A DNA stretch of 64,000 nt from Myxococcota bacterium (GCA_965250285.1 OZ252299.1:800001-864000), one strand, 5' to 3'. Counted from the stretch's first letter, positions 1 to 64,000 are shown. Program-made: numbers and translations. Notes: generated from the sequence alone by a model not told the origin.

Positions 1-154
1 TCAGGTCCGACCGAACCTCTGGCTGGGTGTCCGAACCCCCGAGCTGCGCGACGTGTCGAGCGCCCTCGACCGAACCCTCTCGGCTGATCGTCTGGCTGGG
101 GCAGGCGTCTCGACGCGTTGCGTGCCGGCGCCTTCGTCGTCGTCGGCCCTGCTC

Positions 155-2293
155 TTACCAGCCGCTTCCGTACGGGCACGCGTGCCCGTGCAGATCGATC
201 GTCGCGGCGCCCCCGTTGGTCTCGAACCGCAAGCGCGCGCGCCGCTCGACATCGGGCGATCCCGGGTTCGGCGCGAAATAGAAGAGCCGGTACTCGGCTG
301 CCTCTCCCGGTGCAACCGACTCGTCTCGAATCGGTACCAGCTGCCCGCGGTCGAGGCGGGCGACCGCGAACGACGAAGCGTCGCGCCCCTCGAGCGTGAT
401 CGAATGGATCTCGAGGTCGCGGTGACCCACGCTCTCGATCAGCGCCGTCTTCTCGCTCCATCCCTGCCAGACCTCGGGGCAATCGGTGTCCCACAAGTCG
501 AGTCGCTCGGGCAGGACGTTCGGGATCGCGTCGACCGCACGCACGACGACCGGCGCTTCGAGCGTCTGGGGTGTACCGCCCTGCCGCACGTCGACCTCGA
601 CCGTCGCCGTGTGAACGCCGTATTGGTCCGACTTGAAGAACAGGTCGAGCGGCCAGGTCTCGCCCGGGTCGAGTCGGAGGGGCAGCGAGGAGCCATCGCT
701 CGAGGCGAGCTCGAAGTGGGCGCCCGACGCACCGCCGAGGCGCATCGCATCGATCCACAACGGGGTCAGGCCTGCGTTCTGCACGTGGAACACGCGCTCG
801 AACGCACTCTGCTTCGAGAGCGATTGCTCGCCCAGATCACGTGCCGTGGGCTGCAGTCGCGCGGTCAGGCAGGCTTCACACGCCCCGGCCAGATCGAAGC
901 GGATGAACACGTCCTCGCCGGGCAAGACTTCGGGCAGGGTGTAGAAGCCCGCTGCATCGGGGTACACGCTGAACTCCGCGATCCACTCGAGCTTCGGGAC
1001 GGGTGTCCCGCGTTCGCCCACACCGAGGCGGCCGATGTCATAGCCGGGGGTGACCAGGAGCGCCTCGCTCTCGGGGAAGAATCGGGTGCAGACGCCCGGC
1101 TGGTCGCCCGAGAGATCCGATTCGCACTCGATCGATCGGCTCGACAGCTGCTGGCGGTCGAGGTGGATCCTGGCAGGGGAAAGGTCCTCGACCACCGGGT
1201 TCCCATCTCGGTCGAGCCCGAGGGCCCGGAAGACACCGATCTCCGAGACCCGCACGTCGGGCGTCCAGTTCTCCTCCCAGCGCGTCTGCTTCGGATCGAC
1301 CTCCGCGTCGATGGGTCGGCCGTCTTCGTCGAGGGAGGGCACGAACCACCGCCACAGCCACTCGGCGCGGGGTTGCTCGAGCTCGCCGGTCCGGTCCACG
1401 AGATCCTTTCGTTCCGCGCAGACCGCGCGGTACTGATTCGGGAGCTCCTCACAGGAGGCGTTGACCATCTCAACCCCGACGAACTCGAGCGGGCGCGCGA
1501 TCTCTCGTCCCGCGTCCGGGACCTTCATCAACGTCGGCTCCATTCGGCGCGGCGCGCCGCGGGCCATCCGGTCGTCGACCTCGACGTCCTCCATCGTGAA
1601 CCAGCCGTCTGCTTCGATTTCGTAGCTGACGTCCATCGGAACGGGTGGGCGCTCGCATTGGATCCCCGTGAGCGGCAGGTACGAGTTGGCATGCGCATCG
1701 TCGCAACCCTGCTCTGCGAGGTCGACGACGATCGCTTCGTCATCGTGGCGAACGCACGGGCCGAAGGGATGCGGCGACTCGCTCGCCGAGGTGTAGCCCC
1801 GAAGCATCACCGACACCTCCTCGCGGTGAGCGGGAAGGAACGCGGGCTCACCTTCGACGAGGAGGCGCTCGCGCGTCAGGGGGTCGGTCACGTCGCCTCC
1901 TGCGAACGAGACCCGGTCGGTGCTCAGCTGAACGGGATCGCCGTCGTCGGTGCGCACCTCGAGGTCCTCGAACGTCACGTCCCAGCTGAGCCGCGGAAAG
2001 CCTCGACCATCGACCCAGAGGCACCGACTGGCCGGGAGGTAGCCATACACGTCGTCCGCTCCGGCCGAAGCCAGCGACCAGTCGACCTCGCTCACGATCT
2101 CGTCGCCCCGCGGGCCGCCGTCGCTGAACAGGACGACCGGGAGGTCGTCACTGAAGATGCGGCCGAGAGCGGGCTTGATGGTCTCGTTCCAGCCGACGTC
2201 CCCGAAGACGACCGCGCGGACGTCCACGCAACCCGGCAAGCCGCCGAGGCAGAGAAGGGCAAGAGCGACGAGAGCGATCCGCGGGATGGGCAT
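155..2293 (-). CDS. Secreted lipoprotein with two C-terminal Ig-like (ASH/choice-of-anchor D type) domains
   Basis: ATG at 2293 follows a GAGGA RBS. N-terminus MPIPRIALVALALLCLGGLPGC is lipoprotein-like. Two repeats of the type VQNAGLTPLWIDAMRL..LDPGE and IESVGHRDLEIHSITL..VAPGE are typical of ASH Ig-like domains. The ORF-track extension to 2866 overlaps the next gene. Confidence 0.6.
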   Translation of the reverse strand: MPIPRIALVALALLCLGGLPGCVDVRAVVFGDVGWNETIKPALGRIFSDDLPVVLFSDGGPRGDEIVSEVDWSLASAGADDVYGYLPASRCLWVDGRGFPRLSWDVTFEDLEVRTDDGDPVQLSTDRVSFAGGDVTDPLTRERLLVEGEPAFLPAHREEVSVMLRGYTSASESPHPFGPCVRHDDEAIVVDLAEQGCDDAHANSYLPLTGIQCERPPVPMDVSYEIEADGWFTMEDVEVDDRMARGAPRRMEPTLMKVPDAGREIARPLEFVGVEMVNASCEELPNQYRAVCAERKDLVDRTGELEQPRAEWLWRWFVPSLDEDGRPIDAEVDPKQTRWEENWTPDVRVSEIGVFRALGLDRDGNPVVEDLSPARIHLDRQQLSSRSIECESDLSGDQPGVCTRFFPESEALLVTPGYDIGRLGVGERGTPVPKLEWIAEFSVYPDAAGFYTLPEVLPGEDVFIRFDLAGACEACLTARLQPTARDLGEQSLSKQSAFERVFHVQNAGLTPLWIDAMRLGGASGAHFELASSDGSSLPLRLDPGETWPLDLFFKSDQYGVHTATVEVDVRQGGTPQTLEAPVVVRAVDAIPNVLPERLDLWDTDCPEVWQGWSEKTALIESVGHRDLEIHSITLEGRDASSFAVARLDRGQLVPIRDESVAPGEAAEYRLFYFAPNPGSPDVERRARLRFETNGGAATIDLHGHACPYGSGW

Positions 2294-2546
2294 CGGCTGT
2301 CCTCGAGTGAAGTGGTCCGGCTGAATCGCCGCCCACGACCGGTTTGTACCGTGGCAGGAAGTCTCGGGGAATGATCGGGGTGTGATCGATCTATGATTAG
2401 AGCGGTGCACGAAGAAACAAGAGTGATTGTGATTCTTGCGTGTGCCGATCTCGAGCCATCGCGCTCCTCGGGGTCGCCCGGGTTGTGGTCGCCGATCGAT
2501 CGCCGAGCAGTCGCCGCGCCGCGGCGCTGATACACTCCGCGCATCC

Positions 2547-4028
2547 ATGGGCATCGAGATCGATCGCATCGAATTCGACGCGGACGACCGCCGTCGCTTC
2601 AACGAGCGCCTGGCGTGCTCGCTCGACGTGCTCGGCGAGCTGCTCGCGCGACCGGGCTTTGGTGAGGGCCCGATGTCGCTCGGCGCCGAGCTCGAGGTTT
2701 CGCTCGTCGATGATCTCGGTCGGCCGCGGCTGCAGAACGTCGAGGTGATCTCGGCTTCAGGCGACCCGCGCCTGACCATCGAGCTCGATCGCTTCAACGT
2801 CGAGGCCAACATGCGGCACGGTCCGCTCGAGGGCCGCTCTTTCTCGAGACTCATCACCGAGGCCATCGAGTGCCTCGAAGAGATCGAGCGTGCCGCCGAG
2901 GGCGCCGACGCGCGGGTCGCGATGGTGGGGATTTTGCCGACCCTGCGCAGCGAGGACCTGACGCCCGACTCGATGACCGAGAGCTTCCGTTACGCGGCGT
3001 TGTCGAGAACACTCCGGCAGCTTCGCGACGAGCCCTTCCTGATCGACATCCACGGTGAAGACGATCTGCGGCTCGAGGTCGAAGATGTCACCTTCGAGGG
3101 GGCGGCGACCTCGTTTCAGGTGCACCTGCGCGTCTCGCCCGATGACTTCGCCGACGTCTACGACGGCGTTCAGCTCGCCTCGGCGCCCGTGCTCGCCGTC
3201 GCGGGCAACTCACCGCTGTTCCTCGGCCGACGCCTGTGGCACGAGACGCGCATCGCGCTCTTCAAGCAGGCGGTCGATCACCGAGCCGAGCGCGGCGCGC
3301 TCGGCCGCGATGCACGCGTGTCGTTCGGGCACGGCTGGACGCAATCGCCCTTCGATCTCTTCGTCGAGTCGGTCGACGGCCACACGCCTCTGCTGCCGGT
3401 GCTCGACACCGAAGACCCGCGCGACGCTGCGTCGGGCGGCGGCACGCCTCGGCTGCGCGAGCTGCGGCTTCATCAGGGGACGGTCTGGCGCTGGAACCGG
3501 GCCATCTACGATCACGCCGAAGGCGGCCACCTGCGCATCGAGCTGCGGGCTCTACCCGCCGGTCCGACGGTGCGCGACATGGCGGCCAACGCTGCTTTCC
3601 ACATCGGTCTCGGGCTCGAGCTCGCGCGCAGCGCCGCCGAATGGCGCGACGAGATCGACTTCGAGACGGTGCACGCCGACTTCTACCGCGCGGCGCGCGA
3701 GGGGGTCGATGCGCAGATCCACTGGCCTCGGGCCCTCGGCGGCGCCGGTCGCCCGGCAGCGGTCGCCGAGATGATCCCGGTGCTGCTCGAGCGCGCGCGG
3801 GCGGGGTGTGTGGCCGCAGGCATCGAAGCCGACGAGCTCGACCCGCTCTTCGAGGGCATCGGCGAGCGCGTGGCGCGTCGCCGCACGGGTGCGACCTGGC
3901 AGCTCGATGCGTTGGCGGCGGCCGAGCATCGCCAGAGCCGCGACGAAGCGATGCACACCATGTTCGCGGGCTACCTCGAGCGGTCGCGCGAGGGCACGCC
4001 CGTGCACCTCTGGACCGACCTCCCGTGA
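2547..4028 (+). CDS. Glutamate--cysteine ligase family 2 (GCS2) carboxylate-amine ligase
   Basis: Motifs LGAELEVSLVD, ELDRFNVE, TSFQVHL, GNSPLFLGRRLWHETRIALF, HQGTVWRWNR and HLRIELRALPAGPT. Start trimmed to ATG 2547. Confidence 0.85.
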   Translation: MGIEIDRIEFDADDRRRFNERLACSLDVLGELLARPGFGEGPMSLGAELEVSLVDDLGRPRLQNVEVISASGDPRLTIELDRFNVEANMRHGPLEGRSFSRLITEAIECLEEIERAAEGADARVAMVGILPTLRSEDLTPDSMTESFRYAALSRTLRQLRDEPFLIDIHGEDDLRLEVEDVTFEGAATSFQVHLRVSPDDFADVYDGVQLASAPVLAVAGNSPLFLGRRLWHETRIALFKQAVDHRAERGALGRDARVSFGHGWTQSPFDLFVESVDGHTPLLPVLDTEDPRDAASGGGTPRLRELRLHQGTVWRWNRAIYDHAEGGHLRIELRALPAGPTVRDMAANAAFHIGLGLELARSAAEWRDEIDFETVHADFYRAAREGVDAQIHWPRALGGAGRPAAVAEMIPVLLERARAGCVAAGIEADELDPLFEGIGERVARRRTGATWQLDALAAAEHRQSRDEAMHTMFAGYLERSREGTPVHLWTDLP

Positions 4029-5224
4029 GCGAGGTGCTGCGCGTCGTCGCCGCTCCTGCGCCGAACGTGATCCCCGCCGATCCGCTCGCGCTGCTCGGTG
4101 CGCTCGACGGGCCCGTCGCGTGGCGCGTCCGCGGCCGCGACCCGACGCGAGTGCGTGTCGTGACGACGCTCTTGCACGGCAACGAGCCCTCCGGACTGCT
4201 CGCGTTGCAGTCGTGGCTGCGCGAGGGGCCGTCGCCCGCCGTCGACATCTTATGCGTCATCGCGAACGTCGAGGCGGCGAAGCGCTCCCCCGTCTTCACG
4301 CATCGCACGGTGCCTGGCCGCCCCGACCTCAACCGCTGCTTCCTCGGGCCCTTCGAGGGCGTCGAGGGTCGGCTTGCGCGCGCGATCCTCGATCTGGTCG
4401 AAGCGATCGAGCCCGAGGCCCTCGTGGACATCCATAACAACACGGGACACAATCCTGTGTACGGTGTTGGAGTCGAGCCGACGCCCGAGATCCTGGGCCT
4501 CTGCTCGATGTTCGGCACGCGCTTCATCTGGAGCGACCTGACCCTCGGCGCGCTGCTCGAAGCGGTGACCGCGTGCCCGGCCGCGACGATCGAGGTCGGC
4601 AAGAGCGGCGAGGAGAGCGCCAACGTCGCCGCGCTACAGGGGCTCAGGCGCTACGTCGACGCCGAGCGGCTCTTCGAGCCCGGCGACCGCTCGGCCGATG
4701 GCACCGCGCTCTTCGAACCCGATCGCGTGCGTGTTCTGAGAATGCCCATGCGCGCGACGATCGAGCCAGGGCTTCGGCTCGTGATGTCGACGGTGCCCCA
4801 CGCCGATGCCGATCTCACCATGCCCGACGACCTCGATCGGCACAACTTCGAGCTGGTCGAGGCCGGGGCGCGCATCGGCTGGGTCAAGGGCGCTCGGGCG
4901 CCGCTTCGCCTCGTCGACCAGGATGGCCGAAACCGCGCCGACGAGTACTTCGAGCGCAGAGGCGACGAGCTGGTCGTCCGTCGCCCGTTCATGCCCATCA
5001 TGATCACGACCGACGCGGCGGTCGCGGCTTCGGACTGTCTCTTCTACGTCGTGCACGATGCGACGGCAGAGAGCCGCGGTGCGGACGGGGACGGGAGCGG
5101 CCGCGGCGTCAAGAGCGGCGGTGGGAGCCAAGCCGACTCAGGCCCAGGCCGGTCAACAGGGCCACAAGCGCGCTCAGCGGCGCCGGCCCGACCAGACCCG
5201 GTACCGGTGCGGCGCGCACCATGA
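4025..5224 (+). CDS. Succinylglutamate desuccinylase/aspartoacylase (M14-like Zn hydrolase)
   Basis: LHGNEPSG, DLNRCF, DIHN and TIEVG motifs. GTG start overlaps the upstream stop (GTGA at 4025-4028). Confidence 0.8.
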   Translation: MSEVLRVVAAPAPNVIPADPLALLGALDGPVAWRVRGRDPTRVRVVTTLLHGNEPSGLLALQSWLREGPSPAVDILCVIANVEAAKRSPVFTHRTVPGRPDLNRCFLGPFEGVEGRLARAILDLVEAIEPEALVDIHNNTGHNPVYGVGVEPTPEILGLCSMFGTRFIWSDLTLGALLEAVTACPAATIEVGKSGEESANVAALQGLRRYVDAERLFEPGDRSADGTALFEPDRVRVLRMPMRATIEPGLRLVMSTVPHADADLTMPDDLDRHNFELVEAGARIGWVKGARAPLRLVDQDGRNRADEYFERRGDELVVRRPFMPIMITTDAAVAASDCLFYVVHDATAESRGADGDGSGRGVKSGGGSQADSGPGRSTGPQARSAAPARPDPVPVRRAP

Positions 5225-5705
5225 AGGCCCCGCTGTTGATGGCGGTCTGCTCGACCACCGTGCACTGCGCGTCCACGTAGTAGGTGACCGCGCCCGTCCA
5301 CTCGAACGCGGTCGGCGAGCTGAACTCGAGCTGCCACGTTCCGATCAGGAAGAGCTCCTCGATGAACGGGGGGGCGGCGATCGGCTCGATGCCGTAGCGC
5401 GTGCAGATCGATTCGAGCACGAGGGTGTCGTCGTCGACGAACGTGCCGTTCAGCGCCAGGTTCTCTTCGACGATGTCCGGAGGGAACGGAGGGATCGTGA
5501 CCGTGACGTTCTGGATGGTCGTCGATTCGAAGACCGCCGTACCCGCCTGCGCGTCGACGGTGAGGGTGGCAGGCCCGACCAGCGGCTCGAGGCCGATGAG
5601 GCCACCGGGCTGCGCCTCGTAGGTCCCCGACTGCGGCAACGCGAGGGCGTTCGCCGGGGCAACGGCGAGTACGAAACACAGGGCGATACACTTCCAGCTC
5701 GGCAT
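5109..5705 (-). CDS. Small secreted protein with a PEP-CTERM/IPTL-like C-terminal sorting signal
   Basis: Signal peptide MPSWKCIALCFVLAVAPANALA. C-terminus APVPGLVGPAPLSALVALLTGLGLSRLGSHRRS is a Pro motif, then a TM helix, then a basic tail. Confidence 0.6.
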   Translation of the reverse strand: MPSWKCIALCFVLAVAPANALALPQSGTYEAQPGGLIGLEPLVGPATLTVDAQAGTAVFESTTIQNVTVTIPPFPPDIVEENLALNGTFVDDDTLVLESICTRYGIEPIAAPPFIEELFLIGTWQLEFSSPTAFEWTGAVTYYVDAQCTVVEQTAINSGAFMVRAAPVPGLVGPAPLSALVALLTGLGLSRLGSHRRS

Positions 5706-5898
5706 CCACAATCCCCAGCGATCAGCGCGACGGCCGCACCGTAACACAGGGAGCGGTCACCGATCGATGCCGCACGGGGGGGGGACGACGAAGGTTGGAA
5801 GCCGTGCGAGCTGAGACCCGCCGATGGCGCACGGGCTTCGAGCGGCCCCGCTCGCATCCGGGCTGCGGGTCGCTGCGGGCCCGGTTGGGCCGACTCAC

Positions 5899-7515
5899 TC
5901 AACCGTCGTGTTCGGGACAGCGACCGTCGGGACCGGGCGGCGAGCCATTCAGGCTCCAGTCGTAGTCGAGGAACTCGACCTCGAGTTCGCCGGTGCGCAA
6001 CGCCTCGGCCACCTCGGGCGCGTCGACGTAGCGGGCGAGATACGCCTCGAGCGAGCCGGCCGACGCTTCGAACTCGTCGCGGTACCAGTCGAAGATCGCC
6101 GATACGTCGGCGCGGCCGGCCGACATGTCGAAGCGGTTGCGGGTGGGGTCGTTGACGAACTGTCGCGCCGCCTGGTCGAGTTCGGCGTCGAGCCGGGCCG
6201 CCGAGTACGTCCCGCTTCGCAGCCAAGGACACGACGCCGACGCACATACGAGCGCGAAGTGAATGCGCTCGTCGCCCATGGGGATGAGCACCTTGCGCTC
6301 GAGCGTGAGCAGGCTCATCTCTTCGCCCGCCACGCGGTGTCGCGTGCGCACGAAGAACGTGTACCGACCCAGCAGCGTGCTCGGGCTCTGACCGCGAAGG
6401 ATGCCGTCGAGCGAGAGGGCGTTGTAGGCGTTGACGTAGAGGGTCATCCGTTCGGGATCGCTGAGGTCGTCGACCGATGTGCGTTCGACCGCCGAGAGAT
6501 AGTCGTCGAGCGCGGGGGCTCCGCAGAACGCCGCATAGTCGACATGCCCGTCATCGACGTGCTCGGCGAGCAGCGCGCTCCATGCGCGGTCGTCTACTGA
6601 AGCGACGCGCTCTGCGGGCGCGACGGTGTAGGGCTTGGGCGCCTTGGCACAGCCGAACGTGAGGCCGGCCACCATGAGCACCAGCGCCGCGATGCTCGAC
6701 AGCCCGCGACGTGTTGCTCGCTGGGTTTGGGGCGGCGTGCGCGCGTCGAGCAGCTGCCTTCGCACGCTCGAAGCGAGCAGGCTCGCGTCGATGTCGCGGT
6801 GGTCGTCGGGCTCGATCGGCGCCAGGATGCGAATGCGGATCACGTGTCGACCCGATACGACGAGCGTGCCGGGCCGCCAGGCCTGGCCCGCGCCCTCGAT
6901 CAGCACCGGGATCAGGGGAACGCCTGCACGCTGCGCGCACACGAACGCGCCGGGTTTGAACTCGATCATCTCGTCGGGCGAGAGCCGACCTTCGGGAAAG
7001 AAAGCAACCGGGGTTCCCGCCGCGAGTGCTTCAGCGGCCTTGGCCATTGCGCGATGCCCGCTCTCGCGGTCGCCGAGCTTGACCGCGATCTGTTCGCTGT
7101 CTCGAAACAGCCCGCCGGCGAGCGGAATCGCGAAGAGGTAGTCCTCGGCGACGAAGCGTGCGGGCGTGCGCAGCATGAGCAAACAGAGCACGTCGAGGCC
7201 CGACTCGTGATTGGCGACGAGCACGTAGGGCCCTTCCGAGGGCAGATTCGACCGGCCTTCGATCTCGAATCGGTAGAGCGGCGTAGTATCTCCGTAGACC
7301 GAGACCCAGCGTGCGATCAGTCGACGCAGTCCATCGCCGCGATCCTCGCGCGAACCGGGCCAGCGGCGGTAGATCGCGGCGACGGGGAAGAGCGCCAGCA
7401 TGATCATCGAGAGCCACACCCAGGCCCACGCCGATCGCAGCCCCGAGGCGAGAGCCGACGTGCGTGACAACCGGGGTGCCGCGTCTTCTCGGATCGGCTT
7501 GCTCGGGCTGCTCAT
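5899..7515 (-). CDS. Lysophospholipid acyltransferase (PlsC-like) fused to a DUF547 domain
   Basis: Acyltransferase motifs VANHESGLD (HxxxxD) and FFPEGRLS. An internal hydrophobic stretch ends in LTFGC. DUF547 motifs VDYAA, YVNAYNA, RIHFALVCASASCP, IFDWYRDEF and YDWSLN follow. Start uncertain. Confidence 0.75.
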   Translation of the reverse strand: MSSPSKPIREDAAPRLSRTSALASGLRSAWAWVWLSMIMLALFPVAAIYRRWPGSREDRGDGLRRLIARWVSVYGDTTPLYRFEIEGRSNLPSEGPYVLVANHESGLDVLCLLMLRTPARFVAEDYLFAIPLAGGLFRDSEQIAVKLGDRESGHRAMAKAAEALAAGTPVAFFPEGRLSPDEMIEFKPGAFVCAQRAGVPLIPVLIEGAGQAWRPGTLVVSGRHVIRIRILAPIEPDDHRDIDASLLASSVRRQLLDARTPPQTQRATRRGLSSIAALVLMVAGLTFGCAKAPKPYTVAPAERVASVDDRAWSALLAEHVDDGHVDYAAFCGAPALDDYLSAVERTSVDDLSDPERMTLYVNAYNALSLDGILRGQSPSTLLGRYTFFVRTRHRVAGEEMSLLTLERKVLIPMGDERIHFALVCASASCPWLRSGTYSAARLDAELDQAARQFVNDPTRNRFDMSAGRADVSAIFDWYRDEFEASAGSLEAYLARYVDAPEVAEALRTGELEVEFLDYDWSLNGSPPGPDGRCPEHDG

Positions 7516-8146
7516 CGGCTGGCTCCTCTCGTCGTTGCTCGCTGCGCCGATGACGCCGAGGCCGACGCGCGCGGACGCGACACCTGACGGCTCCGCCCTC
7601 GAGATTACGGTGGCGGGCGACATCGATGCAGACTTCGCGGCGGTTCGGGCGGTGCTGCTCGACGTCGAAGGGCTCGGCGCCTGGTTCCCTGGCGTCGGCG
7701 AGTGGCGCGTGCTCGCAAGCGAGCCCGACTCGATGCTCGTCTACGGCCACCAGCCACTCCCCTGGCCGATCACCGACCGCGACTACGTCGTACGATACCG
7801 CTGGGTTACGTCTGGTCTCGGTGAGCTGCAGCTCGAGGCGAGCAGCGAGGTGACCGCCTCGATGCCCGAGCGCGACGGTCGGGTGCGCGTCGACACCATG
7901 CGCACCCTCTGGGAAGTCTCTGAGGCAGGCGGCGTCGTGCACGTCCGCTACACCTATTGGGGGTCGACCGGCGCACGGCTGCCGCGGTGGGTCATGCGTT
8001 TGGGCTGGGAGCGCCGGGCGTACGCCGTCATCGACGCGTTGCGCGACGAGTTGGCACGTCGCTCGATCGAGGCGCGGGGGTCGAGCCCCACCGCGCCCCG
8101 GACAGATGTGTCGGGGGCGTCAGAAGGCGAAGGGTCCGTCGAATGA
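7460..8146 (+). CDS. START/SRPBCC lipid-binding domain protein
   Basis: LPWPITDRDYVV motif typical of START domains and an N-terminal hydrophobic signal. Start uncertain (GTG 7460 or later). Confidence 0.6.
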   Translation: MRDNRGAASSRIGLLGLLIGWLLSSLLAAPMTPRPTRADATPDGSALEITVAGDIDADFAAVRAVLLDVEGLGAWFPGVGEWRVLASEPDSMLVYGHQPLPWPITDRDYVVRYRWVTSGLGELQLEASSEVTASMPERDGRVRVDTMRTLWEVSEAGGVVHVRYTYWGSTGARLPRWVMRLGWERRAYAVIDALRDELARRSIEARGSSPTAPRTDVSGASEGEGSVE

Positions 8147-8164
8147 GTCGAATGAGTCGAATGA
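8138..8164 (+). repeat. 3 x 9-bp tandem repeat (GTCGAATGA) at a gene junction
   Basis: Reads gtcgaatga-gtcgaatga-gtcgaatga. It encodes MSRMSRM and contains the upstream stop. Confidence 0.9.
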
Positions 8165-8787
8165 TGCTGACCCTCGGGCTGGCTTTCGTCGTTCTGAGCG
8201 CGCTCGGGGCCGCGCCGGCTCTGGCCGATTCGGCCGAAACCCCGCCGAGCCACAGCCGAGGTGACGTCTACGTCGGGCTCGAAGGCGGACTGACCGCATG
8301 GAATCGGATCGATCCCAATCTGCCGGGCGTCGGCAAGTCGGACTTCCTCGTCGGCGCCGGGGTCACGATGCGAGCGGGTCTGCAGTGGCGCGACCACGTT
8401 CGCTTCGACGGTCAGGTCGGCTGGACGGGCGCGAAGGCGGGGGACACCGCCGATCGCATCGACATCGTGCACGCCACCGCACAGGCGTACTGGGACTTCT
8501 CCGAGCCGGGTGCCTGGGTGCGCCCGTATGTCGGCCTGGGCCTCGGCATCGCCGGGGGCTGGCTGCAGAACAACCCCGCCAACGTGCCGCCCGCGTCCGC
8601 GACATCGAAGGGTGTGGGGCTCGCCTACATCGTCGCGGGGGGCGGGCGGTTTCGGCTCGACGATGATTGGTCGCTGGCCTGCGCGTACCACTTTCTCGGC
8701 ACCGGGGCCTTGATCGACGACGGCCAGGGCGGGCACGTGAATCCGACGCTGCATTCGTTCATGGTCGGGTTCCACCGTCGGTTCTGA
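8143..8787 (+). CDS. Outer-membrane beta-barrel protein (OmpW/opacity porin-like)
   Basis: Signal peptide, YVGLEGG, AYWDF..VRPYVGLGLG, terminal aromatic residue (VGFHRRF). Confidence 0.75.
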   Translation: MSRMSRMMLTLGLAFVVLSALGAAPALADSAETPPSHSRGDVYVGLEGGLTAWNRIDPNLPGVGKSDFLVGAGVTMRAGLQWRDHVRFDGQVGWTGAKAGDTADRIDIVHATAQAYWDFSEPGAWVRPYVGLGLGIAGGWLQNNPANVPPASATSKGVGLAYIVAGGGRFRLDDDWSLACAYHFLGTGALIDDGQGGHVNPTLHSFMVGFHRRF

Positions 8788-9009
8788 GACGAGACAGCGT
8801 TCGGTTTCTCGACGTCGTGTAGAGATCGTGCGCAGATCGATCCAGTCGGGTCGCTGCAGCTCTCTCATGCGACGGGGCGCCGCGCGTCGTGCGTCCCCGC
8901 TATGTTGGCTCAAAGGGCGGGGAGGACCGTACCGCCAGGCGCGCGTGCATCGCGGTGCGTGTGCAAGATCCGTCGGCAACACCGCGACCCGATCCGAAGG
9001 AGGCACGTG

Positions 9010-9960
9010 ATGAGCCAGCCGCAGCAGCTCTGGCCCGAGCTCCCCAGCGAGAAGTGGACCGACACGCTCGAGACGCTGCACCTCTGGACTCAGGTCGTCG
9101 GCAAGATCCGCATGGGCCAGGCAGCCTGGTTGAACCACTCTTGGGGCGTCCCGCTGTACGTGACTGCGACTGGCCTGGGGACGTCCCTCGTGCCCTACGG
9201 CGCGGAGGGGTTCGAGCTTCGGTTCGACTTCATCGACCATGAGCTGAAGCTCCAGACGACGAGGGGCGAATCGCGCAGCATCGCGCTCGAGCCGCGCACC
9301 GTGGCCGACTTCTACGCTGAGGTCATCGACGCGATGGGCGCCGTGGGCATGCCCGTCGAGATCCGACCCGTCCCCACCGAGCTTCCCGATGCGATCCCCT
9401 TCGCCGAGGACGAGGTGCACGCGACCTACGATCCAGACCAGGCGCACGCGCTGTGGCGTGCGTTGCTACAGGCCCAGCGGGTCATGAGCCGGTTCCGGGC
9501 CGGCTTTCGCGGCAAGGCCAGCCCGGTGCACTTCTTCTGGGGCAGCTTCGACCTGGCCGTGACCCGGTTCTCCGGGCGCACGGCGCCCGCGCATCCCGGC
9601 GGTATCCCGAACTTTCCGCTCGACGTCGCGCAAGAGGCGTATTCGCACGAGGTCACGAGTGTTGGCTTCTGGCCCGGCAACCGCGAGGCGCCGGCCCCGA
9701 TCTTCTATGCCTACGCCTACCCGACGCCCGAGGGTTTTCCGGCTGCGTCGGTGCAACCCGAGACCGCTTCGTGGGTCGATGAGCTCGGTGAGTTCGTTCT
9801 TCCCTACGAGGCCGTCCAGCAGGCCACCGACCCCGACGGCGCATTGACGGCGTTCTTCGAGACCACGCACGCGGCGGCTGCTGATCTCGCCCAGTGGGAT
9901 CGCGACGCGCTCGAATGCGTCGCGCCACAGGGCCCGGACTGGTGGCGCAACCGAAGCTAG
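9010..9960 (+). CDS. DUF5996 family protein
   Basis: TLHLWTQVVGKIR, NHSW, SPVHFFWGSFDLAVTRFSGR, AYSHEVTSVGFWPG, FYAYAYP. GGAGG RBS upstream. Confidence 0.85.
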   Translation: MSQPQQLWPELPSEKWTDTLETLHLWTQVVGKIRMGQAAWLNHSWGVPLYVTATGLGTSLVPYGAEGFELRFDFIDHELKLQTTRGESRSIALEPRTVADFYAEVIDAMGAVGMPVEIRPVPTELPDAIPFAEDEVHATYDPDQAHALWRALLQAQRVMSRFRAGFRGKASPVHFFWGSFDLAVTRFSGRTAPAHPGGIPNFPLDVAQEAYSHEVTSVGFWPGNREAPAPIFYAYAYPTPEGFPAASVQPETASWVDELGEFVLPYEAVQQATDPDGALTAFFETTHAAAADLAQWDRDALECVAPQGPDWWRNRS

Positions 9961-10005
9961 CGTCGAGAGTCGGCGTCGTTTCCGCCACCAGATAGGACGA
10001 CCTGA

Positions 10006-11328
10006 ATGAAGCCAGAATCCTATGGCCAGCAGTACCGCCGCAAGCTCGTGTCGGCTGATCGAGCTGCGGCGCTCGTTGAGCAGGGTGACACCGTGTGCTC
10101 AGCGATGGCGGTGGGGCAGCCGCCGGCGATTCTCGAGGCATTGGCTGGTCGCTTGAGGTCACGCGATCTCGATCGAATCAAGTTCTACTACAAGCTCAGC
10201 ATGAGTCCGATTGCTGAGACGATGCTCTCGGATGGAGTGATCGAGTACGTAGACCCCCATTGCTTCTTCATCGCTGGCAAAGAGCATGAGGTGATCCAAT
10301 CCCAGGTCGCGTCAAAGCACAAGCTGCTGAGCTTCGTGCCATCTCACTTCAGCGAGTTGCCGAAGCTGTTCGACAACGAGATCGAACTCGATACTTTCGT
10401 CGCCACGGTTTCTCCGATGGATGCGGGTGGGTACTTCTCGTTCGGTACGAACAACGACTTCACGTCCATCGCGGCTCGACGCTGCAAACGCCTCATCGTC
10501 GAGGTGAACCGAAACATGCCGAGGGTCTTCGGAGAATCGCAGCTTCATGTGAGCGAAGTGACGGGGATCGTTGAGAACGCGGTGCCGCTGCTCGAAGTCC
10601 CGGGCGCGGAGGCTTCGGAATCAGGGCGGCAGATCGGTCGTTTGATCGAGCCGCTCATTCCGAATGGTGCCACGATCCAGATCGGCATCGGCCGGGTGCC
10701 GTCGGGCGTGACGGAATCGCTCTCGCAGCACGAAGACCTCGGTGTTCATACGGAGCTGTTGTCGCCCGGCATGATCGATCTGATCAAGAACGGAAACGTC
10801 AACGGCACTAGAAAGTCCTTACATCGCCGAAAGCACGTCTTTACCGTCGCGATCGGAGATCGCGCGATGTATGACTTCATGAACGACAACTCGTCCTTCG
10901 AGAGCTATCCGGCTTCATACGTCAACGACGTTCGAACCATCTCGAAGATCGACGACTTCGTATCCGTCAATACGGCGATCGAAGTCGATCTCTTCGGGCA
11001 GGTGAACGCGGAGTTCATCGGGGAGCACGAGTATTCTGGCTCGGGCGGTCACTATGACTTCGTGAAGGGAGCGTCGCTGGCACGGAATGGCGTATCGATC
11101 GTCGCTCTGCAGTCGACGGCCCAGAGCGGGACGGTGTCGACGATTGTGCCGAAGGTCGGGATGGTGACCGATCTGAGAATGGACATCGAGTACATCTGCA
11201 CGGAGCACGGGATCGTGAACCTGCGCGGAAAGTCGACCAAGGAGCGTGCGCTCGCCCTCATCAGCATCGCTGACCCGAAGTTTCGCGATGAGCTGACCGA
11301 TGCAGCGCGACGGCACGTATTGATCTAG
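10006..11328 (+). CDS. Acetyl-CoA hydrolase/CoA-transferase family protein
   Basis: VSPMDAGGYFSFG, EVNRNMPR, TIQIGIG, DLGVHTE (catalytic Glu), GSGGHYDF, TEHGIVNLRGKS..RALALISIADPKFR. Confidence 0.9.
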   Translation: MKPESYGQQYRRKLVSADRAAALVEQGDTVCSAMAVGQPPAILEALAGRLRSRDLDRIKFYYKLSMSPIAETMLSDGVIEYVDPHCFFIAGKEHEVIQSQVASKHKLLSFVPSHFSELPKLFDNEIELDTFVATVSPMDAGGYFSFGTNNDFTSIAARRCKRLIVEVNRNMPRVFGESQLHVSEVTGIVENAVPLLEVPGAEASESGRQIGRLIEPLIPNGATIQIGIGRVPSGVTESLSQHEDLGVHTELLSPGMIDLIKNGNVNGTRKSLHRRKHVFTVAIGDRAMYDFMNDNSSFESYPASYVNDVRTISKIDDFVSVNTAIEVDLFGQVNAEFIGEHEYSGSGGHYDFVKGASLARNGVSIVALQSTAQSGTVSTIVPKVGMVTDLRMDIEYICTEHGIVNLRGKSTKERALALISIADPKFRDELTDAARRHVLI

Positions 11329-11338
11329 GGGACACGTC

Positions 11339-12115
11339 ATGCCGCTGATCCTGTCCAGTCTCGCCGATGGCGTAGGCACGCTCGCCCTCGATCACTACGA
11401 GAAGCGAAATGCGCTGGGCGCGGACATGATCGCAGAGATACTATCCGCGCTATCCGAGCTGGAAGAGCGAAGAGCCCGTGTCGTTGTCCTGAGGTCGGCT
11501 TCGGCGGGGGATGTATGGTCGGCGGGGCACGACGTGTCGGAGCTACCGAGGGCGCAAGTCGACCCACTCCCGTACGACGATCCCCTCGAACGCTTGATCC
11601 GCGCCGTTCGCGATCACCCAGCGCCGGTCATCGCAATGGTGGATGGGTCTGTTTGGGGTGGAGCGTGCGATCTCGTCGTGAACTGCGACATCGTGATTGC
11701 TGATGAACAGAGCACGTTCGCGATTACGCCCGCAAAGCTCGGGCTGCCCTATGTCGCGTCCGGGCTGGCGCACTTCATGCACCGGATGCCCCTGGCCATC
11801 GTGAAAGAGATGTTCTTCTCAGCCTCTCCCCTGACGGCCGATCGCGCCCTTGCCTCGGGGCTTGTCAACACGGTGGTGAATAGTGCGCAGCTCGAGTCTG
11901 CGGTGGATGACTTGGCTCGGACGATCGCTTCACGTTCTGCCGAGGCCGTTTCGGCACACAAGAAGATGCTGAACGTACTGAGCGAGTCGAATCAGCTGAG
12001 CCCAGATCAGTTCGAATACCTGAACGAGCTTCGGAGATCCACCTACATGGGTGCAGACTACAGCGAGGGGGTTGCCGCCTTCCTGGAGAAACGCGCGCCT
12101 GTGTTCAAGAAATAG
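11339..12115 (+). CDS. scpB: Methylmalonyl-CoA decarboxylase (crotonase family)
   Basis: VWSAGHDVSELP, DPLPYDDPL, GSVWGGA and TFAITPAKLGLPY match the ScpB/YgfG pattern. Confidence 0.8.
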   Translation: MPLILSSLADGVGTLALDHYEKRNALGADMIAEILSALSELEERRARVVVLRSASAGDVWSAGHDVSELPRAQVDPLPYDDPLERLIRAVRDHPAPVIAMVDGSVWGGACDLVVNCDIVIADEQSTFAITPAKLGLPYVASGLAHFMHRMPLAIVKEMFFSASPLTADRALASGLVNTVVNSAQLESAVDDLARTIASRSAEAVSAHKKMLNVLSESNQLSPDQFEYLNELRRSTYMGADYSEGVAAFLEKRAPVFKK

Positions 12116-12237
12116 TGATGGCAGGATGCGTCCGGTCGGTGTGCTTTCATCGGAATCGGATCCGCGGTCCGCACGATCGACCGCGACATGGGCAGGGCAA
12201 CTGACGTGTTTGCACACGTGTCGGGCTGGTGCAGCGC

Positions 12238-13242
12238 TCAGACCTCGTAGCGCCACAGAAGGTGACCGGCTTGCTGCAGCCAGCGCACCGTATCGCGCAC
12301 GGTCTCTGTGGGCGGTCGGTACTCGAGCTTGAGATCGCTCAGCGCGGCGCCGTCGTCCGAGCGGGCCCACTCGGTCATGTACAGCGTGCTCTCGAAGCTG
12401 ACCGGCAGGTCGGTCGGCACGAAGCGGGTGACGAGATCGGCGACGCGCCCCGCCCACTGCACCGCGATCGCGGGCGTAGGCGGCTTCAAGAAACGAACTC
12501 CCGTGACGTCTTCGAGCAGCTGGGCGAGCTCGGGCCACGTGAAGAAGGTGCCGCCCAGCACGTAGCGAGAGGGCGGCCCCCCGTTCTCGAGTAGACGGAC
12601 GTGCGCGAGCGCGAGGTCGCGCACGTCGACCAGCTGAAAGCCGCTCGAGGTCGCGGGGACGGCGCGGCTATCGAGAAACAGCTTCAGGCCGAGCACGGCC
12701 TCACTCAAGCCCGGGTCGTCGGGCCCGAGGACGCTGCCCGGGTAGGTCGTGTGAATCGGCGCGCCATCTTCTTGCAGCCGCCGTACGAGGCGATCGCACT
12801 CGATCTTCGAGCGCCCGTAGCCCGTCGGTGTCTCACCGAGAGGCGCCTTCTCGTCGATCCCGGGCAGGCCGCGGCGAAACAGCGCAGTCAGGCTCGAGAC
12901 CTGGACCATCCGCTCGATGCCGCGCGCGTGGGCGCCGCCCAGAACGTTCTCGGTGCCTTGCAGGTTGTTGCGCAGCACGCGGTCGGCCTCGCTGGCCTGG
13001 ACGCTCACGATGGCGGCGGCATGCACGACGGCGTCGCATCCATCAAGCGCTCGCTCGACACTGCGGGCGTCGGTGATGTCCCCGCGCACGGCGTCGAGGT
13101 CATGGAGACCGAGCGGCTCGAAGAGGTTCGCCATCTTGTCGAGGCTGCGAACCAGCAGCTGAACCTCGTGACCCGCCTCGACGAGCGCACGCACGGTGTG
13201 AAAGCCGACGAAGCCGGTGCCGCCTGTGACCATCACGCGCAT
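12238..13242 (-). CDS. NAD-dependent epimerase/dehydratase (extended SDR)
   Basis: VTGGTGFVG, GDITD, HAAA, YGRSK (YxxxK), VDVRDLALAH. Confidence 0.85.
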   Translation of the reverse strand: MRVMVTGGTGFVGFHTVRALVEAGHEVQLLVRSLDKMANLFEPLGLHDLDAVRGDITDARSVERALDGCDAVVHAAAIVSVQASEADRVLRNNLQGTENVLGGAHARGIERMVQVSSLTALFRRGLPGIDEKAPLGETPTGYGRSKIECDRLVRRLQEDGAPIHTTYPGSVLGPDDPGLSEAVLGLKLFLDSRAVPATSSGFQLVDVRDLALAHVRLLENGGPPSRYVLGGTFFTWPELAQLLEDVTGVRFLKPPTPAIAVQWAGRVADLVTRFVPTDLPVSFESTLYMTEWARSDDGAALSDLKLEYRPPTETVRDTVRWLQQAGHLLWRYEV

Positions 13243-13428
13243 CGGATGCGGACCTCCATGACACTGGCAGAGTAGCGCGCGACCGGACCGTCGATCGCGC
13301 CCGAGAGGGCCACGTGACGACCGGGCCGTCGATTGCGCCGAAGCTGACCACGGGACGACCGCGCCCCAGCACACACGCCAAGGCGACCCGGCTGGGCCCG
13401 AACGAGGCCAGACCAACCGCTCACCGCG

Positions 13429-14010
13429 CTAGGGGCCATGGATGAAGTGGATCTCGAACTTCGAGATCTGGGAGCGCTTCTCGACGGCGTTGAAGATCGT
13501 CGTCAGACGTTCGGGCGTCGTCGCGAGCGGCGACCGATAGTCGACGTCGACCCGTACCTGCGAACCGGCAACGAAGGGGAGCGTGTCTTCGAGCGGGATG
13601 CTCCAGCCGGCCAAGTCTGCGTGATCCAGCCATTTCTCGGGGTACAGCCCGGTGGGTTCGTCGAGGAGCACGACTTCCTCAGCGTCGCCGTGGCGCAAGA
13701 CGACGCGCTCGATCGTCGCCGGATCGACCCGGTTGCCGTAGAAGCCGACGCTGACGCCGAGGCGATACGGAGGGGTCAGGTGATGGTGACTGTCGGTGAA
13801 GAGCGTGATCGGGTACGGGTCCGGCGCGTCGGTGTAGCCGGACGTCGCCCCGATCGTCGTCCAGATCAGGAAGTCGTTGGTCTTGCGTTCGAACTCCGAC
13901 TCGGGGTGCTTCGAGTCGCGTACGTATCGCTGTGAGTCCTGATAAGCGGTGCCGCAGGCCGTGAGCCAGATCGATGAGAACAGGATCAGGGACCGCGCGA
14001 GCACGCTCAT
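13429..14010 (-). CDS. Hypothetical lipoprotein
   Basis: MSVLARSLILFSSIWLTAC lipobox; fills the gap between two minus-strand genes. Confidence 0.6.
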   Translation of the reverse strand: MSVLARSLILFSSIWLTACGTAYQDSQRYVRDSKHPESEFERKTNDFLIWTTIGATSGYTDAPDPYPITLFTDSHHHLTPPYRLGVSVGFYGNRVDPATIERVVLRHGDAEEVVLLDEPTGLYPEKWLDHADLAGWSIPLEDTLPFVAGSQVRVDVDYRSPLATTPERLTTIFNAVEKRSQISKFEIHFIHGP

Positions 14011-14053
14011 ACGTTCGGATCCCGATGGCCTGGCGATCTCGGTGCGGATCGGT

Positions 14054-15379
14054 TCATCGCTCGGCTTGCCCTGGGGCGATCTCGCCCGACCCAAGGTGAA
14101 TGGTCCTGCCCGTCGCGGTGCGGTAGAGCCACTCGATCCCGAACGAAGCGCCCAGCATCCCGACCAGAATCAGGATGTGCCAGCGCGTCGCGGGGTCGGC
14201 CACGGTGTAGCCGCAGAGGGCGAGCGTCGCGATCGCGCAGGCGAGGGCGCCGAGCCAGGAGAGCCACGGGCGGCTCGCCGTTTCGCCGGCGAGGCGCGCA
14301 TTCGCGACGTTGACGGCGAGAAAGATCAGAAGAAAGCCGGCGCTGCCCATCGTGGCGATCGCACTCAAGGGCAGCAGGTTTGCAGCGAGCAGCGTGAGCG
14401 CTGCGAAGAGCAGCATGCCTTCGAGCGGCTGGCCATGGATCGAGCGCTCGAGCTCGGCCGGAAGCTCGCCGGTCTTCGCGATCAGATAGGTGAGGCGACC
14501 GGCGCCGTAGAACGTGGCGTTGATCGCCGAGCTGGTCGCGAGGAGCGCGGCGACGATGATGATCCAGGCACCGGGCTGGCCCATCAGCTCACGCGCCGAC
14601 TCGGAGAGCACGTAGTCGGCGTGTCGATGAATCGCCGCGAAGTCGAGGTGGCCGACGACGACCATCGCGATGGCCACGTAGAAGACCATGACGAGCAGGA
14701 CGCCCCCGACGTAGGCGATCGGCAGGGCGCGACGGGGGTTCTGGATACTCCGCCCAGCGTTTGCGATGAGCTCGAAGCCCTCGTAGTTGAGGAAGATCAC
14801 CATCGAGCCGGCGACCAGCTCGACAGGGCCGACCCACTCGGCTCTCGAAAGCCGCTCCCAATCCATCGGCGTGCTCAGACCGACGACGACGAAGACTGCC
14901 AACAGCACCAGCTTGACCGCGTTGAACAGGTTCTCCGACCGAATCGCAATCTCGGCGCCGAAGTAGTTGATGAGGGCGAGGCCGACGACGGCGCCCGAGA
15001 TGAGGGCGTGCTTCCAGAAGTCGTAGTCGGCTTCGGGGAAGAGCTTGGCTCCATACGCGCCGAACGCATAGGCGTAGACCGAGAGCAGCACCACGTAGCT
15101 CAGGCAGAGCAAGATGTTGAGCGCACCGGTCGTGACACCCGTGCCGAACGCGCGGTTGAGGAACTCGACCGTGCCGCCCTCGCTCGGGTAGCGGAGCGTG
15201 AGCCGCCAATACGAGTAGGCGGTGAGCAGCGCGACGACGCCCGCCACGACGAACGCGAGCGGGGCCGCGCCGCGCGTCAGCTCGACGGTCAGCCCGGTGA
15301 CGGCGAAGATACCGCCCCCCACCATCCCGCCGATGCCGATCGACAGGGCTGAGAGCGTGCCGACTCTTTCCTTCTCCAC
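14054..15379 (-). CDS. APC family amino acid permease
   Basis: IGIGGMVGGGIF, YPSEGG, FLNYEGFELIAN; about 12 hydrophobic segments. Confidence 0.9.
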   Translation of the reverse strand: MEKERVGTLSALSIGIGGMVGGGIFAVTGLTVELTRGAAPLAFVVAGVVALLTAYSYWRLTLRYPSEGGTVEFLNRAFGTGVTTGALNILLCLSYVVLLSVYAYAFGAYGAKLFPEADYDFWKHALISGAVVGLALINYFGAEIAIRSENLFNAVKLVLLAVFVVVGLSTPMDWERLSRAEWVGPVELVAGSMVIFLNYEGFELIANAGRSIQNPRRALPIAYVGGVLLVMVFYVAIAMVVVGHLDFAAIHRHADYVLSESARELMGQPGAWIIIVAALLATSSAINATFYGAGRLTYLIAKTGELPAELERSIHGQPLEGMLLFAALTLLAANLLPLSAIATMGSAGFLLIFLAVNVANARLAGETASRPWLSWLGALACAIATLALCGYTVADPATRWHILILVGMLGASFGIEWLYRTATGRTIHLGSGEIAPGQAER

Positions 15380-15673
15380 GCATCACACCCTAGCGTGGCC
15401 AGACGATCCGACCCAAGGATGCCGTGTGCGGACCGAGTGGGCAGGGGATGGCGCCCGTGTGCATCGAGGCTCGAGATGTGGGCTTGCCTCGAGCGCGGGC
15501 GAGGCGAGGGCACTCCGTCGACTCTCGGACAGCGGATGCGCACGCCGCGTTTCGGCCTGACTCACTCTCTCGCTCGCCGATCGAAGGCCCGGCGAGGGTC
15601 GGCGGCGAGCGTCGCGCGCCGCTGCGACTCGCCACGCGATTTGAGCGATCATCGCGCCGAAGTGAGGGCGATC

Positions 15674-16573
15674 TTGTCGCTGCGTTCCTACTACCTCGGC
15701 TGTCCGTTCTGGAGCTTCGGCGCCTGGAACGGAAGTCTCTACACACGCGATGCGCGGCCGCAGGATCGGCTCGCGCAGTACGGTCGCGTCTTCAACTCGG
15801 TCGAAGGCAACACCACGTTCTGGAGCGTGCCGAGCGCCGACTCGGTGCGACGCTGGGCAGATGCGGTCGACGACGATTTTCGCTTCTGCTTCAAGCTGCC
15901 GCGCACGATTACGCACGAGGCGATGTTGTGCGACGTCGAACGTGACGTCGACGCCTTCCTGCACGCGCTCGAGCCGATGGGCGAACGCCTGGGACCGGTC
16001 TTGATCCAGCTCCCGCCCGCCTTCGGTCCGAATCGACTCGATGACCTCGAGCGGCTGCTGCGTTTCGTGCCGAGTGCGCGCGATTGGGCTGTCGAGCTTC
16101 GTCATCTTGCCTTCTTCGACGACGCGGCGTCGGCGCGGACCGTCGACGAGCTGCTGGTCGAGCATGGCTGCGATCGGGTCGTCATGGATACGCGGGCCCT
16201 GCGTTCAGGAGATCCCGAGCACCCCGAGGTCCGATCCGCGCTGCACGAGAAGCCCGATCTTCCGCTTCGGCCCGAACCACTCGGCCGGAACCCGCTGGTG
16301 CGATTCGTCGGCCATCCGACCGACGTGCCGAACGATCCCTACCTGGACGAGTGGGCCGGTCGCATCAGTGGTTGGATCGAATCGGGAAAGACGCCGTACT
16401 TCTTCATGCACACGGCGAGCAACCGACGCACCCCCGAGTTCGCGCGTGATCTGCATCGCAGGATCGCCGAGCGAATCGACGTCGGCGAGCTGTCCGACTT
16501 TCCGGGTGAGCGTGGCGAGCGTGCGGATGGACAGCTCGCCCTGCCGGGCCTGGGCGCGCCCGGCCGAGGCTGA
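15674..16573 (+). CDS. DUF72 (YecE-like) protein
   Basis: YYLGCPFW, YGRVFNSVEGNTTF, FRFCFKLPRTITH, IQLPPAFGP, YFFMH. TTG start inferred. Confidence 0.85.
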   Translation: MSLRSYYLGCPFWSFGAWNGSLYTRDARPQDRLAQYGRVFNSVEGNTTFWSVPSADSVRRWADAVDDDFRFCFKLPRTITHEAMLCDVERDVDAFLHALEPMGERLGPVLIQLPPAFGPNRLDDLERLLRFVPSARDWAVELRHLAFFDDAASARTVDELLVEHGCDRVVMDTRALRSGDPEHPEVRSALHEKPDLPLRPEPLGRNPLVRFVGHPTDVPNDPYLDEWAGRISGWIESGKTPYFFMHTASNRRTPEFARDLHRRIAERIDVGELSDFPGERGERADGQLALPGLGAPGRG

Positions 16574-16624
16574 AGCCCCGGCCGGGCAGCGGCGGCGATC
16601 TCACCCCTGCCGCCGCCCTGGGCC

Positions 16625-17371
16625 TCACCACGGAATGCGTTCGCCGTCCCAACCCCAGAACGACCCCGTTTCGGCCGGGTCGATGTCGCCGAGCACGTCG
16701 AGCAGGTGCGCCGCCGACTCGCTGGGCTGCAAGACGACCCGCTTGCCGGCGAAGGGGGCCGAGAGGGGGCTCTGCACGGTGCCGGGGTGCAGCGCCACAC
16801 AGAGCGATCCGGGAGATCGGCGCTTCAGCTCGATGGCGAGCGTCCGGACGCACATGTTGAGCGCCGCCTTCGACGCGCGATAGCCGTACCAACCGCCGAG
16901 CCCGTTGTCGCCGACGCTGCCGACGCGCGCCGAGAGCATCGCCACGCGGGGGCTGTGCGTGCCCGCTAGAGCCGGCAGCAACGCCTGGGTCACGAGCAGC
17001 GGACCGACGGTGTTGACCTCGAACGCATGCACCAGCGATTCGCGCGAGACGTGCTCGAGCCGTTTCTCCGCACGAGCACGTCCGTCCTCGAGCACACCCG
17101 AGGCCTGCATCAGCAGGTCGATGCGAGGCGCCGCGTCGAGGATGGCGCGTGCACCTCGAGTGATCGATGCGTCGTCGCCCGGATCCAGCTCGATCCGAGT
17201 CAGTCGAGCCAAGCCGGGCGCCGGATCGGGGAGCCGCTCGTTCAACCGATCGAGCGATCGCCCGGTCGCCACGATGTGCTCGAAGCCCCCGCGCGCGACG
17301 AGCGCTTCGACGAGCGCCGCACCGATCGCGCCGCTCGCGCCTTGCACGACGGCTGTGCGGGGCGCGTTCAC
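16625..17371 (-). CDS. SDR oxidoreductase, C-factor/CsgA-like subfamily
   Basis: [52 protein letters not shown]. Confidence 0.85.
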
Positions 17372-17868
17372 TCGGGCAGAATGACCGCGTCGACGACGTG
17401 GATCACCCCGTTGGTGGCCTCGAAGTCGGTCACGACCAGGTTCACGCCGTTTACCCGGACCCGACCGCCGCTGGCGTCGATGTCGAGCATCTTGCCGTTC
17501 ACGGTCTTGGCCGAGTCGAGCTTCACGACGTCGCTGGCCATGACCTTCCCCGGCACGACGTGGTAGGTCAGGATCTCGGACAGCTTCTGCTTGTTCTCCG
17601 GCTGGAGCAGCGCTTCTACCGTGCCGGCCGGAAGCTTGGCAAACGCCTCGTCGGTGGGAGCGAAGACCGTGAACGGCCCATCCCCTTCGAGCGTGCTCAC
17701 CAGGTCAGTGGCCTGGAGTGCCGCGATGAGCGTGTCGAACGAGCCGGTCGCGGTCGCGACCTCGACGATGTTGCCCTCGATCTCCTCGTGATGCGCGGCG
17801 TAGACGAGGCCAGAAACGGTGACGGCCAGCGCCGCGCCGAGGGCGACGGCGAGCGTTCGGATCGGCAT
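17368..17868 (-). CDS. Fasciclin (FAS1) domain secreted protein
   Basis: [39 protein letters not shown]; signal peptide. Confidence 0.92.
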
Positions 17869-18232
17869 GGGGGTTTTCCTCGGGTCGGCAGGTGGGAGAG
17901 CGTCGCGATCAGGGGCGCTTCGTTCGGATGCTGTCTGCCGCCTTGGGGTTCGCTGCGGACCGCGCGCCCCAACGTGCTTGGCGTGTGCACGACGCGCCGG
18001 CATGGCGGTGCCTCGCGTTGTCCCGATTCTGAGAGCGTAGAGGTGACGGGCACACTCGAGGCGCGCGGATCCGGCGACGTCCTGGCTGCTTGCAGTGAAG
18101 TGGCGCGCCCGTCAGCTCGATGCTGCGCTTCGCGTGGTCCAGGAGGCAAATGGGCCGGTGATCGACGTCGTCCGGGACCGAAAGGCGATCGAATCGCCCG
18201 AAGACGCGGCCAGGTCCATCCGCGGCGGTCTC

Positions 18233-18676
18233 CTACGACGTCGCGAACAAATCTCGCTCGATGTCGGCGAAGGCCTTGAACTCGAGTGCGTTGCCGGATG
18301 GATCGGTGAAGAACATCGTGCGATGCTCCCCCGGCTCGCCCGCAAAGCGCGTGTACGGCTCGATGACCCACTGGCTCACGAACTGCTCGGCTCGGGCGCG
18401 CAGCGCATCCCACTGCGCGAGCGTCAGCACGACGCCGAAGTGAGGCACCGGCACGCTATGGCTGTCGACGGGGTTCGCGATGTGCGCGATGCGGCCGTCC
18501 CGTCCGAGCGCAGGGTTCAGATGCGTCACCAGCTGGTGCCCGAACAGGTTCCAGTCGACCCAGGTCGGTGCGCTTCGGCCCTGGCTCAGGCCGAGCTTCA
18601 CGCCGTAGAACGCGCGTGCCTCGTCTAGGTCGCGCACCTGGATGGCGAGGTGGAATGGTGTGAGATGGGTCGTCAT
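18233..18676 (-). CDS. VOC (glyoxalase/dioxygenase) family protein
   Basis: PFHLAIQVRDL, VPVPHFGVVL, TMFFTDPSGNALEFK. Confidence 0.88.
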   Translation of the reverse strand: MTTHLTPFHLAIQVRDLDEARAFYGVKLGLSQGRSAPTWVDWNLFGHQLVTHLNPALGRDGRIAHIANPVDSHSVPVPHFGVVLTLAQWDALRARAEQFVSQWVIEPYTRFAGEPGEHRTMFFTDPSGNALEFKAFADIERDLFATS

Positions 18677-18847
18677 GGTCCGTCGGTTGGCCTTGCTCTC
18701 GCGGACCGGCGCCACCGCGGCCGGCCGATCCGGTCGTGCTCGAACCCTGAAGATAGTCGCATTCGGCGACGAGCAACCCTACCCCCCTTCATCGGCGAAG
18801 CAGGTCGGATACCTTGGGTACGTGCTCTCGCGAGGTCAGGGAACCGA

Positions 18848-19282
18848 ATGATCCGACACTTCGATCACGTCACCGTCGTCGTTCGAGACCTCGAAGCGGC
18901 CAAGACGTTCTTCGGCCACCTCGGATTCGTCGAGGACAAGACCGTCGTCATCGAGGGCGCGCGGTTCGCAGAGTACATGGGCGTCGATGAGATCGAAGCA
19001 GATCACGCGACGCTCATCGTGCCGGGTGTCACTCCGCGTCTCGAGGTCCAGATCCTGCACTATCGCCGGCCCGATCCTCGAGTCGACCCCCTGATTGCGC
19101 GACTCGACAAGCTCGGCTTCAACCACATCTGCTTCGCCGTCGACGATGTCGAGGCCACCGTCGCCCGACTCCGAACTGCTGGGGTCGAGGTGAGGGGCGA
19201 GCTCGAGGCCTTCCACGATCGCAAGCTCTTCTTTCTGACGGGTCCAGAGGGGATCACCGTCGAGCTGGCTCAGTGGAGCTAG
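18848..19282 (+). CDS. VOC family protein
   Basis: FDHVTVVVRDL, GFNHICFAVDDV, GPEGITVELAQ. Confidence 0.85.
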   Translation: MIRHFDHVTVVVRDLEAAKTFFGHLGFVEDKTVVIEGARFAEYMGVDEIEADHATLIVPGVTPRLEVQILHYRRPDPRVDPLIARLDKLGFNHICFAVDDVEATVARLRTAGVEVRGELEAFHDRKLFFLTGPEGITVELAQWS

Positions 19283-19419
19283 CTCGGCTCGCTTCAAGCT
19301 CGAGGCTCGCCCGATCGAGCCGGTTCCGAGCGCCGTTCGATTCCCCGCCGCCCTGATGATCCGATCCGGCGTCGCCACGCGCCGCGGCCCGGGGCTCGGC
19401 GCTGTGGCATGTTGGTGCC

Positions 19420-21285
19420 ATGGACGAGGAGCCTCTGAAGACCCGGCGCGCGAGGGCGCTCGCCGTCGGCGCTCTGCTCGTCGTCGTGGCCGCGCTCTGG
19501 GTCGGCCGCTCGCTTTGGATGATCGGGCTCGACCCGTCGCCTCCAGCCGCCATCGCTTCTGACCTCGATCTCGCGCGTGCGCTGCGCTTTGGCATCCTCC
19601 GCGCAAACGACGCGGGCGCCAAGCCGCGCAGCGTCGACCAGCGCGTGATCGTGCCACCGGGTTCGGCCGTGGCCTGGACGGTGCGCTTGCCCTCGCCGAC
19701 CGGCGGGCTCGCCGCCGCGGCGATCGAGCTCGAACCGGGGGCGCGCGCATCGATTCACGTCGGCGATGAGGCGGGCGTCCAGCGACTGATCTCGCTCGAG
19801 GGCTGCGCCGCGGATTGCCGTTTCCCGCTGGACGACTTTGCGGGTCGCATCGTGCGCATCGCCGCGCGCGGTCCCGCGCCCGGCCGCGGGCCGCTCGTGC
19901 TCGTCGAGCCTTCGCTCTATGGGCCGGCTCCGACGAGCTCGTCCGGTGCAGCCTTCGATGCGCCGCGGCCGCCCATCATCCTCTACCTCGTCGACACCCT
20001 GCGCGCGGACAAGCTCGGTGCGTACGGCAGCGACCGCGGTCTCACCCCCGAGATCGATGCCTTTGCAGAAGGCGCGACCGTCTTCGAAGAGACGCTCGCG
20101 CAGGCGCCGTGGACCAAACCATCGGTGGCGTCGATCTTCACCGGCCTCTACGCCCGCGTGCACCGCATCATGACCCGGCAGAGCGCGTTGCCCGATTCAG
20201 CGATGACCCTCGCCGAGCTTCTGGGCCTGAACGGCTACCGCACGGGCGCCGTCGTGACCAACGGGCTCGTCGATGCCGACTTCGGGTTCGACCAGGGGTT
20301 CGAGTACTTCGTGCGCGAGCGGGGGCGGGCGCCCGAGGTCGAGGGCATCACGGGGTTCCAGGCCGACAAGCCGGCCATCGACTCGGACATCGCGCAAGCG
20401 GCCGTCTGGCCGTGGCTCGACGCGATCGAGCCGGATCAGCCCTTCTTCCTCTACGTGCACGTGCTCGATCCACACTCCCCCCACTTTCCGCCCGATCCGT
20501 TTCGAGCGCGCTTCGTTCCCGAGCTCGATCGGTTCGATCTCGGCAGCATGGAATCGATTCGCCAGATGGACGAACGCACGGGGGCCGGCGAGCCGCCGCC
20601 GCCCCGCGAGCAGGCGCAGCTCGAGACCCTCTACGAGGCCGAGATCGCCCACAACGATCATCAGTTCGGCCTCTTCATCGATGAGCTGCGCGAGCGCGGC
20701 CTGTACGACGAGGCCTTGATCGTACTGGTGAGCGATCACGGCGAGGCGTTCTGGGAGCACGGTCTTCGCGGGCACGGCAAGACCCTGCACGAAGAGCTGC
20801 TCCACGTTCCGTTGATCGTGAAGGCCCCGCATCAGACGACGGCCGCGCGCGTACGTTCGCTGGCGCAGCATGTCGATCTGCTGCCGACCTTCACGGACTA
20901 TGCGGGCATCGCGCCGCCGGGCGCGATCAATGGTCGAAGTCTGCGACCCCTGATCGAAGACGGCGACGCGGCGGAGCCATCCGAGGTGTCGCCCATCGGT
21001 GTTTCGGCGGGCACCTTTGGCACCGGCGTGGGGACGGCGATCCGTGAGGGGCGGTGGAAGCTGATCAAGCGGCAGCGGCCGACGAACTCGGTCGAGCTCT
21101 TCGATCTCGAGGCCGATCCGGCTGAGTCGCGCGACGTCTCGGGCGAGCACCCCCTGGTGACGCGCTACCTGCTCGAGAAGGCGGCGCGCATCGAGGCCGA
21201 CACCGCCGCGCCCTGGGCATCGACCGAGCGCGAGATCACGCCGCAGAAGGCCGCCGAGCTGAAGGCGCTCGGCTACATCGAGTAG
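19420..21285 (+). CDS. Membrane-anchored sulfatase-like hydrolase/transferase (alkaline phosphatase superfamily)
   Basis: VDTLRAD, APWTKPSVASIFTG, DPHSPH, SDHGE, LHVPLI, LFDLEADPAE, LKALGYIE; N-terminal TM segment. Confidence 0.85.
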   Translation: MDEEPLKTRRARALAVGALLVVVAALWVGRSLWMIGLDPSPPAAIASDLDLARALRFGILRANDAGAKPRSVDQRVIVPPGSAVAWTVRLPSPTGGLAAAAIELEPGARASIHVGDEAGVQRLISLEGCAADCRFPLDDFAGRIVRIAARGPAPGRGPLVLVEPSLYGPAPTSSSGAAFDAPRPPIILYLVDTLRADKLGAYGSDRGLTPEIDAFAEGATVFEETLAQAPWTKPSVASIFTGLYARVHRIMTRQSALPDSAMTLAELLGLNGYRTGAVVTNGLVDADFGFDQGFEYFVRERGRAPEVEGITGFQADKPAIDSDIAQAAVWPWLDAIEPDQPFFLYVHVLDPHSPHFPPDPFRARFVPELDRFDLGSMESIRQMDERTGAGEPPPPREQAQLETLYEAEIAHNDHQFGLFIDELRERGLYDEALIVLVSDHGEAFWEHGLRGHGKTLHEELLHVPLIVKAPHQTTAARVRSLAQHVDLLPTFTDYAGIAPPGAINGRSLRPLIEDGDAAEPSEVSPIGVSAGTFGTGVGTAIREGRWKLIKRQRPTNSVELFDLEADPAESRDVSGEHPLVTRYLLEKAARIEADTAAPWASTEREITPQKAAELKALGYIE

Positions 21286-21289
21286 AGGC

Positions 21290-22153
21290 TTACGGACGCA
21301 CGGCTGGCCCGACGACGTCTGCCCTGACCGAGTCGCTTGGCTGGCACCGCGGACACCAGAACGTGACGCGCGCGTCGTCTCCGAGTCGATCGACCTCGAT
21401 CGGATGGCCGCAGCGCATGCACGGCCGTTCCGCTCGCCCGTACACGAAGTAGCGCGTCTCGCCGGGGCGGACGGGGTGATCTGCGTCGACCCGCCGGATG
21501 GTCGTGCGTCGCCACCCGCCCAGATTGTGAGAGAGCAGCGTGCGCGCCCGGCGGTAGAGGCGAACGATTTGCTCGTCCTTCACATGGCCGGCCTGTGCCC
21601 ATGGGGCGAGCCCTTCGAGGAACAGCACTTCGCACCGATAGACGTTGCCGATCCCGCACGCTACGCGCTGATCGAGCAGCAGCTCCGTGATCGTACGCGG
21701 CTCTCGTCGGCGCGCGCGTCGCAAGACATCGTCGAAGTCGACCGCCGGTGCGAGCAGGTCGGGCCCGAGCTTCGAGAGCACCGGATGGTGCGCGAGGTCG
21801 ACCCCCCGAAGCACCTCCGCGCGCGCCGCACGTCGAACGGACCAGCCGCGGTCTGCGATCGCCACGCGCAGGTGCTCGTCGCGGTGGCCGCGCCGCGGCT
21901 GTCTCGGATCGTAGACGTGGATCCTCCCCCGCATGCCCAGATGGACGTGAATGACGTGCCGATGCAGTGGCTTCTCGTGCGCGGCCAGCGACAGCAGCAG
22001 ATGCTTGCCGATCGCGGCCACCTGCTCGATGCGGTGGCCAGCGAGCGTTTCGATCTCCCCGCGATCGCGCAGCCAGACCGAGACGACGTCGCGCCCCTCG
22101 GCCTCGGGCCTCATTGCCCCCGCGATCTTGTGGAGGGTGTCCCCCTCCGGCAC
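21290..22153 (-). CDS. nei: Fpg/Nei family DNA glycosylase
   Basis: N-terminal PEGD, GKHLL, HLGM, H2TH motif LLDQ..GIGNVY, Zn finger CMRC..CPRC. GTG start directly after the lhr stop. Confidence 0.88.
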   Translation of the reverse strand: MPEGDTLHKIAGAMRPEAEGRDVVSVWLRDRGEIETLAGHRIEQVAAIGKHLLLSLAAHEKPLHRHVIHVHLGMRGRIHVYDPRQPRRGHRDEHLRVAIADRGWSVRRAARAEVLRGVDLAHHPVLSKLGPDLLAPAVDFDDVLRRARRREPRTITELLLDQRVACGIGNVYRCEVLFLEGLAPWAQAGHVKDEQIVRLYRRARTLLSHNLGGWRRTTIRRVDADHPVRPGETRYFVYGRAERPCMRCGHPIEVDRLGDDARVTFWCPRCQPSDSVRADVVGPAVRP

Positions 22154-22154
22154 C

Positions 22155-25100
22155 TCAGCGTTCCTCCGAAGCGGGCAGGCATTGTCGATCGAACTCGAGG
22201 CCGCGATAGGCACGCCGCCAGCCCGCGCGATGAAAGACGTCGCCCATGGCCGTCGCGGCGGCTGGTTCTCCGTCGATCGTCTCGATCTGGAGCACCTTTC
22301 GCTGCCGGGGCAGGAGCGTCTGCGCGAGGGCCAGCGCCGCCGCCAGCCGGGCGTCTTCTTCGTGGGCGGGCTCTTGGGTGGCGAAGGTCGACACGTTCTT
22401 CGCGCCCTTGCTCGCGTAGAGCACCAGCTCGCCGCCGACGAGCACCACGCTGGCCCCTGCGACGCGACGCGGCTTCGCGTTGTCATCGTTCGCTTCGGGC
22501 CAGGGCAGGAGCGCGCCGTACGGGTTGGCCGGGTCGCTCGCGGCCAGCGTGATGGCCCTGGCGTGGATGTCGCGGGCGCGCGCCGAACGCAGCAGGTCGA
22601 CGGCTGCCGCGTACGCGAACTGGGCGCCGGTGTAGCCCTCGACGAAATGGCCTCGGCGTATCTTGCCCGCTTCTTCCATCGCGCGGAGGACGGGATAGAC
22701 GGCGCTGAAGCCGCCGCTCAGGTTCTCGAGGGCCATCGCGTCGCGGCTCAGGATGCCGAAGCGTTCGAGCAGACCGTGCGCGCGCGCGTGGGCTCGCTCG
22801 GTCGGCGACACCGGCTCGCCGATCAGCTGGCTCACGAGCGACCAGCGACCCGCCGAGGCCGGCGGCGCCGCGGCTGCGCCCGGCAGCCTGGGTCGGCGCG
22901 GACGCCGGTGTGCGGAGCGACTGCGCTTGCTGCCGGTTCTGCGGCCGAGCGCGCGCAGCGGGGCAAACGCGTCGTTGGTGACGAGGCCGCGCCAGACGAG
23001 ATCCCACAGCGCGTCGAACACCGCCTTCTCGGATGCGTCGGGCGCCGCACGCGTCAGATCGTGATAGAAGGACGCCCCTTGTTGCGCGAGCGTATCGAGC
23101 AGGGTGACGTGCAGCGGCTCGAGATCTTCGGGCTGATCGACCGGTTCGACGAGCTGGTGCACGTGCTCGCGGCGGTAGAGCGCAACCCGGCCGTCGCGAG
23201 GCCCGAGGGTGCCGCAGCCGATCCAGACGAGCTGACCGAGCGAGCCGCGTTCGTCGAGCTGACGCGGATCGAAACCCTCGACGCGACTCGGCAGGATCGC
23301 GTCCTCGAGCTCTCCGAACGAGACCGGTAGGCCCTCGAGCTGATCGATGACCTCGTCGAGCCGCGCTTCGCCGCGCAAGGGCCGCGCTACACCGTGCCAC
23401 TCGGCGAGAAAGCGAGCGACCACCGCGCCTTCGACCGGCGCGACCTCGTTGCGCAGCTTGGCGAGCGTGTGTCGTCGCAGCCGTCGCAGCACTTCGGCGT
23501 CGCACCATTCGCGCTCCAGGCCCTCGGGATGGAACTCGCCCGAGAGCAGCCGGCCGCGATCGACGAGGCTCTCGAAGATCGGATCGAGCTGCGCGGGCAG
23601 CATCGCGTAGCGCTCGGCGACGTCCCGCGTCACGAACGGGCCCCGCTGCCGGGCATGTCGAAGCAGGATCTGCTCGAGCGGACGCTCGGTGGGAGCGAGC
23701 AGGGCGTCGGGCAGGCCGCCGGGCGGCACGGCGCCCAGGGCATCGCGGTAGAGCGCAGCGTCTTCGGTCGCGACGAAGCGCTCTTCGCCGCCGATGCGCA
23801 TGCACACGATTCGCCGAGCACCCTGCAGCGTTTCGATCCACGGAGCGACTTCGCCGCTCGCGCGCGCCTCGATCTCGCGCTGCGAAAGGTCACCGAGCAC
23901 ACGAAGCAGGTCGTGCAGCCCTTCGGCGTCGGTGATGCGACGCTCGGCAGTGCGAAACTGCAGCAGGGCTTCGACGTCGGCGATGACGTCTGCATCGAGC
24001 AGGTCACGCAGCTCTTCATCGCCGAGCAGCTCGCGCAGCATCTGGCGATCGAGCGAGAGCGCTTGCGCGCGCCGCTCGGCGAGCGGCACGTCGCCCTGGT
24101 ACAGATAGGTGGCGGTGTACGCGAACACGAGCGATCGCGCGAAGGGGGAGGCCGCGCGCGTTTCGACTTCGTCGACCCGCACCGCGCGCTGCCGCACTGC
24201 TCCGAGCAGCGTACGCAGACTCGGCAAGTCGAACACGTCCTGCAGGCACGAGCGATAGGTTTCGAGCATGATCGGGAACGAGGGGAAGCCGCGCGCGACG
24301 GCCAGCAGGTTCTGCGCGCGCAGGCGCTGCGTCCACAAGGGCGTGCGAGCGCCGGGCCGGCGCCGCGGCAGCAGCAACGCCCGCGCAGCGTTCTCGCGAA
24401 ACTGCGCGGCGAACAGCGAAGAGCCGGCGAGCTGAGCCACGACCAGGTCTTCGACCTCCTCCGGATCGGGCAGCAGGGATTCGAGCGGGGGCGTGTTCTC
24501 GCTGTCGGCGAAGCGAAGGGCGATGCCATCGTCGCTCCAGAGCGCCTGCACCTCGAAGCCGGCCTCGGTGCTGAGCCGAGACTCGATCGCGAGCGCCCAA
24601 GGGGCGTGGACCCGCGCGCCAAAGGGGGAGAGGATGCAGACCCGCCAGTCGCCGAGCTCGTCGCGGAATCGCTCGACGGTGATCGAGCGGTCGGTGGGCA
24701 GCCCACCCGTTGCTTCTTCTTGATCGAGCACGTAGGCGACGAGGTTTCCCGCGGCCCATGCGTCGAGGTCGTGGCTGTCGCGGAGCCACCGCTCACCGGC
24801 TTCGCGCCCTTCGTCGTGGCAGACATCGGCCAGTGAGCGAACGAACTCGCCGAGACGTCGTCCGAGCTCGATGGGGCGCCCGGGCCCTTCACCGTGCCAG
24901 AACGGAAGCTTGCCCGGCTCGCCCGGGGCGGGCGTCACGGTCACGCGATCACGGGTGATTTCGGTGACGCGCCAGGTCGAGGCACCGAGCGTGACCGTCT
25001 CGCCCGGCCTCGTCTCGTGCACCATCTCTTCGTCGAGCTCACCGATGCGCGGGCCTTCCGGGCCGAGATGCACGGCGTAGAGACCCCGATCGGGGATCGT

Positions 25101-26768
25101 CCCGCCCGAGAGAATGGCGAGTCTCGACGCGCCGGGTCGGGCTTCGAGGGTGTCGCTCGTGCGATCCCAGGTGAGCCGAGGCCGCAGCTCGCTGAAGTCG
25201 GTCGAGGGGTATCGCCCGGCCAGCATGTCGAGCACCGAGTCGAGGACCTCGCGCGAGAGCTCTCGGAAGTTCGCCGTTCGGCGCACGACGTCGTGGAGCG
25301 CATCGACCGCCCACTTTTCCTGGCCCACCATCGCCACGATCTGCTGGGCCAGCACGTCGAGGGGGTTGCGCGGGACGGCCACCGCTTCGACCTCGCCGCG
25401 ACGCATCCCGTCGGCCACGACCGTGGCCTCGAGCAGATCACCGCGATGCTTCGGGTAGATGTGCCCGATGCTCGTGGCGCCCACTTGATGACCGGCCCGA
25501 CCCACGCGCTGAAGGCCGCGCGCGACCGCGCCCGGCGATTCGACCATCAGGACGAGATCGACCGCCCCCATGTCGATCCCGAGCTCGAGGGAGCTCGTGG
25601 CGACGATGCCGCGCAGCGCGCCGGTCTTGAGGGCCTCTTCGATCTCCTTGCGCTTCTCGTGCGCGATGCTGCCGTGGTGAGCGCGCACCAGCTCTTCCTC
25701 GGCCAGCTCGTTGAGTCGCTGCGCGAGCTTCTCGCACAAGCCTCGACTGTTCACGAAGACGATCGCGCTCTGGTGAGCGCGAATGGCTTCGACGAGCTTC
25801 GGGTAGAGCGCGGGCCAGAGGCTCACCGGCGGCGGCGGGCGATCGCGGGCCATGAGCGAGCCCAGCACCGAACCTTCGCGGATCGGTGCGGCGCCGGCGG
25901 CTTCTGCATCGAAGGCGTCTGCCCCATCGATGTCCGCGTCGACCGCCGCTTCGTCTGCGAGGCCGTCTCCTTCGCTCGAGTCGACCGTGTCGTCCTCGGC
26001 CGGCTGAGGCGTCGGCATCACGTCGGGCCGCGTCATGTCGGGCACCGGCACCGAGACCGTGAGGTCGAGCCGCGGCGGTCGGCTGGTGTCGACGAGCGAG
26101 ACGTCGCGGTCGCCGCCGAGGTAGCGGCCGATCTGCTCGAGGGGGCGTGCCGTCGCCGACAGACCGATCCGCTGCGGATCCTTGCCGGTGAGCGCGGCCA
26201 GTCGCTCGAGTGAGAGCGCGAGGTGTGCGCCGCGCTTCGTCGGGGCCAGCGCGTGAATTTCGTCGACGATCACCGCCTCGACGTGACGAAGGGTCTCGCG
26301 CGCCTTCGAGCCGAGCAACAGGTAGAGCGACTCGGGCGTCGTCACCAGGATCTCGGCCGGATCCTTGGCCTGGATGCGGCGCTCCTTCTGCGACGTATCG
26401 CCCGTGCGCACCGCCACCCGTGGCGAACGGAAGGCCTCGCCCTTCGTCTCTGCAGCGCGCGCGAGACCCATGAGGGGCGCACGCAGGTTGCGCTCGATGT
26501 CGTAGACCAGCGCCTTGAGCGGTGAGACGTAGAGCACGCGTACGCCCGGCTCTTCTGGGTCGGCGAGCGCAGGCCGACGTGAGAGCCGATCGATCCAATA
26601 GAAGAAGGCCGCCAGCGTCTTGCCGCTGCCGGTCGGTGCCACCAAGAGCGCGTGCTGGCCCTCCGCGATGCGCGCCCAGCCCTCGCGCTGGACAGGGGTG
26701 GGCGCATCGAAGTTGGCTTCGAACCAGCGCTTGGCTGCGTTGCCGAAGCCGACGTCGAGGAGGCTCAT
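22155..26768 (-). CDS. lhr: Long-form ATP-dependent helicase Lhr
   Basis: APTGSGKT, SPLKAL, TTPESL, DEIH, GLSAT, TSSLELGID, QRVGRAGH, C-terminal ASDPANPYG; 1537 aa. Confidence 0.92.
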   Translation of the reverse strand: MSLLDVGFGNAAKRWFEANFDAPTPVQREGWARIAEGQHALLVAPTGSGKTLAAFFYWIDRLSRRPALADPEEPGVRVLYVSPLKALVYDIERNLRAPLMGLARAAETKGEAFRSPRVAVRTGDTSQKERRIQAKDPAEILVTTPESLYLLLGSKARETLRHVEAVIVDEIHALAPTKRGAHLALSLERLAALTGKDPQRIGLSATARPLEQIGRYLGGDRDVSLVDTSRPPRLDLTVSVPVPDMTRPDVMPTPQPAEDDTVDSSEGDGLADEAAVDADIDGADAFDAEAAGAAPIREGSVLGSLMARDRPPPPVSLWPALYPKLVEAIRAHQSAIVFVNSRGLCEKLAQRLNELAEEELVRAHHGSIAHEKRKEIEEALKTGALRGIVATSSLELGIDMGAVDLVLMVESPGAVARGLQRVGRAGHQVGATSIGHIYPKHRGDLLEATVVADGMRRGEVEAVAVPRNPLDVLAQQIVAMVGQEKWAVDALHDVVRRTANFRELSREVLDSVLDMLAGRYPSTDFSELRPRLTWDRTSDTLEARPGASRLAILSGGTIPDRGLYAVHLGPEGPRIGELDEEMVHETRPGETVTLGASTWRVTEITRDRVTVTPAPGEPGKLPFWHGEGPGRPIELGRRLGEFVRSLADVCHDEGREAGERWLRDSHDLDAWAAGNLVAYVLDQEEATGGLPTDRSITVERFRDELGDWRVCILSPFGARVHAPWALAIESRLSTEAGFEVQALWSDDGIALRFADSENTPPLESLLPDPEEVEDLVVAQLAGSSLFAAQFRENAARALLLPRRRPGARTPLWTQRLRAQNLLAVARGFPSFPIMLETYRSCLQDVFDLPSLRTLLGAVRQRAVRVDEVETRAASPFARSLVFAYTATYLYQGDVPLAERRAQALSLDRQMLRELLGDEELRDLLDADVIADVEALLQFRTAERRITDAEGLHDLLRVLGDLSQREIEARASGEVAPWIETLQGARRIVCMRIGGEERFVATEDAALYRDALGAVPPGGLPDALLAPTERPLEQILLRHARQRGPFVTRDVAERYAMLPAQLDPIFESLVDRGRLLSGEFHPEGLEREWCDAEVLRRLRRHTLAKLRNEVAPVEGAVVARFLAEWHGVARPLRGEARLDEVIDQLEGLPVSFGELEDAILPSRVEGFDPRQLDERGSLGQLVWIGCGTLGPRDGRVALYRREHVHQLVEPVDQPEDLEPLHVTLLDTLAQQGASFYHDLTRAAPDASEKAVFDALWDLVWRGLVTNDAFAPLRALGRRTGSKRSRSAHRRPRRPRLPGAAAAPPASAGRWSLVSQLIGEPVSPTERAHARAHGLLERFGILSRDAMALENLSGGFSAVYPVLRAMEEAGKIRRGHFVEGYTGAQFAYAAAVDLLRSARARDIHARAITLAASDPANPYGALLPWPEANDDNAKPRRVAGASVVLVGGELVLYASKGAKNVSTFATQEPAHEEDARLAAALALAQTLLPRQRKVLQIETIDGEPAAATAMGDVFHRAGWRRAYRGLEFDRQCLPASEER

Positions 26769-27172
26769 GTGGAACTCCTCGACGCACGCCAGGACGCCGG
26801 CTCTCGGCTGCCGTGACGCGCATGGCGACGTCGGACTTCGCGTCGCACTGCCTCGCGCTCGCGAATCAACGCCAATCGGCGCCTCGCCTCTCGCATCGCG
26901 ACCGCACCGCGACGCGGCGGTGACTCCACCGTATCCGAGGAAGGGGCCGTGTCAAAGCTGGACAAGGGCGAGCGCCGCGCGGGGGCGCTCTGGGCCGGTT
27001 CGGCGCCGCATGCACCGAATCCGCTGCTCTCCGGCGGCGGCTCGTCGCCGCGTCGTCAGGGCACCCGCTCGATGCCTCTCCAGCGCCGATCTTCCAGGAA
27101 GAAGCGCACCCGACGGTGTCGCTCGCGGTCGAGCCCGAGCCACTCGAGCTCGACGCGTCGTTGCAGACGGGA

Positions 27173-27574
27173 TCAGCCGGCGTTCGGCTCGAGCTCGGCG
27201 TGCAGCAGCAGATCGTCGAGGCTCACGACTTCGAGCGCCGACTCGTGCGTAGCCGCGAGGTCGACGGGCGGCGCCACGCCGGCATCGAGCGCCTCCTTCC
27301 ACCGCGCGGCGCACAGACACCAGCGATCCCCGGGCTCGAGCCCCGCAAACCCGGCCGCCGGAACCGGCCGCCGCAGCTCGTTGCCCTGCTCGGCCGAGTA
27401 GGTCAGGAATGCTTCTGTCACGCGAGCGCAGATCACGTGTCGGCCGCGATCGCTGGGGCCCGTGTTGCAGCACCCGTCGCGAAAGAAGCCCGTCACCGGG
27501 TTGTCGGAGCACGAACGCAGGGGCTGGCCGAGGACGTTCCGCGAAGGGTTCTTTTCGAGTTGGCCGTCGCGCAC
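27173..27574 (-). CDS. DUF2237 family protein
   Basis: NVLGQPL..C..PVTGFFRDGCC..D.G.H.ICA, GDRWCLCAARW. Confidence 0.9.
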   Translation of the reverse strand: MRDGQLEKNPSRNVLGQPLRSCSDNPVTGFFRDGCCNTGPSDRGRHVICARVTEAFLTYSAEQGNELRRPVPAAGFAGLEPGDRWCLCAARWKEALDAGVAPPVDLAATHESALEVVSLDDLLLHAELEPNAG

Positions 27575-27754
27575 GCCCCGAAGCTAGGGGCTCTTCAGCC
27601 GGCCGTCACGCAGCCGTCCAGATCCTGCACGCGGTCGGGCGATTCGGTCGGTTGCGCTGCGCCTCGGCGATCCCGAGCCCGGCAGGGGCATGGGGCACCG
27701 TTGGGCGCGGATGCCACGATGATCGCATCGGCCCGGGCGTCGCATGCCCTGCCT

Positions 27755-29548
27755 TCAACCGCGTCGCGATCGGCGCCGCGCCAGCGCCGCGAGCAGCCCG
27801 GCGCCCGCGACCCAGCTGAGCGCGGCGGAGGGCTCGGGCACCGGCACGATCGTGTAGTCCGAGTACAGCGTGTCGGTCTCGATCTGGATCGAGAAACCCG
27901 GACTCGCGCCGACGTCGATCGCCGGCGAGATGCCGCTCACGGTGAAGGCATCGACGCCCGCCGGGCCGAAGTCGACGACGTCGCCCGGCGCGAAGGTGCC
28001 GAGGCTCGTCGCGCCCGTCGTGACCTCGAACGGGGCGTCGTAGCCGGTCGGAAAGTCGAGGATGGCCGTGAATTTCGACGATCCCGTCATCGTGTACGTG
28101 AAGCCACTGGCCACCGGCGGGTCGATCCAGCTGTTCGACGGCGCGGCGTCGAAGTGGAAGACCGGGTCGCCGCTCGTCGGATCGACGCTCACCCCGTCCG
28201 GCTTGATCGGGTCGTCCTGCGATGAGCCCGGGCCGCCGATGCCGTTGCCATCCGCATCGACGATGAAGACCGCTTCGAAGGGCAGGGAGAAGGGCTCAGA
28301 GTCGTCCAAGAGGCTGCCGCGCAAGACGATGTTGCCATTGTCGAAGCTGTTCGGCCCGAGGTCGAAGCTGGCGACGGTGTAGTCCTTTCGCCCGAATCGA
28401 AGCGTCGACCCCTGCGCCAGCACGGTTCTGAGCGTGCTCGACCCCGCGTCGAAGACAACCAGCACGCGCGAGTTGCGCGCGGTGAACGCGATGTCGAGGC
28501 CGTCGACGGCCACCTCGTCGTCGAACGCGAAGAGCGGCTCGAGACTGCCGAAGATGTCGACGGAGTCGTTCGTGTCGGCGATGGTGTCGAGGCTCGACCC
28601 GCCGCCCGATCGGTAGATGCCCTGGCGATCGAAGTCGGCCTCGCCCCGAAAGACCACGACGTTGAACGGGGGAGGGCCGCCGGGCCCGGCCGCGCCCGAT
28701 GAGCCGACGGCGGGCACGCCGAACGCAGAGAACGTCGCACCGGGAAAGTCGGGCACCGCGGCGCCTTCGGTCACGATCGTCGACCAGCCCCCGCCCGTCG
28801 GTCGGCTCCAGATGCCCTCTCCGAAGAAGCCGGGCGCGGTGGCGAAGGTCTTCACCGCCAGCGCGACGCCGGCGTTGAAGCCGTAGTTCTCACCCGATGG
28901 GGGCGAGATCGTGAAGCCGTCGGCGAGCTCTGTGAAGTCGATGACCAGCAGGCTGTCGATGAACGCCTGGCCGCCCGACTCGTAGAGCAGTTGCTGGTCG
29001 TCGAAGCCCTTGACCTCGGGTGTCACGGCGGGGGTTCCGGCGATCTCGAGGTCGGCCTGGAATCCATCGAACACGAAGATGCCGCGCTCGACGAGGCTGC
29101 TCGAACAGCCTCCCATGCCGTCGCAGACAGTCTCGGATCGATCCCCTGAGAAGGCCACGTCTTCGAGATCGGCGTGGAGCGCGCTCGTAATGTCCCATTC
29201 GTCGAAGGGCACGCCGGGCTGGGGCGACGACGAACCGAACGCCGCCGCGCTCTGCAGACCGGCGGTGGCGCGGTAGAAGAGCCCCCCGTCTTCGAGCGTC
29301 GATGCGTTGCCCACGAACGCGACGATGAAGCCGCTCGTCAAGACCGGCGGCCGGAAGGGCCCGCCGAAGCCCGGGCTCTGAAAGAAGCTGCTCGTTCCCG
29401 GAATCGGGTCGATGGTCGTCGCGATGAGCCGCGTGCGGGTGACGGTCGCGGTGGGCTGCGCCTGGGCGATGGCCGCGCAGGTCAGGCTCAACACCGAGAG
29501 CCCCGCGATGAGCCAGGTCTTGCGCCTGAGAATTGTGTTGCGCTGCAT
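27755..29548 (-). CDS. PEP-CTERM surface protein
   Basis: Signal peptide ending AIAQA; beta-rich repeats; C-terminus VPVPEPSAALSWVAGAGLLAALARRRSRRG. Confidence 0.8.
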   Translation of the reverse strand: MQRNTILRRKTWLIAGLSVLSLTCAAIAQAQPTATVTRTRLIATTIDPIPGTSSFFQSPGFGGPFRPPVLTSGFIVAFVGNASTLEDGGLFYRATAGLQSAAAFGSSSPQPGVPFDEWDITSALHADLEDVAFSGDRSETVCDGMGGCSSSLVERGIFVFDGFQADLEIAGTPAVTPEVKGFDDQQLLYESGGQAFIDSLLVIDFTELADGFTISPPSGENYGFNAGVALAVKTFATAPGFFGEGIWSRPTGGGWSTIVTEGAAVPDFPGATFSAFGVPAVGSSGAAGPGGPPPFNVVVFRGEADFDRQGIYRSGGGSSLDTIADTNDSVDIFGSLEPLFAFDDEVAVDGLDIAFTARNSRVLVVFDAGSSTLRTVLAQGSTLRFGRKDYTVASFDLGPNSFDNGNIVLRGSLLDDSEPFSLPFEAVFIVDADGNGIGGPGSSQDDPIKPDGVSVDPTSGDPVFHFDAAPSNSWIDPPVASGFTYTMTGSSKFTAILDFPTGYDAPFEVTTGATSLGTFAPGDVVDFGPAGVDAFTVSGISPAIDVGASPGFSIQIETDTLYSDYTIVPVPEPSAALSWVAGAGLLAALARRRSRRG

Positions 29549-29727
29549 CGGATTCGCCTCCCTGCCGCCGCCTGTGCCGGTTTCCACACGGTGCCCCTCG
29601 AAATCGAGTAGCCCATCTAGAGCGTCGCAGCGCCGGTCCCTGGAGTCTTGATCGAAGTGTGATCAACGGGGCGTGCAGGAGCCGAACGGGCGTCCGCGCG
29701 TTCGCGCGGGTGCATCTCGAAGGCAGA

Positions 29728-32700
29728 TCAGGCGTCGGGGCGCCCCGCGGCGAGTTGGCGGGCGCGCTCGGCCAGCATGGAGAGCCCCCGCTCGTCCGCT
29801 GGGGCGATCTCGGCCTCGGCGATCTCGCGCGCCTCGGCCTCGTCGCCCGGTCGGGCGCGCATCAGGCGCCAGCGGGCGCGTTCGAGCCGAGCCCGCACGA
29901 CGTAGGGCCACGCGCCCATCGCCACGGCCTCGCGTTCGCCCTGTTGCATCGCGCGCTCGGCCTCGTCGAAGTCACCGAGCACGGCCTGGGCCATGCCCGA
30001 GAAGAGCGCGAACGGGCCGTAGTACCCGACCGGTCCGGCGGCCTGCAGCTCGTGAAGACCGGCCAGCGGTGCCGCGAGCGCCTCGGCAGCCGTCGTATCC
30101 CAGAGCTGCGCGCAGACCTGTGCGGTGGTGCCGGTGGCGCTGCTGCCTGTGGTGGGTTGGTCGATGCTGGCAAAGCCATCTTCGAGCGCGCGGTGGAGTG
30201 AGGCGCGCGCTTCGTCGCGTCGACCGGTCTCGACCAGCATCATGGCGAGCGCCGAGTGCCACACCCCCATGTCGGGCAGCTGCTCGATCAGCCCGCGCAC
30301 CTGGCCTTCGAGCTCGCCGGCCCGTCCCTGCTCGAGCCGGATGTACAACATGTGCGCCCCGAAGGCCTGCATCGAATTCACGGGATCCCCCGCGCTCCCG
30401 AGCCCCAGCGATTCGATCGCCATGGCCTCGCCTCGTGCCAGGTCGGCCTCCATCAAGACGAGCCCCGCACGGATCGAAAGGGCACGCGACTGCGCGACGG
30501 GCAGTCGCATGGCCCGGGCCCGCGTCTCCATGTCTTCGACGTCGCGGTGCACGAGGTCGAGGCGGCCGAGCTTCATCGCTTCGATGATGCGCAGGTGACG
30601 TGCCCAGATCGCCTGGTGTGCGTCGCGGCCCGAGTCGGCCGCATCGACCAGCTCGTCGGTCAACGCGATCTGCTCGGGTCGGCCGCGCAAGCGATCCCGA
30701 TTCACATAGAGCGCGCCGAGCGCGAAGCTCAGCGCAAGCGGATCGTCGGCCTCGCGGGCAAGCGCCACCGCTTCTTCGGCGTGCGCGAGCTCTTCGTCGC
30801 GGCCGCCCGACCACGCGCTCACCAGACCGAGTCGACCCAGTAGCCGCGATCGAAGCGCGGGCTCGTTGGACGAGATCTGGCTAAGCGCATCGCGGAGGAC
30901 ACCGACCTGCACGTCGTCGGTGACGCCGGTCTCGAAGGGCAGCAGCTCCTGACCCAGACCGAGCGCCGCGCGCGCGAGGAGCGTCGGATCGCCCGCGGTC
31001 GACGCCAGCGCCGCGGCTCGCTCGAACGCTTCGCGCGCCCGCGCCACGCCGCCGGCGCGATTGCTCGCATCGCCGAGCGCGCACCACAGCTCGGCCTGTC
31101 GCCCCGGCGGCAGCACATCGTCGAGCGCGGCGGCTTCGAGCGCTCGCTCGGCATGCTGCACCGCTTCGTCCCAAGCGAGCCGCTGCATGGCGACGTCGGT
31201 CGCGCGCGTGGCCCAGTACACCGCCCGTGCGGCTTCGCCCCCGGATCGCGCTGCCGTCAGGAAGCGGGTTGCGAGCTCACCCGCGACCGAGTCGAGGCTC
31301 TCGGCGCGGTGCTTCTCGAGCGCCTCGGCGATGCGGGCTTCGAGGCCGGCCCGATCCGACGGCGTCGCGGCGTCACGCAGCGACTGCTGAATCAGCCCGT
31401 GTGAGAAGCGCAAACGGGCCTCGCCGGTGGGTCGGATCAGCCCTCGACGATGTGCCTCTTCGAGGGCATCGCTCAATGCAGCGCGATCGCCGCGCCAGAT
31501 CGATTCGAGTAGGTCGAGCTCGAACTCGGGCCCGATGATGGCCGCCTGCATGAGCAGCTGACGGCAGGCGTCGCTGGTTTGAGCCAGTCGGCTCTCGATC
31601 ACGCCCCGCATGGCCGGCGGCACGTCCCCACCGAGACGCTCCGCGAGCGCGTCGCGACCGAGCGCGCCCTCGTCGTCGAGCATCTGCACCAGTTGCCGGA
31701 CGAAGAGCGGGTTGCCCCCGGTCCGCTGCCAGAGCGCTGCGACGTCTTCGCCGCCCAGCTCGCGGCCCGTCGTCGCTCGAGCGAGCGCCCCGGTCTCGTC
31801 CTGGGACAGACCGCTGAGCACGACCGTGCGGTCGTCGGGTGCGCGACTGCTGGCTGCGAGTACTTCCGGCAGGCCGTGGCCCTCGACGAGGTCTTCGCGT
31901 CGATACGTACCGATGAGCAGCACCGGCAGAGTGCTGAGCTCGGGCACGCAGTGCGCGAGCGCGCGCAGCGACGATCGATCGGCCCAGTGGAGATCGTCGA
32001 AGAGCACGACGAGGGGGCCGCGTGCGGCCGAGGCGTGCAGAAAGCAGCTCAGCGCATCGAGCACCTGGAAGCGCGCCGAAGCGGCGTCGAGCTTCGGCGC
32101 CGCCGGCAGATCGGGCATCCGCGTGCGGAGGCTGGGGAGTAGATTCGCGAGCACCGGCGCGCCTTCGCCGAGCAACGTGAAGGGATCTTCGGCAGGCGCC
32201 GAACGCACGGCCTGCCTGACCAGCTGCACCCAGGGCCACCACGGCGGCGCGCCCTGGTTCGGCAGGCAACGCCCGGTCCACACGCGCGCGCCGCTCTCGC
32301 TCGCTCGCGCGATCAGCTCCTGAGCGAGGCGCGTCTTGCCGACGCCCGCTTCGCCTTCGATCCAGATGGCGCGCCCAGCGCCGGCTGCGGCGTGCGCGAA
32401 GTCGCTCTCGAGCGCGTCGAGCACATCCGCGCGCCCGATCAGCGCATCGGCTCGGTTCGGGCTCGGCGTTTCGCGTTCGTCGACGCGGGCCACGAAGTGA
32501 AAGCCGACCCGCGAGACGGTCTTGATTACCGACTGAGAGCGGGCGTCGTCGCCGACCGCCTTGCGGGCGAGATGGAGCGCGCGGTTCAGGGCATTCGGCT
32601 CGACCGCCACATCGGGCCAGAAGCGGTCGAGCAGCTCGTCCTTCGTGACGACCCGGTCACGATGCCGCACCAGGTAGCAGAGCACCTCGAAGGCGCGCGG

Positions 32701-32781
32701 CTGAATCGCGACCGACTCGCCACCGGCACGCAGGAGCAGACGTTCGTCGTCGAGCTCGAAGCGGTCGAAGCGGTAGATCAC
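29728..32781 (-). CDS. Winged-helix (OmpR-type) + AAA ATPase + TPR transcriptional regulator
   Basis: YRFDRFELD..VTKDELLDRFW..IKTVSRVGFHF, Walker A GEAGVGKT, Walker B VVLFDDLHWAD, TGGNPLF, helical repeats. GTG start inferred. Confidence 0.85.
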   Translation of the reverse strand: MIYRFDRFELDDERLLLRAGGESVAIQPRAFEVLCYLVRHRDRVVTKDELLDRFWPDVAVEPNALNRALHLARKAVGDDARSQSVIKTVSRVGFHFVARVDERETPSPNRADALIGRADVLDALESDFAHAAAGAGRAIWIEGEAGVGKTRLAQELIARASESGARVWTGRCLPNQGAPPWWPWVQLVRQAVRSAPAEDPFTLLGEGAPVLANLLPSLRTRMPDLPAAPKLDAASARFQVLDALSCFLHASAARGPLVVLFDDLHWADRSSLRALAHCVPELSTLPVLLIGTYRREDLVEGHGLPEVLAASSRAPDDRTVVLSGLSQDETGALARATTGRELGGEDVAALWQRTGGNPLFVRQLVQMLDDEGALGRDALAERLGGDVPPAMRGVIESRLAQTSDACRQLLMQAAIIGPEFELDLLESIWRGDRAALSDALEEAHRRGLIRPTGEARLRFSHGLIQQSLRDAATPSDRAGLEARIAEALEKHRAESLDSVAGELATRFLTAARSGGEAARAVYWATRATDVAMQRLAWDEAVQHAERALEAAALDDVLPPGRQAELWCALGDASNRAGGVARAREAFERAAALASTAGDPTLLARAALGLGQELLPFETGVTDDVQVGVLRDALSQISSNEPALRSRLLGRLGLVSAWSGGRDEELAHAEEAVALAREADDPLALSFALGALYVNRDRLRGRPEQIALTDELVDAADSGRDAHQAIWARHLRIIEAMKLGRLDLVHRDVEDMETRARAMRLPVAQSRALSIRAGLVLMEADLARGEAMAIESLGLGSAGDPVNSMQAFGAHMLYIRLEQGRAGELEGQVRGLIEQLPDMGVWHSALAMMLVETGRRDEARASLHRALEDGFASIDQPTTGSSATGTTAQVCAQLWDTTAAEALAAPLAGLHELQAAGPVGYYGPFALFSGMAQAVLGDFDEAERAMQQGEREAVAMGAWPYVVRARLERARWRLMRARPGDEAEAREIAEAEIAPADERGLSMLAERARQLAAGRPDA

Positions 32782-32971
32782 GAGGCGCGTCCATCGGTTC
32801 GTGGGTGGATCGAGCACGCGCTTGCCAGACGCGCTGCATTCGACCCTAGCAACGGCCGGTCGGCCACGCTGTGCGAAGCCGAAGCCGGCGGATGCAGATG
32901 GCAAGCGAATCGGTCGGTCAACCCCGATGCCTCGCGCAATCGGCGGCCGATGCCGCCCTCGACATGCCGGG

Positions 32972-33832
32972 CTACGCGAGCTGGTCGCGTACCGTCTCCG
33001 CCCAGGCCCCGTAGCGATGCCAGCGCACGTCGGGGAACTCCTGGCGCAATGCGTCGATGTCGGCCCGGTAGCCCGTCGACTCGAACCACTCGAACATGCG
33101 CCGCATGTCGCTCTCGGGCCCGCCGAGCGTCTCGAATGGGGTCTGCTCGTAGTCGACCTTGCGGTTCGTCGCCGCACCCAGTGCGGCCGCGGTCTCCCGC
33201 CCCGTCACCGCGTCGGAGGCGACGTCGATCGCGCGCCCGATGAAGCGGTCAGGGTTCAGCAAGACCTCCGCTGCGACCTGGCCGTAGTCGGGGGCGCACA
33301 CCTGCTGCAGGAGTCGGTCGGGCGACATCGGCAACGCGAACGTGCCCGCGCGGAGGCGCTCGAGCGATGACTGGCCGAGGACGTTCTCCATGAAGTAGGC
33401 GGGGCGAAGGATCGTGTGGCCGAGCCCGCTGGCCGCCAGCATCTTCTCGACTTCGTACTTGCTGTCGAAGTGGGGCACGCCCGTCGACTGATCCGCGCTG
33501 CCGACTGAGCTGAAGAGGAAATGGGCAACACCGGCGCGGGTGGCGGCCTGGATCAATGCGCGACCCTGGACGATCTCGTCCTCTGGGCCCCCTTCGAACG
33601 GGCTCGTGAGCGCGAAGACGCCGTCTGCGCCGGCCATGCCTTCGGCGAGGGCGGCCTCGTCGGACATCGACGCCGAGACCAGCGCGACACCGGCAGCGCG
33701 CAACGCCACGCCGCGCGCGCCTTCGGGGCTACGGGTTACGCCCCGCACCGTCGCGCCTCTGTTCAGCAATGACTGGACGACGACGCCACCTTGCATGCCC
33801 GTCGCTCCGAGAACCAGGATCGTCTTCGGCAT
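32972..33832 (-). CDS. NmrA/HSCARG family protein
   Basis: LVLGATGMQGG, FSSVGSA..TGVPHFDSK, LRPAYFMEN. Confidence 0.88.
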   Translation of the reverse strand: MPKTILVLGATGMQGGVVVQSLLNRGATVRGVTRSPEGARGVALRAAGVALVSASMSDEAALAEGMAGADGVFALTSPFEGGPEDEIVQGRALIQAATRAGVAHFLFSSVGSADQSTGVPHFDSKYEVEKMLAASGLGHTILRPAYFMENVLGQSSLERLRAGTFALPMSPDRLLQQVCAPDYGQVAAEVLLNPDRFIGRAIDVASDAVTGRETAAALGAATNRKVDYEQTPFETLGGPESDMRRMFEWFESTGYRADIDALRQEFPDVRWHRYGAWAETVRDQLA

Positions 33833-34188
33833 CGGCCGGAAGATAGGTCGGCGAGGCATGCAAGGCTCGGCCGTGCGCCTGCGCGGGCCAACGATGGTGT
33901 GGGTCTGGGCGGCGAGAGCGACGGGGTCGGGCCATTCGAACCGCGGTCGGGGGGCGGTTTCTTCGACAGGCGTCCGTATTCAGATCGATTCCGAAACGTG
34001 CCCGAAGGGGCTTCTCGAATGTGCAAGTCACGGCACGCTCGCTGGGGAGTTTGCGAGTGAGCGCGGACGAGAATCAAGTTTCCCTGACCGCTCCGAATTG
34101 TGTCAGACTGAAAGGGAACGGTGCCCACGCGCGCGAGCCCCTCGATCAAGCTGGAGGCACCGGGATCAGGTTGGTTCGGAGGCGCTTC

Positions 34189-35019
34189 GTGCTTCGGTCG
34201 TGTGCGTTGGTTCTCTCGCTCTTGCTGCTGGCAATCCCGGCCCGCGTCGACGCGCAGGTCTTCGAGCGATTCGAGATCGACCCGACGCGGAGCTTCCTGC
34301 AGTTCGACTCGGGCGAAGTCTCGGGGCAACTGGGCGAGAGCACCTTCGCGTTTGCTGCGCTCACCGCTCAGCCGGGCACGGGCCCCGTGCCGCTGTCGGG
34401 GGACATGATCCTCCGATTCGATCCAGACCTGACGACGCCGAACAGTGTCTCGGCCGTTGCGGGCACGACCGACATTCGACCGGCCAACGACTACACGGTC
34501 TCGCCCGGACCGGGGGCCATCCCCGGCGCGGGGCCTGCCGCGTTCGGCCTTGAGTTCGATGACCCCGCCGTCGGTGTCGGCGGCCAGGTGGCGCTGCGGG
34601 ATCTGATCTTCATCTTCAATGCGGGGCTCCAAGTCTTTCCGAACTCGCTGGGGCCGTGGGGACTTCGTGGCTCGGTCTCGCTCACCCAGATTCGAGGCAC
34701 GTACGACACCGATTTCGGCGGCGAGACGTTCGTGTCCCTTCCGGTCGGAAAACTGACGCCGCTCTTCGGGGGGGGCGTGTTCAGCGGCGACTCGCAGCTC
34801 GAAGAGGTGTCGCCCGGGGTCTATGAGATCACGCTGCCCTTCCAGACCGACGTGGGCTCGTTCGGTCTTCCCGGCCCCGTCACCGGCGCGACCCTCTTCA
34901 CCAACTTCTCCGGTGTCATCGTTGGCACGACTCAAGTGCCCGAGCCGAGCATCGGCATGGGCATGGTGGCCGGCGTTTCGGTTCTGATCGGACTCGCGCG
35001 TCGGAGGGCGCGCCGATGA
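34189..35019 (+). CDS. PEP-CTERM surface protein
   Basis: GGAGG RBS then GTG; signal peptide ending ARVDA; C-terminus QVPEPSIGMGMVAGVSVLIGLARRRARR. Confidence 0.75.
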   Translation: MLRSCALVLSLLLLAIPARVDAQVFERFEIDPTRSFLQFDSGEVSGQLGESTFAFAALTAQPGTGPVPLSGDMILRFDPDLTTPNSVSAVAGTTDIRPANDYTVSPGPGAIPGAGPAAFGLEFDDPAVGVGGQVALRDLIFIFNAGLQVFPNSLGPWGLRGSVSLTQIRGTYDTDFGGETFVSLPVGKLTPLFGGGVFSGDSQLEEVSPGVYEITLPFQTDVGSFGLPGPVTGATLFTNFSGVIVGTTQVPEPSIGMGMVAGVSVLIGLARRRARR

Positions 35020-36398
35020 GGCGATCGAGTCTCGGGTCGGAGCGGCATGCTGGTCTGCTTCGTTGGGCGCTGGTCGTCCCCCTTGTCGCAACTCTGGGCG
35101 TTGCCGGTGTCGGTTGCGTCGAGACGAACACCGCGGACATGAATTCGCCCCCGGAGTTCGGTACTCGTACGCAGGAGTACGAGACCCGGGTCGACGAGGG
35201 CAACGACGGGACCATCGAAGCGAGCGATCCGAACGCGCTTCCGCCCGGTCTGTCGATGTCGGCCCCGGGGCTGTTGTCGAGCTCGACCGCTACGCAGACC
35301 GTCGAGTTCTACGCGAGGGCCGACCAGGACACGATCTTCGCGTCGTGCGAGCACACGCTCGAGCCGGGTACGTCGAAGACCACGTGCGACGGCGTCGTTC
35401 GCGGGGCGTTCACCGTCTCGAAGTCGGGCTTCGGCATCTTTGTGGCCGCAGCGCTCCTCGTTCCCGACAGCGACGACCGAACCCCAGCCGTCGAGGCACG
35501 ACACACGGGCGACGTCACGATCGTCTGCGGCAGCGAGCAGCGATCCGATTCCGTCGGGCGTTCTCCTGAGTTCGCCGTGCCCGACAATGAACTGCTGAAG
35601 ATGCCTGCCGTCGAAGGCGAGACGTGCGAGGTGACGATCGACTTCGCTGGCGCCGTCGAGACCGATGGCCTGACCGCGTCATTGAAGGTGATCCAGGCAG
35701 TGAGTGTGACCGGCCCGATCGAATCCACGCCCGACTGCACGACGAACGAGCAGTGCCCGGCCGAGTCTCCGTTCTGCGGCTCGAATGGGGGATGCACGAA
35801 TGGCGAAGAGGGCAGCCCTGCCGACATCCCGGCCGTGCAGTGTGCGACCGAATTCGCGACGAATGCCGCCGGCGGCCAGACGTTGTGCGTCGAGGGCGTG
35901 CCGGGCTCTCCCTGCTCGGGTGACCACGGTTGTCAGGAAGGCTACGCCTGCGTCAACAATCAGTGCCAGGGCAACACGGCCTGTGCGAGCGATGCGGATT
36001 GTCCCGTCGGAGAGTCCACCTGCACCGAGCAGGACTTCTGCAGCCCAAGCGGAGAGCAGGGCGACGGCTGCATTCTCAGCACGAAGTGTGCGAAAGGCTC
36101 GATCTGCCTGTCGAACGTCTGCACCGTCATCCGCTTCGAAGGGGAGAGCTGCGCCGAGCCCGCCACGCGGTGCGACGGCGGGTTGCGCTGCGATGGGGCT
36201 TTCTGCGTGCCGCTTCTGCCGCCGGGCTCGGCGTGCTCGGCCGACGAGGAGTGCCTGCTCTCGCCCGGGATCAACGTGTGCAACCAGGCGATCGGCGGCG
36301 AGTGTGCAGCGCGCGGACAGGCCGGCTTCGACTGCGCCCGAGACATCGAGTGCATCAGCTTCGCCGGCTGCAATGAATCCACCGGGCAGTGCTTCTGA
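35016..36398 (+). CDS. Cysteine-rich repeat lipoprotein
   Basis: Lipobox VAGVGC. The C-terminal half has many C-x4/5-C-x5-C-x4-C units (G.C....C..G..C....C). ATGA overlap with the upstream gene. Confidence 0.7.
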   Translation: MRRSSLGSERHAGLLRWALVVPLVATLGVAGVGCVETNTADMNSPPEFGTRTQEYETRVDEGNDGTIEASDPNALPPGLSMSAPGLLSSSTATQTVEFYARADQDTIFASCEHTLEPGTSKTTCDGVVRGAFTVSKSGFGIFVAAALLVPDSDDRTPAVEARHTGDVTIVCGSEQRSDSVGRSPEFAVPDNELLKMPAVEGETCEVTIDFAGAVETDGLTASLKVIQAVSVTGPIESTPDCTTNEQCPAESPFCGSNGGCTNGEEGSPADIPAVQCATEFATNAAGGQTLCVEGVPGSPCSGDHGCQEGYACVNNQCQGNTACASDADCPVGESTCTEQDFCSPSGEQGDGCILSTKCAKGSICLSNVCTVIRFEGESCAEPATRCDGGLRCDGAFCVPLLPPGSACSADEECLLSPGINVCNQAIGGECAARGQAGFDCARDIECISFAGCNESTGQCF

Positions 36399-36402
36399 GG
36401 CG

Positions 36403-36430
36403 AGCGGGCGGCCCGCGCACCCCGCTTTTC
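36403..36430 (+). terminator. Possible intrinsic terminator between convergent genes
   Basis: agcggg...cccgct stem followed by a short T run, just after the 36398 stop. Confidence 0.3.
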
Positions 36431-36446
36431 GCCAGTGAGCCAGCGT

Positions 36447-37043
36447 TCAGGAAGGCGCCGCGTGGCTCTCCTGGAACGCCGGCCGGGCCTCGATGCGGTC
36501 GACGTAGGCCTTGACTCTCTCGGTCGGCGAGAGCATCCCGAAGCCCGCGAAGAACGAGAGCGTGCCGCCGAAGACGATGTCGGCCGTGGTGAAGTCGGCA
36601 CCGAGCGCCCAGTCGCTTTCGGGCGTCATCGCCTCGACTGCCGCCATGCCGCGATCGAGGTCGCCGAAGCCCATCGACACGCCGTCCCAATCCTGCAGGC
36701 CCAGTGCGTGCACCGAGAGGAGCGGCTCGAGGGTCGTGCCCGGAAAGAACAGGTATCGGTAGTAGGTGCCGCGGGCTGGAGAGCCGGGCTGGGGCGCGAG
36801 ACCCTGGTCGATGTGCTTGTCGGCGAGGTAGGCACAGATCGCTGCCGACTCGGTGACGACGATGTCGTCGTCGACGAGGGTCGGGATCTTGCCCATCGGG
36901 TTCAGCGCGCGGAACTCGGGCTGTTCGAGGTCGCCGGTCGTCCAATCGACAGCGATCTGCTCGTACGAGACGCCGAGCTCGCGCAGCATCCAGTCGACGC
37001 TGACCGCTCGGCTTTGCGGGTGGTAGTAGAGCTTCAGGGACAC
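36447..37043 (-). CDS. Glutathione S-transferase family protein
   Basis: LYYHPQSRA, LNPMGKIPTL, VTESAAICAYLAD, FTTADI. GTG start. Confidence 0.9.
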   Translation of the reverse strand: MSLKLYYHPQSRAVSVDWMLRELGVSYEQIAVDWTTGDLEQPEFRALNPMGKIPTLVDDDIVVTESAAICAYLADKHIDQGLAPQPGSPARGTYYRYLFFPGTTLEPLLSVHALGLQDWDGVSMGFGDLDRGMAAVEAMTPESDWALGADFTTADIVFGGTLSFFAGFGMLSPTERVKAYVDRIEARPAFQESHAAPS

Positions 37044-37321
37044 GGTCGGACTCCCCTCTGATCGGGCCAATTGGCGGTACCGAGCCGACATCCTACCCGG
37101 TCGATCCTGTCGTCCGACCTCGAAGATTCGGGTTGCTGACAGCGCTCGTCAGCATCCGGGGATGCGTGCAGCGGGGCTCGCCCCGGTCCATTCGTGAAGC
37201 GCCATGGCCCACCGCGCGTCGATCTGCCGAGCGCCGATCGAGGGGCCGGTTGCGTGACGGTTCAGGGGGCTCAAACGGGATGCGGCTGCGCGAGCGGCCG
37301 CATCCCGCACCTGCTCATCGA

Positions 37322-38050
37322 CTACAGGAAGGGGACCGCGAGCGAGCGCTCCACGAGGTCGACGCCCGCGGCATCGACCTTCTCGCCCGTGCCGCGCAGC
37401 CCGAAGAGCGTGAGCACGCCGCCGACCGGCCGCACGACGATCGAAGACAACGCCGTGCCGCCGACTCCGAACACGACACTCGGCGTCTTGTACGCGCGCG
37501 TGTGGAACCACTCGTCGCCGACGTAGTCGGTCAACTCGGTCTGCTGGATGCGGTCGAATTCGGTGTCGTAGATCGAGCCGAGCTGCGAGCGAGACGGCTG
37601 CGCGAGCGCGCCGTACCGCAGGAGCTGTCGGCTTGCGACGCCGCGAAAGACGTACCGGGTTGCCGGGTTCGCATCGACCAGCCCCACGACGTCCCCGGCG
37701 ATCGTGCCGACCTTCTGCCCGAGCGTGCCCCCGCCCCGAACGAAGAAGAGGGTGAAGCCGGTCGAGAGCCCCTGAAAGAAGCTGTCGGCGACGGTGATCG
37801 TGCCATCCCGCAGATTCGACCCGATGCGTCTCGGGATGGACTGATCGGCATAGGGCTTCTCGTCGATGTCCCAGCGCAGCGTGCCGGGCTCGCCCTGCGG
37901 CTCGGCCGCGTCGTTCGACTGTGTCACGGCATGCGCAGCTGGAATCGAAAGCGCGGTGGCGGCCCATACGCTCAGGACCAGCGCCAGGCGGCTCAGCGTC
38001 GGCCCACGCTTCGTACGGACGTTCGAGATGTCTCGACTGGCTTGGTGCAT
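37322..38050 (-). CDS. Hypothetical exported protein
   Basis: GGAGA RBS, signal-like LALVLSVWAATALSIPAAHA; divergent from the LysR gene. Confidence 0.55.
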   Translation of the reverse strand: MHQASRDISNVRTKRGPTLSRLALVLSVWAATALSIPAAHAVTQSNDAAEPQGEPGTLRWDIDEKPYADQSIPRRIGSNLRDGTITVADSFFQGLSTGFTLFFVRGGGTLGQKVGTIAGDVVGLVDANPATRYVFRGVASRQLLRYGALAQPSRSQLGSIYDTEFDRIQQTELTDYVGDEWFHTRAYKTPSVVFGVGGTALSSIVVRPVGGVLTLFGLRGTGEKVDAAGVDLVERSLAVPFL

Positions 38051-38221
38051 CTTGGATGTCTCCCGTTGCGATCGGTGGGCGCGTCCGGTCTGTGGCGGGT
38101 CAATCTAGATGCGCTTCGCGCGGCGGACCGCGGCAATCGGTGCACGGCTCCGTTGCGGGAACCGGGCCGGGCTGCCCGGAAGACATCGCTTGGCGTCTCG
38201 GGGCATCGGAAGGAGAGCAGC

Positions 38222-39088
38222 TTGAACTGGGCACACCTCGAGGTCTTCCTCGTTCTGTTCCAGGAGGGCAGCGTGGCCAAGGCCGCGGCGCGGATCGGCG
38301 TCGAGCCTTCGACCGTCAGCCGACGCTTGACCGCCCTCGAAGAGGAGGTCGGTCATGCACTCTTCTTGCGCACGCGCAACGGGCTCACGCCGACCGACCG
38401 CGCGAGTCGGCTCGCGCCCCTCGCCTTCGAGATCGATGCCAAGGTGCGCGAGGCCGCCGCGGTCACTGCGATGGCGAACGATCGTCCGTCGGGGCTCGTT
38501 CGCGTCGCGGCGCCCGACCTGGTGGTCGAGCTCTTTCTGGTCCCTCACGTGAAAGAGCTGCTCGATCGCCATGTCGACCTGCGCATCGAGTTCAGCTCGG
38601 GCAGCGCGCTCACCGACATCGCCGGGCTCGAGGCCGACCTGGCCATTCGGTTCGTCAAGCCCGACTCGGGCGATCTGATCGCAACCCACCTCAGGCGAGC
38701 CGAGCTCGGCGTCTTCGTTTCGGGTCGAGATCGAAACAAGGCGGAGAACGACTGGTCGAAGCTCGACTGGATCTCGTGGACGCGCAGCATGGGACCGCTC
38801 CCCGAGGCGCGCTGGCTTCGGGATCAAGTCGGCGCGAAGCCGCGCTTGGGATTCAACCGGAACCCGACGATCCTGGCCGCCGTGCGCGCGGGCGCCGGCG
38901 CTGCTTTGCTCCCGCGAAGCGCGCGCAGAGTTTTTGACGACCTGGTGGAAATCGAACCACCGGAAGATGTCGAGCTGCCGGTGTACGACATGTGGCTGGT
39001 GAAGCCAACGATCCACCGTGCGAACCCGGCCGTGTCTGCGGTCGCCGCCTGGATCGAGAGCGTGTTGGGATCGGCGCAAACCGGATGA
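38222..39088 (+). CDS. LysR family transcriptional regulator
   Basis: LNWAHLEVF..GSVAKAAARIGVEPSTVSRRLTALEE HTH, EADLAIR. TTG start after GGAGAG. Confidence 0.92.
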   Translation: MNWAHLEVFLVLFQEGSVAKAAARIGVEPSTVSRRLTALEEEVGHALFLRTRNGLTPTDRASRLAPLAFEIDAKVREAAAVTAMANDRPSGLVRVAAPDLVVELFLVPHVKELLDRHVDLRIEFSSGSALTDIAGLEADLAIRFVKPDSGDLIATHLRRAELGVFVSGRDRNKAENDWSKLDWISWTRSMGPLPEARWLRDQVGAKPRLGFNRNPTILAAVRAGAGAALLPRSARRVFDDLVEIEPPEDVELPVYDMWLVKPTIHRANPAVSAVAAWIESVLGSAQTG

Positions 39089-39383
39089 ATCGAGAACGAC
39101 CGAGGGAGCGGGCGAGCGCGCAAAGCTCGCCGGTGCGGTGGCGCCTCACGCGGGGAGGGGTGGTTCGCTCACAACGTCGATGCTCGTCGCCGGGGAACGG
39201 CTGGCTCGACCACGCCCTGCGACCCCGCGCTCCGGTCCGGGTGTGCGCCCAACCGCAGCCGACCAGCAGATCATCGAGTGGGACACGATTCTGCGTCGAT
39301 CTCCTCGTTGTCTTCACTTGAATCCCAGCGTTCCCGTATACTGAACCGGGGCGGGAAGTCGGACGCACGTCAGGAGCGGGTAC

Positions 39384-42170
39384 ATGCTGATTCCCCTCGC
39401 CGGCCATCGCGGGTCGTTCGTCGCATCGATCCTTCATCAGTCCAGGCTCATCCGTCTGGTCCCGATCCTGTTGGCGGCGTCCGTACTCTGGGCGGGCACG
39501 GCTCGCTCGCTCGAGGTGGGGCAGATTCTCGTCGCCGACCGCGGCGCGAACGCCGTGATCGAGATCGATCCAGTGACCGGCGATCAGAGTGTGATCGCGA
39601 GTGGGGCGCCCTTCCTGGCCCTCTCGGGTCTCACCTTCGACCGATTCCGTCGCGTCATCTATGTCACCGATCACGGTGGACCGGGGCAGGCGGCCGGGGT
39701 CTACCGCGTGGTGCCGGAGACGGGTGTGGTGACGCCGGTCGCCCTCGGCGGCAACTTCGTCCAGCCCGGATCGTTGGTCGTCGAGTCGACTCAGCAGTCG
39801 CTGATCGTGGCCGAGGGCATCCCGGGGCGGTTGATCCGCGTCAATCTCGTCAGCGGCGATCAGTCGATCGTGGCGTCACCGCCGGCGGCTTCGGGTCTCC
39901 TCTTCGCCGGCAGCTCGAACTACTACGTTTCGAAGACGTCGGGCATCGCCATCGAGCAGATCAACCTGAATGACCCTGCGAGCCCGGTGACCGTCGGCGC
40001 GGGGGGGAGCTTCTCTTCACCGACCGACATCGGTGGTCCCATCGCGGGTCTTCACTACGCCGCCGAGAACTCGGGCGGGTTCCTGATCGAGATCAACCTG
40101 CTCGGCTACAACCCGATGTTCCCCGACGCCAACCAGACGATCGTCGCGGCCAGCAACATCGTGACGCCCTTCGGTGTGATCCGCGAGAACGCCGAAAGCG
40201 TCGTTCTGACCGACCCGGGTGCCGTCGGCGGCGCGGGTGCGGTCATTCGCTACACGCCCGGCACCGGCATCGACGAGATCGTGACGAGCGGCGATCTCCT
40301 CTCGGATCCACGTGGCGTCGATGTGGTGCCTACCCAAACCGGTTGGGTCCTTCGCCCGGATGTCGTGCTCACGAACCCGACGACGGCGACCGTCAGCCGC
40401 TGGAACCAGGACGCCAACGTGCTGGAGACCATCTTCTCGGGCGCGCCTCTGGTGGAGCCCACCGGAGTCGCCGTCGATCCGGTCGACGGGACCATTCTCG
40501 TCGCCGACAGCGACGCGGGACCGGCCGGTTCGGGCGTGATCTTCGAGCTCGATCAGGCGGGGGGGATCTCGACCCTGACGGACGGCGGATTCCTGGTCGA
40601 TCCGGTGGACTTGGAGCTGGAGCCCGACGGCGACGTCGTGATCGCTGATCCCGGCGCTGCAGCGGTTCTCCACGTCGCTCGGGACAGCGGCGTGCAGACG
40701 AGCCTCGGGAGCCTCAACGGGGCTTCGGCCGTGACCGTGCGCATGGACGGCACCATCTACGCGGCCGGCACGTCGCCCATTCAGATCGTGCGATTCCCGG
40801 GCGGGGCAGGGCCGCCCGAAGTGGTGGCGGCCGACGGCAACCTGACCGGGCCGACGGGTCTCGTGCTCGACCCCGAAGGCCTCCTCGTGGTGCTCGACGC
40901 CTCGGGTCTCGTGCGCGTCGATCCCGACGCCTACTCGCCGATCGACGCGCTTGCGAACCAGACACCGATCACCGATGGCGGCGTCCCCACGCAGCCTGCG
41001 GCGATCGACATCGATGTGTCGAGCAACTACATCCTGGCTGATCCAGCTGGCAACGGCGCTTCGGGCGCTCTCGTGGCGGTCTCTCGCAATGGCGGAGGTA
41101 GCCTGCGCGAAGTCGATGGGACACTCGGCAACGTGACGGGGGTCGCCATGATGCGCCTGCTGCCGAGCCCCGACGACATTCTCGTGACACCCCTCAATCT
41201 GCGGCGCGTCGTTCGCGTCGATCCCGACAACGGATCACAGACGGTCGTCAGCAGCGAAGGATTCTTCGATCGCCTGACCGGCATCGCGATCCGCGACGAA
41301 CGAACCGCGTTCGTCACGGATAGCGACGCCGACCAGCTCCTTCTCGTCGACCTCGGCACTGGGCAACAGCGGGTGTTGGGGACGGCGAGCAGCGTCGGGC
41401 TCAACTCGAGCGACAGCCTCCTGCAGGACGTCGAGATCGGCCCCGACGGCACGGCTTGGGTGGTCGACGAACAGGACGGCAATCGCCTCGACCCCGACTT
41501 TCAGGGCCGCCTCTACCGCGTCGATCCCGTGACGCTGGCCTTTAGCCTGGAGATCACCGATCCCCTGCTCGGCGGCGCGCGTGGATTCACGATCGACGAC
41601 GCCGGCGAGCTCTGGATCGCGACGAGCATCTCGGGGATCGGGGTCAACGTCGACAAACTGTTGCGATACGACCCGAGCGGCACGGACGGCGTCGTGCAGG
41701 TGGCCTCGGGGTCTCCGCTGCTCGCGCCGGGCGACGTCTCCTTCATGCCGTCCGGGCCGTTCTCGGGTGCGCTCTTCGTTCCCGATGGAACGAATCTGCA
41801 TCAGGCGAGCCGCGACGACTTCTCGGTCACGGTGATCGATACGGGCGGCTTCATGACCAATCAAACCGATTCGGCCGTGGACAATCAGTTGAACATCATC
41901 ACCGTCGGGCGTGCCTCTCCTCACAACATCGTCCGGCACCGACTCATCGAGCCGCCGCAGGGGGCTGCGGGCACACCCACGAGCGTGGAACAGGATCTGA
42001 TCTCGCGGGGTCTCTTCATCAGCACCATGGCGGGCGTCGACGTCATGCCGGCGCCCGAGCCCGGCTTCGGCTCATCGTGGATGGCCGGGGGTCTGTTGCT
42101 GACGTTGTTGCGCCGCCGGCGAGTTCGGGGCGCGGCATCGGCCGGGGGCAAGCGCAGACTTCGCTTCTGA
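39384..42170 (+). CDS. Large beta-propeller (NHL-like repeat) PEP-CTERM protein
   Basis: Repeated units of the type P.G.A...DG.I.VAD and V.RVDP.TG.Q; signal peptide; C-terminus PAPEPGFGSSWMAGGLLLTLLRRRR. Confidence 0.8.
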   Translation: MLIPLAGHRGSFVASILHQSRLIRLVPILLAASVLWAGTARSLEVGQILVADRGANAVIEIDPVTGDQSVIASGAPFLALSGLTFDRFRRVIYVTDHGGPGQAAGVYRVVPETGVVTPVALGGNFVQPGSLVVESTQQSLIVAEGIPGRLIRVNLVSGDQSIVASPPAASGLLFAGSSNYYVSKTSGIAIEQINLNDPASPVTVGAGGSFSSPTDIGGPIAGLHYAAENSGGFLIEINLLGYNPMFPDANQTIVAASNIVTPFGVIRENAESVVLTDPGAVGGAGAVIRYTPGTGIDEIVTSGDLLSDPRGVDVVPTQTGWVLRPDVVLTNPTTATVSRWNQDANVLETIFSGAPLVEPTGVAVDPVDGTILVADSDAGPAGSGVIFELDQAGGISTLTDGGFLVDPVDLELEPDGDVVIADPGAAAVLHVARDSGVQTSLGSLNGASAVTVRMDGTIYAAGTSPIQIVRFPGGAGPPEVVAADGNLTGPTGLVLDPEGLLVVLDASGLVRVDPDAYSPIDALANQTPITDGGVPTQPAAIDIDVSSNYILADPAGNGASGALVAVSRNGGGSLREVDGTLGNVTGVAMMRLLPSPDDILVTPLNLRRVVRVDPDNGSQTVVSSEGFFDRLTGIAIRDERTAFVTDSDADQLLLVDLGTGQQRVLGTASSVGLNSSDSLLQDVEIGPDGTAWVVDEQDGNRLDPDFQGRLYRVDPVTLAFSLEITDPLLGGARGFTIDDAGELWIATSISGIGVNVDKLLRYDPSGTDGVVQVASGSPLLAPGDVSFMPSGPFSGALFVPDGTNLHQASRDDFSVTVIDTGGFMTNQTDSAVDNQLNIITVGRASPHNIVRHRLIEPPQGAAGTPTSVEQDLISRGLFISTMAGVDVMPAPEPGFGSSWMAGGLLLTLLRRRRVRGAASAGGKRRLRF

Positions 42171-42601
42171 CGCGGAGGTCGAGACCATCGCCGCGCCTCG
42201 ATTTGACTCTCCTTGTCCGGTCCCCGATCCCCGATCGTCGGCCTTCCCGTTCATTTCGTGTCCGATGTCTAGATCGGGCTGGTGCGACGGGCGAAGTCGG
42301 CCGCGAGACTCGCGCGAAGGTCAAGTTCAGCTTGAATCGCAGCGGTTGGCCGATGTCTGTGCCTATGACCCCGTTCGCGTCCGCCCCTCCGATCCGTCGC
42401 CCGTGCGAAGGGGCGAGTGCCGCGGCGCGCTCGTCTCAAGGATTGTCCCCGATGGGCGATCGCATCCGGCTCGTAGGCCGTTGTTGTTGCTTTCGTCCCG
42501 ATCTGTACAGATCGTCTCGCTGTCGACTGGCACACCCGACTCGAGAATCAATCGCCCACCTCTGGGCGTCTTCAGGCGCCGTGGGCGCGCTCGAAGCTGC
42601 G

Positions 42602-42643
42602 AGACGCGATTGCGTTGCATTTTCGCGTCGATCAAGACGCGAT
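42602..42643. promoter_or_regulatory. Candidate operator upstream of the Rhs-like operon
   Basis: Inverted repeat GACGCGA-N13-TCGCGTC (42603-42629) plus a direct repeat of AGACGCGAT (42602, 42635) in a 625-bp intergenic region. Confidence 0.3.
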
Positions 42644-42795
42644 CCACTTTGGAAACCGCATGACTGAACTCCACTTCGCATCTGCCTCGACCCCGATTGG
42701 CTTTGGGACCCTGCCTTTGCTTGCTACATGTCGCTTAGCGGCGCCCACTTTGGGTCGCCCGAGCCCAGTCCTTGCACCGCCAGAGGTCTCCATTC

Positions 42796-45700
42796 ATGAG
42801 TCGTCTGCAGTTTCTCCTAACCGTGGGCCTCGCCCTGCTCTGCGTCGCCGCCTTGGGCAGCGCCGGGAGCACCACGACAGCCACGTGCGATGGCGATACC
42901 TGCAAGGGTAGTCACAGCACCGTTCTTGCCATCGCCCACGACTACAACGACCCCGCGAACACGATTCTGTATCGCGTGACGCTGCCCGAGCAGGTGACCG
43001 GCACCGCCTTTGGTGACGGCACCAACGGCTTCTTCTACCGCACCTCGACCGACGGCGGGAGCACGTACTCGTCGATCGTGCCGTTCAACGGTATCGGCAT
43101 GAATGCCGCCGGTGCGCCCACGCTCAGGCCCTTCTCTTTCATCGTGAAGGCGCCCTCGACGGCTACGGCGCTCACCGTGGAGGCGTGCGTCAGCAACTAC
43201 TTGAGCGATGCGACCGGAGGCGCCGAGTGCAACAAGGTCCTCTGGTCGGACGATTACTCTGCGTTGCCGAGCCCGACGGTCGCCGCTTCGACCCTGCCGT
43301 CTTCGCTGGCGCTCGAATACTTGAGCAACTCGGTGACCGTTCGCAATAACGGTGTGTACGGGGCCCGGGTGCTGTTGAAGCCCAGTGCCACTGCCACGCT
43401 GACCGAGGCGCAGATCGAATGGCTCTACGACCATCTGGTCTTCCTGGACGCGAACAGCAACGTCTATACGAACGACGTCCTGGCCGATTCGACGGCGTCG
43501 CCGAGCTTTGCGGCGTTGAGCGTTGAGGAGGCGGCGCATCCGACGACGTCGGCGGGCACGACCTTCAACACCAAGTATGGGCAGATCGCGCAGCCGGTGA
43601 CTCCAAACGACCCGAGCGTGACGCCGAACCGCTACTTCTGGGTGTACAGCACCAATACGAGCAACGCGGGAAGCGGTCAGAGCGTTCCGATCTCGGTCGG
43701 TTGGTTGTACGACGCTTCAGCCGACTGCCCCGGGGCGCTCTCGGGCGACGACAACAGCAAGAGCTCGACCTGCGGCGTGCCGACGCCGCCGCCCTCCCAG
43801 GCCGCGAGCGATTGCCCGGATCCGGCGGCCGGCGACGGCAGCGGCGCCGCGAACTGCACTGACCCCGGCCAGTCGCAGGCCCAAGCGCCAGCGCCCGCAG
43901 CGACCCAGGCGCCTGCGCCCGCTCAGGCCAAAGCGCCGAGTTCATCGAACACCCCCGTGCCCGCGCCCGCCCTGGGCGCAAGCAATGCGGTTCTGGAGAT
44001 GACCGTGCTCGACGGCACGGGTGCCACGGTGCAGTCGCAGTCGCAGTACGCCGCTGGCACGCGCTACGTGCGGACCGTCAGCCTAGTGCCCACCGACACG
44101 AGCAATCTCTGTACGGCACCGGTGAACCCCCTCGCGGTGAACGATGTCAACGCCGTCAATCTGCCGAACTACGTAATCGACCGGAAGACCGCCTCGAGTC
44201 AGGACCCCTGGACGAAGGTGTTTCCGTCTGCGCTCTACTACTTGGAGCCCACAGGCTTCGGCAACTGCGATGGGGCCGAGGCACCGTTCTGCCAGCTGAC
44301 GAGCAGTTATACCGCCTACGTCCCCGGCTACGTCGATGAGAACGGCCTGGGGGGCAGCCTGAACGGCAATAGTACGAGTTCACCACTGCTGGGTTCGGCA
44401 AACGGCACGTTCAAGGTATTCGACCAGTACACGCTGAACGGTCTGGCCGAGGCCGGCACGAACACCCTCGTCTGGTTCGACAACTGTGGCTATGGCCATC
44501 TGTACGAAGATGAAAGTCTCTCCGGACGGCTGAAGCTGCCGCCGGGGGACAAGATCAGCTCGCTGCCGGTCTTCAACTACACGGTGACCAACAAACTCGA
44601 TGAGCCGATCGTGTTCGCCAAGGAGTGCTGCGCCAGCCTCTACCAGGAGAACGCCAACAACTGCACGCAGGAGCAGAATGGCCAGCTCACCAACTGCGCC
44701 TACGATCCGCCGCAGCAGATTGGCACCAGCGTCGCCGACCCTGAGCTCGCTGGGTCGGGTCTCTATGTGCCCGCGGGCGGCTCGGTCGAGTACAGCACGC
44801 TGTTCAGCGATGAGTTGACGACGGCCTACAGCGCGATCACAGGGCTGCCGCTCTTCGAGCTGCGACTCATGGCCGAGCGTTCGACGGTGCTTCCTGTTGC
44901 GGGTTCGGCGACGCTGTACGAATGCGTAGATCCGGCTCCGGCCGTTGCGCTGACTGGATCGGGCGCCAATTGGAGTCTCGAGATCGGTGCTGGCGGCACA
45001 GGTGCGTTGACCTGCGACGCCAGTGAGAATCCTCAGGGCCTGTGCCCATGGCCGATGTTCTACATCGCGGGCACCGGCGCGCTCGCGGGCTACACCACCT
45101 GTGCTCTCGGCACCCAAACCCGGAGCTCTCTCGTGTTGGATGTCGGGAGCTGGGCCGAAGAGGTCCTTAGCGACAGCCAGCCGGTCTGGGTCATGGCCTG
45201 GGGCGCTGCGGGGAGCGCGGGGACGAAAAAAGGCAGTGAAGACGGAGGCGCAGGTGGCTCTCCCGGGTTCGCCATCACGATGGTTGCGGGGTCGGATCTC
45301 AAGTCGGTTGACGGGCTCTATGCGTATCTCGGTTCCACGGACGGCAACAGCATGATCGGCGGCAGCTCTTCGATCCTCAGCAAGAAGCCGCTGACTGCGA
45401 TGAGTCCCCAGCAACGCGCGACCTCGACGCCCGGGGATGTGGCGTACGTCATCGCCGGCGGCGGCGGGGGCGGCGGTTCCGGAGCGAAAGACTTCGGGTC
45501 GCCGTTCTACGGGGGCGCGGGCGGCCGCGGGGGTGTTGCCTGCGCGAATGCATCGACGATGCCCAGCAGCCACGTGAGCGTGCAGGGCAGTGACGGGGCG
45601 CGTGCATGCCATCCCCCGGGAGACGGGGGGTGCAGCTCCGAATCGAAGTGCAACGGCGGCGATGGGGGCAACAGCAATGGCGCCGGCAATGCGGGCGGCG

Positions 45701-46425
45701 GCAACAGTGGCGGCCCCTCAGGCAGCGCCGGGATCGGTGGCTTCGGCGCGTACAACGGTTGGTTGATCAGCGGCAGTCTGGTTCCAGTCGGGACGCCGAT
45801 GGGCACGGGAGACGGCGGGGCCGAGTACAACTATGGGGGCAGCGGTGCCGGCGGCTACGGCGGCGGGGGCAGCGGTTCTTCGTGTAGCGGCTCAGGGGGT
45901 GCAGGTTCGGGCGGAGGCGGAGGCGGCAGCTTTGCCGCCGCGAACACCGCCCACGATCCCAACTTCCCCTCGACGACAAGCTGTACCGCACCCGCCGACT
46001 ACCACTCGGCCGTGGTGCTCGCCTATGCGGGCGAGGGAATCGCCCTGCCGGGTGCTCTTACGTCCTCGACCGACGAAACACCGACCGCTTGTCTGAGCGC
46101 ACCGAACGACCAGGGGTACGTTCTGAAGAGCGGTTCTGGTTGGTCGCTGTTCTGGCAGAGCGACGCCAATCTCGTCTTGCTCGATGAGAACGGGCTGCCC
46201 AAGTGGAGCACGGGCGCGGGCAAGAGCGGAGACACCCTGTGCTTCCAATCGGACGGCAATCTCGTGATCTACAGCGGCGGCAGCCCAAGGTGGGCCAGCG
46301 GTACGGGCGACGAAGGGCATGGTGGCAATGGCGGCCGGCGTCTCGCATTCAATGGGGCCTGCGAAGTTGCCGTCCTCGATCCGGACAGCAAGGTGCTCTG
46401 GTCGACCCAGACCAGCTGCGACTGA
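42796..46425 (+). CDS. Large secreted protein with Pro/Ala linker, glycine-rich region and C-terminal bulb-type (B) lectin domain
   Basis: Signal peptide MSRLQFLLTVGLALLCVAALGSAG; QAPAPA repeats; AWGAAG..GG.GG..IAGGGGGGG..GGGGGGSF Gly-rich block; WQSDANLVL and FQSDGNLVIY (QxDxNxVxY mannose-binding motif). Confidence 0.8.
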   Translation: MSRLQFLLTVGLALLCVAALGSAGSTTTATCDGDTCKGSHSTVLAIAHDYNDPANTILYRVTLPEQVTGTAFGDGTNGFFYRTSTDGGSTYSSIVPFNGIGMNAAGAPTLRPFSFIVKAPSTATALTVEACVSNYLSDATGGAECNKVLWSDDYSALPSPTVAASTLPSSLALEYLSNSVTVRNNGVYGARVLLKPSATATLTEAQIEWLYDHLVFLDANSNVYTNDVLADSTASPSFAALSVEEAAHPTTSAGTTFNTKYGQIAQPVTPNDPSVTPNRYFWVYSTNTSNAGSGQSVPISVGWLYDASADCPGALSGDDNSKSSTCGVPTPPPSQAASDCPDPAAGDGSGAANCTDPGQSQAQAPAPAATQAPAPAQAKAPSSSNTPVPAPALGASNAVLEMTVLDGTGATVQSQSQYAAGTRYVRTVSLVPTDTSNLCTAPVNPLAVNDVNAVNLPNYVIDRKTASSQDPWTKVFPSALYYLEPTGFGNCDGAEAPFCQLTSSYTAYVPGYVDENGLGGSLNGNSTSSPLLGSANGTFKVFDQYTLNGLAEAGTNTLVWFDNCGYGHLYEDESLSGRLKLPPGDKISSLPVFNYTVTNKLDEPIVFAKECCASLYQENANNCTQEQNGQLTNCAYDPPQQIGTSVADPELAGSGLYVPAGGSVEYSTLFSDELTTAYSAITGLPLFELRLMAERSTVLPVAGSATLYECVDPAPAVALTGSGANWSLEIGAGGTGALTCDASENPQGLCPWPMFYIAGTGALAGYTTCALGTQTRSSLVLDVGSWAEEVLSDSQPVWVMAWGAAGSAGTKKGSEDGGAGGSPGFAITMVAGSDLKSVDGLYAYLGSTDGNSMIGGSSSILSKKPLTAMSPQQRATSTPGDVAYVIAGGGGGGGSGAKDFGSPFYGGAGGRGGVACANASTMPSSHVSVQGSDGARACHPPGDGGCSSESKCNGGDGGNSNGAGNAGGGNSGGPSGSAGIGGFGAYNGWLISGSLVPVGTPMGTGDGGAEYNYGGSGAGGYGGGGSGSSCSGSGGAGSGGGGGGSFAAANTAHDPNFPSTTSCTAPADYHSAVVLAYAGEGIALPGALTSSTDETPTACLSAPNDQGYVLKSGSGWSLFWQSDANLVLLDENGLPKWSTGAGKSGDTLCFQSDGNLVIYSGGSPRWASGTGDEGHGGNGGRRLAFNGACEVAVLDPDSKVLWSTQTSCD

Positions 46426-46445
46426 GCCGAACGAGGAGAGTCGCG

Positions 46446-48245
46446 ATGCAGCGTGGATTTCGACTTCGCGGGTCGGGCATGGCGCTGGCACTCTGGGGTT
46501 TGTGCTGCGTGGTCACTCCCGCCTGGTCCGGTACGACGACGACGGAGTACACGTACAACGGCGACGGTGCGTTGACGTCGATGACGGTGACGCAAGAGGG
46601 CGGAACGCCCGAGACGACGTACCTCACGTGGGACAACTTCACGCCGGACGCGAGCAATCCCTCGACCGGAACGCTCAAACAAGGCAATGGCCGACTGGTC
46701 GGGATGGGCCCACAGCCGGGGGCCGCGTCGACGTTCGAGTTCGACGTGCGCGATCGTCTGACGTCGCAGGGCGCTGGTGCGACGGCACAGAGCTACGGCT
46801 ACCACGCGAACAGTCTGCTCGCGACGTCCGAGCTGGGCGATCAATCGCGGACGTTCTACCAGGGCAGCGGCCAGCATCCGGTGATGCTCAATGTGGTCGA
46901 AAGCGGCGACGGCGAAACGCGTCGCTCCGCGCGGCTTGGGGCAGGGCGCTACCTGTCAGATGGCACCGAGCAGGTGCTGATCGATCCTCGCAAGGACACC
47001 GAAGGGGTGTACTCGCCGGCCGACGGGACGCTGTCGAGTCGCACCTACGATCCGTTCGGCGCCCAGGCCGAAGAGACGCCGGCGACGGAATACGACCTTG
47101 CGGACAACCCGTTCCAGTACGCGGGGGAGTACCGCGATCCGGTATGGGGCGGCGTCTACCTGCGAGCCCGCTGGTACGACCCGAACCTGGCGCAGTTCAT
47201 CTCTAGAGATCCGATGCCGCACCTGAACCCGTACGCGTACGGGGGTGGCAACCCGGTGATGCGCGTCGATCCGGGGGGCATGAGCTTCATCCATGACCTC
47301 GCGAAGGCCGACGAGTGGATGAACCAAGGCGTGGGGGGCCACTTCGCGCGAATCTTTCTCTCGCCGGCCATGGCGATCCTGGCCATTGGCGCCGATCCCG
47401 GCGGTTTCTGGCAACAGATCAAACACAACAAGGCCGGGATCGACATCTTTCTCGGTGCCGCCGTGGTCGTCGAAGCCGCATCGATTGGACTCGAAGGCTT
47501 TGGGTTGTCGGAGACCGTGCGCACGCTCGGTCCCAGGACGCGCTTCGGCACGCGGCTTCTCATCGACAATGGGTTGAACGTGGGTCAGAGCGTCGCGGTC
47601 GGCTACGACCGTGGTCACGGCCAATTCGACTGGTCGGCGTTCGTGAACGCCAATGAGATGTCGGGCGGTTGGGAAGCCTTGAGCAGGGGTGTCTTCGGCA
47701 TGGGCTACCACCCGTACGCGATGAAGGGGGAGGACGTGGCCCAGATGCTCAAGGGTATGCGGGGCGGGATGTTCGGCGAAACGACCGACGACTCCGTCTT
47801 GATCTTCCGCACTCGTGAGCCGTACGCGCCCTGGAAGCTCAAAGGGACGAGTCCGCTAGCCGAGGCACTTGAGCTCGGCAACTACCATGAGAGAATCGTT
47901 GCGATCGCGAGCGACTTCTCCGAGCACAATGAGCTCGATACGTATCCGATGGACGACGGGACGATCCTGGCCGAGAAGAACGTCATGCACAAGGACGGAT
48001 GGCCGGACGACTATCTGCAGCGGAGGAGCAGGATGCGATACCAGTACGTCGGCAAGATGTCGAGGCAGGATTTTCTCGCGAGCGGGTTCACCGATCTGAA
48101 CCCGCGCGAGCTCTTGCTCGGCGGTGGAGGGATCGACGTCAACAACAACAATCTTCCGGTGCAGGATTCGTGGCGGTACAACCGTCTTCGGAACAACTGC
48201 CACAACCATGCACAGGCCGTACTCAAGCTGTTGAACGTCGAATGA
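46446..48245 (+). CDS. Secreted short Rhs-core protein 1 with a ~321-aa C-terminal cargo
   Basis: GAGGAG RBS; signal peptide ending PAWS; YDPFG, FQYAGEYRD, YLRARWYDP..QFISRDP, NPYAYGGGNPVMRVDPGG core; C-terminal YH...NNCH. Confidence 0.88.
   Translation: MQRGFRLRGSGMALALWGLCCVVTPAWSGTTTTEYTYNGDGALTSMTVTQEGGTPETTYLTWDNFTPDASNPSTGTLKQGNGRLVGMGPQPGAASTFEFDVRDRLTSQGAGATAQSYGYHANSLLATSELGDQSRTFYQGSGQHPVMLNVVESGDGETRRSARLGAGRYLSDGTEQVLIDPRKDTEGVYSPADGTLSSRTYDPFGAQAEETPATEYDLADNPFQYAGEYRDPVWGGVYLRARWYDPNLAQFISRDPMPHLNPYAYGGGNPVMRVDPGGMSFIHDLAKADEWMNQGVGGHFARIFLSPAMAILAIGADPGGFWQQIKHNKAGIDIFLGAAVVVEAASIGLEGFGLSETVRTLGPRTRFGTRLLIDNGLNVGQSVAVGYDRGHGQFDWSAFVNANEMSGGWEALSRGVFGMGYHPYAMKGEDVAQMLKGMRGGMFGETTDDSVLIFRTREPYAPWKLKGTSPLAEALELGNYHERIVAIASDFSEHNELDTYPMDDGTILAEKNVMHKDGWPDDYLQRRSRMRYQYVGKMSRQDFLASGFTDLNPRELLLGGGGIDVNNNNLPVQDSWRYNRLRNNCHNHAQAVLKLLNVE
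46516..47283 (+). repeat. 768-bp near-identical direct repeat, copy 1
   Basis: Matches 48303-49070 (offset 1787). Differences seen at 46694, 47012, 47129 and 47264, all synonymous. Confidence 0.95.
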
Positions 48246-50053
48246 ACTTTCGATCGCACGCCCGATTGTTGTTGGCACTGCTCGCAACCGCAGCCATGGC
48301 CCCTCCCGCCTGGTCCGGTACGACGACGACGGAGTACACGTACAACGGCGACGGTGCGTTGACGTCGATGACGGTGACGCAAGAGGGCGGAACGCCCGAG
48401 ACGACGTACCTCACGTGGGACAACTTCACGCCGGACGCGAGCAATCCCTCGACCGGAACGCTCAAACAAGGCAATGGCCGGCTGGTCGGGATGGGCCCAC
48501 AGCCGGGGGCCGCGTCGACGTTCGAGTTCGACGTGCGCGATCGTCTGACGTCGCAGGGCGCTGGTGCGACGGCACAGAGCTACGGCTACCACGCGAACAG
48601 TCTGCTCGCGACGTCCGAGCTGGGCGATCAATCGCGGACGTTCTACCAGGGCAGCGGCCAGCATCCGGTGATGCTCAATGTGGTCGAAAGCGGCGACGGC
48701 GAAACGCGTCGCTCCGCGCGGCTTGGGGCAGGGCGCTACCTGTCAGATGGCACCGAGCAGGTGCTGATCGATCCTCGCAAGGACACCGAAGGGGTGTATT
48801 CGCCGGCCGACGGGACGCTGTCGAGTCGCACCTACGATCCGTTCGGCGCCCAGGCCGAAGAGACGCCGGCGACGGAATACGACCTTGCGGACAACCCGTT
48901 CCAGTACGCGGGGGAATACCGCGATCCGGTATGGGGCGGCGTCTACCTGCGAGCCCGCTGGTACGACCCGAACCTGGCGCAGTTCATCTCTAGAGATCCG
49001 ATGCCGCACCTGAACCCGTACGCGTACGGGGGTGGCAACCCGGTGATGCGTGTCGATCCGGGGGGCATGAACTTCATCCACAGCCTCTACAATGATCTCG
49101 ACAAGGGGGTGCAGGGGCATCTGGATCGGCTGTTCCTCGCTCCCTTGATGGGTCCCCTGGCGATCGCGGCCAATCCAGAGGGCTTCTGGAATCAGGTCAA
49201 GCACGACAAGGGCGGGTTCGACGTATTCCTCGCGGCAGGCGTCGCTGTCGAGATCGCATCGGTGGGGGCCGAAGGCTTCGGCCTGTCTGCCACGTGGCGC
49301 AACCTGGGGGTGGGGACCCGCTTCGGTGCGCGCGTCGGGATCGACAGCGGGCTGGCCATTGGTCAGGCGGTCGCCGCGGGGGCCGAGCGGGGCAAGGGGC
49401 ACTTCGACTGGACCAGCTTCGGGAGTACGTTGGAACTGTCGGCCGGCATGCTGGGGCTGAGTCACGGGGTTCTCGGCGTCGGCTACCACCCGTTCGCGTT
49501 GACGGGCGATGATGTCGTCGCGCGCGTCGAGGAAATGACCGACAGCAGCAAGATGCTCGTCTTTCGCGAGCGCACCCAGGGCTACGCGCCCTGGCGCGGC
49601 ATCAACACCAGTCCGCTGGCCGAGTGGATGAACCTCGGGAACTACCATGAGCGCCTGATCGCGGTCAGCAGCGAAGAGTTTCGCTCCAACGAGATCGTGA
49701 CCGATCAGGGGAGCACGGGTTCGAGTGGCACCGGCACCGGCTCGAGCCGCGGCGACGCGCTGGGCGGCATCAAGCGGCGCTACGTCGACTACGCGACCGG
49801 CGACGGCGCGAGCGACCTGGATACGATCCAAGAGGCCTTTGCCGGACGTCGGGGGCGATACCAGTTCGTGGGTGAGATCGACCGAAGCCAACTCAACAGG
49901 TTCGCGTCGAACCCGATGAGCTACCCGAACGAGGCGTTGCTCGACATACCAGAAGCACGCGAACTCAACCCCCGCGCGGCCCAGTACAGCATGCTGAGGA
50001 ACAACTGCCATCACCATGCCGCGGCCGTGCTTCGATTGCTGAGTCTTCAGTAG
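48242..50053 (+). CDS. Secreted short Rhs-core protein 2 with a ~328-aa C-terminal cargo
   Basis: ATGA overlap with the previous gene; signal peptide MNFRSHARLLLALLATAAMAPPAWS; same core through DPGG; C-terminal YH...NNCH. Confidence 0.88.
   Translation: MNFRSHARLLLALLATAAMAPPAWSGTTTTEYTYNGDGALTSMTVTQEGGTPETTYLTWDNFTPDASNPSTGTLKQGNGRLVGMGPQPGAASTFEFDVRDRLTSQGAGATAQSYGYHANSLLATSELGDQSRTFYQGSGQHPVMLNVVESGDGETRRSARLGAGRYLSDGTEQVLIDPRKDTEGVYSPADGTLSSRTYDPFGAQAEETPATEYDLADNPFQYAGEYRDPVWGGVYLRARWYDPNLAQFISRDPMPHLNPYAYGGGNPVMRVDPGGMNFIHSLYNDLDKGVQGHLDRLFLAPLMGPLAIAANPEGFWNQVKHDKGGFDVFLAAGVAVEIASVGAEGFGLSATWRNLGVGTRFGARVGIDSGLAIGQAVAAGAERGKGHFDWTSFGSTLELSAGMLGLSHGVLGVGYHPFALTGDDVVARVEEMTDSSKMLVFRERTQGYAPWRGINTSPLAEWMNLGNYHERLIAVSSEEFRSNEIVTDQGSTGSSGTGTGSSRGDALGGIKRRYVDYATGDGASDLDTIQEAFAGRRGRYQFVGEIDRSQLNRFASNPMSYPNEALLDIPEARELNPRAAQYSMLRNNCHHHAAAVLRLLSLQ
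48303..49070 (+). repeat. 768-bp near-identical direct repeat, copy 2
   Basis: Matches 46516-47283. Confidence 0.95.
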
Positions 50054-50217
50054 GCGATGAGCGCCTCATGCGAGTCCACCCTGCGCTGCGCGCCGGGCCA
50101 GACACTCATCGGAAGAATGACGGCGGTCGAGCTGTACTCCTGCGCGATACCCCGGTCCGCGCATATGCGACCAGACCAAGAGTCACGATCAGATAGAGAA
50201 CAAGTCGAGGAAGCCGA

Positions 50218-53200
50218 ATGAGCAAGTCGCCCCCCCGTACGAACCTCGAGTCTCCGAGTGGATCCGTCGGCGCGTTGGCGCCTTCGATGGGACGAAGGCT
50301 CATGTGTCGGGCCAAGCCGGGCAGACTGGTGGCGACAGCGCTCATCCTCTTCGGATTGGCGGTCGACTCGACGGCCGCACGCGATCACGAAAGCAGACGG
50401 GCTGCGTCGGCCAAATCCTCGCCCGGCAGTGCAACGGAAGCCAAGGGTGGCGCCGCGACCGCCGGCTCGGGGGCGGGCTCATCTTCCGGCTCGAACGCCA
50501 GCAATTTCGGCGGCGGCGCACAGGTCTCGGTCAACCCGCGCACGGGTGCGCTGTCGATCTCGTCGACCCTGTTCCGACTTCCGGGCATCGTTTCGGGGAT
50601 GGACGCGACACTGGCGCTCACGTATCGCAGTGACGACGCACAGAACGATGTCGAGCAGCAGACCAGCTACTTCAGTCTGCCCTACGGCTGGTCTCTGGGG
50701 CTCTCCTACATCTACAACGATGGCCAGAACCTCGAGCTCAGCGTCGATGGCCAGCAAAGCTACGTGATCGATTCGAGCTGGCAGACGAACTTCTTGCCCA
50801 CCGGTTCGACCGAGCCCGTCGCGACGTATACCGGGCTGAAGCAGTACAACCGCACCGATGCCAATTTTCTCACCTTGGCTGATTCGGATCAGGTCAAGAT
50901 CAATGGCGCCACGGCGGTGTACGTTTTCGACACCATAGACGGCAAGCGTCAGTACTTCAGCTCGGGCGGTTTGTTGCTGCGCAAAGAAGATCGGTTCGGC
51001 AACAGCATCGACTATCTCTACAGCAACATGAATGGCTCGCCGACGGACGATGGCCTGACTCTGACGGGCATCACCGACACCTGGGGCAACGAGACCACCA
51101 TCGGCGCTTGCAGCGGCCAGGGGTGCTTTGCCGGGCAGGTCGACGTCGTCTTGCCCGATGGGCGCAAGGTGGGCTGGATCCCCGGTGGCGAAAACCAGAT
51201 TACCTACCTGATCGATACGCAGGGCAAGATCACCCATATCGGCTGGACCGAGAGCACCTGCGCGCAGGGCGGGTACCTCGCCACCAGCATGACCAGCCCC
51301 ACCGGCGGTATGTCCAGCATCGAGTGGTCTTGCCTCGACGTCTGCACCGAGCCCGCTTCGGGCGCTTCGTGCGCGCAAGACGGCAACACCACGACATGGC
51401 CTGTCGTCAGCACCCTGTACCAGTGCCCGAATAACGCGAGCGGCACGGCCTGTCCGGATGGTTCGGCGCAGAAGGACTACGAGACCACGAGCTACGCGTA
51501 CAAGACGAGCGAAAGCGTCAACAACTACACGGGTTTTCCGCTCTATTCGCCGTATGCCCCGGCTGATCCGAATGCAGATGCGCTCATGGCCTCGAACAAC
51601 ACGGGCTTCGTGTACAGCACGATCGTCAGCACGCTGAGTTCGGGCGGAGCCGTCTACAACCAGGAGCAAACCGACTACAACTTCGTCCACGTGAAGCGAG
51701 AGCGCACGATCAGCGTTCGTGCACAGCAATCAGACGGAAGCATGGGGCTCAGCACTTCGAAGGTGGTGAGCTACTGCTATCCGCTGCTGCCCTCGGGCGT
51801 CGCCGATAGCGGCTGCCCAATGACCAGCCCTGAAATCAGCTACCAGCTCTTGCCGGCCAACTACCAGTCGCCGATCGCGATGGGAAGCTGTCAGTACAAC
51901 GTCGGCCCGAAAGCGGATCCGAGTTCTGGGCGACATTCATTGATCACGATGTCGTACGACGGGTTTGGCCACACGCTGAACAAGCGCACGTATCACAGCA
52001 CGGCCAGCAGCGGCGTCGGCAGCTGCGGCAGCCGAACGGCGAATCTCAGCACCAGCGGGATGAACCTGGTCAACGACCAGTACATGGCCTACGACGTCCC
52101 GACGTCGCTGAACGGCGACAAGTATCTCGATCTCGGCCCCGGGAGTGGGACCTACGGCTTGCCGACAGGTCAGCAGTCGTTCATCTACCTGGATCCCGAC
52201 GAGAGCCCGGAGGGCGTCCATGGTGCACTCGCCGACACCGAGGGGCCGACCATGGTGAAACTCCTGTGCAATGCGCTCACCGAGAATAAGGGCGCAGAGA
52301 CCGTCGGGACGAACATCAAGACAAGCACGGTCGGGTTGATGGATACGTCCACCACGGTTCCCACGCCCGGGATCATCTCGGCGTGCTCGGATTCGACGCC
52401 GTGGGTAGCGTCGGTGGCGCCGCCCAAGACCTCGACCCTGAGCTACGACAGCAACGGCCGGAGCCTGGGGAGCACGAGCGGCTGGGCCGCTGGCTATACC
52501 GCTCCGGACGGAGTGAGCGCGACGAAACAGGCGACCAGCTACACCCTGACCCAGGTGGCCGCCGGCGAGGAAAGCTGCGGTGGTACGGACAAGAACGTTC
52601 TCGAGATCACCGCAACGGCGTTCGTCGACCCCTCGAGCACGAACGCGAAGGCAAGCGGCAACGTGGCGCAGACCCATCGCATCTGCACGTTGAACGGTTT
52701 TCATCTCTCGTCGACCCAGCCCTATGATCCGAGCGACGGGGAAAGTGCCGCCACCAGCTACTTCACCCACTTTGCCGACGGACTCGTCGAGAGCACGACC
52801 CACCCCAACGGCACCAGTGTCACGGCGGACTACTACTACGCCTGTCCGACGGCGCAGGATGGCCGATCGCAGACGTGCCCGAATACCTCGACGGCCAAGA
52901 GCGACTGTCCGTACGATCCGACTGATCAGCGCAACTGTGTCGTGCATACGCTGAACGCCGGTGATGACAACACAAGCTACGTGGACGGCGTGGTCTCTGT
53001 CGCGGTCAAGGATGGCCTCGGCCGCGTCGTCGCGAGCCTCGACAACACCGGCGCGGCCGGCAGCGGTGCCGGTTTCACCGAAACCCAGACGCGAAAGACG
53101 TCGCTCTACGACAGCCTCGGCCTGTCGACGTCGCATAGCAGCCAGGTCGGTGTGGAGGATCCGCTCGTCTACACCACCACCGTCGAAGAGTACGGACCGA

Positions 53201-54873
53201 AGCTGCGCCCGAGTCGGGTGTGTGGGCCGCGCGGAGACGCCCACGAGTTCGTCCATGACGACGTTCAGCAGCAGACCAAGACCATCATCAACGGCGCCGA
53301 CAAAGAGTCGTTCACGCTCAATGACAGCCGCAAGCTGACACTCTTGGTCAGTTGCGAGTTGACCGAGGACACCACGGCAGCGGGCAGCGGGAGCTGTCCG
53401 ACGGTGGCAGCCAGCACCGATAGCCCCACCTGCAGCGGCGATGGCTACTACAGCTACACGCTGCACGACGGCAGCGGGGTGCCGCACTCGGTCATGGCGA
53501 GCGCCGGCGATCAGAGCGACGAGCTGGCGTCGATCCAATCGGTTCGAGGTCAGAGCACGATCACCGACGGCAGCGCGACCGTTTCGGCGTTCTCGGCCGA
53601 CTTGCTGCAGTACGGCTACAACTTCACGAGCACTTCGAACCAGACCGGCGAAGCCGTGACCGCCGAGTCGAGCTGGCAACGCAACCTGATTGGAGACAAG
53701 CGCAAGCAGCAGCTGTCGGTCACCGCGGGCTCGGGCACGACCGACGTCGTCTCGGATCTGTTCGAGTACAACGCGTTGGCGGATCCATCGAGTGAACTGA
53801 ACCGCATGAGTACGAATGACGTCACCCTGCAGAAGTCATTCGCCCATACACCAGCGGGTCAACTTCAGACCTACACGAGCTACGCCGGCGTGACTTTCTA
53901 TAACTACTACGACGACATGGAGCGGTTGGTCCGTCACTGTTACCCAGGTGACGAGAGCGGGTCCCAGGGCGAGAACTACACCCGCGACCCGATCACTGGA
54001 AAGGTCTTGAAGCTCGCTCGATTCACGAATCCGGACGACTGCAGCGCAGACACCAGCAAGGACACCGAGGGCGTCTACGAGAGTTACGCGTACAACCGCT
54101 TCGGCGCGATGGAGAGCATGACCTACTCCGATGGAGCCAAGCTCGAGTGGGCTTTCGACCAGTACCAGCGGCCCGTCTGTTTTGCCGACGCGATGGCAAC
54201 GAACGCAGGCCAGGGATGCCCGGCTTCGCCCATCACGACGAGCTTCAGTCCGGCGGCGAGCACGATGCTGATCTACCACCAGTACTACGACGATTCGGAG
54301 CCCTACCGGCGGGGCAAGTTAAAGCGCAGCTGTCGAGGGGTTCCGGATGGCAGCGGCAACTACGTCACGAAGTGTCTGGAGTACGACTACTACACGCCCG
54401 CGAGCACCGGTGGTATGTGCAAGGGGGGCGATGTGGCCACCGACGGTACCTGCACGAATGGCGCCGCGAGCGTGACCGGTGCGTTCGCGGGCATGACTCT
54501 CACCGAGTCGTACTACACCGGAGGAGCGTCGGACGACGGCGGCGTTCTCGTCTACACCACGACCCACACCTACGACGCCCATCGGCGCCCGGCAGCGGTC
54601 GTGACGAAGGGCGCAGATGCGAAGATCATCCTGGCGACGACATACGCTTACGACCAGTACGACAACCTGACGCGTGAAACCCACTTGTCGCAGGTCGATA
54701 CGAGCGCCGCCAGCAACTACCAGGAGACGTATGGCTACGACGGCCTCTTGCGTGTCATCTCGGCGCAGCGTGACGATCTGAGCGGCAATTTGATCCGCTC
54801 GCTGACGTACGAGTACGACGCCGCGTCGAATTTGACCAAGAAGGTCGAGACGACGCCGGATGAGGCCAGATAG
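50218..54873 (+). CDS. Large secreted YD/Rhs-repeat shell protein lacking an Rhs core
   Basis: GAGGA RBS; hydrophobic signal LVATALILFGLAVDSTAA; Rhs/TcB-like N-terminal motif VNPRTG.LS...L.LTY...YGWSLGLSYI; many YD repeats (EDRFGNSIDY, YDGFGH, YDSNGR, YDDMERL, YDQYDNL, YDGLLR, YDAASNL); no DPxG core. Confidence 0.8.
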   Translation: MSKSPPRTNLESPSGSVGALAPSMGRRLMCRAKPGRLVATALILFGLAVDSTAARDHESRRAASAKSSPGSATEAKGGAATAGSGAGSSSGSNASNFGGGAQVSVNPRTGALSISSTLFRLPGIVSGMDATLALTYRSDDAQNDVEQQTSYFSLPYGWSLGLSYIYNDGQNLELSVDGQQSYVIDSSWQTNFLPTGSTEPVATYTGLKQYNRTDANFLTLADSDQVKINGATAVYVFDTIDGKRQYFSSGGLLLRKEDRFGNSIDYLYSNMNGSPTDDGLTLTGITDTWGNETTIGACSGQGCFAGQVDVVLPDGRKVGWIPGGENQITYLIDTQGKITHIGWTESTCAQGGYLATSMTSPTGGMSSIEWSCLDVCTEPASGASCAQDGNTTTWPVVSTLYQCPNNASGTACPDGSAQKDYETTSYAYKTSESVNNYTGFPLYSPYAPADPNADALMASNNTGFVYSTIVSTLSSGGAVYNQEQTDYNFVHVKRERTISVRAQQSDGSMGLSTSKVVSYCYPLLPSGVADSGCPMTSPEISYQLLPANYQSPIAMGSCQYNVGPKADPSSGRHSLITMSYDGFGHTLNKRTYHSTASSGVGSCGSRTANLSTSGMNLVNDQYMAYDVPTSLNGDKYLDLGPGSGTYGLPTGQQSFIYLDPDESPEGVHGALADTEGPTMVKLLCNALTENKGAETVGTNIKTSTVGLMDTSTTVPTPGIISACSDSTPWVASVAPPKTSTLSYDSNGRSLGSTSGWAAGYTAPDGVSATKQATSYTLTQVAAGEESCGGTDKNVLEITATAFVDPSSTNAKASGNVAQTHRICTLNGFHLSSTQPYDPSDGESAATSYFTHFADGLVESTTHPNGTSVTADYYYACPTAQDGRSQTCPNTSTAKSDCPYDPTDQRNCVVHTLNAGDDNTSYVDGVVSVAVKDGLGRVVASLDNTGAAGSGAGFTETQTRKTSLYDSLGLSTSHSSQVGVEDPLVYTTTVEEYGPKLRPSRVCGPRGDAHEFVHDDVQQQTKTIINGADKESFTLNDSRKLTLLVSCELTEDTTAAGSGSCPTVAASTDSPTCSGDGYYSYTLHDGSGVPHSVMASAGDQSDELASIQSVRGQSTITDGSATVSAFSADLLQYGYNFTSTSNQTGEAVTAESSWQRNLIGDKRKQQLSVTAGSGTTDVVSDLFEYNALADPSSELNRMSTNDVTLQKSFAHTPAGQLQTYTSYAGVTFYNYYDDMERLVRHCYPGDESGSQGENYTRDPITGKVLKLARFTNPDDCSADTSKDTEGVYESYAYNRFGAMESMTYSDGAKLEWAFDQYQRPVCFADAMATNAGQGCPASPITTSFSPAASTMLIYHQYYDDSEPYRRGKLKRSCRGVPDGSGNYVTKCLEYDYYTPASTGGMCKGGDVATDGTCTNGAASVTGAFAGMTLTESYYTGGASDDGGVLVYTTTHTYDAHRRPAAVVTKGADAKIILATTYAYDQYDNLTRETHLSQVDTSAASNYQETYGYDGLLRVISAQRDDLSGNLIRSLTYEYDAASNLTKKVETTPDEAR

Positions 54874-55219
54874 TCTCATGCGAGGCCGAGCGAGGTAGGT
54901 CAGGTCCACTCGAGTGTTCGCCGGCAGTGCGGGCACGGGGCAGGATGCGCGAGGAGTGAGGCTGGCGATTCGCGCGGGTCGCTTTCGGCAGATCGGGAAC
55001 TGCGGCAGTTGAACCCTGACCGCGCCGTGGGCCCGTCCGAGCTTGCGGCAGAAAGCACATTATCGTTCTCTGCCTCGCCGAACGGTTGATCCTCGCGAGT
55101 GAGACAATCAAGAGAAGAAACACGAAGCATGGGCAAGGGAACTTTTCGTTTACCTGCCAACATGCGATCGCGTATGCTCGGATGGCGTGGGAGTTCGGAC
55201 ACACGTCTGGAGCGAGCGA

Positions 55220-55957
55220 ATGTCGTTTCTTCGTCTTGCCGTGGGTTGCCTCCTCATCGGCGCTGCGCCCGCTGCCACCGCCGCGCCCTTCCAGAACCTC
55301 GACTTCGAGCAGGCCGACCCCGAGCGCTATCTCGCCGAGGGGTACGCCGCCGATGCGTTGCTGCCCGGATGGACGGTGGGCGGGGTATCCAATGAAACAG
55401 ACTTGTACGACGTCGGTGCGCCGCTTGGGCCGAGCTACGACGTGAGCTGCCTGGGGTCGCGCTGCGTCTCCGTCCACGATGGGGAGGGCCCCTACGGATC
55501 GTACCTGCCGATCGCAGGCGATTTCTCTCTGTTGATCCAGGGCGGTACGTTCTTGAGCGGCCGCATCTGGGTGGAGCAGATCGGGGAGATCCCCGCTGAC
55601 GCCCGCGCGATTGAATTCCTCGCCGTCGAGTCCCGGTACAACGGTGACCTGATCGACTTGAGGATCACGGTCGACGGCCAGGACCTGCCGGTCTACTGGG
55701 GCGAGGGTGTCGAGGAAAGCGGGTTGAGGTCCAGCGGCTTGCCGTTCTCGAGGCAGATCGTGCCTCTGTGGGCCGACATCGCCGCCTTTGCCGGGCAGGA
55801 GGTCGCGCTGCAGATCGGTGTGGAGGCGCGTCCGTTCGCCGAGACCGACGTGCTCATCGATGAGGTGCGGTTCACGCTGGTGCCCGAGCCCGGCACGGGC
55901 CTCCTGGTCGGGGCGGGCGCCTGGGTGCTGGGGGCGGGGCGTCGGAGGCGGGCATGA
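55220..55957 (+). CDS. PEP-CTERM surface protein
   Basis: Signal peptide then FQNLDFE..LPGW; C-terminus LVPEPGTGLLVGAGAWVLGAGRRRRA. Confidence 0.8.
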   Translation: MSFLRLAVGCLLIGAAPAATAAPFQNLDFEQADPERYLAEGYAADALLPGWTVGGVSNETDLYDVGAPLGPSYDVSCLGSRCVSVHDGEGPYGSYLPIAGDFSLLIQGGTFLSGRIWVEQIGEIPADARAIEFLAVESRYNGDLIDLRITVDGQDLPVYWGEGVEESGLRSSGLPFSRQIVPLWADIAAFAGQEVALQIGVEARPFAETDVLIDEVRFTLVPEPGTGLLVGAGAWVLGAGRRRRA

Positions 55958-56028
55958 CGACGGTTCGGGCGGTGCGGGCCGAGGACGCGCATGACGTCGG
56001 CGGATCGGTCGTCTGATACTCTGACAGC

Positions 56029-58413
56029 ATGGCGTCCCAGGCGACCGATGCGCGGAAGGTCGACACGGCATCGCGTCGTAGTATCGCGATCGCGTCCCTG
56101 TGGCTCGTGTTCCTCGCGGCGCTCTCGGCCCCCTCGCAAGGCGGTGAACCCGTGCTCGACGCGCCGGCGGCCGGGCGAGAAGCGCCCGCCGCGAGCACGC
56201 CGTCGAAAGCCCCCGCCCGGGATGCGATCGCGTCGCTCGAGCAGAGAGCCACCGACCTCGAGGCGGACGGCGATCGCACGGGTGCCGCGCGCGCATGGCT
56301 GCGCCTCGCCGAGGCGGCCCTCGCCCTTGGTCGCGTGGATGCAGCGGGGCGTGCGCTCGACCGCGCCGAGACCCTGTCGGCACCGCTGGACGAACCGCAG
56401 ATGAGCGCTCTGACCCTGGCTGCCCGCGGCCAGGTTCAGCTCGCGCGGGGAGAGATCGGCGACGCACGTACATCGCTCGAGCTAGCCGAGGCCGCGGCCC
56501 GGCGCGCCGGCATGCCCCAGCTGGTTGCGACCGCGGCCACGAATCTCGGTCGAGCAGAGGCCCGCTCGGGCGACGTCGCCGCGGCGCGCGCGAGCTGGGG
56601 GCGTGCCGCGGAAGCCGCGGAAGCAGCGGGGGATGCGACCGCCGTCGCGCGCGCGCGAGCCAACGCAGCGCGACTGGCGGTCGAGGCGACCGATGGACCG
56701 GGTGTGATCTCACAGGTCGAGCTCGCGCGCGCCGCGATGGTAGACGGGGTCGGCGATCGAGAGCGGGTCGAGCTGTGGCTTCATCTGGCCCGAACGCTCG
56801 AACAGGCACGCCTGCTTCCCGGTGTGGATGCAAACGCCGCCCTCGTCACCGCCCATGGGTTGTTGATCGAGGCGGAGTCGGCCGCCGCCCGGCGCGGGGA
56901 TGCGCGATCGATGTCGTGGGCCCTGGGACAGCTCGGCGCGCTCTACGCAGAGGATGGCAGACCCCGAGACGCCCTCGGCCTGACAGAGCGCGCTCTGGCC
57001 GCTGCGGAGGAGAGCGGCGACGTCGTTGCGCAGGTGCGGTGGCTTTCCCAGGATGGCGACCTGCTGGCGCGGCTCGGCCGACGCGATGCGGCGATCGCGT
57101 CCTACGCGCGGGCCATCGAGAAGCTCGAAGTCCTCCGACAGGAAGTGCCGGCCCGCAGGCCACGCGATTCCGCCGCCTTCCGCGACCGCGAAGGGCGCAT
57201 CTACTACGCCTACGTCGACCTGTTGCTGCAGCGCGCCGCCTCGCGCGACGGCCGCAACGCTGACGGGGCGCTGGGCGCGGCGGACGCCGAGCTCGGCCCG
57301 CAATCAGATCTCCTCGCCGCGCAAGAGACGCTCGAGCGGCTCAAGGCCGCTGAGCTCCGCGACTACTTTCGCGACGCGTGTGTCGATCTCACACTCGCCG
57401 CTCGGATCTCGGCGGTCGACGCTTCGGCGACCGCGGCGGTCGTCTACCCGATCCTGCTCGACGACCGGATCGAGCTGCTCGTCTCGAGCGGCGCGGGGAT
57501 CGAGCGCTTCTCTTCGCCCATCGCGCGGCCGACCGTCGAGGCCGAAGTCCGCCGCTTCCGTCGTCTGCTCGAGCGGCGGATCTCCCGCCAGTATCTCCGC
57601 CCGGCGCAAGCACTCCACGCCTGGCTGATCGCTCCGATCTTGTCTCATGTCGACGCACTCGACATCGACACACTGGTCTTCGTTCTGCCCGCGACGCTGC
57701 GTACCGTGCCGATGGCTGCGCTGCACGACGGCGAGCGATTCCTCGTGGAGCGCTTCGCGACGGCACTCGCGCCCGGGCTCGAGCTCACCGATCCACGACC
57801 GCTCGATCACGCGTCTCTGCGAATGCTGCGCGTCGGCGTGACCGAGTCGGTTCAGGACTTCGACGCGCTTCCTCAGGTCGCGTACGAGATCGATTCGATC
57901 GCCGAGTTGATCCCCGGCGAGACGCTGCTCGATGCCGAGTTTCGGGCGAGTGCGCTCGAAGAGAAGCTCGAGAACCAGCCCTTCAACATCGTCCACGTCG
58001 CGTCGCATGCGGCGTTCGCGAGCGACGGTGAGAGCAGCTTCATCCTGACGCACGACGGGCGGATCAGCATGGACGAGTTGGCCGGCTACGTCGGACTGTT
58101 CAGGTACCGGGAGACCCCGCTCGAACTGCTCGTGCTCTCGGCGTGTGAGACCGCTGCCGGCGACGATATGGCTGCCCTCGGTCTCTCGGGAGTCGCCGTC
58201 AAGGCGGGCGCGCGCAGTGCAGTCGGGACGCTCTGGCAGGTGAGCGACGTCGCTGCGGCCACGCTGGTGATCGATTTCTATACCGGTCTTCGTGAGCCCG
58301 GTACCCCTCGGGCCGCCGCACTGGCCACGGCTCAGCGCGAAATGATTGCAGAAGGAGAGTTCTCGCATCCGGCGTACTGGGCGCCCTTCATCCTCATCAG
58401 CAGCTGGCTCTGA
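56029..58413 (+). CDS. Secreted TPR + CHAT (caspase-like) domain protein
   Basis: Signal-like N-terminus, TPR helices, VPMAALHDG, HVASHA, LLVLSACETA.GD, GTLWQVSD, HPAYWAPFIL. Confidence 0.9.
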   Translation: MASQATDARKVDTASRRSIAIASLWLVFLAALSAPSQGGEPVLDAPAAGREAPAASTPSKAPARDAIASLEQRATDLEADGDRTGAARAWLRLAEAALALGRVDAAGRALDRAETLSAPLDEPQMSALTLAARGQVQLARGEIGDARTSLELAEAAARRAGMPQLVATAATNLGRAEARSGDVAAARASWGRAAEAAEAAGDATAVARARANAARLAVEATDGPGVISQVELARAAMVDGVGDRERVELWLHLARTLEQARLLPGVDANAALVTAHGLLIEAESAAARRGDARSMSWALGQLGALYAEDGRPRDALGLTERALAAAEESGDVVAQVRWLSQDGDLLARLGRRDAAIASYARAIEKLEVLRQEVPARRPRDSAAFRDREGRIYYAYVDLLLQRAASRDGRNADGALGAADAELGPQSDLLAAQETLERLKAAELRDYFRDACVDLTLAARISAVDASATAAVVYPILLDDRIELLVSSGAGIERFSSPIARPTVEAEVRRFRRLLERRISRQYLRPAQALHAWLIAPILSHVDALDIDTLVFVLPATLRTVPMAALHDGERFLVERFATALAPGLELTDPRPLDHASLRMLRVGVTESVQDFDALPQVAYEIDSIAELIPGETLLDAEFRASALEEKLENQPFNIVHVASHAAFASDGESSFILTHDGRISMDELAGYVGLFRYRETPLELLVLSACETAAGDDMAALGLSGVAVKAGARSAVGTLWQVSDVAAATLVIDFYTGLREPGTPRAAALATAQREMIAEGEFSHPAYWAPFILISSWL

Positions 58414-58426
58414 CAGGAAGACGTCG

Positions 58427-60124
58427 ATGAGCCGCTCGCCGCTCATAGTCGCGATCGCCACGGTGCTTCTCTCGTCGTCGAGCCTCACCCAGGCGCAAAC
58501 GATTCAACGGCCCGGTGACGAGGTACTGCCTCTGCCCGCCTTCGAGGCGCCGGAGGAACCGGGGCCTGGCATACTGCCGGCGCCGCCGCCCGCGCGCGCG
58601 CCTCGACGACCGGGTGATGTGGCGTTCGTGCTCCGCGCCGTGACCTTCGAGGGCAACACGGCTTTCGACAACGACCAGCTCGACAAGGTCGTTACACCCT
58701 GGATCGGTCGCGACGTGGTGGCGGGTGATATCGAAGCCATGCGGCTGGCGGTGACGCGCCACTACGTCGAGGCGGGCTACGTCACGTCCGGGGCCACGCT
58801 GCCCGATCAGGACGTGCGCGAAGGGCGAGTTCGAATCGACATCGTGGAAGGCAGGCTCGAACGCGTCGAGGTGATCGGTGTCCGCCACCATCGCGAACGC
58901 TGGATCGCGCGACGTCTGGAACGAGCGGCCGGCGTTCCGTTGAACGTGAACGGGCTGGAAGAAGGCCTGCGCATGCTGCAGCAGCGGTACGGCCTCGAGC
59001 GACTCGACGCAGAGCTCCTGCCGGGGGCGCGTGCAGGGCGCGCGGTCTTGCGCCTCGAGGTCCGCGAACTGAAGCCGTGGCTGCTGCAGGCCAGCGGCGA
59101 CAACTACGAGCCCGTGACCGTCGGCGAATGGGCCGGTGAGCTTCGGGCCGGGCATGGGTCGCTCCTCGGGCTCGGCGATCGTCTCGGTCTCGTCGGGCGT
59201 GCGAGTGCGGGGCTGTGGAGCATCGAGGGGCGCTACGAGGTGCCCGTGACCGTCGCCGAGACGCGGCTCGCATTCCGTGGTCGCAAGTCGAAGAGTCGCG
59301 TCGTCAAGGTCTTCGATCGATTGTTCGACGTCGAAGTCGACAGCAGCGACGTCGGGGTCGGACTGCGGCATCCGCTGATCCTGAAGCCGTCGCAGGATCT
59401 CTGGGTCGGGGCCGTCTTCGACTGGCGCGCGGCGCGTGTTCGCCAGAGCCTGAAGAACGACCCACTTGGCTTGGGTGAACTGCCGGGATCCGGCAGGGAG
59501 TCCGTCTCGGTCCTGCGGCTGGAGCAGGCCTGGACCCACCGTGGCGATCGCCAGGTTCTTGCGCTGCGTTCGACCGTGAGCTTCGGGCTCGACGTCCTCG
59601 ATGCCACGACGCGGGAGCCTCTTGCAGGCGGCATCGAGAACGACGTCGAGTTCGTGACGTGGCTGGCCCAGGCGCGGTGGGCACGCCGAATCCGTGTCCC
59701 TCTCGGCCTCGATGTGATCGCCACCGCAAGGTTCGATCTGCAGCTCACCAATGCCGCTCTGGTGCCGCAGGAAGACTACGCCCTGGGCGGGCACGCATCG
59801 GTGCGGGGCTATCGAGAGAACGCGCTGGTGCGCGATCAGGGCGTTCTGGGCTCAGCCGAGCTGTGGGTACCGGTGTGGCGGACCCGCGTCGACAGAAGGC
59901 CGATCCTGCAGCTCGTGCCCTTCGTCGATGTCGGGCACGGCTGGAACCGCAAGGGAGATCCTCTGGCTCGAACGCTTCCCAGCGTCGGCATCGGAACGGT
60001 CTTCCAGCCCGTCCCCTGGTTCGAAGCCCGGCTCTTCTGGGGGTACGCGATCGACCGGTTCCGCGACCTGGGCTTCGCCCAGGACAAGGGGATTCACCTC
60101 CGGGTGACGGCGGTTGCGTTCTAG
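58427..60124 (+). CDS. ShlB/FhaC/HecB (TpsB) two-partner secretion transporter
   Basis: POTRA motif FEGNTAF..YVEAGYVTSGA.LPDQ..G.V.I.IVEG, LGG..SVRGYREN (VRGY), terminal Phe. Confidence 0.9.
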   Translation: MSRSPLIVAIATVLLSSSSLTQAQTIQRPGDEVLPLPAFEAPEEPGPGILPAPPPARAPRRPGDVAFVLRAVTFEGNTAFDNDQLDKVVTPWIGRDVVAGDIEAMRLAVTRHYVEAGYVTSGATLPDQDVREGRVRIDIVEGRLERVEVIGVRHHRERWIARRLERAAGVPLNVNGLEEGLRMLQQRYGLERLDAELLPGARAGRAVLRLEVRELKPWLLQASGDNYEPVTVGEWAGELRAGHGSLLGLGDRLGLVGRASAGLWSIEGRYEVPVTVAETRLAFRGRKSKSRVVKVFDRLFDVEVDSSDVGVGLRHPLILKPSQDLWVGAVFDWRAARVRQSLKNDPLGLGELPGSGRESVSVLRLEQAWTHRGDRQVLALRSTVSFGLDVLDATTREPLAGGIENDVEFVTWLAQARWARRIRVPLGLDVIATARFDLQLTNAALVPQEDYALGGHASVRGYRENALVRDQGVLGSAELWVPVWRTRVDRRPILQLVPFVDVGHGWNRKGDPLARTLPSVGIGTVFQPVPWFEARLFWGYAIDRFRDLGFAQDKGIHLRVTAVAF

Positions 60125-60127
60125 CCC

Positions 60128-63100
60128 TCACGCAGCGCGCCGACGGCCGCGTCGAGCGAGCCAGACCAGCGTCGTGATCCCCCCGAGCCAGAGACCCAGC
60201 GGTCCAGGTTCGGGGGCCTGAGCGGTGCATCCGTCGCCGACGCCGTCCCCGTTCGAATCCTGCTGATCTGGGTTGAAGAAGTCGACGCAGTTGTCGCAGG
60301 CGTCGCCGACACCATCACCGTCCGAGTCGAACTGGTACGGGTTGCCCACGCCCGGACAGTTGTCACAGTGATCAATGATCGTATCGCCCGGAAAGTCGCT
60401 GTCGGTGTAGGGCGCGAGCGTCGCGCCTCCGAACTCGAAGATCACCATGGTCGCCGGGAACGACTCACCGGCGTCGCGAAGCCGGAACGTGCAGCAATCG
60501 GCGACGACGGGCGAATCGCCGATGTACGTGATGTCGAGCACGTCGAACGAACCGGTCTCCGACAGCGAACCGTTGTACTCGCACCTGCCGAGCTCGGCGG
60601 TTCCCGAGAACACGAAGCTGAAGTCGACCACCGAGCTGTCGAAATCACAACCGAGCTCGAGTTCTAGATCGGTGGGTATGCTGCCCATGGGTGCGGCCTG
60701 GGGCAGCGGATCACAGGCGTCGCCATACGTGTCGCCGTCGCCATCGGCCTGGTTGACGTTCGAGACGAGCGGGCAGTTGTCGGATAGGTCGGAGATGCCG
60801 TCGCCGTCGAAGTCGACGACGCCATCGCATGCGTCGCCCACGCCGTCGAAGTCGCCATCCGTCTGCGCAGCGTTCGCGATCGCGGGGCAGTTGTCGCACG
60901 GATCACCGATTCCGTCACCGTCGAGATCGGCCTGAGAGGGGTGTGCGAACGCCGGGCAGTTGTCACACACGTTCCCTGCACCGTCGCCGTCCGAGTCGAC
61001 GTTGTGCGCATCCTGGTAGAAGGGGCACGCGTCACAGCCGTCGGGGATCCCGTCGCCATCACTGTCCTCGCCGCTGTCCGACCAGTCGTTGCAGTCGCAG
61101 TGCATGCCGAAGCCGTCGCCGTCACAATCGATCTGCGGTGTGCCGTGCACGGATAGACCCGGTGGAATCCCCGTCGGCACGACGCGACAGTTGTCGACGC
61201 AGTCTTCGAAGTCGCCGGTGTCACACGTCTCCAGCGGTGGCTGAACGTCCAGGAGCCCGTCGTCGTCATCGTCGGGGTCGCTTGCGTTCGGGATGCCGTC
61301 TCCGTCGGCATCCGGATCGCAGAAATCGCCGACGCCATCGCCGTCCGTATCGAGCTGGCCGACGTCGTGGACCTGCGGACAGACGTCACACACGTCACCA
61401 AAACCATCGCCGTCGAAATCCGTCTGGTCCGGGTTGGGGACGTAGGGACAGTTGTCGTCGCAGCCGAGCGTCTGGCCGGGCGCGCAGTGCGTGTTCTGGA
61501 CGTGCCAGATCGCGCGCATCCACGGGCCGCTCGAGCTGTCGCTGTCGGCGGGGAGCAGGTCGATGTTGCCGTCTGAGAAGCCGTCGTCAGGGACGCCGTC
61601 TTCATCGGTGTCGCGATTCGGTGTGCGCATCACCCGGAAGCCGACCGTGGCGAAATGGCCGCCGGCGGCTGCGTTCGTGCGCGGCGCGAACTCGCTGGTG
61701 AAGGGCGTGGCATCGGTGCCGAAGCTGCCGCCGACGACGACGCGCTCGATCGCTCCGCCCGCTGGGCCCGGGGCCTCGAGCCACTCGTAGACGTTGCCGG
61801 CGAGGTCGGCGAACCGGCTCGACAGGCTCTGGCTGGCGCCGACCCATACGAGGTTCGGAAAGAAGTCCGAAGGGTTCCAGAAGCATCCCTCGCCGAAGTT
61901 CGCGACGTTCGAGCCGGGATTCGTCACGTTGCCCGTCGAATCGCAGAAGGCGATCGAGGGCACCGAGTTGCTGCGGGGATAGTTGTAGTAGCTGGTGCCG
62001 AAGGCGTAGAAGGCTGCCTTGTACCACTCGTCGTACCCGGGCAGAGCCCAGTCGGCATTCGGGTTTCGCACAGGCGACGCTTGCGACATGTCGTAGGTGC
62101 CGCTCTCGGTCCCCGACCCGTCAGTCGGGCGCCCGTTCTCGAGCCAGTTCACGTAGCGGGCGGCGCTGCGCCAATCGACGTAGTTGATCGGGAGGTTGCC
62201 GCTGGTGGGCGTATCCGGGAAGTACCGCAGACCCGGGGCCTTCTCGGTCGAGAAGACCACGTGTCCGTATGTTCCCGAGGTCATGGCGGGATCGTACAGG
62301 CCGAGCGCATTGGTTCCGTTCGCATCCACGGCGTTCAGGAAGTCGATGTACTGATCGACGCTCACCTCCGTGCGCCCCAACCAGTAGGAGTACGGAACCG
62401 AGCCGAAGCCGTTCGTATCGGCCGGGTTGTCTGGGGAACGAACGGCGAGCACCTCGTGTGTCTGGGTCACGGGCGTGCCCGCCGCGATCGGTGCATTGAC
62501 CGAAGCATTCCCGAAAACGACCTCCAGCGGAGAGCCCGCGTTCGACAGCGCCGCCGAAGACGTGCCGGAGGACAGGTTCGACAGCACATCGGGCCCGTCC
62601 GAGGTCACGTTGGCCGTGGCCTGGAAGGTCACGCGCGCGATCGGAAACGTCCCGCGGCGCGGCCCAGGAAACGGATCCGCGGACGCGGAGAGAGCGGCGA
62701 TCTCACCGCCCGACGACGTGCTGCTCTCGCTCGTGCTGGCGGGGTTGCCGCCGACCGCCGTGGTCCATGCGGAGATGATCGGCGCGACGGCAAGTAGATC
62801 GAGCTCATCGCCGAGGTCGGTGTCGAAGCGCAGCGAGAGATTGTAGGCCGAGACGCCCTCGATCGTGGTCGAGAGGTAGACGGTGGCGGTCAGCGTGTCG
62901 CCGGGGGCGGCCTCGATGGCCGGACCGCCGGGCGTTCCGATGCCATCCGAGGCGGTCCACACGATCTCGACGGTCGGCTCGTCGAAGAACGATCCCGCGC
63001 CGCGCACCTCGGGCGAGACGATCCGCAAGGATGCCGCATCGGCATAGTGGCCGTCGAACTCGGGCAGGCTCGGATCGTTCGAGACGTTCTCGTTCGCCTG

Positions 63101-64000
63101 AATCTCGAGCGAGACGAAGGAGTCACCCAGGAACGGCGGCCCGACCAGCGCCTGGGGCAACTCGAGACGAAGCTCGATGCGCTCCCATGTCGTCGGATCC
63201 GAGTCGGTTTCGAACACGGCGCTCTGCCCGATGTCCGGCGGGACGGCGTTGTAGTCGCCAACGAACGTGCCGCTCCAGCCCGCCGGGTCGCCCTCGTGCG
63301 CGCGGAGTCTCACGCGGAAGCCCGTATCGCTGTTCGCGTCGCCGGCGACGCGATTCACCCAGAGCTCGGCGATGGCCGTGGCGCCCTCTGCGAGGCCTTC
63401 GACCGGGACCTTCTGATAGAGCTGTGACGAGATCGTGTTCGACGCGCCCGACTGCAGCGTGCCGTCGAAGCGAAGCATCTGATCGCCCTGGAAGGGCGTG
63501 ATGCCGTTCTCTGGACCGACGACTGTGACGAGGTCTCCCTTCCAATCGCCATACGTCGTCGGTGTAACGACCCCGGCAAACGGCGTCGAGAACGAGATTT
63601 CGAAGTCTCCGTTCACCAGCAGGTTCGGTCTCGATCGAGCCGCCCAGGCCACGGCGTTCTGGATGAGACGGGGATGGTCGCCGGCGGGATCGAGCGAGCC
63701 AGTGGCCAGCGTCGATCCAGGAATCATTCCGAGATCGACGCGACGCGCGATGCCGATCTCACCGACGGCAACGAGCGGCGCGCCGAGGCTCCACTCGGCC
63801 ACGACGGAGGCGTTGGGGGAGACACTGAACGAACCGTTCACACCGAGCGAGTCCCGAACCGTCGTGACCCCGGCGAGCGTGGGGTGGTCGGGCACGAGCG
63901 GCACGAGATCGAGCGGTGGGACCGATGCGAACGCGAAGTCGAGCGCGAGCAGCTGATACCCGTCGGCGACGAAGCGACCGCTCATCGAGCTCGTGGCCAG
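60128..64000 (-). CDS. Large PEP-CTERM protein with FGE/SUMF1-like domain and thrombospondin type-3 repeats (5' end beyond the window)
   Basis: Frame is open to the window edge. RTEVS..Y..FLN, PINYVDW..AARY.NWL, LP..DEWYKAA, GNVYEW, GFRV. Many DNCP...N.DQ.D.DGDG.GD.CD repeats. C-terminus APEPGPLGLWLGGITTLVWLARRGRRRAA. Confidence 0.85.
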   Translation of the reverse strand: MATSSMSGRFVADGYQLLALDFAFASVPPLDLVPLVPDHPTLAGVTTVRDSLGVNGSFSVSPNASVVAEWSLGAPLVAVGEIGIARRVDLGMIPGSTLATGSLDPAGDHPRLIQNAVAWAARSRPNLLVNGDFEISFSTPFAGVVTPTTYGDWKGDLVTVVGPENGITPFQGDQMLRFDGTLQSGASNTISSQLYQKVPVEGLAEGATAIAELWVNRVAGDANSDTGFRVRLRAHEGDPAGWSGTFVGDYNAVPPDIGQSAVFETDSDPTTWERIELRLELPQALVGPPFLGDSFVSLEIQANENVSNDPSLPEFDGHYADAASLRIVSPEVRGAGSFFDEPTVEIVWTASDGIGTPGGPAIEAAPGDTLTATVYLSTTIEGVSAYNLSLRFDTDLGDELDLLAVAPIISAWTTAVGGNPASTSESSTSSGGEIAALSASADPFPGPRRGTFPIARVTFQATANVTSDGPDVLSNLSSGTSSAALSNAGSPLEVVFGNASVNAPIAAGTPVTQTHEVLAVRSPDNPADTNGFGSVPYSYWLGRTEVSVDQYIDFLNAVDANGTNALGLYDPAMTSGTYGHVVFSTEKAPGLRYFPDTPTSGNLPINYVDWRSAARYVNWLENGRPTDGSGTESGTYDMSQASPVRNPNADWALPGYDEWYKAAFYAFGTSYYNYPRSNSVPSIAFCDSTGNVTNPGSNVANFGEGCFWNPSDFFPNLVWVGASQSLSSRFADLAGNVYEWLEAPGPAGGAIERVVVGGSFGTDATPFTSEFAPRTNAAAGGHFATVGFRVMRTPNRDTDEDGVPDDGFSDGNIDLLPADSDSSSGPWMRAIWHVQNTHCAPGQTLGCDDNCPYVPNPDQTDFDGDGFGDVCDVCPQVHDVGQLDTDGDGVGDFCDPDADGDGIPNASDPDDDDDGLLDVQPPLETCDTGDFEDCVDNCRVVPTGIPPGLSVHGTPQIDCDGDGFGMHCDCNDWSDSGEDSDGDGIPDGCDACPFYQDAHNVDSDGDGAGNVCDNCPAFAHPSQADLDGDGIGDPCDNCPAIANAAQTDGDFDGVGDACDGVVDFDGDGISDLSDNCPLVSNVNQADGDGDTYGDACDPLPQAAPMGSIPTDLELELGCDFDSSVVDFSFVFSGTAELGRCEYNGSLSETGSFDVLDITYIGDSPVVADCCTFRLRDAGESFPATMVIFEFGGATLAPYTDSDFPGDTIIDHCDNCPGVGNPYQFDSDGDGVGDACDNCVDFFNPDQQDSNGDGVGDGCTAQAPEPGPLGLWLGGITTLVWLARRGRRRAA

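Follow-up and report, generated by a model that had tools for sequence, protein, structure and literature searches.

Related systems

Among described systems, the TcB-TcC pairs of Tc toxins (YenB with YenC1, YenC2 or YenC3 in Yersinia entomophaga; Photorhabdus TcdB2-TccC3) are among the closest to the locus analysed here. They likewise build a shell from two genes and provide several cargo subunits per shell, and TcC has an Arg/Asp/Asp autoprotease core like that of the plug proteins described below. That one shell can take alternative cargo subunits is already known from YenB and its three C proteins (PMC11067744, in part). Sec signals on one-chain Rhs proteins are known too, and bacterial teneurin-like proteins (TLP), myxobacterial Rhs4/5 and WapA share Sec-type signals, surface display, a YD shell and a bipartite Asp motif (PMC13018210, in part). 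These are single chains with polymorphic C-termini, and TLPs have immunity genes. Mosquito SGS1, the best PDB sequence match of the plug (E 5e-6), has predicted membrane-entering helices after its core and carbohydrate-binding modules with its shell (PMC9935623, in part), but it is eukaryotic, a single chain of 3364 aa without a classical signal peptide, and it carries its lectin modules as insertions within the shell, not on a partner.

The present locus lies in a 64,000-nucleotide stretch of Myxococcota DNA (the window). It comprises a shell gene without a core (S), two plug genes with core and cargo (P1 and P2) and a partner gene (L). In its mode of working the system resembles TcB/TcC, yet it does not qualify as a Tc toxin. 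Its split point lies ~400 residues later: the plug N-domain measures 243-277 aa (median 250 aa), against ~680 aa in TcC (PMC11067744), and plugs total ~600 aa where TcC proteins have 851-1050 aa and a conserved N-domain of >400 aa (PMC7861908). SpvB and TcdB_mid domains are not detected and TcA is not found (control genomes being negative as well), each part has its own signal-like segment, the shell is Cys-rich and usually anchored, and the cargo is of one family. Relative to the TLP group, core and shell are on separate genes, the shell family is anchored at its C-terminus, there is a dedicated partner, and an immunity gene was not found. Of the general traits of the Rhs/YD family, the core with its Arg and two Asp (DPxG) is present, as is the YD shell that precedes it in other Rhs proteins, here on a separate gene. 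Adjacent immunity genes, a trait of Rhs polymorphic toxin systems, do not appear at the loci examined.

What is new is the combination of alternative cargo subunits with Sec signals, each known by itself. The first-pass annotation had called the architecture unrecognised; this stands for the combination (the literature searched yielded no three-gene, two-piece layout) and falls for the principle of alternative cargo and for Sec-signal Rhs proteins. We consider it fairly probable that the locus specifies a three-gene, two-piece Rhs/YD capsule whose Sec-exported parts assemble outside the cytoplasm and carry an enzyme of the His/Cys type to a foreign membrane.

The locus and its assembly

All four ORFs are intact and co-oriented (Table 1), and each product has one N-terminal hydrophobic segment, in agreement with the annotation of four co-oriented genes with a signal each; the signal peptides were judged by hydropathy and by the look of the cleavage site. 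The P2 start overlaps the P1 stop (ATGA), and shell S has alternative ATGs at 50287 and 50302.

Table 1. Features of the locus (positions in the window)
Feature	Position	Strand	Description
Partner gene L	42796..46425	+	1209 aa; SPI-like signal, conserved beta-rich core, Gly-rich domain, C-terminal B-lectin
L core	42883..45129	+	res 30-778; multi-beta-sandwich, many conserved Cys; family-specific
L aegerolysin/actinoporin-like sub-domain	44533..45000	+	res ~580-735; borderline
L Gly-rich domain	45133..46050	+	res 780-1080 with 27% Gly; single or repeated, depending on the family member
L B-type (monocot mannose-binding-like) lectin	46051..46422	+	two QxDxNxV motifs; optional in family
Plug 1 (P1)	46446..48245	+	599 aa; signal, last YD strands and Rhs core, cargo
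774-nt block common to plug genes, copy 1	46510..47283	+	6 differences from copy 2
Plug 2 (P2)	48242..50053	+	603 aa; signal, YD and core, cargo
P2 helical, partly hydrophobic segment	49067..49501	+	res 276-420; after predicted autocleavage site
P2 permuted papain-like enzyme domain	49538..50050	+	res 433-603; His before Cys
Shell S	50218..54873	+	1551 aa; core-less YD shell, signal, DUF6531-like start, YD strands

Misassembly of one rhs gene, which the annotation itself had named as a danger, finds no support in the reads. Single contigs of run X1 span 42000-46545, 47234-48332 and 49021-56000 with zero differing letters, every gene junction is bridged by contigs (one study), and the block common to both plugs has ~2x depth (88-96 vs 44-50); all three sequencing runs belong to that one study, and the source sample may be among them. 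The wider notion that the layout is a decayed or mis-assembled single gene, its orphan core/toxin cassettes acting only by recombination, can draw on the 774-nt block, whose second copy (48297-49070) has 6 differences from the first, as in recombining cassettes, and on the existence of single-chain forms (below). Against it, signal-like N-termini are kept in 80 of 84 scored plugs, shells terminate in anchors and the chain is divided at one and the same point across the family; plug genes may precede the shell gene, follow it or flank it, and contigs run across the junctions. This notion is largely refuted, and we give it hardly any weight.

Shell and plugs

After their signals, P1 and P2 start with TTTTEYTYNGDGAL, and the Rhs core profile TIGR03696 matches both (E 1e-18, 67 bits against a cut-off of 32.5), so that the upstream proteins do combine, as annotated, a YD-like start with a complete core and cargo. 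YD strands and core occupy residues 29-278 of P1, with DPGG at the end, and residues 26-275 of P2, with R239, D252 and D272; these three residues and G275 are kept in 94/94 plugs. Plug residues 26-262 superpose on RhsP 900-1120 (Z 15.8, rmsd 2.8, 192 aligned), on YenC2 401-684 (Z 13.3), on TLP 1896-2139 (Z 13.3) and on teneurin, in each case matching only a terminal segment; no useful match came from a viral fold library. On the predicted structure, the plug N-domain corresponds to the final ~250 residues of Rhs shells with solved structures.

Shell S as a whole chain has no Rhs or YD match in Pfam or NCBIfam and no PDB sequence match. Searched in parts, its C-end matches RHS_repeat above cut-off (E 2e-6) and its N-end DUF6531 below cut-off (E 0.032); the YD repeats reported earlier are thus weak on the whole chain and clear on its parts. 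YD_repeat_2x matches 21 of 30 scanned shell homologues, among which the Rhs core profile matches only the one fused homologue. The same profile has no match on shell S, in line with its description as core-less. Pfam finds neither SpvB nor TcdB_toxin_midN/midC on shell S, whole or in two parts, nor do the precomputed Pfam lists of 36 homologues contain them; the N-terminus, first described as Rhs/TcB-like, is Rhs-like (by the sub-threshold DUF6531 match), with no domain to mark it as TcB-like. NHL and FN domains have no Pfam match on shell S either. The chain does not stop at NLTKK, as first read, and extends 9 residues further (..VETTPDEAR).

Signal-like N-termini occur in 32/34 shells, against 11/108 for an internal control, and shell S has 31 conserved Cys, as expected of periplasmic folding. 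Shell-sized proteins make up 34 of the 36 shell matches, the other two being fused. Half of these homologues (18/36) end in a GC motif, TM helix and basic tail, and the MYXO-CTERM profile TIGR03901 matches 7/30 shells, one of them above cut-off, which suggests from sequence that a CTERM-like membrane anchor ends many family shells; shell S and its clade have no such C-terminal anchor.

A model of shell residues 880-1551 with P2 scores 0.89, the best of three controls scoring 0.00. The mark for complexes is reached by 116/157 solved pairs and 2/215 mismatched pairs, a rough calibration, given that own alignments were used and that the halves of a split gene may pass by their likeness to solved Rhs/Tc shells. 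Agreement between model runs is 83% or more of contacts, with a partner pLDDT of 85 or higher, and the last shell strand (L1539-E1544) pairs with the first plug strand (T28-Y32) in a continuous sheet. The prediction is of a heterodimeric shell from two gene products, and a shell-plug complex very likely forms. Closure of the shell by a plug, proposed from the start, thus agrees with the modelled interface, the superpositions and natural fusions. As for the proposal that the plugs are interchangeable, P2 is the one modelled, and P1 is identical to it over the modelled YD/core domain. Shell::plug fusions comprise L020 and L036, with a ~110-aa linker, no anchor and no second signal, and P0012 and P0014, which keep anchor and signal; shell::L fusions are also found (L014, P0168).

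Cargo

P1 and P2 are 100% identical in the core, 56% in the helices and 34% in the enzyme domain. The conserved cargo residues are H481 and C585 in P1 and H469 and C589 in P2. The P2 enzyme domain superposes on TseH (6v98; Z 7.2, rmsd 4.5, 125/183 aligned), a middling match whose Z falls inside the range of common arrangements. LRAT, RTE1 and PPPDE match it below the Pfam cut-off, and across the family PPPDE is weakly matched in 4/61 plugs and RTE1 in 3/61, none above cut-off. The His is present in 88/94 plugs, the Cys in 81/94 and both in 80/94, counts from a set gathered with the whole plug as query and so favouring like cargo; 14 of the 94 are without the His or the Cys, and 8 carry Ser at the Cys column. 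The hypervariable, unrelated C-terminal toxins typical of Rhs polymorphic toxins are thus not seen. Judged by sequence, the cargo is one family, helices followed by a putative permuted papain-like, TseH-like His/Cys domain.

His-before-Cys order and an NC motif near the C-terminus are also found in TseH and Tox-Act1 (LRAT, YiiX and PPPDE relatives). The T6SS delivers those permuted NlpC/P60 effectors, and Tox-Act1 is paired with an immunity protein, whereas the domain in the present plugs comes after helices inside an Rhs protein. Permuted NlpC/P60 effectors are lipid-directed; of two assays on TseH, one detected phospholipase activity (PMC12994826, in part). Each plug likely carries a membrane-attacking enzyme.

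The closest cargo fold being an antibacterial T6SS effector (TseH), the same capsule could be an antibacterial or kin-discrimination weapon that shields its producer, so that no immunity gene is needed, with the plugs as a set of weapons aimed at the membranes or walls of bacteria. Signal-bearing one-chain Rhs proteins do mediate myxobacterial kin killing (PMC10433427, in part), bacteriocins also bear B-lectins, and the distribution is patchy (0/60 relatives). We consider this improbable, because antibacterial Rhs, TLP and Tox-Act1 systems have immunity genes (PMC13018210 and PMC12994826, both in part) where none was found here, and because a single cargo family offers little kin specificity.

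The partner protein L

Apart from its lectin, L has no informative whole-chain match in Pfam, NCBIfam or PDB, and the protein Atlas returned nothing for it. Its core is represented by only 62 clusters among 1.84 billion representatives; the core model (pLDDT 83, pTM 0.85) returns generic beta-sandwich chains from Foldseek (TM under 0.2) and no whole-fold match, in a structural comparison that covered only residues ~580-735 well. That sub-domain, without a Pfam match, has a beta-sandwich topology like that of aegerolysins and actinoporins at borderline Z values of 6.6-8.3: Cry34Ab1 (8.3, rmsd 3.4, 100 aligned), OlyA (8.1), RahU (7.4) and actinoporins (6.6-6.8), tied with the top match, an unrelated Vps13 domain (Z 8.5). 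The version in L is embedded in a 640-aa core, and its fold is a prediction only.

The Gly-rich domain has no informative Pfam or PDB match. It is reminiscent of the glycine-rich region of ALK/LTK, a likeness to which a PDB sequence search gave no support.

The C-terminal B-lectin matches monocot agglutinin (E 2e-15), with putidacin and pyocin L also among the matches. B_lectin occurs in 8/25 L homologues and malectin in 5/25. The lectin seen in the first-pass annotation is therefore real, but it does not define the partner; from sequence, the constant part of L is a ~640-aa beta core with Gly-rich repeats, the lectin being optional. A lipobox in 21/34 homologues makes most L proteins look like lipoproteins.

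Distribution and genome context

Among 301 genomes belonging to one class, 8 carry the shell, and these are also the 8 with plug and L; they are kin and include the search centre, G427. The three-component layout thus recurs, as a neighbourhood check had been meant to establish, and we hold with great confidence that the three kinds of gene act as one unit. There are 1-4 plugs per shell; matches in the eight genomes number 24 for the plug, at least 12 for the shell and at least 15 for L, fragments included and with 2 candidates scored per genome for the shell and 4 for L, which gives no clean ratio. A search of 60 relatives found none with the system, and 401 genomes of the phylum, under a stricter filter, gave no full-length shell besides G000, a floor.

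No immunity gene was found, the gaps from plug to next gene being mostly 20-350 nt and filled by the N-terminus of that gene, and no flank gene is common to more than 2 of 17 loci; an unlinked immunity gene may exist. A ShlB/FhaC gene that lies 3.5 kb downstream was weighed as exporter and rejected, as none of the window's flank genes turns up again at the 16 other loci; the comparison used 4-kb flanks, which cover the ShlB gene in part. VgrG and TssC were not found in the 95%-complete single-contig genome, with positive controls in E. coli, consistent with the annotation, which saw no VgrG, PAAR or Hcp gene in the window. The TcA profiles PF03538 and PF18276 have no match in G000 and none in control genomes, and no neighbour gene is conserved. 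GspD scores above cut-off in the genome.

A possible mechanism

Shell and plug genes together would encode one capsule, its parts likely exported separately by Sec, since shell, plugs and L each bear a signal-like segment. The first plug strand is predicted to continue the shell beta-sheet, with the ~250-aa domain capping the spiral, and any plug of the operon would fit. The core autoprotease, presumed active because its Arg/Asp/Asp residues are invariant, would cut just after DPxG-x and free a cargo of ~320 aa. The type II secretion system of the genome may then take the complex to the surface, where it would remain tethered in most relatives (by the CTERM-like shell tail and lipoprotein L) and be released in the anchor-less clade. 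The last step is the most conjectural. L, which likely aims the capsule, may attach to the surface of the target by way of its beta core and its variable sugar-binding domains. The cargo helices may insert in the target membrane, and the permuted papain-like domain may attack an acyl bond, most likely of a membrane lipid.

The system is probably a weapon. Against this reading, competition toxins seldom keep to one conserved type of cargo. The lack of a detected immunity gene suggests that the target differs from the producer and is most likely a eukaryotic microbe; a eukaryotic target is plausible, if not quite an even bet.

YD proteins can have non-toxin uses, as teneurins do. A surface organelle, that is, an anchored adhesin/enzyme complex in which L is the adhesin and which remodels a nutrient surface or lipids of the producing cell, would suit the anchors on many shells and L proteins, the one cargo type with its Ser variants and the missing immunity gene, and Bdellovibrio Bd0109, a signal-bearing RHS protein, regulates a pilus (PMC3818213, in part). 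The invariance of the autoprotease residues argues against such an organelle, as do the multiplication of plugs, the enzyme domains that diverge fastest and the close relatives searched that do without the system; we regard it as quite unlikely.

The weapon may take a more specific form, which we offer tentatively and doubt on present evidence: a reloadable Rhs capsule, tethered to the cell surface and put together in the periplasm from shell and cartridge proteins that are exported separately. In it L, as a multi-beta-sandwich lipoprotein with an aegerolysin-like module for membrane binding, would be the dedicated aiming and entry subunit, replacing TcA or T6SS against microbial eukaryotes. 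Were that so, the capsule would be a new class of machine for toxin delivery, and the split cocoon would have originated independently of TcB/TcC.

Significance

That shell and L lack an informative whole-chain Pfam match would account for the system having been overlooked in uncultured bacteria. L adds a partner core without a whole-fold match, and the family shows a second position at which a YD shell can be divided, with closure apparently following export. In this minimal, self-contained set of three genes, shell, cargo and candidate aiming subunit are separate, and loading, closing, cutting and release are each testable alone. The family bears on the route by which Rhs cocoons without T6SS or TcA reach and enter their targets.

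Gene content and assembly

The four genes on which the system was proposed encode a partner protein (L, 1209 aa), two plugs that bear core and cargo (P1 and P2, 599 and 603 aa) and a core-less YD shell (S, 1551 aa), and all are present and uninterrupted in the window. The first-pass annotation credited each product with a signal, and a single N-terminal hydrophobic stretch is found in each; as it also held, the core is in both plugs (Rhs core model, E 1e-18) and absent from S. Whole-chain searches leave S nearly without matches; when the shell is searched in parts, its C-terminal end matches RHS_repeat over the cut-off and its N-terminal end matches DUF6531 weakly. P1 and P2 are identical from signal to DPGG motif (6 differences in the shared 774 nt), with identity of 56% in the helices after the core and 34% in the last domain.

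GC3 of L, P1, P2 and S (0.81-0.83) is like that of flanking genes. Against the suspicion of misassembly, contigs assembled from sequencing run X1 span L-P1, P1-P2 and P2 to the S stop with zero differing letters, the block shared by the plugs standing at double read depth (the assembly check comprises three runs of one study, possibly the source of the window's genome). The reading as a decayed gene is extremely improbable.

Features of the window, of its genome (G000, contig C1) and of two homologous loci (L014, L016)
Location	Strand	Feature
155-2866	-	ORF of 903 aa, no Pfam match
10006-12115		Acetyl-CoA hydrolase/transferase and enoyl-CoA hydratase; lower GC (0.57-0.62)
35016-36398	+	Cys-rich lipoprotein-like ORF; EB and Dickkopf-like matches
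37322-38050	-	ORF of 242 aa, no Pfam match
39384-42170		Operon-flanking protein, PEP-CTERM-like tail
42796-46425		L, intact gene
46446-48245		P1, intact gene
48242-50053		P2, intact gene
50218-54873		S, intact gene
55187-55957		Operon-flanking protein, PEP-CTERM-like tail
56029-60124	+	TPR/CHAT-domain protein, then ShlB/FhaC (POTRA) transporter
60128-63985		Operon-flanking protein, PEP-CTERM-like tail
G000:C1 592714-596490		One-chain Rhs, ~1250 aa
G000:C1 781366-788610		One-chain Rhs, frame of 2414 aa
G000:C1 1404321-1410746		One-chain Rhs, frame of 2141 aa
L014:2013-10829		In-frame shell-L fusion
L016:1708-5093		Shell gene in two reading frames, metagenome contig (frameshift or assembly error)

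The flanking proteins with PEP-CTERM-like tails are an NHL/ScyE beta-propeller protein, a small PEP-CTERM protein and a TSP3-repeat, FGE-sulfatase-like protein. The ShlB/FhaC transporter has no obvious adjoining passenger gene within the window, and the pair that it forms with the TPR/CHAT protein is not seen in the 4-kb flanks of the system at other loci.

Distribution of the family

S has 36 homologues (lengths of 853-2715 aa searched), of which 34 are 1048-1620 aa long and the other two 2119-2158 aa. The P2 search gives 103 matches, mostly of ~600 aa (94 make up the plug alignment A2; a self-duplicate and eight short or partial matches are left out), the L search gives 27, and a profile of the L core matches no more than 62 clusters in a set of 1.84 billion representatives. 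A signal-like N-terminus is seen in 32 of the 34 shells that were scored (11/108 in the internal control) and in 80 of the 84 plugs (another 10, without a start-motif match, were left out of scoring); the division into shell and plug is a trait of the family.

Recurrence of the three-component layout is borne out: plug, L core and shell are observed together in the same 8 of 301 genomes and the other 293 have none of them, in a class-level sample centred on a Candidatus Binatia MAG (one of the 8 is the search centre, and all 8 are kin). A search of 60 relatives of the window's genome brought up no member of the plug family, and the system is therefore patchy and accessory. Gene order is L-P-P-S in the window; other loci have L-S-P-P-P-P, P-S-L-L, P-P-P-S-L, P-S-P-L, S-P-P-L-P, S-L-L-P, P-S-L-P and, with L inverted, P-S-P.

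Fit of shell and plug

Residues 26-262 of the P2 structure model (pLDDT 79) superpose on RhsP (Z 15.8, rmsd 2.8, 192 aligned) and also on RhsA, a bacterial teneurin-like protein (TLP), teneurin and YenC2 401-684. P2 matches only the last ~250 residues of known Rhs-type shells, which places the split ~400 residues after that between TcB and TcC, the two-gene shell of Tc toxins. The anticipated shell-plug interface is indeed modelled: shell 880-1551 with P2 26-300 reaches 0.89 (best control 0.00), a mark attained by 116 of 157 solved pairs and 2 of 215 mismatched pairs. Runs lie at 0.88-0.90, with contact agreement of at least 83% and partner pLDDT of at least 85. The surest modelled contacts join the last shell strand (1539-1544) to the first plug strand (28-32), and the interface extends back to shell residue 1164. 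(What the model addresses is fit, not binding in the cell, because resemblance to solved shells can be enough for the two parts of a split gene to pass.) The predicted complex would work like the TcB/TcC cocoon.

Natural fusions agree with this model. L020 and L036 join shell to plug through a ~110-aa linker, with neither anchor (the C-terminal CTERM-like TM tail of shells) nor second signal. P0012 and P0014 (72% identical) are shell-plug fusions that keep both the shell anchor and a signal-like plug segment, and may be polyproteins from which cleavage would yield separate shell and plug; the same kind of fusion joins shell to L in L014 and P0168. On a quick tree, unrooted and built from 35 shells (left out: truncated P0015, P0021, L014, L017; also L036), the three plug-fused rows require at least two changes.

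Core and cargo of the plugs

Core residues R239, D252, D272 and G275 (P2 numbering) do not vary among the 94 plugs of A2, and they match the Arg/Asp/Asp protease known from TLP and SGS1 (PMC13018210; PMC9935623). By analogy with TLP, P2 would cleave itself after M276.

The cargo (median 319 aa) is laid out as helices with a hydrophobic stretch, then a domain whose His is kept in 88 and whose Cys is kept in 81 of the 94 plugs. Ser occupies the column of C589 in 8 of the 94, and 6 are missing both His and Cys; these could possibly be inactive or re-purposed cargos. Outside the Rhs proteins, the closest fold is that of TseH (Z 7.2, rmsd 4.5, 125 of 183 aligned); matches to LRAT, RTE1 and PPPDE are all sub-threshold. 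Permuted NlpC/P60 enzymes act mainly on lipids (PMC12994826). Because of this preference, a first guess at the predicted activity would be phospholipase or acyl-hydrolase. The second guess would be a PPPDE-type isopeptidase.

Polymorphism and immunity genes are properties of classical Rhs systems and are not seen here. No immunity gene is found in the intervals 3' of plugs, which are mostly 20-350 nt; the largest gap seen (~700 nt, from plug to conserved shell start at locus L015) holds only short unconvincing frames, and 611 flank frames at 17 loci yield a gene in common for only two pairs of loci. That the system is an antibacterial weapon for which the capsule itself serves as a shield is an unlikely reading.

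The partner protein

The L core model (pLDDT 83, pTM 0.85) is nearly all beta, and a structure search gave its fold no whole match. Residues ~580-735 resemble aegerolysins/actinoporins (Z 6.6-8.3), with a Vps13 domain, which is unrelated, scoring equally well (8.5). Gly-rich repeats come after the core, and sugar-binding domains are optional (B-lectin in 8 and malectin in 5 of 25 homologues). A core that stays constant while the sugar-binding ends vary would fit a putative aiming subunit.

Anchors and export

Half of the 36 shell C-termini (18) consist of a Pro/Thr linker and a GC-TM-basic tail; the remainder comprise 6 with a CxGDCNG tail, 4 bare ends, 2 fusions, 2 cut tails and 4 without an end-motif match. 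The CxGDCNG tail, which we take to be dockerin/EF-hand-like, replaces the TM anchor in shells P0018, P0019, P0022-P0025, L015, L037 and L038. The MYXO-CTERM model matches 7 of 30 shells scanned, one over cut-off; according to a title cited in PMC10433427, tags of this type send proteins by type II secretion to the cell surface. GspD is over cut-off in G000, where TssC and VgrG are not found. A non-toxic surface complex is quite an improbable reading of the system.

A lipobox (lipoprotein-type start) is present in 21 of 34 L proteins. The window's shell groups with the four bare homologues in a single branch (support 100, unrooted 35-shell tree) and the closest relatives of its L likewise have no lipobox, because of which the window's lineage looks, by sequence, like a released version of the system (bare shells and lipobox-less L proteins are one lineage, hence no independent support).

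G000 holds three other core-bearing Rhs genes. The post-core end of the shortest has a hydrophobic segment, a CTERM-like TM and a basic tail, and looks as if its cargo end were itself anchored; the N-terminus of the 2414-aa frame is presumably SpvB-like.

Proposed mechanism and standing

Gene content, motifs, fusions and co-occurrence are all that is shown directly, and the complex is a prediction. Beyond it, we infer the following steps as the favoured reading. Sec would export each part separately, shell and plug would fold and close in the periplasm, and the core would cleave itself; the closed capsule would leave through type II secretion, L would guide docking, and the cargo would insert into the membrane.

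The architecture, not recognised at first pass as a described system, is real and conserved, and apparently undescribed: mainly open full texts yield no description of a split Rhs shell and core, each signal-bearing, with an L-type partner (tables in PMC3482391 and PMC7861908 may list such proteins). TcA aside, the features tested as marks of Tc toxins and T6SS-Rhs are not those of this system. That it constitutes a new class of delivery machine is a tentative proposition, on balance doubtful. In-frame fusions in which a C-terminal TM anchor precedes a signal-like segment or lipobox (P0012, P0014, P0168 and L014) may represent a polyprotein route to co-export of two secreted proteins.
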